A stretch of 37,817 nucleotides of DNA from Alphaproteobacteria bacterium (GTDB lineage Bacteria > Pseudomonadota > Alphaproteobacteria > UBA2136 > UBA6156): positions 1 to 37,817 of the forward strand of contig JAIXZU010000127.1 of assembly GCA_027489415.1 (NCBI GenBank), in the 5' to 3' direction. This document shows positions 1-37,817 of the stretch, one piece after another. The first letter of the stretch is position 1. Each line of letters opens with the position of its first letter. The position numbers and the translations under genes were made by a program. The notes under the pieces are model-generated. The model did not search any database, had not been told where the DNA came from, and worked only from the letters and a program-made list of their open reading frames with translations.

Positions 1-1061
1 AACGGCGCATTAACTGAGCTGTTACCCTCCATGCGCAATAGCAAGCTGCTATCCAGCTCATTTGCAAAAGAGGCATAATCCACCGCATCCTCTTTCAGCA
101 GTGTGACGCTGCCGGTAATGGCCAGTGTGCCGGTAAAAATATCGGCCACAAGCGTGCTGCCCACCACATTGGGTGCGTCGCCACCAATATCAATATTGAT
201 GCTTGCGCCGGTCACCACGGCTTTGCGGGTGCCACCCAGCATCACCAAGCCCGTGGGGCCACTTAGCAGCGGCTGGTTTTCGGCAGCGGCGGGCGACGTA
301 AAATACGGCGCGGCGCTGGTCTCATAAAGTTTTACATCACGGGCCATAGCGGTGAAGTTGGCCGTGACCGCGCCTTCGGTGTTGGCCTGCAAAGCCGCGC
401 GCACAATCCGCGCCTCGGTAAACAGCTCGCTAAAATCGTTGGTGTCATGATAGCGCTCAAAGGCAAATTTACGTGCCGTGGGCGCGCTGGTGGGCGCAAT
501 CAGCTTGCGGCCAACGCGCACCACACTAAAGCTGGTGTCCGCGCTTTGCGTGGTGGGTGCCGGAAAAACCGTCGCCGTCACGCCCGACAGCGCGGTAATC
601 ACAAAGTTTTGCGCATTATTGGCCGTGGCACTCATATTGCTAAAACGAATAGTGTCACCTACGCGGAAGCCCTGCAGCACCCAAGTGCTGGCCGCCACCG
701 TAAAGGTGCTAGCGGCATTGTCGGCCGCACAGCTGGTAAATTCTGTGTTGCTGCGGGTGATGCTGGCCGCCCATGTGCCGCGCAGCAGCGCCTCAAAAAA
801 ATCTTGGTAAGTTTTTGGCGATAGCTCGGTCGCAATTTCCAGCTCACCACGGCGGCCTTGCAAACGCATATCGGCCACTTGCCGGTCGGTGCGGCGCTCG
901 GCGCTCACAAAGCTGCCACGGCGCAAACCACCGCTCGAGGTCAGGCGGCGCAGCATCTGCCCGCCGCTGGTGCCGGGCAGCTCATCAACCGTGGGCACAA
1001 TCGCGCCGCTGGCATAGGCTTTATAGCGCATTTCAATGCCAACATTTTCTTGGATAGACAT
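1..1061 (-). CDS. Major tail (tube) protein, N-terminal ~353 codons; the ORF runs off the window start and resumes at 37817..37642
   Basis: ATG at 1061-1059 preceded by AGGAGAG. The frame is open to position 1 by manual translation (MSIQENVGIEMRYKAYASG...). It lies between the tail terminator and the G/GT chaperones. Confidence 0.8.
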   Translation of the reverse strand, partial: MSIQENVGIEMRYKAYASGAIVPTVDELPGTSGGQMLRRLTSSGGLRRGSFVSAERRTDRQVADMRLQGRRGELEIATELSPKTYQDFFEALLRGTWAASITRSNTEFTSCAADNAASTFTVAASTWVLQGFRVGDTIRFSNMSATANNAQNFVITALSGVTATVFPAPTTQSADTSFSVVRVGRKLIAPTSAPTARKFAFERYHDTNDFSELFTEARIVRAALQANTEGAVTANFTAMARDVKLYETSAAPYFTSPAAAENQPLLSGPTGLVMLGGTRKAVVTGASINIDIGGDAPNVVGSTLVADIFTGTLAITGSVTLLKEDAVDYASFANELDSSLLLRMEGNSSVNAP

Positions 1062-1082
1062 TTCACTCTCCTGTTTTTTGGG

Positions 1083-1496
1083 TTAATCGTTTGAATAAAA
1101 ACTGAACGGCACGCCAAGCGTCACGCGCTGCCATGCACCATCGGGTGTGGTATCGCTGGGGTAGGTGCTGGGCGCGCCATAGCGCACCCCGCCAACAATC
1201 TGCCCACGGAATATGGCCGCCAAGGCAGTGGCATGCTGATAGGCCAGCGTCAGGCCATCTTGCGCACGCACAAAAACATGCAGCATAAAAACGCCGGTGC
1301 CCTGGTAAAGTTTGGCAGCGCCACCCACAGCCGCAATGCGCTCAAGCGAACCGGCAAAATCAAAACCAACCCATGCGGCATTCACCGCGCTCACATCGGG
1401 TGGCGTAAATGGCTCGTTTGGCCATGCAATGCTGGTGGTCGTCCATTGTGCAGTAAGCCGCGCGCGAATGGCAGCCAAAGCATCAGCAACATCCAT
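1083..1496 (-). CDS. Tail terminator / tail completion protein (DUF4128-like)
   Basis: 137-aa ORF immediately upstream of the major tail gene. The sequence resembles the DUF4128 phage family. The call rests on position and recall only. Confidence 0.55.
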   Translation of the reverse strand: MDVADALAAIRARLTAQWTTTSIAWPNEPFTPPDVSAVNAAWVGFDFAGSLERIAAVGGAAKLYQGTGVFMLHVFVRAQDGLTLAYQHATALAAIFRGQIVGGVRYGAPSTYPSDTTPDGAWQRVTLGVPFSFYSND

Positions 1497-1505
1497 GTCG
1501 CACCT

Positions 1506-2132
1506 CTATTGCCATTTCGGGCGGATTATCAAACTCGGCCAGCGGTCGCCCGATACATTGCCCGCGCGCCCGCCCAGCAATTGCCCATTCGCCACGCCAC
1601 TAAAATTAAATTCAATGTGGGCCAAATAGCGGTATTTCTGCAATTTCAGCGCCTCGGCCACAATCTGATAAACACCATTCGGCGCTTGCGCTTTGCTGCT
1701 GCCATATTCTAAACGGCGCGCATAGGGCGCAAGGTTGGTTATAATAATCTCGCGGCCAAAGGGTCGCTCGGCCAAGTTCTGCACGCGGTCGCCATCAACA
1801 AAAATCGTATGGCTCTCAGCATAGACGGGTGCGGGTGCGCCCGCTTTGCGGTCACGTGGGCTGGCCATGCCAAGCAATTTAAGCGCGGCCTCGGCCACCT
1901 CCGTGCCATAATCAAAACGCGCCAGCAGCACCGTGCGGGCGCTGTCCAGCTGCTCACTCACCACCCCATCAACACGCGTTTCAATTTTAGCGGCAGTGCC
2001 ACTGCGCGCCTTAGCCGCATCAGCAATCTTTTGCCGCGTCTCACGAAACAGCTTAATCGCCTCAGCTCTTGCCTGTGCCGCAAACTCCTGCGGCGCTTGT
2101 CGCAGCGCTTTGGCATAATCGCGGGTGTTCAT
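1506..2132 (-). CDS. HK97 gp10-family head-tail/neck protein
   Basis: 208-aa ORF with a PYARRLEYG motif typical of the HK97 gp10 family. Sits in the head-tail joining block. Confidence 0.55.
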   Translation of the reverse strand: MNTRDYAKALRQAPQEFAAQARAEAIKLFRETRQKIADAAKARSGTAAKIETRVDGVVSEQLDSARTVLLARFDYGTEVAEAALKLLGMASPRDRKAGAPAPVYAESHTIFVDGDRVQNLAERPFGREIIITNLAPYARRLEYGSSKAQAPNGVYQIVAEALKLQKYRYLAHIEFNFSGVANGQLLGGRAGNVSGDRWPSLIIRPKWQ

Positions 2133-2473
2133 CCGCGTATGCTCAGCAAATAAAACACAGCGGCCTTCGCCAAATAAAGTGGCTCCACCTGCTCAATGCG
2201 GTGTGCTTGCCCGTCAATCACCACAAAATCGCCAACCTTGGGTGCGTCTGGCCATGCGGCCGCGGCAAGGTCACGCGCGGTCACGCGCACCGTGCGGTGG
2301 TGCTGCACTGTTGTGCCTTGCAAGCCGGTGGCGCTTTGGGTGCGCACAAAGCCGGGCAAGAGCACCGTTGTTGCGCTGGCGCTGCCACCAGTGCCGGTAA
2401 TGCGCCGCAAGCCAATGCTGCGCGCGGCGCGGCCTAAAAAGCTGGTCAGCCGGTTCTGATTAAGCGGGGTCAT
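2129..2473 (-). CDS. Head-tail adaptor / head closure protein (position-based)
   Basis: 114-aa ORF whose start and stop overlap the flanking genes by 4 nt. Synteny is HK97-like. Confidence 0.5.
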   Translation of the reverse strand: MTPLNQNRLTSFLGRAARSIGLRRITGTGGSASATTVLLPGFVRTQSATGLQGTTVQHHRTVRVTARDLAAAAWPDAPKVGDFVVIDGQAHRIEQVEPLYLAKAAVFYLLSIRG

Positions 2474-3120
2474 ATTTCAATACGGCGATAGGGTTGCAAA
2501 AGTTGAGCGGCCATGGGCGGCAAAGCGGCTTGCGTCACGGCATCGGCATAGCTGGCGCTGCCTACACCCTCCACGCTTTCCGAGCGCAGGGCAGGGTCGC
2601 GGCCAAGGCCACCATGCAGCGCCTTTAAAACTTCAAGGCAGGCGCTTTCAATTTCTTGTGGCAAAGTGCGGGTCGATTGGTCGGGCAGGCGATAACCCGC
2701 CACATAATTCACCACCAGCTTGCGGCCGCGCCAATATGTGCGCGCATCGCTCGATAGGCGGTATAAAAACCCACCCATGCCATCAAGCTCATAATCGCTG
2801 GCTGCTAGCGCTGTGCCATCAAGCGTCACGCTCACAATTTGCGTCACCGGCCACCGCGCCAAGGCTACGTGCGTAGCATAAATGGGTGGCTCGGCAAGGC
2901 GTGTGGGTGTGCTGTCGCGGAATAATTCACTCACCGTCTCTTGCGCAAAAATGCGCTGGCAATAATTTTCGCAGGCAGCGCTGGCCAGCGGCAGCAGTGC
3001 ATTGAGGCGCGCATCATCGCTATTGTCGCTGGCCACAAGGCCAATCGCCATGCGCGCATTGGCGAGGGTCGCCAAATTACGCACGGTTGCGGCCGTGGTG
3101 ACTGTAACAATGCTGCTCAT
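2470..3120 (-). CDS. gp6-like head-tail connector protein
   Basis: 216-aa ORF. The N-terminal LATLANARMAIGL...DDARLNALLPLASAACENYCQR matches the Phage_connect_1 type pattern. Confidence 0.6.
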   Translation of the reverse strand: MSSIVTVTTAATVRNLATLANARMAIGLVASDNSDDARLNALLPLASAACENYCQRIFAQETVSELFRDSTPTRLAEPPIYATHVALARWPVTQIVSVTLDGTALAASDYELDGMGGFLYRLSSDARTYWRGRKLVVNYVAGYRLPDQSTRTLPQEIESACLEVLKALHGGLGRDPALRSESVEGVGSASYADAVTQAALPPMAAQLLQPYRRIEI

Positions 3121-3134
3121 GCGCGCCTCTTATG

Positions 3135-3407
3135 CTATTTGCGCTTTTTGGGCGCAGCTGTTGCATTATCTGCAACAGCTGGTTGCTGGGCTGCATCTGG
3201 CGCAGCAGCGTCAGGCGTGCCATCAGCGGGCGCTGGTGGCGCAGGCGGCGGGGCTGGCAGCTCTGCCGCAGAGGGTTGGGTTGCACCAAATAACACAGCA
3301 TAGCCTTGCGCAATCAGCCGTTCGGCCACGGGCGCGTCAAAGCCCGCAACTTCATTGGCGTTATACGGGCCATTGCTGCGCGTAAATTTAACAATAACTT
3401 TGCTCAT
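3135..3407 (-). CDS. Hypothetical small head-module protein with Pro/Ala-rich tail
   Basis: 90-aa ORF with AGGAG upstream, lying in the operon. Confidence 0.5.
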   Translation of the reverse strand: MSKVIVKFTRSNGPYNANEVAGFDAPVAERLIAQGYAVLFGATQPSAAELPAPPPAPPAPADGTPDAAAPDAAQQPAVADNATAAPKKRK

Positions 3408-3417
3408 GGTTTACTCC

Positions 3418-3828
3418 TTAGGCTGGGTTCACATTGCGGCCACCAAGCACGGCGGTGGCGGCAACAATGCTGGCGGGCGTGCCACCAGTGGGGTCGGCAT
3501 CAACCACCAAGCGCACATAGCGCTTAGCCGAGCTGAGGTTGGCAGGCACCTCAAAGGCACCGCTGGGGTTGGTGCCGGTCAGATTGACAGTTACGGTTGT
3601 GCCATAATTGGCCCAGCCAGTGCTGCCATCGGCGCTGTCCTGCCAGCGGCCGGTAATGGTGCCGCCGGTAACACCGCCAGAGGTGCTATAGGCCACCACG
3701 CCAGCACCGCTAAGAAAGCCTTGGCGGTCGATGGATGCGCCGTTTTGGTCACTGCCAGTGCCCGCCACGGGGGCAAGGCTGTGTCGCACCGTTATTGTGG
3801 CTGATGTGTCACGATCTAATGCAGTCAT
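3418..3828 (-). CDS. Hypothetical head-associated protein (possible decoration protein)
   Basis: The internal ATG at 3828 is preceded by AAGGAG. The protein is beta-rich and Gly/Thr-rich and follows the capsid gene directly. Confidence 0.5.
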   Translation of the reverse strand: MTALDRDTSATITVRHSLAPVAGTGSDQNGASIDRQGFLSGAGVVAYSTSGGVTGGTITGRWQDSADGSTGWANYGTTVTVNLTGTNPSGAFEVPANLSSAKRYVRLVVDADPTGGTPASIVAATAVLGGRNVNPA

Positions 3829-3856
3829 GTTACTTCTCCTTGGTTTTAAGATTTTT

Positions 3857-3882
3857 GGCCGCGCCCACAATCAGGCGCGGCC
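3857..3882. promoter_or_regulatory. Perfect 9-bp GC stem-loop (GGCCGCGCC N8 GGCGCGGCC) between the capsid gene and the next gene
   Basis: Read directly from the sequence. A T-run follows it only on the plus strand. On the coding (minus) strand it is an intercistronic hairpin without a U-tract. Confidence 0.6.
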
Positions 3883-3890
3883 ATTGTTTT

Positions 3891-5177
3891 TTAGGCCCAC
3901 TTCACGCCGGTCAGCACAGCTGCAGCGGCGGCATGGCGCAGACCGCAATCATGCTCAACCACAGCTTTAATCACCACCTCGTCACGCGAGTAGGCGTTGC
4001 GCTGGTTGCCATTATCGACATAGCCGGCGCTATCGCTGGTCTCAATGCGGATGCCGGGCACTTGGCCAATCACAAAATGCGCAAAGTCCACGAGATAAAG
4101 CTCGCTTTCATCGCTGCCGCCACCAAGGTTGGTGGGGATTTGCGTTGTCAGCGCATAGGGGAAGCCCTGCCATGTTTTACGTGTGGTCATCTCATTGGCA
4201 TAAACAAGGTTGCCAGCGGTATCAGCTAAGTTAAGCAAATACTGCTCGGTGCGTGGCGCCATAATCCAGCCGGGGCGGCGCATTTGCACATTTGCGTTTT
4301 TAAGGGCCAAGATAATCTTGCCCACATCCGTGCGGGTATTGACAAGGTTCACTGTGGCATTAGCCGCAATGATATTTGCTGATAGCGCAAGGTTACGCAA
4401 ACCAATCGGTGTGTCCTGTGCGCCATCGCCGCGAATGAGAGCAAGGTCGCTGCGCTGGGCAATTGCCGCAATCAGGTCTTCCTGCACAATGCGGTCAACG
4501 CTAACACTGGCACTGCCCAACAGCTCTTTCGAGACAGGCACCAATGCCGCCAGTTTTTTGGCCACCAATTTTACCTGCCTAAGGTCTGGCGCTGTTTTGG
4601 CAATATCGGCTTGCTCAGCAATATAAGAGGCTGAGGCACCGTTATTAAAACCATTCAGCGTCAGGTTGCGCTGCGGCATATCAATCAGCGTCGGGTTGAG
4701 CTGCATCACGGCCGAGGCTGGGCGCAGCAATTCAATAAAATCAGTGCTAATGGCTTCGGGCACTAAAAAGCCGCCGGAAACGCCAGTCTGCGTGCCAAGC
4801 GCCGCCGCAATTTCGGCATCGCCAAACACACTATCGGCATAATGTGCGGCCTCGCGGGCAATGCCCTTGCCGGCCGCAATAGCGCGCACGAAGCGGCCAA
4901 TTTTGCCGCCCTGGTCAGCCGCAGCGCGTGGCTGGGCTGGCACCGTGCTGCGTAAACCGCTCGATACCGGCTGTGCCAGCGCGGCCTTGCGGCGCTCGAC
5001 ATCTTCGGCAGCTTTAAGTGTTGCTTCTAGGTTTTCAATTTCCGTCTTGGTGGCGGCAAAGCTCGCGGCTTGCTCGGCTGTCATGCCTTCGCCTGCTTCG
5101 GCCGAGGCGGCAATCACCGCCTCTAATTCGCTCATTTTTGCTGCAATTTTCTCGCGCAGCGCATTTAGCTTGCTCAT
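3891..5177 (-). CDS. Major capsid protein, HK97 fold, with N-terminal coiled-coil delta/scaffold-like domain
   Basis: 428 aa counted from the ATG at 5177, which has an AAGGAG RBS. The N-terminus is coiled-coil (MSKLNALREKIAAKMSELEAV...). It follows the portal and protease genes. Confidence 0.9.
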   Translation of the reverse strand: MSKLNALREKIAAKMSELEAVIAASAEAGEGMTAEQAASFAATKTEIENLEATLKAAEDVERRKAALAQPVSSGLRSTVPAQPRAAADQGGKIGRFVRAIAAGKGIAREAAHYADSVFGDAEIAAALGTQTGVSGGFLVPEAISTDFIELLRPASAVMQLNPTLIDMPQRNLTLNGFNNGASASYIAEQADIAKTAPDLRQVKLVAKKLAALVPVSKELLGSASVSVDRIVQEDLIAAIAQRSDLALIRGDGAQDTPIGLRNLALSANIIAANATVNLVNTRTDVGKIILALKNANVQMRRPGWIMAPRTEQYLLNLADTAGNLVYANEMTTRKTWQGFPYALTTQIPTNLGGGSDESELYLVDFAHFVIGQVPGIRIETSDSAGYVDNGNQRNAYSRDEVVIKAVVEHDCGLRHAAAAAVLTGVKWA

Positions 5178-5254
5178 TTTACATCTCCTTGCTTGGTCAA
5201 AAAACACCGCCCAGAATGGTGCGGCGCTATATCCAGCACTGCGCTGGTATTTTT

Positions 5255-6166
5255 TTAGTGGCGTATCTGCCGCAATTGCGCCAATTGCAGCGCCGCAAAT
5301 TCGGCGCGGGCGCGGCCAAGGCTGACACTACCGGCCGCAGCGCCGGCGCTTGTTACGGCGCGGCGCTCAGCCATAAAACTGGCATAGCTCTGCACCGCAT
5401 CGGCCATGCCCAGCGCGGCCGCAGCCTTGCCAACACGCACGCCGCCTTGGCCAAATTGTGTTGCGACCGCCTCAGGCGCAAGGCCACGCGCTGCAGCCAC
5501 ATCTTGCAAAAACAACCGCTCAATCTCATCAAGCGCGGCGCGCAGCTCAGCGCTGCCAGCGTCAGTGGTGGGGTCGGGCGATTTGTTTGGCGCGTTGCTG
5601 CTGGTAATTGTCACGCCCATCTCGCCATACATATCGGGCTCAATTTGCTTAGCTGTGGCCATCAGCACGCCGATGCTGCCCAAAATCGCGGTAGGCTCAA
5701 TCACAATGCGGCTGGCGCCACAGGCCACCCAATAGGCCGCGCTGCAACCCATGCCACCAATAAAAGCGTAAAGTGGTTTTTGGCGTGCCGCCTCGCGGGC
5801 CATGGCAGTAAAGCCGGGCAAGCCATGCGGGCTGCCGCCACCGCTGTCAATGTGCAGCACAATCTCGCGCACCTCTTTGTCGGCCAGCGCGGTGCTAAGG
5901 TCACGCGCCACATTTTCCAAAGCGGTGCCGCCGACATAGCGCAAAAAGCGGCTGTCGGTTGGCATTAAATAGCCCATCACCGGAATGCTGGCCACGCCGC
6001 GCTCGCTTTTCATCTGGCGGCGGGGCGGGGCGCGGGCTTCGTCCAAATCTTCGGCGGCCGCTTCAAGGTGCAACAACGCCTGCACAAATTCAGGCCGCGC
6101 GGCCAGCAATGGCTGGTCGGCAATGAGATGCAAAAAGGGCTTAATCTTCGGCGTCGTCTTGGTCAT
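5255..6166 (-). CDS. Prohead protease, S49 (SppA/ClpP-like) family
   Basis: 303 aa. S49-like core (HIDSGGGS..., GGMGCSAAYWVA). Sits between the portal and capsid genes. Confidence 0.85.
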   Translation of the reverse strand: MTKTTPKIKPFLHLIADQPLLAARPEFVQALLHLEAAAEDLDEARAPPRRQMKSERGVASIPVMGYLMPTDSRFLRYVGGTALENVARDLSTALADKEVREIVLHIDSGGGSPHGLPGFTAMAREAARQKPLYAFIGGMGCSAAYWVACGASRIVIEPTAILGSIGVLMATAKQIEPDMYGEMGVTITSSNAPNKSPDPTTDAGSAELRAALDEIERLFLQDVAAARGLAPEAVATQFGQGGVRVGKAAAALGMADAVQSYASFMAERRAVTSAGAAAGSVSLGRARAEFAALQLAQLRQIRH

Positions 6167-7400
6167 CTTCGGCCTCGCTGGGTGCGGGTTTTGGTGTGGG
6201 CTTATTAGGGGGTGGTGAGGTTTTCAGCGATTGCTGCAGCGCATCGCTGGCCTTGGTCATATTCAGCGGAATTAAATACGCATCCCCGCCGTCAATTTTA
6301 TTCATGTTTTCCTTCACCCGAATATCATTCGCGCTCAGCCAGCCATTTTGGCGGCCAATCGCATAGGCCTGATAGCGGCTTAATAAATCAGCCATCACCA
6401 GCGCATCGGTCACAAACTCGGCATAAATCTTTTCGTTCGCGGCCAGCAGCTTATGGTTTATTTCTTGGGTAATCCGCACCAGCCATGGGGCAATGCAATC
6501 CGACAAAAATTCGCGGCTTTGATGTTCGATGTTGCTAAAGGTGGCGCGCGACAAATCGCCGACCTTGTGCGGTGGCACACGAAACAGCGCCGCAATCTCA
6601 GTCCGCGTCAGCTGGCGCGTTTGCAAATACTGCATATCGTCGTTGGTCATCTGTAACGGCACAATGTCCATGCCATTATCTAAAATCATGTTTTTGCCGG
6701 CATTGGCTGCGCCCTGATAGGCGGCTGCAAACTGATCGCGCAGGCGCTTAAAGCTAGGCTCGTCAAGCTTGTTCGGCACTTTAACGGCCGTGGCCGGGCG
6801 CGCCGCATTGCCCAGCAGCGCTGCGGCATGACGACCTGCGGCCTTCGCTTCACCCAATGTCTGGCGGTGATAGGCAATCGGGTTCAGCCCCACATAGCCC
6901 TCAGCAATTGATAGGCCCTTAAAGTGCAAAATATCTTCGGCCAAATAAGTGATGCCGCTGGGCCGGTGATGATAAAAAATCTCGCTTTCAAAACTCAGCA
7001 CTTCCACATCATCTGGCGCAAGCGGCAACAGCGCTGTGGTGACGCCACTCGCATCACGCCGGATAAACCAATAAGCATTGCCGCGCAGCAACAAGTGCAG
7101 CACCGTCAGGCTTTTCCATTCGGCTTCACCCATCCACGGGTTTGGGCGCTTTAGCAATTTGCGCACAGGGTGACTATAATCGCGGGTGCGGCTATCGTCG
7201 GGACCCACCTTAAACACATGCAGCGGCAGCACCGATATTGTGTCAGCAATCACGCGCACGCATGCATAAACGGTCGATATTTCCAGCGCATTATCGGCGT
7301 TGATATATTCGCCCGCATTGGTGGGATAGCCACCTTGCGCAGCAATGCCAAGGCCTTGCTGTGTGGTGTTGCTGTTAAATAATTTTTTCCAAAAGCCCAT
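6141..7400 (-). CDS. Portal protein, HK97 family
   Basis: 419 aa. Typical HK97 portal N-terminus and an acidic C-terminal tail. Follows the large terminase. Confidence 0.9.
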   Translation of the reverse strand: MGFWKKLFNSNTTQQGLGIAAQGGYPTNAGEYINADNALEISTVYACVRVIADTISVLPLHVFKVGPDDSRTRDYSHPVRKLLKRPNPWMGEAEWKSLTVLHLLLRGNAYWFIRRDASGVTTALLPLAPDDVEVLSFESEIFYHHRPSGITYLAEDILHFKGLSIAEGYVGLNPIAYHRQTLGEAKAAGRHAAALLGNAARPATAVKVPNKLDEPSFKRLRDQFAAAYQGAANAGKNMILDNGMDIVPLQMTNDDMQYLQTRQLTRTEIAALFRVPPHKVGDLSRATFSNIEHQSREFLSDCIAPWLVRITQEINHKLLAANEKIYAEFVTDALVMADLLSRYQAYAIGRQNGWLSANDIRVKENMNKIDGGDAYLIPLNMTKASDALQQSLKTSPPPNKPTPKPAPSEAEDDQDDAED

Positions 7401-7409
7401 ATGCCGGCC

Positions 7410-9182
7410 TCATAAAACAAAGATGTTCGGCTCGATGATTTGCTGCACCGGCATTTCCGCCGCGCCCGCCACCATTGCCAGTGTCACAAGTCCATCAATG
7501 CGGCCGCGCGACCGGCGCTTATCAAAAGCACGGTTGCCAGCGCCATCTTCAATCATCGCGGCATTGGCAGCACAAGCGTAAGTCACAGGGCTGGGCGCAA
7601 TGGTGATGCGTCCAGTTAAAATTCTATCCTCAAGCCGCTCAATGCTGCGCGGCATACATAATTGCTTATCTTCAAAACGCACCCGTGGCCCTTGCGCATG
7701 CGGCACTAACATAAGACCTTCGCCGGCCATTTTATCGGCGCCGTCAAAGCGCCACACGGGCAAATCCACATCAGCGCAGGCGCGCATAAAATCATCCATG
7801 CCTGCAGGGTCATAGGCCAAAAGCGATAAATTATGCTTGGCCACTAATTCTTTGACCTTGGCCGCCACAAAAGTTTTATCAATCACCGGCCCTGGCACGG
7901 CGGTTAAATAACCCTCATCGGCCCAGCGGTCATAAGGGGCAAGGTCGGCGCGGGCGCGGTCGGCAATACCAATGCGCGGCGTCCAATAATAAGTTTTAAC
8001 AAAAAGCTGCTGGCCCACCAGCCAACCAACCGATAATGCGGTAAGGTCATTTTTTTGTGACAAATCAAGTGCGGCAAAACAGCCATCGGCTTTGAGCTGC
8101 GTTTCATCAAAAGCTGCCAGCCGCGATTGCCACACGTCCTCGTCCACCCAAAAATGTGCCGCACCTGTGGGAATGCCAAAATATAAACGCTTCACCGTGG
8201 GCGCTCGGCTGGCTAATTGCTTTGCGGTTTGCACTTCGTCGCGGATATTTTCCAGCGGGTAAGTGATGCCCAAAGCAGGCAGCGATTTTTGCCAACAGCC
8301 TTCGTCGGTAAAGGGGTCGTCATTTTTATCAACGCGCGCAATATAAGCCAGCGCCGTATCATCTTGCACTTCGCCCAGCGCCACGGCCTGATAATAAGCA
8401 CTCAGCGCTGTGCCCACATACTGCGATGTGGCGGGTGTATTTGTGCCCAGCAGCATCAAAGGGTCGCCGGGCATTTTAGTCAGCGCGGCCTTCCAAATCT
8501 CAATCGCCTTGTCGCTTTTGGCTTCGTGCACCTCATCTGCCATAACCAGCACGGGGCGGGGCCCTGAAATAGCGTCGCTATTCGCTTCGCTTTTAAAAAC
8601 GCTGCCCGATGCGGGGTGCTCAATTTTCCACGCATTGTCGCCCACACCACGGATAAGCACCACGCCCGTACTTTCAAGGCTGGCATAATCATTGCCGTCA
8701 GGCATAGGTGCGCGGCACATCGCCACCGCGTCATGAAACAACACGTTCGCTTGGTCTTTATCCTGCGCTATCGCATAAACCTCAGCGCGCGGAATGCCCA
8801 TAAAAAAACCTTTAAGCAAACCGGTGGCCGCCATCCATGGGCTTTTTGCTTGTCCTTTGCCGGTCTCAAGCCAGCCAGACCGATAGCGCAGCAGGCCGTT
8901 TTCACGCACCCAACCAAATAAACTGCCGGTCACAAATACTTGCCATGGCAGCAAATTAAATGGCTGCATCGCAGCAGCGCCTGCCGTAATTGTCAAAACA
9001 GACGGGTAAAAGTTTAATGCATATTCCGCTTTTTCTGGTCGCCAATAAAGCCCACGGGCCGCCGCGTTTTCAATGTCGCGCAAATGCCGTGCACATGCGC
9101 CACGCACCCATGCGCCTGCCACAATCTCGCCGGTCAAAACCGCTTTGGCATAGGCCGTGGTCGGGTCTGACATGCGGGGCAT
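7410..9182 (-). CDS. terL: Terminase large subunit
   Basis: The long ORF is 7410..9251 if counted from a TTG. The first ATG is at 9182 and another at 9173. Terminase_1-like sequence (YAKAVLTGEIVAGAWVRGACARHLRDI...). Confidence 0.9.
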   Translation of the reverse strand: MPRMSDPTTAYAKAVLTGEIVAGAWVRGACARHLRDIENAAARGLYWRPEKAEYALNFYPSVLTITAGAAAMQPFNLLPWQVFVTGSLFGWVRENGLLRYRSGWLETGKGQAKSPWMAATGLLKGFFMGIPRAEVYAIAQDKDQANVLFHDAVAMCRAPMPDGNDYASLESTGVVLIRGVGDNAWKIEHPASGSVFKSEANSDAISGPRPVLVMADEVHEAKSDKAIEIWKAALTKMPGDPLMLLGTNTPATSQYVGTALSAYYQAVALGEVQDDTALAYIARVDKNDDPFTDEGCWQKSLPALGITYPLENIRDEVQTAKQLASRAPTVKRLYFGIPTGAAHFWVDEDVWQSRLAAFDETQLKADGCFAALDLSQKNDLTALSVGWLVGQQLFVKTYYWTPRIGIADRARADLAPYDRWADEGYLTAVPGPVIDKTFVAAKVKELVAKHNLSLLAYDPAGMDDFMRACADVDLPVWRFDGADKMAGEGLMLVPHAQGPRVRFEDKQLCMPRSIERLEDRILTGRITIAPSPVTYACAANAAMIEDGAGNRAFDKRRSRGRIDGLVTLAMVAGAAEMPVQQIIEPNIFVL

Positions 9183-9213
9183 GGCGGGCGCTTTTAGGCT
9201 TTTACTTTTGGCC

Positions 9214-9678
9214 TTAGTCTTTATGTCCGGCTTTGTTGAGATAGGCGGCAAAGGCGGTCGCTTTCTGCTGCCGCTTTTTCACTTTGCCCACCGAGGCTCT
9301 GCGGCGTGGGCTAATGCCCAGCTCCATTTCTTCACTTTGCGCATCAGCGGCAGCAGCGCGCAATTCGGTTTGCCACAAATTCAGCATGGGCACCTTGGTT
9401 TTAGGGCTGCGCGATATCGCGCCCGCCTTGGTCATTTTCAGCAGCGCATGGTCATAGCGCACATAAGCAATGGCCAAGCGCATAATCGCTGGCGCATTGG
9501 CGGTGCATAAAGTTTCTGCATCGCGCATCTCGGCCACAATTTTTAGCCAATAGCGGCGGGCCGTGGTGCGCCACTCTTTGCCCATCCCGTCATCTTCAAC
9601 ACGGTCAGGAAAAATGCGCGCCCAGGGCGGCTCTTCTAAATCTGCGCCCCCGCCCGAAAGCGTTTCTAGCTTGGCCAT
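9214..9678 (-). CDS. terS: Terminase small subunit, P27 family
   Basis: 154 aa. P27-type pattern (RYWLKIVAEMRDAETL...AIAYVRYD). Sits immediately upstream of terL. Confidence 0.8.
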   Translation of the reverse strand: MAKLETLSGGGADLEEPPWARIFPDRVEDDGMGKEWRTTARRYWLKIVAEMRDAETLCTANAPAIMRLAIAYVRYDHALLKMTKAGAISRSPKTKVPMLNLWQTELRAAAADAQSEEMELGISPRRRASVGKVKKRQQKATAFAAYLNKAGHKD

Positions 9679-9700
9679 TTAAGCCTCAATTTAAGCCTCA
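9677..9700. repeat. Perfect 12-bp tandem duplication ATTTAAGCCTCA x2 spanning the terS RBS and start
   Basis: Read directly: 9677-9688 equals 9689-9700. Confidence 0.9.
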
Positions 9701-9834
9701 TGCTCGGCGGTTGCTTTAAATTTTTGCCCTCGCCGCTAAGGTGCCGCCCGCAGCGAGGGCTATTCCCACGCAAGGTTTTAACGCCTCGCGGCCTTAGGAG
9801 GCTGGGGGGAAATTGCCTATCTCAAAAATTGGTT

Positions 9835-10167
9835 TTAATCCGTTTTTTTATTCCACGGGTGGTTGGGCGCTCGCGGCCGACCTTGTGCGTCAACCCCGTG
9901 CCCAAGAATATTTTTATCAATGCGCCGCGCATGACCAAAGCCACCATCACAGCGCGCCGTTTTGCGTGCATGACAGCGGCGGCAAAGCCAGCGCAAATTG
10001 CTTATATCATCCGTGCCGCCTTCAGCACGGGGTTTTAAATGGTCAAGCGCCATGCCGCTGCCAAAGGGTGCGTCACACATGGCGCAGGGAGCTGGCGGCA
10101 CACGGGCGCGCAATTTCTGCCACGCATGGCCATAGCCACGCGCGGCGCTGGGTGGGCGCTGCGTCAT
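9835..10167 (-). CDS. HNH endonuclease (packaging-associated)
   Basis: 110 aa. Motif DHLKPRAEGGTDDISNLRWLCRRCHARKT. Sits upstream of terS, as in HK97-like cos phages. Confidence 0.85.
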   Translation of the reverse strand: MTQRPPSAARGYGHAWQKLRARVPPAPCAMCDAPFGSGMALDHLKPRAEGGTDDISNLRWLCRRCHARKTARCDGGFGHARRIDKNILGHGVDAQGRPRAPNHPWNKKTD

Positions 10168-10333
10168 GTTGCTGCTGCTGTTGCTAAGTTGAGGCTGCCA
10201 AGTTGTGGCTGGTTTTATTGGGGTTTTGCTAAGGTCTCGGCGCTTGCGCCAAGACGCAAAAATTCACATTACCAAAATACTACCATTGTGCTGCCAGTCG
10301 ATGCAAGTGGCGATTGTGCCACACTGCTAAACC

Positions 10334-10804
10334 TTAGCGGCTATTATCAACATCAGCAGCAATGATGCGCTCAAGATAACTATTCAGCGACATGCCAGCA
10401 TCTTTGGCTTTCGCCGCCGCCGCCTCATGCACAGCGGGTTTAATGCGCAAAGGCACATTGCCCGAGTATCTTTGCAGGGCTTCTGGCGCTGGTATGTGCC
10501 GGCCATTGGCTTTAGCGGCCGCCATCCATGCGGCAAAGGCCAAGCGCGCATCTTGTAACGCGGCCTCTGGCGTGTCGCCATCGCCAGCGCAGTATTTTAA
10601 TTCGGGGTAATAAGCCAAAAAGCCGCCACCCTCAGCTTCGGTAAGCGGCCGCACCACAATACGATACTGCGCGGCCAGCACGCTCACATCTTGGGCGCCA
10701 TCATTGCGTGGCGCGCCCACAGTTTTTTTGCGGCTGCTAATTTTTTTTACCAAAACACGGCGGCCACTCTGCTTAGCGGCTGGTTTTTTTAGTGTCTGTG
10801 CCAT
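10334..10804 (-). CDS. hicB: HicB-family antitoxin (HicB fold plus C-terminal RHH) with basic N-terminal extension
   Basis: 156 aa. Motifs GGGFLAYYPELKYCAGDGDTPEAALQDA and a C-terminal RHH-like LRIKPAVHEAAAAKAKDAGMSLNSYLERI. Confidence 0.75.
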   Translation of the reverse strand: MAQTLKKPAAKQSGRRVLVKKISSRKKTVGAPRNDGAQDVSVLAAQYRIVVRPLTEAEGGGFLAYYPELKYCAGDGDTPEAALQDARLAFAAWMAAAKANGRHIPAPEALQRYSGNVPLRIKPAVHEAAAAKAKDAGMSLNSYLERIIAADVDNSR

Positions 10805-10806
10805 CT

Positions 10807-11037
10807 TTATTCTCCCCCGTCTATAAGGCGCATAAATGCCCGAACATAATAAGGCTTAATTGGCCGATGCGCTGGCACCGTCAATTCGCCACTGGCAAAG
10901 CTAAAAATGCAATGGCTGCCACCATCATGCCGCCAACCAATGCCATAGTGGCTGGCTACGCGCTGCAAATCGGCCAGCTGCCAGTCACCGGCTGGGTTAT
11001 TGCGCATTTTCTCTAGCAGCTTTTGCTTTTGGCTCAT
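10807..11037 (-). CDS. hicA: HicA-family toxin (mRNA interferase)
   Basis: 76 aa counted from the ATG at 11037. Motif GGSHCIF...LTVPAHRPIKPYYVRAF. Its stop lies 3 nt from the hicB start. Confidence 0.7.
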   Translation of the reverse strand: MSQKQKLLEKMRNNPAGDWQLADLQRVASHYGIGWRHDGGSHCIFSFASGELTVPAHRPIKPYYVRAFMRLIDGGE

Positions 11038-11056
11038 GCTTATTTTATATATCAAA

Positions 11057-11068
11057 AGTGATATCACT
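11057..11068. promoter_or_regulatory. 12-bp perfect palindrome AGTGATATCACT within a promoter-like stretch upstream of hicA (candidate HicB operator)
   Basis: The palindrome is read directly. On the minus strand a TTGCTT (-35-like) and a GATATA/TATATA (-10-like) flank it. Confidence 0.45.
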
Positions 11069-11088
11069 GCAAGCAAAAACGCTGCTTT

Positions 11089-11319
11089 TTACGATATTAT
11101 ATTAAGTTTTGTTGGGTTATTGGCTTGGGCGTTTTGGTATTCGGCCATGGCTTTTACCAGCAATGTGCGCAGCTCGCTGCCCGTGCCTTCGGCAATAGTC
11201 TGGCCTTTGGCGGTTAAATAAAACCTGTCACAATTTTGGCTTTTCATAACAAGTGCCGCAATCCCAGCCTCAATAATGGCTTGTGCTAAAGCGCTGGCAG
11301 TTTGTTCATTCATGGTCAT
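11089..11319 (-). CDS. Hypothetical protein
   Basis: 76-aa ORF in the operon, with plausible composition. Confidence 0.45.
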   Translation of the reverse strand: MTMNEQTASALAQAIIEAGIAALVMKSQNCDRFYLTAKGQTIAEGTGSELRTLLVKAMAEYQNAQANNPTKLNIIS

Positions 11320-11342
11320 TGCTTTTCAATCCTTTTCAACTC

Positions 11343-11891
11343 TTACGGCCTTGGCACATGGCCGCCACGCTCGGCCGGCAAGCGCAAAAAATCCGCCACC
11401 TCATCCAAGGCATGGCGCAGCAGCGTAACGCCCTCACGTGGCGCGTAATGGTGCTGGCTGGCCCAATCGCTGGGGGCACCATCGGTAAAGCACACATGCA
11501 CCAACAGCGGCCACAAACGCGAGCTGGTGCCTGCGCATATTTTTTTTAGTTCAATCTCGGCCAAAGCCTGCAAGCCGGTGCCAGCTGGCCTGCTGCCATC
11601 AACCTTGTCGCTCAGCGTGCTGGCAATGTTGGGCGAGCGCCCAGCCCTAAACCACAGCGTAAATAATTTATCACCAGCCAGATATTGCCGGTGGCTGATA
11701 ATGCCGCGCAGCGCCAGCCGCTCAAGCTGCCGTTGGCTTTGCACATAGCGCACCGTCACGGGCTGGCCGCCATCGGGGTCAGCAATGGCCACCAGCGGCA
11801 CCACATCGTGCTGTAGCCGCTCTAGCGTGCCGTAATCGTTTGGTGCGGGCCGATAGCTCGGCTTCCGGGCGCGGCGCAGGCGCTTAGCCAT
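11343..11891 (-). CDS. Hypothetical protein, basic N-terminus (possible DNA-binding/late regulator)
   Basis: The ATG at 11891 overlaps the upstream stop by 8 nt. The longer ORF to 11966 would overlap more. Confidence 0.5.
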   Translation of the reverse strand: MAKRLRRARKPSYRPAPNDYGTLERLQHDVVPLVAIADPDGGQPVTVRYVQSQRQLERLALRGIISHRQYLAGDKLFTLWFRAGRSPNIASTLSDKVDGSRPAGTGLQALAEIELKKICAGTSSRLWPLLVHVCFTDGAPSDWASQHHYAPREGVTLLRHALDEVADFLRLPAERGGHVPRP

Positions 11892-12729
11892 TTCCGCCGC
11901 CTTGTTGGTCAGCTTGCTGCGCCTCTTGTTGGCTTGCCGAATTGGAACCTGACTGAATTTTAGCAAGTTTTGCTAAAAGCGCGGTTTTGCGACCGGCAAA
12001 AGCGTTAATCAGCGTTTGCTGAAAAACATCGGCAGACTCTGGGTTAAAACCTTTTTCAGCCTTTTCCAGCTCGGCAATTTCGTCCTGTATTTTTTCAATG
12101 GCCGTTTTTTGCGCGGGCGTTGGTGGCAATGCAGCAGGCGCAAGCATGGCTTGTTCGGCGGCCAACAGTGCTGCCAGCAACCTACGGCGCAAATCGAAAC
12201 GCTCACCACACGCGGCGCGCAGCTCGCTGATGGTCGGATAAAACGTCTGCGCTTGCCGCAGCGCGGTGCAGGCTTGGCGCACCACATCGGCGGGATACTC
12301 GGCCAGATCATCGGCCATCACCGCAAGCGATAGCGTCATATCATCGCCGACCTCACTGCGCCGAGCCATAACCGCCCGCAGCTTGGCAAGCTCCTGCACG
12401 ATTAAATCATGCGCAGCGGGCTTACAAAAAAACTCAAGCGCCCGCACCAGCGGTCTATCTTCTTCGCGTAAATCCAAAACTTTCCATTCGGTGTAGCCGT
12501 CAAAATCATAGCCGTTGGCGGTGTAATATTCACGGCGCACCACTTGCTTGTTTTTTAGCCGCGATGACCCGAGCTGCTGCTGCAACAATGCTATCAGTTC
12601 GCTGTCGTCCAGCGTTGCTCCAGTTTGCAGCCGAGCCGCTAAAGCCCGTAATTTGGCTATCGGGCTTGATGGCAAATACGCCAGCCCAGCCGCGGGTGAT
12701 TGATTGTTCGATAACTGATTTTGCGTCAT
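11884..12729 (-). CDS. Hypothetical replication-module protein
   Basis: 281 aa. A GGAG lies 6 nt upstream of the ATG at 12729. Follows the replisome organizer. Confidence 0.55.
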   Translation of the reverse strand: MTQNQLSNNQSPAAGLAYLPSSPIAKLRALAARLQTGATLDDSELIALLQQQLGSSRLKNKQVVRREYYTANGYDFDGYTEWKVLDLREEDRPLVRALEFFCKPAAHDLIVQELAKLRAVMARRSEVGDDMTLSLAVMADDLAEYPADVVRQACTALRQAQTFYPTISELRAACGERFDLRRRLLAALLAAEQAMLAPAALPPTPAQKTAIEKIQDEIAELEKAEKGFNPESADVFQQTLINAFAGRKTALLAKLAKIQSGSNSASQQEAQQADQQGGGNG

Positions 12730-13429
12730 GGCCAGCTCCCATTAATTTTTCAAGTTCTGCAACAATTCCGCGTTTGGCGCGGTCGGTCATGGGTGCCCGC
12801 AAGCGCCTTCGGTGCTCCTCAAAATCTTTCCAGTCGTCAGGCGATATCCAGTCGGGCAAAACAAAATCAGATTTTTTTGGCTTGGGGTCGCTAGCGCGCT
12901 TCGCGCGCTTTGAATCTATTACGTCAGTAATAGATTCTATCTCTGTATCTGTATCTGTATCTGTATCTGTATCTGGGGGCGTTACTGTAACGTTACACGG
13001 CGTTACATTTCCGTCACCAGTTGTTACGCCAACAATTTCAGCGCCATTGTTTTTGCTTTTTTGCTTTTCGCGCCAACGCTTTACCCTGTCATTGCTGGTG
13101 TCGCTCACATATTGCCTCTTGTTCCACGCCAGCGGCACATTGTCCTCACTAATAAGGCCGCGCGCCATAAATCGCGCTTTGGTTTGCGCCCAATCATCCG
13201 CGCTAATGCGCAACTGAAACGCCAACTCGTCATCATGTAACACGCTGTTTTGTGCTGCGTTTGTTACATCACCTGTTACATGTAACGTTACATCGCCGTC
13301 ACACGGTGTTACACTTTGCGACCAAACGCACAGCAGCATCACAAAGCGGCGCTGGTCTGCCTCGCTCATCATCTGCACTTTTGGGTCTGTCGCAAATTCT
13401 GCGTAAAGTCTAAACCAAGGCTTACCCAT
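12530..13429 (-). CDS. Replisome organizer / replication initiator-like protein
   Basis: 299 aa. The N-terminus MGKPWFRLYAEFATDPKVQMMSEADQRRF resembles Phage_rep_org_N. It contains iteron-like DNA repeats. The C-terminal 66 codons overlap the next gene. Confidence 0.65.
   Translation of the reverse strand: MGKPWFRLYAEFATDPKVQMMSEADQRRFVMLLCVWSQSVTPCDGDVTLHVTGDVTNAAQNSVLHDDELAFQLRISADDWAQTKARFMARGLISEDNVPLAWNKRQYVSDTSNDRVKRWREKQKSKNNGAEIVGVTTGDGNVTPCNVTVTPPDTDTDTDTDTEIESITDVIDSKRAKRASDPKPKKSDFVLPDWISPDDWKDFEEHRRRLRAPMTDRAKRGIVAELEKLMGAGHDAKSVIEQSITRGWAGVFAIKPDSQITGFSGSAANWSNAGRQRTDSIVAAAARVIAAKKQASGAP
12945..12974. repeat. Hexanucleotide microsatellite (GTATCT)x5 encoding (Asp-Thr)5 in the organizer linker
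   Basis: Read directly from the sequence. Confidence 0.95.
12981..13027. repeat. Iteron-like cluster 1: GTTAC/GTAAC motifs
   Basis: GTTAC at 12981, 12992, 13002 and 13023. GTAAC at 12987. GTCAC at 13013. Confidence 0.6.
13263..13312. repeat. Iteron-like cluster 2: GTTAC/GTAAC motifs
   Basis: GTTAC at 13263, 13275, 13287 and 13308. GTAAC at 13282. GTCAC at 13298. It shares the TGTAACGTTACA palindrome with cluster 1. Confidence 0.6.
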
Positions 13430-13667
13430 GACACACCTCTTCCCGCGCAGTGGCGGCCGCTAATAAATTATTTTTGCGGTTTTGTTGCAGCTTTGCTTGG
13501 CGCAATTGCGCACGGTCAAGCGCGGCCTCTGCCCGCAGCACTTCGGCATTGGCTCTGCGCACCCGCTCGAGCGCGGTGTTTTTATAGCCATGCGGCGCTG
13601 CCTCATAAGCCGCCCGTGCGGCCTCGTAAAAGGCCAGCGCTTTTTGCAAGCGTTTAGCGTGGCTCAT
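13422..13667 (-). CDS. Hypothetical small coiled-coil protein
   Basis: 81 aa. AAGGAGG RBS and an ATGA overlap with the upstream stop. Confidence 0.55.
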   Translation of the reverse strand: MSHAKRLQKALAFYEAARAAYEAAPHGYKNTALERVRRANAEVLRAEAALDRAQLRQAKLQQNRKNNLLAAATAREEVCHG

Positions 13668-14500
13668 GGCTGGCCTCCTTTTTTATTTATAGCCCGCCGC
13701 TCGCGCTCGAGCCGTTCGGCCATGGCCTCTAGCCTAATGCTTTTAAACACGCGCTCTTGGTAGGCTTTCAGCTCTTTTTCCTTCAGCACGCTTTCGGCGC
13801 GGTATATTGGCTCGCCTTCGCTCAAAATGCGGCTGATGCGCTGCACAGCTTCAATCAGCGCATGCGCCCAATTCTGCCAGTCAAATGGCTCAGGCCGCTT
13901 TTTGCGCAGGTTTTTTCTGGGCTTGGTGTGGGTGTTTTTTAGATTGCAGGCGGCTTTCCCCGCCCCATGTTTTTTCGGCATAGGGTCACTCCGTTTGGTT
14001 GGCATGACGCCACCCACGAAGCTTTGTATGCCGCGCTGGTGGCGGGAGCTACAAACCAGTCCAAACGGTGCCTGGCGGACTTCTTCCCCTTTCGGGTATT
14101 GTATCCGTCGCACTCCCGCCATAGGGGGGTTTACGGGCACAAAAATACCGCCATGCACTACGCTGGCGGTTGCCCGCCGTTTGGTATGTGGAGTTCTTAG
14201 CTCCACCGCTGGCAAGGCCAACGGCACGGGCAGAGTGCCCAAATAAACCGAATCAGTCAAGTGAGGTAAAAGGGGGGCTTTTGCGCCGCCAAAATCATAC
14301 GCTGGTAATGCGCTGGCATTGCCAATGCATATGCGCTGGCATGATTGTGCTACAACACGCGGCAAGCGGGCATGCAGGCGCGACCAGCCCACCGCATGCC
14401 CGCCCACCTTGGCGCGGCTCACGCCAGCGCCAGCCAGCCCTGCAAGGCTGGGCGATAGGTGCGCGGCCACCACGGCCGCCGATATGTTTATACCGCTCAT
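13664..14500 (-). CDS. Hypothetical protein; only the C-terminal ~113 aa (from the ATG at 14005) look protein-like
   Basis: The ORF is open for 278 codons and has an ATGA overlap at 14500. Codons 1-165 use many ATA/AGA/CGA/GGA/CTA codons and coincide with dense RNA-type complementarity. Confidence 0.4.
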   Translation of the reverse strand: MSGINISAAVVAAHLSPSLAGLAGAGVSRAKVGGHAVGWSRLHARLPRVVAQSCQRICIGNASALPAYDFGGAKAPLLPHLTDSVYLGTLPVPLALPAVELRTPHTKRRATASVVHGGIFVPVNPPMAGVRRIQYPKGEEVRQAPFGLVCSSRHQRGIQSFVGGVMPTKRSDPMPKKHGAGKAACNLKNTHTKPRKNLRKKRPEPFDWQNWAHALIEAVQRISRILSEGEPIYRAESVLKEKELKAYQERVFKSIRLEAMAERLERERRAINKKGGQP

Positions 14501-14835
14501 GATTGGCCACCATTCTGGCCACCATTGGGATTTTGCCCCACAGCCTTACTACCATTCGCAATCCGCTCAAGCAGCGATGTCGCCAGCTGCAAACGTGTGG
14601 CCATACCAGCGGCCACCACGGCGCGATTAATAAAGCTCTCGCGGTCGATTACGAGCGTGACGAAGCCAAGCCTGAGCCAGACATCAAATAAGCCGCGCTC
14701 AAAGCCGCAGCCGCGCCAGCTATGGGCTTCGATGAGGAGGCTGCGCGGCAACTTGCGCGCGCTGGCCGTGGCCGCCGGCCGATGGCTGGCGGGTTCGGTG
14801 TGGTGGTTGTTTGTTTGAGTGGCATCGGGCGGCAC
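14497..14835 (-). CDS. Hypothetical protein
   Basis: GTG start at 14835 with AAGGAG 8 nt upstream. An in-frame TAA lies just upstream of the start. Confidence 0.55.
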   Translation of the reverse strand: MPPDATQTNNHHTEPASHRPAATASARKLPRSLLIEAHSWRGCGFERGLFDVWLRLGFVTLVIDRESFINRAVVAAGMATRLQLATSLLERIANGSKAVGQNPNGGQNGGQS

Positions 14836-15272
14836 AGCGATGGCTCCTTATCTTCAATGGTGGGGGGGAGGTGGGTGGGTAAGGTGGGTTTGGCCGAAGG
14901 GGTAGGGCCTGAATTAAGCTCAGACGCCGAGCCAACCAACAGCGCCAGCGCTTGCTGCGCTGCTGCCATTTGTCGCTCGGTTAGTTGGACAGGTGCGCGT
15001 CCGGCCAAGGCCAGCACCGCCAAAAACACTTCATCAAATCGCCGGATAAGGTCAATCAGCACCACGCCCGATGGCGCGTTGCGGCCTTCCAGTAAGTTTT
15101 TCATGGTCTCTTCATTGCGCCGCGTCAGCCGGGCCAGCTCTTTCGGGCTGCCACTCACGCGCCGCAGCGCGGGCACCAGCGCCTCAATCAGCTCAATCGG
15201 CACCGTCACATGCGGGTCTGTGGCGGCAAGCAGCGCAGCTGGTGGGGCGGCAAATGGCGCGGGCATGCTCAT
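14649..15272 (-). CDS. Hypothetical early regulator-like protein (helical N-terminal ~120 aa; low-complexity tail)
   Basis: The ATG at 15272 forms an ATGA overlap with the cro-like stop. The tail overlaps the next gene by 187 nt. Confidence 0.5.
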   Translation of the reverse strand: MSMPAPFAAPPAALLAATDPHVTVPIELIEALVPALRRVSGSPKELARLTRRNEETMKNLLEGRNAPSGVVLIDLIRRFDEVFLAVLALAGRAPVQLTERQMAAAQQALALLVGSASELNSGPTPSAKPTLPTHLPPTIEDKEPSLCRPMPLKQTTTTPNPPAIGRRPRPARASCRAASSSKPIAGAAAALSAAYLMSGSGLASSRS

Positions 15273-15622
15273 GTGCAAGCCTCGCTATTGGCGGCCAATT
15301 CTTGGCCCTCATTGCGGGGCCAATTTTTGGCCAGCTGCGGCCGTGCAATTTTTGCCACTATTTTTCGGGCAGACACTCGTGGGCGCTTTGGTGCACTGTC
15401 AGCGCAGGAGGCAATCAAACCATGAGCCAAAGCATAAGCGTCATAATGATGCTCGGCCGTCACACGGCCATTAGAATATGCGCGCAGGCGCAGCTCTATC
15501 TCTGGCCGGGGCACACGCTTCCCGCGCCGATAATAGGCAATTGCCGCCGCTGTGGTGTGCACAATACGTGCGACATGGGCATCGGTGTGGCCGCGCTCGG
15601 CCATGATTTTTGCAAGCTTCAT
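15269..15622 (-). CDS. Cro-like HTH regulator
   Basis: 117 aa counted from the ATG at 15622. The HTH-like segment is HVARIVHTTAAAIAYYRRGKRVP. It is divergent from the repressor gene. Confidence 0.65.
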   Translation of the reverse strand: MKLAKIMAERGHTDAHVARIVHTTAAAIAYYRRGKRVPRPEIELRLRAYSNGRVTAEHHYDAYALAHGLIASCADSAPKRPRVSARKIVAKIARPQLAKNWPRNEGQELAANSEACT

Positions 15623-15625
15623 GGT

Positions 15626-15669
15626 GCAGATATCAACATTGTGTTGAACTTCAGTCAACAAGAATCTGC
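15626..15669. promoter_or_regulatory. PR-like promoter plus operator: on the minus strand, TTGACT (15658-15653), a 17-nt spacer, then TGATAT (15635-15630). Operator palindrome TCAACAttgTGTTGA at 15633-15647, an extra half-site at 15655-15660, and an outer inverted repeat GCAGAT/ATCTGC.
   Basis: Read directly. A near-identical cassette recurs at 18957-18985. Confidence 0.65.
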
Positions 15670-15706
15670 TGATGCCGCTGATTTCGATATTTTGGGATAG
15701 TGCGCT

Positions 15707-16114
15707 ATGAATAACCGAATTAAACATTTCCGCAAAAAAGTCGGCATGAGCCAAGTAAAACTGGCTGAGATGGCTAATACATCACCACAACAGATAAGCC
15801 ATCTTGAGCAAGGTATGCGCCGCCTGACCTATGACTGGGCTGAGCGCTTGGCGCGGGTGCTTAAAGTACACCCAGCCGATTTATTTGTTGAGTCGCCAAA
15901 TGCCTCTACCTTGCCTATATCCGATAGCGCCAAACACATTATGGCCGAAGGCGTGATGGTGCTGCTTGACCATATGCGCCGCGCCAATAACGCTACCCCT
16001 CCACTAATTATGCATCGTCGCTTTCTGCAGGCCTTCGAGCGCTGCCAGACTAAAAACTACACAGAGCCACAAAAAATCCGCGATGTGTTCGAGAGCTACC
16101 TCGATGCCGAGTAA
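15707..16114 (+). CDS. XRE-family HTH repressor (cI-like, no S24 peptidase domain)
   Basis: 135 aa. Motif IKHFRKKVGMSQVKLAEMANTSPQQISHLEQGMRRLT. Divergent from the cro-like gene. Confidence 0.8.
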   Translation: MNNRIKHFRKKVGMSQVKLAEMANTSPQQISHLEQGMRRLTYDWAERLARVLKVHPADLFVESPNASTLPISDSAKHIMAEGVMVLLDHMRRANNATPPLIMHRRFLQAFERCQTKNYTEPQKIRDVFESYLDAE

Positions 16115-16709
16115 CAATAATGAAATAGACCACCGCATTTTGGTGGATGATCTGTTGCAAATAGAAAAGCACGTTATTAAAGAAGACGTTGTTAGCAGCT
16201 GGCAAACAATGAGACAGAACGGGTGTAGGCGTGAGGAGCGCCACCAAAATCGCAAGGGCAAAAAATTCGGACGGCAGCCATCATTATTTAACCTTAGCAA
16301 CTACGTGATAACATTGCCGCTTGTTTCGCCGGATATTTCGTCACTTGATTTGCAGCTCAAGATTAACTATTACAAACAGCCATATGATTCGCCCTCTTTC
16401 ACAATTAACCTTCTTTATCTCGGCATTAAACCTTGTATGACACCAATTTGGCGTGTTGAATTTAACAACAAGAAACACAGCAATAGATCGCCCGGACGAC
16501 CACACGGCCTGCCGGATTACGTCTGCAGGCCGAATTATTCAAGCTGGGAGTGGCATAGGCCCGATTGTGAGGATGACTACATACCGCATAATATGAGGTT
16601 TGCCCAAAATCTTCCGGACAAACTAAAAACATTTACACAGGTTATTAAGTGGTTCAGTAGTAGTATAAGACTTAATGGTCTTGCTGAAAATTTGTTAGAG
16701 CCGCTATAA
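16104..16709 (+). CDS. Hypothetical protein co-transcribed with the repressor
   Basis: The ATG at 16104 overlaps the repressor stop. 201 aa. AT-richer DNA. No family recognised. Confidence 0.6.
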   Translation: MPSNNNEIDHRILVDDLLQIEKHVIKEDVVSSWQTMRQNGCRREERHQNRKGKKFGRQPSLFNLSNYVITLPLVSPDISSLDLQLKINYYKQPYDSPSFTINLLYLGIKPCMTPIWRVEFNNKKHSNRSPGRPHGLPDYVCRPNYSSWEWHRPDCEDDYIPHNMRFAQNLPDKLKTFTQVIKWFSSSIRLNGLAENLLEPL

Positions 16710-16712
16710 CGA

Positions 16713-17492
16713 ATGGTGGGGGTCATGCAAAAAAATAGTCTTGATGCCGCCGCTCAGGCGGTTAACCGAACCTTTGGCGCTGAGCTGCGTGGCAACGAGC
16801 TTACAGTCGATACAGCGGTTTTGTATCCTTGTAATGGTCTTGTGCGCATTAAAATTTCTAAAACACACGAAAGTGGTTTTATCGTGACCGATGAATCTGG
16901 GGCGTTTTACTCTATGCAAAAACTAGGGCACGACATAACCGACCAAGAGGTACCTTGGCAACGTTTTCTGGACAAACAAAAGAAAAAATATTCATTCGAC
17001 TACAACGATGTTAGTGGTAACATTTACACCCGCGCCACATCTATTGATGAAATGCTTATGAGTATTGTGTCGGTGGCAAATGTGTCTGCAGCTCTTGCTG
17101 AATACTCTATATCACACATCAACACTAAAAGGCGCGCAGAGTTGACAGATGCCGTTTTTACGATGGTAAATAAATATTATCACTCAAACAACATTTATCG
17201 TCAGGCTGAAGTTACCGGCAACACGGGCAAAAGCTATAAAATAGACATAGCTCTTGAAGATCGATTTTATGTTGATATCATCACTAATTTTAAGGCCAGC
17301 GATACTGTTGGCTCAACCTTTGCGCGACATTTTGATATTGGTGAGAACAGCCAATATAAAAATAAGACCTTTGTAGTTTTTGATAAAAATACCCCGCCCG
17401 ACTCACACTCAAGAAGCTTGTTATCACGAGTAACGCACTTGCAGCCGGTTACAGCTTTTGAGCAACGCGTTAAGCAGTCAGCAGCGGCTTAA
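16713..17492 (+). CDS. Hypothetical protein co-transcribed with the repressor (weak resemblance to the DUF1828/DUF1829 layout)
   Basis: 259 aa. An alternative start at 16725 is preceded by GGTGGGGG. It begins 3 nt after the upstream stop. Confidence 0.6.
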   Translation: MVGVMQKNSLDAAAQAVNRTFGAELRGNELTVDTAVLYPCNGLVRIKISKTHESGFIVTDESGAFYSMQKLGHDITDQEVPWQRFLDKQKKKYSFDYNDVSGNIYTRATSIDEMLMSIVSVANVSAALAEYSISHINTKRRAELTDAVFTMVNKYYHSNNIYRQAEVTGNTGKSYKIDIALEDRFYVDIITNFKASDTVGSTFARHFDIGENSQYKNKTFVVFDKNTPPDSHSRSLLSRVTHLQPVTAFEQRVKQSAAA

Positions 17493-17668
17493 CCTATAAT
17501 ACGCCGCGCCCGCTCTGCCTCGCGCCGCTCAATTTGCTTGGCTGCCCGGCGCGCCACTTGTTTAACGTGCTCTTCTTGCAAGCCCAGCTGCCACACCAGT
17601 GCCAAAGCTTCGAGCGCTTCATCGTAGCTAATTTTTTTTGTTTTTTCGCTCACATCGCAGCAACCCAT
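17489..17668 (-). CDS. Hypothetical small protein
   Basis: The ATG at 17668 is preceded by GGGAGG. A TTGAAG-17-TATAAC promoter-like element lies upstream on the minus strand. Its stop overlaps the convergent gene stop. Confidence 0.4.
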   Translation of the reverse strand: MGCCDVSEKTKKISYDEALEALALVWQLGLQEEHVKQVARRAAKQIERREAERARRIIG

Positions 17669-17854
17669 ATCATGCCTCCCCATATCATACCCCCATGTTC
17701 ATTTGCTTCGCTGGCGTTATAAATGTTCGCTATTTATTCTTCAAGCAAAAATACAATCCGGCCACGAAAAAGAAACTATATTGCCTCATTTTTATGATGG
17801 TTAAACAACCAAGAGCTGTAAATGAGCAGCTGAGCCGTGGCACGCTGTGGGGAT

Positions 17855-18181
17855 TTAGTCTTTATATAGCTTTTCGGCGATATCAATATACTCTTTAATC
17901 TCGTCCAATATTTCTTGGTCTTCGCACAATAAAGCTATCTTTTTATCAAATTCGGCACGGGTCATTTTTTTATTTCTGATAAGGCCGCCAAAAGCCTCCT
18001 CAAGGAATGCCGCGCCATAAAACTCTGTGCCATCCAGCTCAATTGTGACTTTGTCCGCAGCTTTAAGTTTTTCTAAAATCATGTCGCGGAAATGCTCGCC
18101 GCTAAAATCGGCATGCGCGGCAAATCGACCAGACGGAAAGCGCGAAAAATCTCGCGCTACGTTAATCTTAGCTTCGGTCAT
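17855..18181 (-). CDS. STAS-like domain protein (DUF4325 type)
   Basis: 108 aa. Motif INVARDFSRFPSGRF...FSGEHFRDMILEKL...VTIELDGTEFYGAAFLEEAFGGLIR. Confidence 0.65.
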   Translation of the reverse strand: MTEAKINVARDFSRFPSGRFAAHADFSGEHFRDMILEKLKAADKVTIELDGTEFYGAAFLEEAFGGLIRNKKMTRAEFDKKIALLCEDQEILDEIKEYIDIAEKLYKD

Positions 18182-18776
18182 TTTTAGGGTGGGTTACGTT
18201 TACGGTCTGTGGCAACAGGCTATCAAACGTGCAAATATGGCATAACATATAGTGATAAAAGCTTAGCCTATATAACTCGGTCGAGCCGTGCGCAAACCTA
18301 ACCTCATTTTCACAAATCAGGTCAAGGGCGCGCAGCACCGCTGGTTCGTCGCGCTCTATTTCAAGCCGCTCATGCTTGGCTTTATCAATCATCGCGGCGC
18401 TTAAATTATCAGGCTCAAGCATTATCTGCAGGTCATGGTAGCGGCGCTTAAAATAGCCGGCCACCACCTCGGCCCTGCCGGGCTCAAACACCATGTCTAA
18501 AAGGCTAATAAAGCTCACCAGCAGCGCCGCACCAATAGCCATAATTTCATATTGCAGCCAAACTGTTGTCGTGGTGCCTGCGCCAAGAAAAACCACGGCA
18601 AATTTAAAAAACCGCGCCACATTGCCCAAAAACCGCTCACGCTTAGCGTAATATCTGCGCCCGCGCTCGGTATTTCTGCGCAGGGCCCAAAGCTGGTCTT
18701 TTATGGCTTCTTCGGTGGACGGTCGTCCCCCTTCGGTCGTGGCATCGTCGGCGCAGTGTTCATTATGTTTGTCCAT
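18168..18776 (-). CDS. Two-TM membrane protein, SLATT-like
   Basis: 202 aa. A charged helix (RRYYAKRERFLGNVARF) is followed by two hydrophobic helices and a helical tail. It overlaps the STAS-like gene by 14 nt. The RBS is poor. Confidence 0.55.
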   Translation of the reverse strand: MDKHNEHCADDATTEGGRPSTEEAIKDQLWALRRNTERGRRYYAKRERFLGNVARFFKFAVVFLGAGTTTTVWLQYEIMAIGAALLVSFISLLDMVFEPGRAEVVAGYFKRRYHDLQIMLEPDNLSAAMIDKAKHERLEIERDEPAVLRALDLICENEVRFAHGSTELYRLSFYHYMLCHICTFDSLLPQTVNVTHPKNDRS

Positions 18777-18883
18777 GATCTTGGCCCGTTGGCATCCTTT
18801 TCATATCGACCCGCATTGTAACCCGAGGCCCCAGCAGTTTTACCAGCTGACGACGGCTTGTCCTTATCCTTGTCTTTTCCCAT
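18701..18883 (-). CDS. Possible small leader ORF (Lys/Asp-rich)
   Basis: 60 aa. GGGGAA lies 4 nt upstream of the ATG. It overlaps the start of the 2TM gene by 76 nt in another frame. Confidence 0.25.
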   Translation of the reverse strand: MGKDKDKDKPSSAGKTAGASGYNAGRYEKDANGPRSWTNIMNTAPTMPRPKGDDRPPKKP

Positions 18884-18956
18884 AAAATTCCCCGATAGGC
18901 AGTTTATGGGACAATATATCCTAGCTAGGCTCGGCTAATTAAACAACAAATATCTA

Positions 18957-18985
18957 TTGACTATATATCAACATAATGTTGATAT
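18957..18985 (+). promoter_or_regulatory. PL-like promoter plus operator: TTGACT (18957-18962), a 17-nt spacer, then TGATAT (18980-18985). Operator palindrome ATCAACAtaaTGTTGAT at 18967-18983.
   Basis: Read directly. The half-sites and spacing match the cassette at 15630-15658. Confidence 0.65.
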
Positions 18986-19014
18986 CTCCGCACCAACCAC
19001 AGCCGGAGACCACC

Positions 19015-19335
19015 ATGCGTATTACCCCAGACAAAAAACTCAAAGCGCTGATTGAACGGATTGAGCGCCTTAAAGAAAACCAAAAGGCTATCGCCACCGA
19101 CATCAAAGAAGTTTTTTCCGAGGCCAAGGCCGGTGGCTTCTGCCCCAAAGTTATGCGCCTGCTTATCCGCCAGCGCGCCATGCCAGCTGATTTGCTTGAG
19201 GAGCAGCAAGAGCTGCTTGATACGTATGCTGCGGCAATGGAGTGGGATAGCACGCCGCTCGCTAAGGCCGCCGCTCGCGACGGGCAGAAAAGCAAAGCCA
19301 GCAGTGGCGATGCGGCCGTGCCAGCAGCAGCATAG
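19015..19335 (+). CDS. DUF2312 / GapR-like DNA-binding protein
   Basis: The ATG at 19015 follows a GGAGA. Motif LIERIERLKENQKAIATDIKEVFSEAKAGGF...LLDTY. Confidence 0.75.
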   Translation: MRITPDKKLKALIERIERLKENQKAIATDIKEVFSEAKAGGFCPKVMRLLIRQRAMPADLLEEQQELLDTYAAAMEWDSTPLAKAAARDGQKSKASSGDAAVPAAA

Positions 19336-19342
19336 GTGCACC

Positions 19343-19636
19343 ATGAGCAACATCATTCACCCACCAAAATTTCAGCGCCTTGGCATTGCTCTAAAGCAAA
19401 ACCCAACAATGCCAACCGGCGGCCTTAGCCCCGAGGCCCGCTTAGTCATGGCAAAAATGATGCTCAGCTGGCGCGATATGTGTTTGCACAACGCCATGGC
19501 CGCCGAGCAAATGGCACAAAACATCAGCCCTTATAGCGAGCGCATCGCCCGCGAGCTGCGGCGCGAGGCCGACCTAGCCAAGCTCAACGAGCAAATCATC
19601 ACCAGCCTCATGCGCGAGGAGGGCTACAGCCAATGA
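19343..19636 (+). CDS. Hypothetical protein
   Basis: 97 aa counted from the ATG at 19343, tightly packed after the previous gene. Confidence 0.5.
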   Translation: MSNIIHPPKFQRLGIALKQNPTMPTGGLSPEARLVMAKMMLSWRDMCLHNAMAAEQMAQNISPYSERIARELRREADLAKLNEQIITSLMREEGYSQ

Positions 19637-19734
19637 AATTGCCGCGCTGCCTGCGCCAGCAATGGCGCTGGCTCAAAACCATTTTTGCCTAACACCACAC
19701 CACACCCCAAAAACACCTAACATGGAGCCGCCCC

Positions 19735-20175
19735 ATGCGCCTATCACCAGAAGACACCGCCCACAATATCTGCAACGCGCTTTGCCTACCGCTTGATAAA
19801 TACAAAAGCCAAATGGCCTATCAGATGCGCTCCCGCCTTGGTATGGCCTATATCGATGCTTTCCGCGCGGGCGAAAAACACTGCCGCACGCTGGCCGAAA
19901 ATTACCAGTCAGAAGATGCCGCGGCCGGCAACAAAAAAAGCGCCGCCATTATTCGGGCGCTTTATCAGCTGTGCGATTTTTTCCGCAGCAATGCCGAAGG
20001 ATACCGTCGCGATTATAAAGCCCCCACGCGTGAGGCGCTCGTAATGGCCGCCGCCAAGGCCATTGCCATAGCCGATGGCTACGCCACGCCGGGCCCAACC
20101 GAAACCGACCGCTATATCGAATTTGCCGATGCCGCCACCACGGCCATCATCGACGCACTGCAACCAAAAATCTAA
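19735..20175 (+). CDS. Hypothetical protein
   Basis: 146-aa ORF with a GGAG upstream. Confidence 0.55.
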   Translation: MRLSPEDTAHNICNALCLPLDKYKSQMAYQMRSRLGMAYIDAFRAGEKHCRTLAENYQSEDAAAGNKKSAAIIRALYQLCDFFRSNAEGYRRDYKAPTREALVMAAAKAIAIADGYATPGPTETDRYIEFADAATTAIIDALQPKI

Positions 20176-20185
20176 GAGCACAAAG

Positions 20186-20398
20186 ATGAATGCCTACTAC
20201 GCCGCCCTTGCGCAAACCATGCGCAGCGACCGCGCCGGCCAGCAAAGGCTGGGCATCATGCCCGATGATGTGGGCGAAAGGCAGCAAGCGCGCCGCCAAA
20301 AGCGCTGCAAGCGCCACTGCCTGCGCTGTGCCAAGCAGTTCGATGCCACCCACAGGCTTAACTACATGTGCGCCACCTGCGCAAAAAACGGAGATTAA
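20186..20398 (+). CDS. Hypothetical small Cys-rich (Zn-ribbon-like) protein
   Basis: 70 aa with CxxC...CxxC (CLRC...CATC). Confidence 0.45.
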   Translation: MNAYYAALAQTMRSDRAGQQRLGIMPDDVGERQQARRQKRCKRHCLRCAKQFDATHRLNYMCATCAKNGD

Positions 20399-20399
20399 A

Positions 20400-20696
20400 A
20401 TGTTCTGTTGCAATAATTGTGGTGCGGACATGCCGCACAATAAATACAAGGCCTGTGCCGATTGCCGTGCCACTTGGCGCGTTGACTATGCCAAAAAGCA
20501 GGCCAAGAAACGCGGCAGCAGCGCTAAAATAAAAACTAGGCTCACTGCCCTAAGAGTGCTGGACGATACGATTGATAAATATAAAACGCACCTCAATCGC
20601 GCCAACCCGCCACAAGAATATGCCGACAAGCTGCAATTCGCCATCAACACACTAATAACATGCATGTACGAAATAGAGTCCGCCCATGACCAATAA
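20400..20696 (+). CDS. Hypothetical small Zn-ribbon-like protein
   Basis: 98 aa. Motif CCNNCG...CADC. A GGAG lies upstream. Confidence 0.5.
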   Translation: MFCCNNCGADMPHNKYKACADCRATWRVDYAKKQAKKRGSSAKIKTRLTALRVLDDTIDKYKTHLNRANPPQEYADKLQFAINTLITCMYEIESAHDQ

Positions 20697-20907
20697 CGCC
20701 GCACCCGCCCTGCTGACACAAAAAGAGGTAATGGCCAAGCTGCGCATCAGCCGCGACCAAATCAAGCGCTGGCGCCGCAGCGGCCAATTCCCAGCGCCGA
20801 TATATATCGGCACCAACTCACCGCGCTTTGTCGTCGATGAAATAAACGAATGGCTGCAAGCCAAAATCCACGAGCGCGCCAACCAACAACTCCAACGCGA
20901 GGTTTAG
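20686..20907 (+). CDS. AlpA/excisionase-type HTH protein
   Basis: 73 aa. Motif LLTQKEVMAKLRISRDQIKRWRRSGQFPAPIYIG...RFVVDEINEWL. Confidence 0.7.
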   Translation: MTNNAAPALLTQKEVMAKLRISRDQIKRWRRSGQFPAPIYIGTNSPRFVVDEINEWLQAKIHERANQQLQREV

Positions 20908-20908
20908 T

Positions 20909-21520
20909 ATGCAGGCACACCCATTACAATGGCCCACTGGATGGCCGCGCACAGCGCCAAACCACACAGCGCGGGCAAGGTTCAAAACCTCACTCGCTAG
21001 TGCGCGCGATAGCATCGTAAGCGAGGTTCGCAGGCTGGGCGGCAAAGACCTTGTTATATCAACAAACATACCCGTCAGAAATGATGGGCTGCCATATGCC
21101 AGCGCCCGGCCGCCCACCGATGCGGGCGTGGCCGTTTATTTTACCTATAAGGGGCGGCAAAAATGCTTCCCGTGCGACCGGTGGGATAAGGTCGAGAGCA
21201 ACATGCAGGCCATTGCACTCACCATACAAGCCATGCGCGGCATCGAGCGCTGGGGCAGCGGTCAAATGCTGGATGCGATGTTTACTGGCTTCACCGCTTT
21301 GCCACCACCACAATCACAAAGCCAGCAAGCCCAGACGTTAAACTGGCGCGACGTGCTCGGCCTTGAGCAGCACAGCGCCCTTTATATCGATGATATCGAG
21401 CGAGCCTTCCGAGAAAAGGCTAAACACGCCCACCCAGATTATGGCGGCAGCGCCGAGGCGTTTGCAGAGCTGGTCGAGGCCAAGAGGCTCGCAATATCCC
21501 ACATCCAACGCGAGGTTTAG
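20909..21520 (+). CDS. J-domain (DnaJ-like) protein
   Basis: 203 aa. C-terminal J domain with an HPD motif (AFREKAKHAHPDYGGSAEAF). Confidence 0.7.
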   Translation: MQAHPLQWPTGWPRTAPNHTARARFKTSLASARDSIVSEVRRLGGKDLVISTNIPVRNDGLPYASARPPTDAGVAVYFTYKGRQKCFPCDRWDKVESNMQAIALTIQAMRGIERWGSGQMLDAMFTGFTALPPPQSQSQQAQTLNWRDVLGLEQHSALYIDDIERAFREKAKHAHPDYGGSAEAFAELVEAKRLAISHIQREV

Positions 21521-21523
21521 CCC

Positions 21524-21670
21524 ATGACCAAAACACTCCCTAAAGAAAGCCTGCGCCGTGTGGTCGCTTGCTATTACATCCCAGCGCGACACGATTTTGA
21601 GGCAAAAGGCGGCAACAGCCACATCTATCACGATCTGCAAAAACTGCGGCAATATTTAGAGGGCAAGTAA
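21524..21670 (+). CDS. Hypothetical small protein (48 aa; not in the ORF track)
   Basis: The ATG lies 7 nt after a GAGG. It fills the gap between flanking genes exactly. Confidence 0.4.
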   Translation: MTKTLPKESLRRVVACYYIPARHDFEAKGGNSHIYHDLQKLRQYLEGK

Positions 21671-21671
21671 A

Positions 21672-22052
21672 ATGAAGGCGCTCTCAATAAATCAGCCTTG
21701 GGCTTGGCTTATAGTCAACGGCTATAAAAACGTCGAAAACCGCAATTGGCCAACAAATTACAGAGGGCCAGTGCTTATTCATGCGGGTAAAAAATATGAC
21801 GATGACGGCGATGAGTGGATAAGGTCTGCCTTCCCGCAAATCCCATTGCCAAATAAATCAGCAATAGAACGCGGCGGCATTGTCGGCAGGGCTGTAATCA
21901 CAGACTGCGTAACCGCTATGGATAGCGACTGGTTTTTCGGCAAGTTTGGCTTTGTTTTGAATAAAGCCGAGCCTTGCGAGATGGTGCCATGTCTGGGCGA
22001 GCTTGGATTTTTTAGGCCAGACCTCTTTAGCAAATATAAGGAGATGAAATGA
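21672..22052 (+). CDS. ASCH domain protein
   Basis: 126 aa. Motif MKALSINQPWAWLIVNGYKNVENRNW. Confidence 0.8.
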   Translation: MKALSINQPWAWLIVNGYKNVENRNWPTNYRGPVLIHAGKKYDDDGDEWIRSAFPQIPLPNKSAIERGGIVGRAVITDCVTAMDSDWFFGKFGFVLNKAEPCEMVPCLGELGFFRPDLFSKYKEMK

Positions 22053-22588
22053 AAGAGCGCCCAATCATATTTAGCGCGTCAGATGTTCGCGCCATTTTGG
22101 AAGGCCGCAAAACCCAAGCTCGGCGGATTATAAAGCCACAGCCAACTAGTCTTGGCGATAAACTTAAAGCCCTTATGCGCTACCGGATCGGCGACCGGCT
22201 ATGGGTGCGCGAGACTTGGCAGACTCACATACCAGCGCCAGATACCAATGGCGACTGCGCCACATCAATTATTTATAGGGCTGATAAAAAAAGCTACGCG
22301 AGCAGTTGGCACTCACCAATCTACATGCCGCGCTGGGCAAGCCGCATCACCCTTGAAATAACGCGCAAACGCGTCGAGCCGCTGCATAGAATAAGCCAGT
22401 CCGATGCTATCGCTGAAGGTGCGCCGCCAAGCCATAGTTCAATTGACAAAATAAGCCGTGAGTTTGGTTATGCAGATTTTAGCCGCTCATGGTTTGCCCA
22501 GCTATGGCAATCAATACACGGCGACAAATCATGGCACGAAAATCCGTGGGTGTGGGTGATTGAGTTCAAAAAATTGGAGGGCAAATAA
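22049..22588 (+). CDS. ASCH-like protein
   Basis: 179 aa. Motif IIFSASDVRAILEGRKTQARRI...GDRLWVRETW. ATGA overlap with the previous gene. Confidence 0.6.
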   Translation: MKERPIIFSASDVRAILEGRKTQARRIIKPQPTSLGDKLKALMRYRIGDRLWVRETWQTHIPAPDTNGDCATSIIYRADKKSYASSWHSPIYMPRWASRITLEITRKRVEPLHRISQSDAIAEGAPPSHSSIDKISREFGYADFSRSWFAQLWQSIHGDKSWHENPWVWVIEFKKLEGK

Positions 22589-22589
22589 A

Positions 22590-22772
22590 ATGACCGACTA
22601 CGAAAGGGCCTTGATTGATTGCCTTAAAATCATAAAGAACAGAATAGAAGTTTATGAGCGCAAGATTAAAAACGAAGGTAGGCCATCAATGGGCGATGAA
22701 TATAGATTTGCCATAGCTACGCTTGATATTGCCGCTGGTGAAATCAAAAAACTTTTTACAGAAGGCAAGTAA
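22590..22772 (+). CDS. Hypothetical small protein
   Basis: The ATG at 22590 lies 9 nt after a GGAGG. Confidence 0.45.
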   Translation: MTDYERALIDCLKIIKNRIEVYERKIKNEGRPSMGDEYRFAIATLDIAAGEIKKLFTEGK

Positions 22773-22857
22773 AATTATGTTTTTGCCATTTAGCGAGGAA
22801 GTTAAGCAAAAAAAGACGTGGCAAACAATTCTCATGAAACAAAAAAATGGAGATAAA

Positions 22858-23103
22858 ATGACCATCAAAGCAGAGCCAGCGGATAATTACGACGACCTGA
22901 AAAGGCAGTTTTATGCCCTTAGAAATATTGTTAATTCTCAATCCATACAAATACAACATTATATGCAATTAAGTTACAGCGTAGGAGAAAGGCACCTTGC
23001 CGAGCTAAGGGCGCTACTCGAAAGCGAAAAGGCAATGAATGCTCAGCTCACCCAAGAACTGGATGGGGCAAAAAATGCACTCCAAGAAAGCGCCGACCAT
23101 TAG
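22858..23103 (+). CDS. Hypothetical coiled-coil protein
   Basis: The ATG at 22858 follows a GGAGA. An alternative start is at 22777. Confidence 0.45.
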   Translation: MTIKAEPADNYDDLKRQFYALRNIVNSQSIQIQHYMQLSYSVGERHLAELRALLESEKAMNAQLTQELDGAKNALQESADH

Positions 23104-23115
23104 CCGCTTACCCGC

Positions 23116-23331
23116 TTGCTCAAAACAACCGAAAAGCTAACCCATATACTAGCACCGCTAAACCCAACTAAAGCCATGCTTTCTGCGGGTAATTATGCCT
23201 GTTTTGATTCCCTTGATAACGGCACAGTTATAGACGCAGAAGATATTTATAGGGCGATGATTAAAGAGTGCAAAAAAGAGGCTGAATACAATGAAATTAT
23301 TGTCCGAAAAATGCAAAAACAGGGTGGTTGA
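23116..23331 (+). CDS. Hypothetical protein
   Basis: TTG start in the ORF track, with an alternative ATG at 23176. Confidence 0.35.
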   Translation: MLKTTEKLTHILAPLNPTKAMLSAGNYACFDSLDNGTVIDAEDIYRAMIKECKKEAEYNEIIVRKMQKQGG

Positions 23332-23333
23332 TA

Positions 23334-23636
23334 ATGGACACACAAACAACAATTTTTATTTTGTGCATGATTAGTGGTGTCGCAACAATCGCTGTAATTA
23401 TTTATGCCGAGTTTTTCCGTAAAGTAAAAACAGCAATAATGCCTGTTGAGGTTTTGCCGTTTATAGACGGCTTTACATTTGTTGCTGTTACAAAAAGCAA
23501 AAAGTACTGGCCGGTGCAGCTTATTAAAAACAAATCTGGGCTACATGTTTTTTTGCTTAGGCCCGGCATGCCAGAAAGAGTCGATTTTTTTAACAAAGAA
23601 GAGTTCATCGGCTGGCTGCCAATGCCGGAAGTGTAG
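23334..23636 (+). CDS. Hypothetical membrane-anchored protein (C-terminal WLPMPE, DUF551-like ending)
   Basis: The ATG at 23334 follows an AGGGTGG. N-terminal TM helix. Confidence 0.45.
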   Translation: MDTQTTIFILCMISGVATIAVIIYAEFFRKVKTAIMPVEVLPFIDGFTFVAVTKSKKYWPVQLIKNKSGLHVFLLRPGMPERVDFFNKEEFIGWLPMPEV

Positions 23637-23643
23637 GCGTGAT

Positions 23644-23805
23644 ATGACCACTATTGTTTTATCGCTTGGGGTTTATTCAATCTACTTTTGGTATTTTTTT
23701 GGCAGAATGCTAGTTGCACATTTTTTATTTGGCTGTGCGCTTGGCTCTGGTTTAGGGCTTATTTTAGGTTATTTAATCAATGTATTGAGGGATTGCCAAA
23801 GATGA
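23644..23805 (+). CDS. Hypothetical small two-TM membrane protein (53 aa)
   Basis: ATG at 23644. The sequence is strongly hydrophobic. Confidence 0.4.
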   Translation: MTTIVLSLGVYSIYFWYFFGRMLVAHFLFGCALGSGLGLILGYLINVLRDCQR

Positions 23806-23940
23806 GTAATCCGGTTTTTCCGGTCAGCTGGATAAGGAAAGCCGCAGCGTATCAGTTAAGACAGAGGCTGCGACCATAATTTTTATCATATCATGGTTTG
23901 GCAATCTGGTAAATAATCAGCTCCAATACATCGCTTGGCG

Positions 23941-25137
23941 CTACGGCTTGCGCCCAATCAGCCCATCTAAGTAATCCGCCCACTCCTGCATCATCTTGGT
24001 GCGCTCGGCGATAAAGGCCGCGCGGTCATAGGCGCGGTCAACTTTATTGGATGGGTAGTGCGCCAGCTGCCGGTCTGGCACTTCGTGGCGATAGCCCAGC
24101 TCCTGTTTGATGGTGCTCAGCGCGAGAGCCCTAAAGCCGTGGCCAGTGGCCTTGCCCTTATAGCCCATGCGTTTCAGCGCCATTAAAATTGTGCCATTGC
24201 TCATGCCTTTATTGGCACGGGTGGCCGACGGCAGCACAAAACCACTCTCGGTGCGGAACATCTCAAGCGACCTAAGCACCGCCACAGCCTGCCGCGACAA
24301 GGGCACAATGTGCTCGCGCCGCATCTTCATGCGCTCGGCGGGGATTGTCCACAGCGCCCGCTCAAGGTCAATCTCCGACCAGCGTGCATTAATCAGCTCG
24401 CTTGTGCGCACAAATGTCAGCAGCAGCAGTTTCAGCGCATGACGGGTGAGGGGATAGAGCCGCGCCTCATTGCGCTCGAGCTTGGCCAAAAACTCGGGCA
24501 GATGCTCCAGCTGCAGCGCGGTGAAGTGGCCGCGCACCACAGGCGCCAGCGCGCCGCGCAGATCATTGACTGGGCTTGCGGTGATGCGACCGGTCGCCAC
24601 GGCATAGCGCAACACCTGGGCGATTATCTGGCCAAGCCGATGCGCCAGCTCATTCGCGCCACGCTTTTCCACGCGCCGCAGCGCCTGCAGTAAAATCACG
24701 GCCGTCAGCTGCGCTACGGGTATAGCACCAATAAAGGGGAAAGCATCGCGCTCGAGCCGGTTAAGCAATGTGCTGGCATGGCCCTCAGACCAACGCTTAA
24801 TGTTTTTCTCGTGCCACTCACGGGCTACAGCGGCGAAGGTATCGTTGCTTTGCGCGGCAAGCTGCAGCTTGCGCTTTTGCTTCTCCACGCCGGGGTCGAT
24901 GCCATCGGCAATCTGGCGCCGCGCCTCAAGCGTTTTGGCGCGGGCATCGGCCAGACCTAGCACCGGATAAACGCCAAGCGCCAGCAGCCTTGGCCGGCCA
25001 GCAAAGCGATATTTCATGCGCCAATAGCGCGAGCCATTCGGTCGAATTTCAAGGTATAGACCATGGCCATCATAGAGGCGCAGCGGCTTATCGGTTGCTT
25101 TGGTTTTTTTAATTTGCGTGTCGGTAATTTGTGGCAT
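23941..25137 (-). CDS. int: Tyrosine integrase, P4/CP4-57 type with N-terminal arm-binding (DUF4102-like) domain
   Basis: 398 aa counted from the ATG at 25137. Motifs LYDGHGLYLEIRPNGSRYWRMKYRFAGR, and C-terminal HGFR...LAH...Y. Confidence 0.9.
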   Translation of the reverse strand: MPQITDTQIKKTKATDKPLRLYDGHGLYLEIRPNGSRYWRMKYRFAGRPRLLALGVYPVLGLADARAKTLEARRQIADGIDPGVEKQKRKLQLAAQSNDTFAAVAREWHEKNIKRWSEGHASTLLNRLERDAFPFIGAIPVAQLTAVILLQALRRVEKRGANELAHRLGQIIAQVLRYAVATGRITASPVNDLRGALAPVVRGHFTALQLEHLPEFLAKLERNEARLYPLTRHALKLLLLTFVRTSELINARWSEIDLERALWTIPAERMKMRREHIVPLSRQAVAVLRSLEMFRTESGFVLPSATRANKGMSNGTILMALKRMGYKGKATGHGFRALALSTIKQELGYRHEVPDRQLAHYPSNKVDRAYDRAAFIAERTKMMQEWADYLDGLIGRKP

Positions 25138-25216
25138 GTTGGGATACATCACTCGGCGGCTAAGGGATGGTATCCCATCTTGTATCCTAAAATCGCTGCC
25201 CTTACTAGCCCCACCT

Positions 25217-25308
25217 TGCACCACCCTGCACCACTGGCCCGTGCAAATACTCAATCTTTACAGCGCTTCCGCGCCCGCCTTGCACCACCTTGCACCACAC
25301 TGCACCAC
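25217..25308. repeat. Five TGCACCAC direct repeats in two 10-bp-phased clusters (candidate integrase arm sites)
   Basis: Copies start at 25217, 25227, 25281, 25291 and 25301. Confidence 0.6.
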
Positions 25309-25313
25309 TAAAC

Positions 25314-25330
25314 TGGCGGAGAGGGGGGGA
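25314..25330 (-). other. Candidate attP core resembling the 3' end of a tRNA-Ser (minus-strand reading CCCCC-CCTCTCC-G-CCA)
   Basis: The reverse complement of TGGCGGAGAGGGGGGGA resembles the T-stem, acceptor, discriminator G and CCA of Ser tRNAs as I recall them. The tRNA-like identity stops at the T-loop. Confidence 0.45.
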
Positions 25331-25662
25331 GACGAATTGCAATATTAAACCACTGATTTATAACGGGACGAAATCTTGAAATATAAAAAAGTATTCCAAA
25401 AAATATCCCCAAAAATTTGTAATAAACTAATACACATCTGCTGATTGCATTATAGCGCAAGATGGTGCGGGCGGAAACCCCCCCTCTGATTTTTGGCCTC
25501 AGTGCAAACGGAACCCCCAGACGGTCAGCCCCCCATTATCTGTAGCTTTTTGCACCCCCCTCCCTAGCTACCAGCACTGTGCCACAGGCAGCAGCGGGCG
25601 AGCATAAGCCCAGCCCGCCGCACCCTGACCGGCCACCACCCCCGACGGAGCGGCCGCCAAGC

Positions 25663-26463
25663 TCAATTGCTGATAATCACCTCCGATGCTTGCTTGTCCT
25701 TATCCGAGCCACATATCGTATAGCGCAGCGCCACGCGCTCGATTTTCAGCCCCTTAAAAATCTGCCGAACCTCTGGCGTATCGTTGAGCGATAAGATGCA
25801 CCGCCCCTTAATGCCACGCAGCTTGTCAGCCATCACCTCGAAGTCAGCGCGCTCAAACAGTCCGCGACCGTAGTAATGCTCCACGCCGTAATAGGGTGGG
25901 TCGAGATAGAACAGCGTGCCCGCCCGGTCATAGCGGTCGATAAACTCGCGCCAGTCGAGGCACTCAATAATCACACCATGCAGACGCTCGGCCACGGCCT
26001 CAAGCAGCGGCTCAAGGCGCGACACATTAAACCGAGCGCCGCCGCTATATTTCACCCCGAAGTTGCGGCCATCAACCTTGCCACCAAAGGCCACGCGCTG
26101 CAGATACAGAAACCGTGCGGCGCGCTCAAGGTCGGTGAGGGTGCTGGGATCGCTGGCCATCAGCCGGTCAAACTCAGCACGAGAGGTCAGCTGATAGCGC
26201 AGCATGTCCATAAGCGCGCCATAGTGACGCTGCAGCATCCTAAACAACGTGGCCACATCGCGTGACTTATCGTTCATCACCTCGCCTGATGGCGCATGGT
26301 CGCGGCGCAGAAACACGCCACCCATGCCCACAAACGGCTCGGCATACAGCACATGCGGCACAGCATTAATGCGTTTCACCAGCTCATCGGCCAGCAGCCG
26401 CTTACCACCTACATAGGGCGCCACCGGCAATACCGGCCGCACTTTCGTCAATACATTATTCAT
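25663..26463 (-). CDS. dam: DNA N6-adenine methyltransferase, D12 (Dam) class
   Basis: 266 aa. Motifs PYVGGKRLLA, EPFVGMGGVF and FYLDPPYY. Confidence 0.9.
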   Translation of the reverse strand: MNNVLTKVRPVLPVAPYVGGKRLLADELVKRINAVPHVLYAEPFVGMGGVFLRRDHAPSGEVMNDKSRDVATLFRMLQRHYGALMDMLRYQLTSRAEFDRLMASDPSTLTDLERAARFLYLQRVAFGGKVDGRNFGVKYSGGARFNVSRLEPLLEAVAERLHGVIIECLDWREFIDRYDRAGTLFYLDPPYYGVEHYYGRGLFERADFEVMADKLRGIKGRCILSLNDTPEVRQIFKGLKIERVALRYTICGSDKDKQASEVIISN

Positions 26464-26665
26464 AATCGCTCGCTTATTCTAAGCCCGCCCTTGCAGGGTG
26501 ACGGGTCGGCCAATCACGGCCAAGTTGGTCGAGCAGTGTCATCGCTGCGGCTTACGGTGTTCGCGCACCGTATCCCCCGTCTTGGCCGAGCGCAGGCGCC
26601 ACCGCTTTGCGGTCACGCTAGTCGGCCAATGGCAGGAAATCTTCACAACATCACATCACATCATT

Positions 26666-26863
26666 TCAGTCACAAACTGCGCGCCACGCTTCGTTATTTT
26701 CCAACAGCGCACGCCTTGACGCGGGCGACAGCGCCAATAACTCCGGCGCGGTCAGGCGCATGGGCGACCACGCCAAGCAGCAGGCTTTGGCATTATTCGT
26801 GCCGCTGCCAGTCGCGGCGCAGCCGCTCAAGCACAGCAGCATCAGGCACAGCATTAAGCGCAT
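26666..26863 (-). CDS. o-spanin (Rz1-like lipoprotein), overlapped architecture
   Basis: 65 aa counted from the ATG at 26863. Signal peptide plus lipobox (MRLMLCLMLLCLSGC). It starts inside the preceding gene in another frame. Confidence 0.6.
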   Translation of the reverse strand: MRLMLCLMLLCLSGCAATGSGTNNAKACCLAWSPMRLTAPELLALSPASRRALLENNEAWRAVCD

Positions 26864-27038
26864 CGCGCACCTCTTTATATTCGTCAGCAATTTGCACCTG
26901 CTCAGCCATGGCATCGCGCTCTTGCTCAAGCATGGCACCACGCCTGCCAGCCAGCCACGCTAGCAATGGCGGCGCCAGCTTATCCAGCAGGCGCGCCAGT
27001 GCCTCTAGTAACGCGGCCACGGCCTCGCCGCGCATCAT
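26793..27038 (-). CDS. i-spanin-like (Rz-like) protein
   Basis: 81-aa helical protein containing the o-spanin start. The N-terminal TM segment is not convincing. Confidence 0.45.
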   Translation of the reverse strand: MMRGEAVAALLEALARLLDKLAPPLLAWLAGRRGAMLEQERDAMAEQVQIADEYKEVRDALNAVPDAAVLERLRRDWQRHE

Positions 27039-27259
27039 TTGCCGATGCGCTTGGTAGCAATCACGCGACCATAAATCGTCACCGCGCCGCCAACAGCCAC
27101 ACCTAGTGCCAAAAGGGCCTGCGTCGTCGGCTCTTGCAGCGATGGGTCGATGGCATAGCCAAAAAAACCAACCATGCTAAAGACCACATTCACCACCGCG
27201 CCCCAAATGGTCTTGCTCTCCCACCATGCCTTAACCGGCTCTGCATTATCGTTGCTCAT
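27035..27259 (-). CDS. Holin-like two-TM protein
   Basis: 74 aa counted from the ATG at 27259, which follows a GGAGA. Two hydrophobic helices and a basic C-terminus. Confidence 0.55.
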   Translation of the reverse strand: MSNDNAEPVKAWWESKTIWGAVVNVVFSMVGFFGYAIDPSLQEPTTQALLALGVAVGGAVTIYGRVIATKRIGK

Positions 27260-27755
27260 TTTTGTCTCCATTGTTGAAGTTTGCGGCGGCAAAATGCTGC
27301 CGCAGCCAATCGGGCAAAATGCCCTTGGTTGCGTGGCGACGGTCAAATAAACGACGCGCGCCGAAATCCAAATGCACAAAGCTGTCATAAAGCCCTATGC
27401 CCAAAAACCCCGCTGCACATGCGGCGCGCACCAAGCGCCAGCGCGGCACCGTGCGCAGCGAAATATCAGCGGCCAAGCCCTGCACATGCCACGAATTGGG
27501 CGCGCCTCCCACGGCCGCGTTGTGCGCGGGGCTGCGATAGGCGCTGTTAATCACCAGGGTTGTGGCCACATCGGCGCGAAGCCGCTGCAAACCATCCAGC
27601 AAACGCGGGCTAATTTTTAATGCACCAGTGCCTTTGCAAGCCATCTCTTCGGGCAAAAAGTTCGGCCAGCGTGCCAGCCACACGCTGCGCGCCGCAGCAC
27701 CCATCAGCGCCACATTGTCATGCTCAATAAGCCGCTCTTTTGGTTTGTCGCTCAT
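27246..27755 (-). CDS. Endolysin, peptidase M15 family (D-Ala-D-Ala carboxypeptidase-like)
   Basis: 169 aa. Motif SAYRSPAHNAAVGGAPNSWHVQGLAADI...VHLD. Confidence 0.8.
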   Translation of the reverse strand: MSDKPKERLIEHDNVALMGAAARSVWLARWPNFLPEEMACKGTGALKISPRLLDGLQRLRADVATTLVINSAYRSPAHNAAVGGAPNSWHVQGLAADISLRTVPRWRLVRAACAAGFLGIGLYDSFVHLDFGARRLFDRRHATKGILPDWLRQHFAAANFNNGDKNEQR

Positions 27756-28060
27756 CGGCGGCTCCCGCGCTGTGCGTCTTTAATTTCGCGCAGCATCTCG
27801 ACCGTGCGGTCGCTGTTTTCTTCAAGGCGCGCGGTGCGCTCCAAAAGCTGCGCCATCACATCGGCAATTTTGCTTTGGCTGGCCTTCACCTCGGCAATTT
27901 GCTCGTTTTGGTAATTGTCGAGCGCGTCCTTGCCGCTGGCCCACCACACCGCCACAGCGGCCTGCGCCAACAGGCCCAGCAGCAAAGCAATCGGCACGCG
28001 CTTATCTAAATGCCAGCCATCATTGCTGGCGCGGTGGGGGCCGTTATTCTCGTGGCTCAT
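27752..28060 (-). CDS. Single-TM coiled-coil membrane protein (lysis-associated?)
   Basis: The ATG at 28060 lies 6 nt after a GAGGAGG. TM helix PIALLLGLLAQAAVAVWW followed by a coiled coil. Confidence 0.5.
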   Translation of the reverse strand: MSHENNGPHRASNDGWHLDKRVPIALLLGLLAQAAVAVWWASGKDALDNYQNEQIAEVKASQSKIADVMAQLLERTARLEENSDRTVEMLREIKDAQRGSRR

Positions 28061-28421
28061 GCGCAACCTCCTCTAAAGTCACAGTAACAATCGGCACGGC
28101 CTGCATGTCGCGCACAAATTGCGCAATCTCGTGCCTGAAAAAAGTAATGCGCAACGCCGCAATGGCCGATTGCACCAACTCATTTTCGGCTTCTTCCACC
28201 AGCAGCGCGGGCGCATTGGCGGCGATAGCGTCATCAAGTTTTTTTACCAGCGGCTGCAGCTGCAAAAGGCGCGACACATTGATGCCGCCCTCGGGCGCAG
28301 CACACAGCGCCATACGCAGATTATCGCCATAATTAAAGGTGACCGGTTGGCCCTGCTCATCGGTTTGCACTTGGCCGTTGGGCAGGGTGATGGGTAGTTT
28401 TTTAAGCTCAATTTTACGCAT
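28044..28421 (-). CDS. Hypothetical protein
   Basis: 125-aa ORF in the operon after the tail fibre gene. Confidence 0.5.
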   Translation of the reverse strand: MRKIELKKLPITLPNGQVQTDEQGQPVTFNYGDNLRMALCAAPEGGINVSRLLQLQPLVKKLDDAIAANAPALLVEEAENELVQSAIAALRITFFRHEIAQFVRDMQAVPIVTVTLEEVAHEPRE

Positions 28422-28433
28422 GGGTATTTGCTC

Positions 28434-28715
28434 CTAACAGTCGGTGGCGGTGGCCCATTCGGGCTGGTTTTTGATGGTGGCGTAAGCGGCCAGATAACTC
28501 AGCGGCTCATCGATGGCGGGCGAAAAAATCACCGCATCCAGCGCCTCGGCCTCGGACGCGGCGGCATGCTCAGAGCTGATAAAGCCCTCAAGCCGAATAT
28601 GCGCGCGACCCTTTTTGCCTTCGGTGCCACCGGCCACGCGGTGAAACTCAATGCCCGCAATGCGCCAATAATTAAGTGCCAAGCCGCGCACCGTGCGGTT
28701 AATTTGTAATGCCAT
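28434..28715 (-). CDS. Hypothetical protein
   Basis: 93-aa ORF with an AGGAGGG upstream. Confidence 0.5.
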   Translation of the reverse strand: MALQINRTVRGLALNYWRIAGIEFHRVAGGTEGKKGRAHIRLEGFISSEHAAASEAEALDAVIFSPAIDEPLSYLAAYATIKNQPEWATATDC

Positions 28716-28727
28716 TTTACCCTCCTG

Positions 28728-30503
28728 TTAGTAACTGATTAAAACTGAGATGCGGTCGGTGTCGTCGTTGCTTGGGTCAGTGGCGCTGCCTGAAAACCCG
28801 CTGTAAGTGTTGACCGATATTGTGGTGCTGCTGGTGCCGGTGGCTTGGGCATAATTGATTGAGCTGCGCGAGACAGAAACAATCGGCTTATCTGTTGGCA
28901 TGGTGCTTGTGGTAATTTCATATTGGCCAGCAGCAAGGCGCGTCACGCCAGTCACAATGCCCCAGCTGGTGAAGGTGGTTGTGCCTGTGCCATTGCGCCT
29001 AAACACAATGCCACCGCGCGTGCCGGCACTAAGTGTCAGCCAGTCGGTGCCGTTGTGGCCCTCGTAACTCGAATTGCTCGAATTAAAACGCAGCTCGCCC
29101 GCAACCGGTGATGATGGCCGCTGTGCGGTGGTGCCGCTCGGCACACGAATGCCGCCAGTGCCACCCGCCACAAGGCTGCGGCCAGCCACAGGCGCGGTGC
29201 CAATGCCCACGCCATCGGCATTGGCGCGCAGCGCATCAACGCCGCCCACCACAAGGCCCAAATCATTGGCGCCCACGCGGCGCAGGCCGGTGTCGGGGTC
29301 AGCATCCCACGCCAGCGCAGGGGTCGATGTGCTGCCGTCACCAAACAGCCGGATAAGCCCGCCGGCATCGATGCCCAAAGCTTGGCTAACGCCCACACCA
29401 TTGCGCAGAAAAAACATAAACCGGCCCTGCACGCTGTTGGTGCTGGCATCGTTTATCGCGCGCACCTGAATGCTGCCCGTCTCAAGAAAATTCGTGCCGT
29501 CATCCAAAAAGCCGGTGAGCGTAAAAGCAATATCGCCTGCCAGTGTCGCACCACGCGTGCCCACAGCGGTGCCGCGGCTTTTGCCCATACCAATAGCGGG
29601 GCCGTGCAGCGTGTTGGCCCAGCGAGTCATGTAAGCGGTAGCGCCGTATAAATTGGTGCCCGCAATGTTAAAAATGCACTCGGTGCCCGCGCCATAAAGC
29701 GCTTGTGCCGCGGTGTGGTTTAACAAAAAGCGGCCGGCGCCATCAACGCGGCCGCGCTCGGTGTTGGCCGTGTAAAACCGCATCACATGGTTGGTCTCGG
29801 TGCCGATGTTGAGGTCGGCCCAGGTGGCATTAAGCCCCACATCATTGGGCTGATAGGGCCCATAGCTGGCCGCGCCATTGGCCCATTTATGCAGCGATAT
29901 AACACCACCAAGGCCAGCGCCGCGGCCATCGGTGGTATTCCAAATTGTGAGCGGCACACCCTGCACCGTGCCGCCCGCAATGCCAATATCAACACGCCGA
30001 GTGCCAGCGCCAGCGGTGCTAGCGCCCGTGCCAATTCCCAGCACTTGGGCATTCATGCGCACGAGCTCAGCGCCACCAATGGCAAAGCCCAGCGTATTTG
30101 CCGCCGGCCAAAAAATGCCGGTGTCGGGGTCGGTGGCGCGGGCGATGCTGGGCAATGCCGCTGTGCCATCATGCTGCGCCAAAAGGCGCTGGTTTTGGTC
30201 ATAAAAGGCCGCGCGCTCGGCCGGCAAATCGCAAAAAATGTTTTTCGTGCCTGCGCCCCAATTCACCGCCGCACCGCCATTGCTGCTGGCCAAAATCTGT
30301 GTGCGCACCAAAGTGTCGGGGCTGCCAGCCGTAATGGTGCCGCGCCCCACCTCCCAATCCACGCCATTGGTGGCGGTGTAATAGCATTGCAGCCCACCGC
30401 CAATGCCCCCTACAAAGGTGCGGCGGCCAGAGGTGGCACCCAGCAGAGTATAAAAGCCAGTTCCGGTGGTGCTTGTGGTTTCCCAAACGCGGTTGCCAAT
30501 CAT
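28728..30503 (-). CDS. Tail fibre protein
   Basis: 591 aa, Gly-rich. Repeated fibre motifs (DPDTGIFWPAANTLGFAIGGAELVRM; DPDTGLRRVGANDLGLVVGGVDALRA). Confidence 0.75.
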   Translation of the reverse strand: MIGNRVWETTSTTGTGFYTLLGATSGRRTFVGGIGGGLQCYYTATNGVDWEVGRGTITAGSPDTLVRTQILASSNGGAAVNWGAGTKNIFCDLPAERAAFYDQNQRLLAQHDGTAALPSIARATDPDTGIFWPAANTLGFAIGGAELVRMNAQVLGIGTGASTAGAGTRRVDIGIAGGTVQGVPLTIWNTTDGRGAGLGGVISLHKWANGAASYGPYQPNDVGLNATWADLNIGTETNHVMRFYTANTERGRVDGAGRFLLNHTAAQALYGAGTECIFNIAGTNLYGATAYMTRWANTLHGPAIGMGKSRGTAVGTRGATLAGDIAFTLTGFLDDGTNFLETGSIQVRAINDASTNSVQGRFMFFLRNGVGVSQALGIDAGGLIRLFGDGSTSTPALAWDADPDTGLRRVGANDLGLVVGGVDALRANADGVGIGTAPVAGRSLVAGGTGGIRVPSGTTAQRPSSPVAGELRFNSSNSSYEGHNGTDWLTLSAGTRGGIVFRRNGTGTTTFTSWGIVTGVTRLAAGQYEITTSTMPTDKPIVSVSRSSINYAQATGTSSTTISVNTYSGFSGSATDPSNDDTDRISVLISY

Positions 30504-31282
30504 TATTTATCCTCCAACAAGCTAAGGCTGGCGGCATAAACGCCGTATCCTGTTTCGCGGCGGGCCGAGAGTGTGCGCAAACGGCCAAGCACTGCGCTGC
30601 GGTTTAGCTCGGCCGCGCTCACATCGGCATCAGGCAGCGCCAAAAGCTGCCCACGCGTGCCACACACGCGCTGCAATTCGCGCAGCTCGCTGCGGTCGCT
30701 ATCATTCATCGCTTCAAAATTAAGGTTCAGCGTGCGCTTTTGCACACCCAAATCAACAAAGGCCGCGCCACTGCGGGCGCCATAGCTGATGCGGCTATCA
30801 TCTTCAAACGCTTCTTCAGCGCCCAGCGCATAATTAAATTGCGGTTGCCAGATATTGCCCGCAAAAATTCGGCCAATATCGATATAATTCAGCGCGGTCA
30901 AGCTCGGTGCGTCAAAATCCATGCGCCACCAGCGTGCATTCACACTGGCGCTCAGCACGCGCAGGCTCTGGCCATAGCCGGTTTGCACATTGCTGGCCAC
31001 GGCCGTGGTATCCAGCAATTCGCCACCCGTGGCCGACACGGCCGACAGCCGATGCCGAATAGTATCAGCGCTTGCCATACCCACGCCAAACACACCCAGC
31101 ACGCGCACCGGGCGGGCACTGCCAAAATCCACCGTGATTTGCCCCGTAGTGCCGCTAATGCGCGTCACCATGGCTAAGGCGGTGTTTTGTAGGTTGGTCA
31201 GCGGCAATGTGGCCACAATGGTGGCGCCGCTCAGCGTCGCGCTATCCACCAAATTGTTATAGCCCAGCATGACATTAGCCAT
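30503..31282 (-). CDS. Tail tip/baseplate-associated hypothetical protein
   Basis: The ATG at 31282 lies 6 nt after an AAGGAG. Sits between the tail tip protein and the fibre gene. Confidence 0.5.
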   Translation of the reverse strand: MANVMLGYNNLVDSATLSGATIVATLPLTNLQNTALAMVTRISGTTGQITVDFGSARPVRVLGVFGVGMASADTIRHRLSAVSATGGELLDTTAVASNVQTGYGQSLRVLSASVNARWWRMDFDAPSLTALNYIDIGRIFAGNIWQPQFNYALGAEEAFEDDSRISYGARSGAAFVDLGVQKRTLNLNFEAMNDSDRSELRELQRVCGTRGQLLALPDADVSAAELNRSAVLGRLRTLSARRETGYGVYAASLSLLEDK

Positions 31283-31334
31283 CAATTTCTCCTTCAGCGC
31301 CGAACTCGAAGAGTTTAAAAACCAAGACCCCGCG

Positions 31335-32954
31335 CTAGCCCCACCAAATTGTCAGCACCACCTCATTGCGGGCAGCATCGATGCGCCGCCCCACAACGCG
31401 GCCGGCCTTGCTGGCGCTAATGCCATAGCGCGGCCAATCAAGCGTCACCACCCAGCCAAGCTGCACGGCAAAGCCCAAGCCTTTCAGCCGCACCGCCAGC
31501 AATTCGCGCTTCACCTTAAACAGGTTCAGCAGCCTTGTTGCTTCAGCGCTGGCATCGCCCTCAGCATTAAACAGGGTCGCCACCGGCGGCACATCGCGGG
31601 CGGTTAAAAACTGCGTCAAAACTGTGTTATCGCTGGCCACGGCCAAGCGTTCAGCCTCGGCCAAAAATTGCCGCCGCGTCGGCGTCACGCTGCCCGCCAA
31701 ATCTTCACCCCGCTGCACCGTCCAATTGCGCTGCCACACGCATTGCCAGCGCCATGCGGGCACTTGCAGGTTCTCAGGTGGTGCAAGGCGCTCAAGGCTT
31801 AAAATATCGGCGCTGCGTAAATGCAGCACCGCGCTGGCTACATCTGGCGCACGCAAAATATCGGCCTGCAACAGCCCAAGCGGGCTGAATTGCCAAAAGC
31901 CATTGATGCCCGCACACACCGCATCAAGCGCACTCGCGGCACTGATAATCTCGGTGCCAAAGGCCACGCCAATTTCGGCGGGCTGCTGCACGGCCAAAGT
32001 ATTCAGGCGCGGCGCATCCACACTGCCCAGCGCAAGGCCACAAAAATCTAGGGCCAAGCGCAGCACAATGCCGCCGCCGGTGTTGACATAGCCACCCACA
32101 TTGTCGCCCCGCGCATCGGCGGTAATAAGGCCGGCAGGGTCGCTGCCCAATCTAAAATAACCCTCAGCCAAGCAGGTGGCATAAGTGCCGCCCGCCACCG
32201 TGGCCGCCGCAAGGGCTGCGTAATTAGCAAAGTCACTGCCAGCAGTCAGCGCCACGCCACGGTCATACACGGCATCGATGGCCTGCATAGCGCGGGCATG
32301 CAGCTGATAAATCCGCGCCGTGGGCTCAATCAGCGTAGCGCTCACATTCAGCACCCGCCCAAAAATCAATGGGCGCGGCTTGCCAGCCAGTTGCGCTGTG
32401 CCATTGGCGCCGCCAGCGCCGCTAAAGCGCGTCACGGTCAGCGGTGTTTCTAGTTTATAGGCATCGTCGCGCACCACCAATTGCGCGGTGGCATCATCAG
32501 CGCGCCATGCCACGGCCGTGCCACGATAAAGCAAGCCAAAGGCGTTATAAGCCCATGGCAGTTGCCCGCGCCGCACTTCCACCACGCGGCCATCCACCGC
32601 GCCAGCACTAACCATGCTGTCACAAGCGCCGTCGCTATTATCAAACTCGATCGTGCCAAGGCTCAGCTGCCCGCGCCGTTCAAGCGCAGGCCACAAAGGC
32701 AGGCGCTGGTCTAATTCTAAAGGGCGCAAAGCGCGGCCGCTAAAGGTCTCGTTTGGCAAAGCGTCAGCAGGGGTGGTGATATAATGCCAATCGCCATAGC
32801 GCGCTAAAATTTCGCTGCTGTCATAGTATCTAAATTCCACCAAATGCACCGGCTGTGCCACGGGGTTGGTCAGGCTGGCAAAATAATCGGCCGCATATTC
32901 TTCGCCCTCGCGGGTGCAGAGCGCCCGCTCGGCTATGGCATATTCACCCAGCAT
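31335..32954 (-). CDS. Distal tail / tail tip protein (position-based)
   Basis: 539 aa. Its start overlaps the tape measure stop (TGATG). Confidence 0.55.
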   Translation of the reverse strand: MLGEYAIAERALCTREGEEYAADYFASLTNPVAQPVHLVEFRYYDSSEILARYGDWHYITTPADALPNETFSGRALRPLELDQRLPLWPALERRGQLSLGTIEFDNSDGACDSMVSAGAVDGRVVEVRRGQLPWAYNAFGLLYRGTAVAWRADDATAQLVVRDDAYKLETPLTVTRFSGAGGANGTAQLAGKPRPLIFGRVLNVSATLIEPTARIYQLHARAMQAIDAVYDRGVALTAGSDFANYAALAAATVAGGTYATCLAEGYFRLGSDPAGLITADARGDNVGGYVNTGGGIVLRLALDFCGLALGSVDAPRLNTLAVQQPAEIGVAFGTEIISAASALDAVCAGINGFWQFSPLGLLQADILRAPDVASAVLHLRSADILSLERLAPPENLQVPAWRWQCVWQRNWTVQRGEDLAGSVTPTRRQFLAEAERLAVASDNTVLTQFLTARDVPPVATLFNAEGDASAEATRLLNLFKVKRELLAVRLKGLGFAVQLGWVVTLDWPRYGISASKAGRVVGRRIDAARNEVVLTIWWG

Positions 32955-35900
32955 CAGGCCACGCCCTGCACCAAATTATTTTGCTCAGTCCGGTCAGACA
33001 GGCGGCGCAATTCCGCCCGCAATTGCACCAGCTCATCCACCACATCGGCAAAGCCACGACCGCTCACCTCAAGCAGCGGGCGCATATCCAGCGTAATGGC
33101 GGGCGCAGCGGGCGTCGCAAAGGGCGACAGCGACTGCCGAATAAAGCCCTCAATGCGGGTAAAATCAGCACTGCTGGCAAAGCCATCACGCGCCACGCCC
33201 AGCAGCGTGTCGGCGGCACCCAAAAGCCCGCTGGTGTCACCACCGCGCGCATTGGTTAGCGCACTGCCAAACTCATTTTGTGCCAGCAGCAGCCGGTCAT
33301 TAAAGCCAAGGCTGCTGCTATTGCCCAAAGCCTGCCGCGTCAACCACTCCCTAATAGCCCCGCGATTATCGGCCACGCCCTGCTGCGCAATTTGCTGGCG
33401 GCGCAGGCCGTAAAGCCGCTCAATCTCCACCAAGCCTGCGCCCACCGCATTGGCGGTTTTAATTTGTTCGTCACGCCATTTATCCAGCTGGCGCAGTGCC
33501 AGCGCATTGGGGTCGGCAATGCCATCAATGGCGTCGCGCAATTCCTGCACATAATCACCCGCAATTTTGGCGCGCTGGGTGGCCTCAGCATTATTGAGTG
33601 GCGCTAAGGCCAAGCCTAATTCACCGGCCTTTTTGCGCGCCTCGTCAAATTGCCGCGTCAGCTCTTGCAGGGCTTGCTCCACCGCGCTCAGCTGCGGCTT
33701 TTGCTCTAACAGTGCCTTATAGGCGCTGGCAAAATTAAGGTTCTCCACCATTTTTTGCAGGTCGCCACCGGCGGCCAAGGCTTTGCTAAATGCATCGGGC
33801 AGGGTCTGGCCAAACAGGCCTTGCACATTTTGCGCCAGCACCGCAATCGCGCCGCCCACATCATTCACGCCTGCAGTAAAGCTCTTATCGCCTACAAAAA
33901 TCTTGGTGCTGTCGCGCTGGCCGATGGCGAGGCCAAGTTTGCCGCTGGCACTTTGGCCGGTCGCTTGCTCAATCGCTGTCACCAGCTGCTGCGCGCTGTT
34001 AAAAAACGTATCGCGCGCCGCGCGGGTTTGGTCGTTCGCACCATCTTCGCTGGCCGTAAATCTACGAGCGGCAAAATCATAAGCGCCACCCGCGGTAAAG
34101 TTGCTTGGTTTTTTGTTGCCAAAGAGGCTGCCAAGCGCCGTGCCAGCAGCGCCACCAATTAAAGCGCCAATGGGCCCGCCAGCAATCATGCCAACACCCG
34201 CACCAAGCCCGCCACCAATGCCGCCACCAGTGCCGCCAATCATGCCGCCCAGCGCAAAGCCAATGCCGGCCGCACCCAGCACACTGGTAAGGCTGGCGCT
34301 GGTCAGCGCGGCCGTGCCGGGCAGGGTGGGGCCAACAAAACTGGCGCCATAGCCAAAGCCCATGCTGGCACCAGCGCTGTTAATTGCGCCGCCAATGCCA
34401 CCAAGCCCAGCGCCACCAAACAGGCTGCTGGTGCTATTGCCAAGGCTCAGCGCATCCATAATGCCAAAGCCGCCGCCAGCACCACCCGCACCACCGAACG
34501 CGCTGCCACCGGCAAGGCCGCCCGCCATGCCGCCCAAGGTGCTGGCCACAATCGGCGCAATAATGGGGCGGATAATCGCATTCGCGGCAATTTGCTTAAA
34601 GCTTTCCAGCACCATGGCACGAAATTGCTGCATAATATTGCCGCCACGGCCCAGCAAACCATCGGCCAAATTATCGACGATATTATCGGTGGTGCGGTCA
34701 ACCACACGTTGCCATTCCTCTTGCTGGCGCTTGAGCTCGGCCATGCGCGCCGCCTCGGCGGCGGTGGCGGCCTCTTGCGCGGCGCGGGCATCATAAAGCG
34801 CGGCGGCTGCACTCTGCACGGCCAGCACTTGCTGGCTGGTGAGTTTGATATTTTCGCGCTTGGCGGCATTGTGTGCGGTTTCCACCGCCGACGCTATGGC
34901 ACGCTCTCTTGCGGCAAGTCCAAGCATACGGCGCTCTTTTTCCATCGCGGCAATTTGCTCTTCAATGGCGCGGGTGGCTTTTTCTGCATCTTCGCTAACC
35001 GGCTTTGGTTTGTTTTTCTCCCAGCCGGGGCGCAACGCTTGCTGCAACGCCTGCGCTTGATAGGCTTTATCCAATTCGGCCAATTTTTTCTCAGCATCCA
35101 GTTTTTGCGCCATGCTAACTTCACCGGCGTTGCGCCCGGTCGGCCTTTGCAAAATATCAAGCAGCTCATCGCGGCCATTGGCTTTGGGTGGCATAAATAA
35201 ATTTTGGCCAATTTTATCCATAAATGGCCCGGCCCAATCGCCAATAATCTGAAAGCCCTTATCCAAAAAGGCAAAAAACTCCTGAAATCTTTGCGTCATC
35301 CAAGTGAGTGTGTCGGTCACAGTGGTCAATATGCCGCTAAAAATCGACACCACCCGCGCACCCAAAGCCAGCAGCGCATTGCCCAAGGCCTCAAACGAGC
35401 TGGCAACCGCGCCCATATCTTTAATGGTGCGCTCATCAAAGTAAGGTTTTACCCCGCTGAGCTTTTCGGGCAGCTCATTGAGCATGGGCAAAAGGTTTTG
35501 GCCAGCGCGGCCAAGCAATTCAAAAGCCCGCTTGCCCTTCATGGCTGGGTCTTCAACTTTGGCCAGCGCATCGGCCAACATCAGCATGCCCTGCTCAGTA
35601 TCGGTGGTGGGGTCAAGTAACTGGTCAAGGTCAATGCCAAGGCGCGAAAAACTCTCTTTGGCTTTTTCGTTGCCATCTCTGGCATCAGCCATTTGCCGAG
35701 TGAGTCTCTGTAGGCCAGTTTGCAATTCGCGCGCACGCACCCCAGAGCTTTGCGCCACCAGCTCAAAACGTTGCAGCGCATCGGTGGACATGTTCATGGT
35801 TTCAGCACGCTCGGCGATACTATCAACTCTGTCCGCAGCGCGGTAAATGCCTGTGACGGCAGCCGTTGCACCAGCTATGGCTGCACCATAACTTAAAACA

Positions 35901-36559
35901 CTATCCCTTAGCCGCGATAAACCGTTGCCAAGGCTTGACCAAGCCGTTTTCTGGCTAGCGCTATTTTTCTCGGCCGCAATTCGTTGCTTTTCGTATTCGT
36001 TGGTAACGCGAGCCATTTGTTGTTGATAGGTCGCGGCGTCAATTTTGCCGGCCGCGAGCGCCTCATTCAAAATCTTTTGCCGCTGCGCCAGTATCTGCTG
36101 GGCGCGCACCAACGGGTTTAATTCAGCATTAAGCGCGTTATAGCTGCGGGTAACTTCATCAATGCGCTGCGCCTCTTCGGCGCGCTGGCGGGTCTGGCCA
36201 GTCAATCGATCGCGGCTTTGTTGATATTCAGCATTAAGCTTGGCCATGGCCGCTTGCGCCCGGTCGGCCTTGTCGGCATTGGCCTGCATATAATCATTAA
36301 TCAGGCGCTGGCGCTTTTCATATTGCTCTTGCAGGCGCGTCAAAGGGTCAAGCTGGCGCTGTAATCTTTCGAAGCTGCTGGTCAGCTTGGTAGCCTTCTC
36401 CGAGGCCACCGTTTGGTTGGCCGAAACCAAAGCCTCTTGGTTGGACAAGTTGCCAAGCTTACCAGCCAAAGCACTGACGACAGCATCTTGCTTTTGAAAC
36501 GAGCCGGTGGTGGCATCAACATTCACCTTTAGCTGGTTAATGCTATCTTGCACGCTCAT
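32954..36559 (-). CDS. Tail tape measure protein
   Basis: 1201 aa. Long coiled-coil N-terminal half and a Gly-rich hydrophobic segment. Follows the G/GT chaperones. Confidence 0.9.
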   Translation of the reverse strand: MSVQDSINQLKVNVDATTGSFQKQDAVVSALAGKLGNLSNQEALVSANQTVASEKATKLTSSFERLQRQLDPLTRLQEQYEKRQRLINDYMQANADKADRAQAAMAKLNAEYQQSRDRLTGQTRQRAEEAQRIDEVTRSYNALNAELNPLVRAQQILAQRQKILNEALAAGKIDAATYQQQMARVTNEYEKQRIAAEKNSASQKTAWSSLGNGLSRLRDSVLSYGAAIAGATAAVTGIYRAADRVDSIAERAETMNMSTDALQRFELVAQSSGVRARELQTGLQRLTRQMADARDGNEKAKESFSRLGIDLDQLLDPTTDTEQGMLMLADALAKVEDPAMKGKRAFELLGRAGQNLLPMLNELPEKLSGVKPYFDERTIKDMGAVASSFEALGNALLALGARVVSIFSGILTTVTDTLTWMTQRFQEFFAFLDKGFQIIGDWAGPFMDKIGQNLFMPPKANGRDELLDILQRPTGRNAGEVSMAQKLDAEKKLAELDKAYQAQALQQALRPGWEKNKPKPVSEDAEKATRAIEEQIAAMEKERRMLGLAARERAIASAVETAHNAAKRENIKLTSQQVLAVQSAAAALYDARAAQEAATAAEAARMAELKRQQEEWQRVVDRTTDNIVDNLADGLLGRGGNIMQQFRAMVLESFKQIAANAIIRPIIAPIVASTLGGMAGGLAGGSAFGGAGGAGGGFGIMDALSLGNSTSSLFGGAGLGGIGGAINSAGASMGFGYGASFVGPTLPGTAALTSASLTSVLGAAGIGFALGGMIGGTGGGIGGGLGAGVGMIAGGPIGALIGGAAGTALGSLFGNKKPSNFTAGGAYDFAARRFTASEDGANDQTRAARDTFFNSAQQLVTAIEQATGQSASGKLGLAIGQRDSTKIFVGDKSFTAGVNDVGGAIAVLAQNVQGLFGQTLPDAFSKALAAGGDLQKMVENLNFASAYKALLEQKPQLSAVEQALQELTRQFDEARKKAGELGLALAPLNNAEATQRAKIAGDYVQELRDAIDGIADPNALALRQLDKWRDEQIKTANAVGAGLVEIERLYGLRRQQIAQQGVADNRGAIREWLTRQALGNSSSLGFNDRLLLAQNEFGSALTNARGGDTSGLLGAADTLLGVARDGFASSADFTRIEGFIRQSLSPFATPAAPAITLDMRPLLEVSGRGFADVVDELVQLRAELRRLSDRTEQNNLVQGVA

Positions 36560-36657
36560 GCTGCACCCCCCCCCAACTCGTCAGGTCAAAACCTTTTACA
36601 CTTCAAAGACTTGTGCTTTTTGCTGCAATTTTGGTCTGTTTGTGTTATGATGTTTCT

Positions 36658-36927
36658 ATGATTTACATATTTGTTGCAGGCGTGGCCGCTATGTTGGCTT
36701 GGCAAAGAGCTAAAGACTCTTTCCGCAACCCGTGGCTGCATGCTGGTATGGCACTGTTGTTCCCGCCACTTTGTCTTATTGTTTTTTTCCTGCCGCGCTT
36801 GCCGGGCCCAATTCTTGCTGCTTGGCTAAAAGAAAACGGCTATCCAGAGCCTGTAATGCGAGAACTTCAAAATATCTTGGCTGATTCTGAGTCAGCCGTG
36901 ACCATGCCTCAATCTCGGCATAACTAA
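36658..36927 (+). CDS. Small two-TM membrane protein encoded antisense within the tail module (moron candidate)
   Basis: An extended -10 (TGtTATGAT, 36643-36651) lies 6 nt before the ATG at 36658. The ORF track version starts at a GTG at 36613. The 3' 152 nt are antisense to the gpT-like frame. Confidence 0.35.
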   Translation: MIYIFVAGVAAMLAWQRAKDSFRNPWLHAGMALLFPPLCLIVFFLPRLPGPILAAWLKENGYPEPVMRELQNILADSESAVTMPQSRHN

Positions 36928-37174
36928 GCGGGTTCATACCAAAGCCATTGCTGCTGCGGCTATGGCACAGCTCCACAAACCATTGCCACACATGCTCTAA
37001 ACAAACCGGCGGCTGAATATTATCGGCCGCAACAAGTTTGGCATCAGGCCTGCCCAACAATCGGCCGGCCGCTTCAAGGTGTGCCCGTAGCGTGCGCCCA
37101 TCACCTTGCCGTTGCTGCAACTCAAATTGCAGCTCGGCAAAGTGCAGCAGCTCACTTAGGGCTTCGGCAAAAAA
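36776..37174 (-). CDS. Tail assembly chaperone T-part, expressed as a G-T fusion by -1 frameshift
   Basis: The -1 frame is open from the slippery site T TTT TTG (37174-37168) to 36776. gpT/DUF1799-like motif WQWFVELCHSRSSNGFGMNPLSYAEIEAW. Confidence 0.65.
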   Translation of the reverse strand, partial: FFAEALSELLHFAELQFELQQRQGDGRTLRAHLEAAGRLLGRPDAKLVAADNIQPPVCLEHVWQWFVELCHSRSSNGFGMNPLSYAEIEAWSRLTQNQPRYFEVLALQALDSRFLLAKQQELGPASAAGKKQ

Positions 37175-37575
37175 TTGCGGCGCTCCTGCACAAACTCGCT
37201 CACCTGCTCGCGCAGCCATTGCAAGGCTGGCTCATTAAACAGCGTGCGCGCATTGGCGGGGTTGCAGGGCATAGTAATGGGCTCACGTGTAGTCACATTC
37301 ACCAAATGCCAATCGGCCACCAGCGCCACCAGCAGGCCAACGGTCTCGGCTTCCAGCTCCTCGGCCGACAAGTTCGATTTATTGCGGCGGGCAAGGCGGC
37401 GGTTGAGGGTTTCGCGGTTATAGTCACGCGCCCTTGGGCTGTCATGGCTAAACAGCGCCACAAACATCGGCTGGCCGTCTTTGTCGTAAATGGGCTCGCC
37501 ATTGGTGGGGTGCAAAATAATGCACCGCTCTGGCGCTTCCACATTCACGGCAAAACCAAGGTCAATCTTATCCAT
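37156..37575 (-). CDS. Tail assembly chaperone (gpG-like)
   Basis: 139 aa. Sits between the major tail and tape measure genes. The slippery heptamer lies 10 nt before its stop. Confidence 0.7.
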   Translation of the reverse strand: MDKIDLGFAVNVEAPERCIILHPTNGEPIYDKDGQPMFVALFSHDSPRARDYNRETLNRRLARRNKSNLSAEELEAETVGLLVALVADWHLVNVTTREPITMPCNPANARTLFNEPALQWLREQVSEFVQERRNFLPKP

Positions 37576-37641
37576 AATTCACTCCATTGTCGGGGGTTGG
37601 GGTTTATAAAGTCTGGGGTTGGTAAAATGTTTTTGAGCTAA

Positions 37642-37817
37642 TTACGCGCTCTCGCTGTCCTGTATCACAATGCTGCTATTATCCACCGTGGTGGTCGATG
37701 TCGGCAGCAAGGCTTGGAATGGCAAGGTGATGGTGGCGCCGCCTTGTTGGCCAGCGTCCGGCACATCAGCCTCGCTAAATTTAATGCGCGGCAAATAAAT
37801 GCTCACAAACGGCGCAT
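37642..37817 (-). CDS. C-terminal part of the major tail protein (continuation of 1061..1)
   Basis: The frame defined by the TAA at 37644-37642 matches the frame leaving position 1 once the 10-nt terminal overlap is merged. Confidence 0.75.
   Translation of the reverse strand, partial: APFVSIYLPRIKFSEADVPDAGQQGGATITLPFQALLPTSTTTVDNSSIVIQDSESA

Follow-up and report, generated by a model that had tools for sequence, protein, structure and literature searches.

Directly behind the repressor gene of a temperate phage we find two small genes, ORF A and ORF B, that form a self-contained, horizontally mobile, AT-rich cassette. This cassette is best read as part of a divergent branch, found mainly in Alphaproteobacteria, of the two-gene defence candidate PDC-M24, and not as a new kind of system. 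The window (the whole stretch of 37,817 nucleotides analysed here) holds the pair in a lambda-like immunity region (Table 1). Our full reading, to which we assign about an even chance of being right, is that this mobile PDC-M24 branch sits there as a moron, is made in lysogens, and probably serves as an anti-phage module or as an abortive module of the toxin-antitoxin kind.

Table 1. Coordinates of the repressor gene, ORF A, ORF B and the surrounding regulatory features in the window.
Feature	Coordinates	Strand	Remarks
HTH_3 repressor gene	15707..16114	+	TAA stop 16112-16114; 135 aa, N-terminal HTH_3, without peptidase domain
ORF A	16104..16709	+	201 aa, soluble; stop 16707-16709; distant PDC-M24A / DUF6978 / phrog_2017 relative
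ORF B	16725..17492 or 16713..17492	+	255 aa or 259 aa; divergent DUF1828 + DUF1829 protein, PDC-M24B / phrog_1960 relative
cro-like small HTH gene	15269..15622	-	117 aa from ATG 15622; divergent from the repressor gene
PR-like early promoter	15629..15657	-	TTGACT-17-TGATAT with embedded operator-like palindrome TCAACATTGTGTTGA (15633-15647)
PL-like early promoter	18957..18985	+	TTGACT-17-TGATAT with embedded palindrome TCAACATAATGTTGA (18968-18982)

An earlier note on this DNA had let ORF A start at position 16104, across the stop codon of the repressor gene, and ORF B 3 nt after the stop of ORF A. Both coordinates are confirmed. The first 11 nt of ORF A are at the same time the last 11 nt of the repressor gene; a second in-frame ATG is present at 16083, and the alignment of homologue N-termini favours the start at 16104. 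For ORF B, the ATG at 16713 is indeed 3 nt past the stop of ORF A, and an alternative ATG at 16725 agrees with the homologue N-termini and with a public gene call of 255 aa (P0001); another call has 259 aa (P0071). The G-rich stretch GGTGGGGG that precedes ATG 16725 could be the ribosome-binding site of ORF B. Since both ORFs have distant homologues and confident AlphaFold2 models, we can conclude that they are real genes and not chance reading frames. They lie in one frame, with just TAA-CGA between them. The idea of a split gene or of translational read-through was dropped, because the corresponding genes of the relatives overlap by 4 nt, are read in different frames and never occur as a fusion. 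The sequence of the region is identical across assemblies of four sequencing runs, an identity that is uninformative on selection.

The gene upstream of ORF A had been described as a cI-like repressor, and this description holds. Its product matches Pfam HTH_3 (E 2.2e-12) as well as phrog_3 and phrog_5823, which are annotated as transcriptional repressor/regulator (E ~1e-11), and the gene is divergent from a small cro-like gene. The latter begins at an internal ATG (15622) of the ORF 15269..15754 on the minus strand, 7 nt downstream of the TGATAT -10 hexamer; its product shows a weak match to HTH_26 (E 0.21), and its position suggests a cro-like role. Two near-identical outward promoters of the form TTGACT-17-TGATAT enclose the repressor gene, ORF A and ORF B. 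Each of them contains one copy of the exact palindrome TCAACA-N3-TGTTGA, a putative operator that occurs twice in 37.8 kb, both times without mismatch. This arrangement of twin outward promoters and palindromes around the three genes marks the segment as a lambda-like immunity region. The PL-like promoter forms its far edge and lies upstream of a GapR/AlpA operon (ATG 19016), which it is predicted to drive.

ORF A and ORF B share the strand of the repressor gene, and on this strand we found no promoter-like site from 15707 to 16104 and no terminator-like site from 15707 to 17492. Given the common strand, the 11-nt overlap, the 3-nt gap and the lack of such intervening sites, a single transcription unit of repressor, A and B would be the simplest reading, in agreement with the operon that had been proposed from the layout. 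Joined to the repressor gene by the overlap, A and B would be produced together with the repressor, and hence probably in lysogens.

A homologue search with A and B joined end to end as one query recovered both families: in a set of 1.84 billion representatives, 8 proteins matched A and about 50 matched B (E<=1e-3). A word-indexed protein search with A and B returned self matches only. In 50,697 phage records, neither nucleotide nor tblastn searches matched the region, A, B or a typical B relative; the single hit obtained was not significant (E 5). Both proteins are rare and divergent, and both have relatives. In all 14 independent contexts, the B-like gene directly follows an A-like one, usually with a 4-nt overlap; HMM searches confirmed the pairs with E 2e-9 to 5e-71 for the A-likes and 2e-38 to 9e-91 for the B-likes.

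These contexts range from phage-like elements and plasmids to bacterial contigs on which the neighbours are ordinary metabolic genes. At loci L014/L015, the pair is found downstream of an HTH repressor gene that is divergent from a cro-like gene, and L020, a circular plasmid of 38 kb on which phage-like genes are present, carries the pair near a divergent HTH / cro-like gene pair. Since the pair is 160 nt away from the repressor gene in L014 and on the opposite strand in L020, coupling to a repressor is not a trait of the A-B family. L013 and L017 are contigs of small, mostly unannotated genes, with HTH_17 genes in L017; in L016 and on the plasmid L021 the pair adjoins IS1595 transposase genes, and in L005, L009 and L018 it stands amid ordinary metabolic genes. 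A recognisable defence gene is nearby in only one of the 14 contexts, many of which are short contigs (L018, a Mrr-type restriction gene, Mrr_cat, ~3.6 kb from the pair), and embedding in BREX, DISARM or RM loci was seen in none.

The earlier note had judged by eye that the cassette is AT-richer than the phage backbone and had taken this as a sign of horizontal acquisition. Both points are borne out. The GC content of positions 16104-17492 is 0.426 (42.6%) compared to 0.561 for the rest, which corresponds to the 2nd percentile of equal-sized windows. GC3 of A and B is 0.41-0.47 against 0.62, and their codon adaptation index relative to a reference of structural genes is 0.52 against 0.65-0.76. 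In 10 of 10 measured loci the GC content of the pair is 5-13 points below that of its flanks, and a search for a third gene common to the A-B loci found none.

The connection to PDC-M24 runs through these relatives. Among 31 aligned B-family sequences, 28 match PDC-M24B (best E 7e-15), as do the B-like neighbours in L005 and L018. The A and B proteins of the window match no PADLOC model themselves (B at E<=1; A at E<=10), and membership of the window B in PDC-M24B would be transitive only. Most A-likes do not match PDC-M24A even at E<=10; those of L020 and L022 do, with E 0.002 and 0.004, and for them this is the only match among 5027 models.

Direct scans with the window B gave no Pfam match at E<=1, including PF08861 and PF08862, nothing in PADLOC or NCBIfam, and phrog_1960 as the sole PHROGs match (E 3.5e-10). 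Within its family, 11 of the 31 aligned sequences match DUF1828 (best 1.3e-5) and 8 match DUF1829 (best 4.3e-6). The AlphaFold2 model of B (pLDDT 92.5) finds as its top viral fold match in BFVD a 255-aa DUF1828 domain-containing protein, at full length and with E 3.9e-13. By model and match, B shares the DUF1828/DUF1829 two-domain fold, and the loose resemblance to this layout that had been noticed from the sequence is right at family level.

The best fold matches of B in the PDB (Foldseek) are Can2/Card1/VC1899, AF1548, NucS/EndoMS and Ecl18kI, with E 1e-3 to 6e-2, probability 0.99-1.0, TM-scores of about 0.2-0.35 and ~10% sequence identity; viral PD-(D/E)XK proteins in BFVD are matched as well. 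The order of secondary-structure elements in residues 107-241 fits the alpha-beta-beta-beta-alpha-beta core of restriction endonucleases, and the C-terminal domain as modelled is a PD-(D/E)xK-like fold. The window B retains every Asp that is conserved in the family, namely D56, D174, D184, D204 (invariant) and D220, with D174 on strand 2 and D184 on strand 3 of the model. Two residues past D184, 30 of the 31 sequences contain Val or Ile, and the alignment shows no conserved Lys, Glu or Gln at the canonical (D/E)xK place or anywhere else. Because the family lacks such a residue at this place, nuclease activity of B appears doubtful. In its N-terminal half, B weakly resembles the fold of KilA-N proteins, with TM-scores of about 0.27 and RMSD above 12 Å, and that of the T4 MotA DNA-binding domain. 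Sequence searches of the PDB with A and B singly and with the family profiles returned noise only.

Protein A is more difficult to place. Direct scans against Pfam, PADLOC, NCBIfam and PHROGs gave nothing above threshold; the match to DUF6978 (E 0.15, 12.8 bits) is below the gathering score of 29.6 bits. Among 23 A-likes, 8 match DUF6978 at E<=0.1 (best 3.3e-4) and 5 match phrog_2017. The earlier note could name no family with confidence for either protein; the two are not wholly unknown, however, since they belong to a divergent branch of the catalogued candidate PDC-M24. The AlphaFold2 model of A (pLDDT 84.7) has no PDB match better than E 3.6 in Foldseek. Weak matches over 64 columns to Serratia nuclease and EndoG have a probability <0.1, and assignment as a His-Me finger was dropped since the spacing from H146 to N151 does not fit the motif and distant A-likes lack these histidines.

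The window A is the most divergent among the 23 aligned A-likes. It has S and H at the near-invariant positions H146 and N151, an extra basic insertion around residues 40-65 that is modelled with low confidence, and no conserved C-terminal tail. The A-likes of L022 and L023 also lack the histidines of the H-x-H...DN motif, yet are paired with intact B genes. The notion that the window A is uniquely mutated at this motif was discarded for this reason, and by the same token the loss is no sign of inactivation.

As far as sequence and structure analysis could probe it, the interpretation in the earlier note held up throughout. In the reading that we prefer, the phage would carry A-B as a moron in the position that rexAB occupies in lambda. 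The most likely job of the pair would be to guard the lysogen against other phages or to act as an abortive response similar to that of toxin-antitoxin systems. B would bind and possibly cut DNA, using a DUF1828 N-terminus that weakly resembles KilA-N and the MotA C-terminal domain in fold and a DUF1829 C-terminus with a PD-(D/E)xK fold and its cluster of conserved Asp residues. A would be the soluble partner that either senses infection or restrains B. The sequence data establish the structure of the genes, their strict pairing in the order A-B, mobility and AT-richness, the relationships by fold and family, and the setting in an immunity region. Co-transcription with the repressor, the defence function and the choice of the effector protein are elements that we infer, and a role of A-B as prophage defence cargo is plausible.

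A stronger version of this reading, which we consider rather unlikely, sees in A-B a functional anti-phage system with two components and of an uncharacterised type, a soluble, DNA-directed analogue of RexAB that is tied to lysogeny. A, with a fold that is absent from the PDB and a conserved H-x-N...W...R core, would then be a new sensor or enzyme; B, as a PD-(D/E)xK protein that lacks the lysine, would have a non-canonical mode of action on DNA; and fusion of the cassette to the repressor gene would tie defence strictly to the lysogenic state.

Some of the same observations would also fit an addiction module, in which one protein is toxic, the other neutralises it, and the pair serves mainly to keep the prophage, plasmid or island in place and not to exclude other phages. 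A and B are two small genes that occur strictly as a pair in 14 of 14 contexts, the stop codon of the first overlapping the start codon of the second; they occur on plasmids (L020, L021) and beside IS elements, they are AT-rich and mobile, and B has a nuclease-like fold. We nevertheless hold this to be unlikely, as neither protein contains a recognisable antitoxin DNA-binding domain or belongs to a known toxin family, and sizes of ~165 and ~250 aa exceed those of most type II components. Many toxin-antitoxin systems work as abortive-infection systems, and thus such a module would be compatible with defence.

The modelled PD-(D/E)xK-like fold of B, with its matches to NucS/EndoMS and restriction enzymes, and the many unrelated insertion sites, always in DNA less AT-rich than the pair itself, could alternatively point to a module of DNA metabolism or a selfish nuclease (repair, recombination or homing-type) that spreads itself without any part in defence. 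This is improbable in view of the missing catalytic lysine in the B family and of the lack of an obvious common insertion site among the contexts, as judged by gene content. Homing endonuclease genes, moreover, usually occur singly, and the relatives of A-B were catalogued through embedding in defence loci.

A regulatory accessory of the lysis-lysogeny switch, be it an antirepressor or a modulator of induction or immunity, would explain why the pair is found beside repressor genes, as in the immunity regions of the window, L014/L015 and L020. KilA-N-type domains are present in some antirepressor-like phage proteins, and the N-terminal half of B has its weak matches to KilA-N and T4 MotA. The KilA-N matches are poor by the scores given above, and the pairs of L005-L008, L009-L012 and L018 stand alone amid ordinary metabolic genes with no phage gene called within about 5 kb, while another adjoins IS1595 on a plasmid. 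A match to an antirepressor or protease, which the earlier note had named as evidence against its own reading, did not turn up: A and B match no Ant, KilAC, BRO or peptidase family in Pfam or PHROGs. We therefore regard this role as very improbable. That the cassette is a decaying, non-functional remnant, as the divergence of the window A (S and H for H146 and N151, basic insertion, absent tail) and the low codon adaptation of both genes might suggest, is barely probable given two intact ORFs with confident models, the full set of conserved Asp residues in B and the intact B partners of the L022 and L023 A-likes, with the identity among the four-run assemblies being uninformative here too.

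If A-B defends lysogens, this would be the first function for the PDC-M24 / DUF6978 + DUF1828-DUF1829 pair, a type that PADLOC and PHROGs currently list without function, and a further case in which defence cargo is coupled to the repressor of a prophage. Being small, strictly paired and in a clear genetic setting, A-B lends itself to experiment; until then it is one among many catalogued candidates.

Among known systems, the arrangement of lambda cI-rexA-rexB had been the first comparison. In lambda, rexA and rexB are the accessory genes after cI in the immunity region and form a superinfection exclusion operon that is expressed in lysogens. The likeness stands with respect to position: two accessory genes follow the repressor gene directly, on the same strand, without intervening sites and between outward early promoters. 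It does not extend to the proteins. Neither in sequence nor in fold do A and B resemble RexA and RexB, and these families are absent from their Pfam, PHROG and PADLOC matches. RexB is a polytopic membrane protein, whereas A and B are soluble and without a transmembrane segment (no hydrophobic 19-residue window scoring >=1.6 in either), and B differs from RexAB by its nuclease-like fold.

Can2/Card1, NucS/EndoMS, AF1548 and Ecl18kI resemble B in their two-domain layout with a C-terminal restriction-endonuclease fold. Can2/Card1 are CARF-nuclease effectors, whereas no CARF domain is shown for B, and the B family differs from PD-(D/E)xK enzymes in lacking the conserved (D/E)xK lysine. Proteins with DUF1828 and DUF1829 (phrog_1960) and their DUF6978 / phrog_2017 partners are similar to B and A by way of the relatives, while the window proteins are below the thresholds of the Pfam families DUF1828, DUF1829 and DUF6978. 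HipAD (DS-6) is a validated two-gene defence system in which DS-6B combines DUF3037 with DUF1829 and the partner is a HipA-family kinase (PMC13092281). Its DUF1829 protein is proposed to be an antitoxin-like partner and not the effector, with DNA contact predicted somewhat more weakly (PMC13092281). HipAD shares with A-B the DUF1829 domain in a two-gene system and differs by having neither a DUF1828 domain nor an A-like protein.

The closest comparison is PDC-M24 itself. Payne et al. (bioRxiv 10.1101/2024.01.29.577857) give it as the two-gene cassette FAM_00129>>FAM_00065, listed as a candidate through guilt-by-embedding in BREX/DISARM/type I RM loci; in the literature we found it listed in a supplementary table only. 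Since PDC-M24 is a PADLOC candidate only, it brings no mechanism to A-B, and its discovery loci inside BREX, DISARM or type I RM differ from all 14 contexts described here. The likeness consists in the arrangement of two genes on one strand with A ahead of B, which is true of the window and of 14 out of 14 contexts, and in the PADLOC profiles, whose lengths of 151 (A) and 255-256 (B) are similar to the sizes of the proteins found here.

The 37.8-kb window has the appearance of a temperate phage genome (GC ~55%), and the two genes behind its putative repressor, ORF A and ORF B, are arranged as the earlier note had described: the A start overlaps the repressor end, and the B start lies 3 nt after the A stop. 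Homologue N-termini favour 16104 as the start of A and 16725 as that of B, the latter ATG being preceded by a GGTGGGGG stretch; in public gene calls A has 201 aa, and B occurs at both 255 aa and 259 aa. At 16707-16715, A and B share a frame with only TAA-CGA before ATG 16713, a hint of read-through or a split gene that looks coincidental, since the relatives are never fused and overlap by 4 nt in different frames. We could also put numbers on the proposed AT-richness relative to the phage backbone: GC is 42.6% in 16104-17492 vs 56.1% in the rest of the window (2nd percentile among windows of equal size), GC3 is 0.41-0.47 vs 0.62, and codon adaptation, with the structural genes as reference, is lower.

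Features of the window, in order of position
Feature	Position	Strand	Remarks
Large ORFs, late/replication-like	1-15278 and 25663-37817	-	
Promoter-like site	15657 to 15629	-	ends 7 nt ahead of ATG 15622 of cro-like ORF
Gene block	15707 to ~23100	+	
Putative repressor ORF, 135 aa, HTH_3	15707-16114	+	HTH_3 E 2e-12; PHROG repressor/regulator families ~1e-11
ORF A, 201 aa	16104-16709	+	ATG 16104, 11 nt inside end of repressor gene
ORF B	16713 or 16725 to 17492	+	ATG 16713, 3 nt past A stop
64-aa ORF	17489-17683	-	end overlaps B stop by 4 nt
DUF4325/STAS-like gene, 108 aa	17855-18181	-	1e-13; overlaps 202-aa gene by 14 nt
202-aa protein	18168-18776	-	phrog_11791 1e-22; weak SLATT_1 0.0015; hydrophobic segment ~72-99
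Promoter-like site	18957 to 18985	+	precedes operon with GapR-like gene first (19016) and AlpA-like gene included
Integrase gene	23941-25254	-	

A plus-strand scan detected no promoter-like site in 15707-16104 and no terminator-like site in 15707-17492, so that a single repressor-A-B transcription unit is the simplest reading of the sequence. A and B would then be expressed together with the repressor in lysogens. Just two perfect copies of the palindrome TCAACA-N3-TGTTGA are present in the 37.8 kb (15633-15647 and 18968-18982), each embedded in a promoter-like frame of the form TTGACT-17 nt-TGATAT. The two sites resemble PR- and PL-type phage operators; as in the PL/PR-cI layout of lambda, near-identical outward early promoters with a common operator-like site have an HTH gene between them, which marks the setting of A and B as an immunity region. 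On the minus strand, the -10 hexamer stops 7 nt short of the cro-like ATG, implying a near-leaderless mRNA. A 92-aa public gene call (15422-15700, plus strand) opposes the cro-like ORF (15269-15622, minus strand); the two are unlikely both to be real, and promoter geometry favours the cro-like gene. At the head of the PL-like operon, 19016-19335 (plus strand) codes for a GapR_DNA-bd protein according to the Pfam annotation of the identical public contig. As a nucleoid-associated protein characteristic of alphaproteobacteria, GapR is consistent with the A-B relatives being of alphaproteobacterial origin.

The immunity region also carries a minus-strand gene set (17489-18776) convergent with A-B. 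This set has no PADLOC match and may be another lysogen-expressed conflict module. A second AT-rich island at ~22000-24000 (GC down to 0.40; 0.396 in the 126-aa ORF 22723-23103) separates the plus-strand early operon from the integrase gene and could represent either a further moron or the region of the attachment site. No tRNA genes were found anywhere in the window. An Rfam match to sRNA-Xcc1 (RF02221) at 14033-14120 on the minus strand (54.9 bits, gathering score 53, E 2.7e-7, full model length) sits within a 278-aa mechanical ORF (13664-14500, minus strand), so that this ORF may be spurious.

Pfam, PADLOC, NCBIfam, PDB sequences and 50,697 phage records yielded no match when A and B were scanned directly; the one match came from PHROGs, phrog_1960 for B (3.5e-10). 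A word-indexed search across 5.8 billion proteins recovered nothing beyond the queries themselves. Searching 1.84 billion representatives in full with HMMER, with A and B concatenated as query, we obtained ~50 relatives of B (245-255 aa, 20-29% identity) and eight of A (~165 aa, covering residues 76-192 of A in the alignment); an A-like profile search retrieved 14 proteins. We examined the contexts of six A-likes, five B-likes and two plasmid matches. In 14 of 14 contexts not duplicating the window, an A-like ORF directly precedes a same-strand B-like ORF, mostly with a 4-nt overlap. An HMM check of all ORFs in these loci bore out the assignments, with E 2e-9 to 5e-71 for A-likes and 2e-38 to 9e-91 for B-likes. 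On two plasmids the A-like ORF has no entry in the gene table (L020, NZ_CP081845.1, 4486-4953, HMM E 5e-25; L021, NC_019364.1, 4405-4953, 3e-16); either public records under-annotate the family, as they may, or the PLSDB table simply leaves these ORFs out.

As in the window, the pair in L014/L015 stands behind a repressor (HTH_31) divergent from a cro-like gene, and on L020, a 38-kb circular Caenibius plasmid with phage-like genes, it lies near a divergent HTH/cro-like pair. It adjoins IS1595 transposases in L016 and L021, while L013 and L017 are contigs of small, mostly unannotated genes, with HTH_17 genes in L017. In L005-L008, L009-L012 and L018, on contigs assigned to Hyphomonadaceae or an unclassified alphaproteobacterium, the pair sits amid ordinary metabolic genes, with a Mrr-type gene ~3.6 kb away in L018. 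Since the pair is 5-13 GC points under its flanks in every one of the 10 loci measured, and these loci have no third gene in common, A-B is a self-contained, horizontally mobile two-gene cassette.

Among catalogued systems, A-B is best classed with the PDC-M24 candidates of PADLOC, as a divergent member of that family. PDC-M24B models matched 28 of 31 aligned B-family sequences (best E 7e-15). Most A-likes had no PADLOC match even at E<=10; for those of L020 (E 0.002) and L022 (E 0.004), the sole match among 5027 models was PDC-M24A, the cognate partner of PDC-M24B. PDC-M24 is FAM_00129>>FAM_00065, one of 145 cassettes explicitly put forward as no more than 'phage defence candidates', on the ground that relatives lie within BREX, DISARM or type I RM loci (bioRxiv 10.1101/2024.01.29.577857).

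The AlphaFold2 model of B (30 relatives aligned; pLDDT 92.5, pTM 0.85) comprises an N-terminal alpha/beta domain (1-105), a long helix (107-152) and a C-terminal beta-beta-beta-alpha-beta unit. Its top PDB fold matches, Can2/Card1/VC1899, AF1548, NucS/EndoMS and Ecl18kI/PspGI, all contain a domain of restriction-endonuclease fold (E 1e-3 to 6e-2, probability up to 1.0, TM ~0.3); the T4 MotA DNA-binding domain matched weakly. Among viral folds, a 255-aa 'DUF1828 domain-containing protein' matched best (4e-13), followed by PD-(D/E)XK proteins and, at a weak level, by KilA-N proteins. The DUF1828/DUF1829 resemblance suggested earlier holds for the family (Pfam matches in 11 and 8 of 31 aligned sequences, respectively) but not for window B, which stays below threshold. 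Conserved polar residues are T30, Y34, P35, S36, D56, N119, S121, G165, S167, D174, D184, S194, D204 (invariant) and D220, and window B keeps every conserved Asp. The family has no conserved Lys, Glu or Gln, and the (D/E)xK lysine position is Val or Ile. B combines a nuclease fold with an acidic cluster, its catalysis being uncertain. In the validated two-gene system HipAD, DS-6B likewise carries a DUF1829 domain, proposed there as an antitoxin-like partner with DNA contact predicted somewhat more weakly (PMC13092281). The modelled fold argues for B as the effector. Two points, the absent lysine and the example of HipAD, speak for the alternative that B may act as a DNA-binding sensor or partner.

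The model of A (18 relatives aligned; pLDDT 84.7) shows a four-stranded antiparallel meander (66-120) followed by a conserved C-terminal region, with low confidence at 39-49 within a basic insertion unique to window A. Foldseek against PDB gave nothing better than E 3.6, and neither A nor B has predicted transmembrane segments. N127 and W148 are invariant in 23 A-likes, and R117, H146, N151, L170, W183 and F184 nearly so; DUF6978 matched eight of the 23 (best 3e-4) and phrog_2017 five (1e-7).

For the function of A-B we consider defence, or a TA-like abortive response, most likely, at about an even chance. The rivals of this reading include a pure addiction module and a selfish or DNA-metabolism nuclease. 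The pair might also be a decaying remnant, as window A alone among the 23 A-likes carries S146 and H151. The more distant A-likes of L022 and L023 also lack the conserved histidines, which makes the substitutions divergence rather than proof of decay. Stand-alone chromosomal copies argue strongly against a lysogeny regulator tied to the phage switch.

The gene pair was already catalogued as a candidate; new are the recognition of a divergent alphaproteobacterial branch missed by current models, the strict synteny of its two genes and the fusion of the pair to a repressor gene. Recognition of this branch is useful and testable, not surprising. Defence cargo beside prophage repressors is well known from lambda rexAB and other repressor-adjacent systems, and the position held in lambda by rexAB is the one that the A-B moron occupies here.
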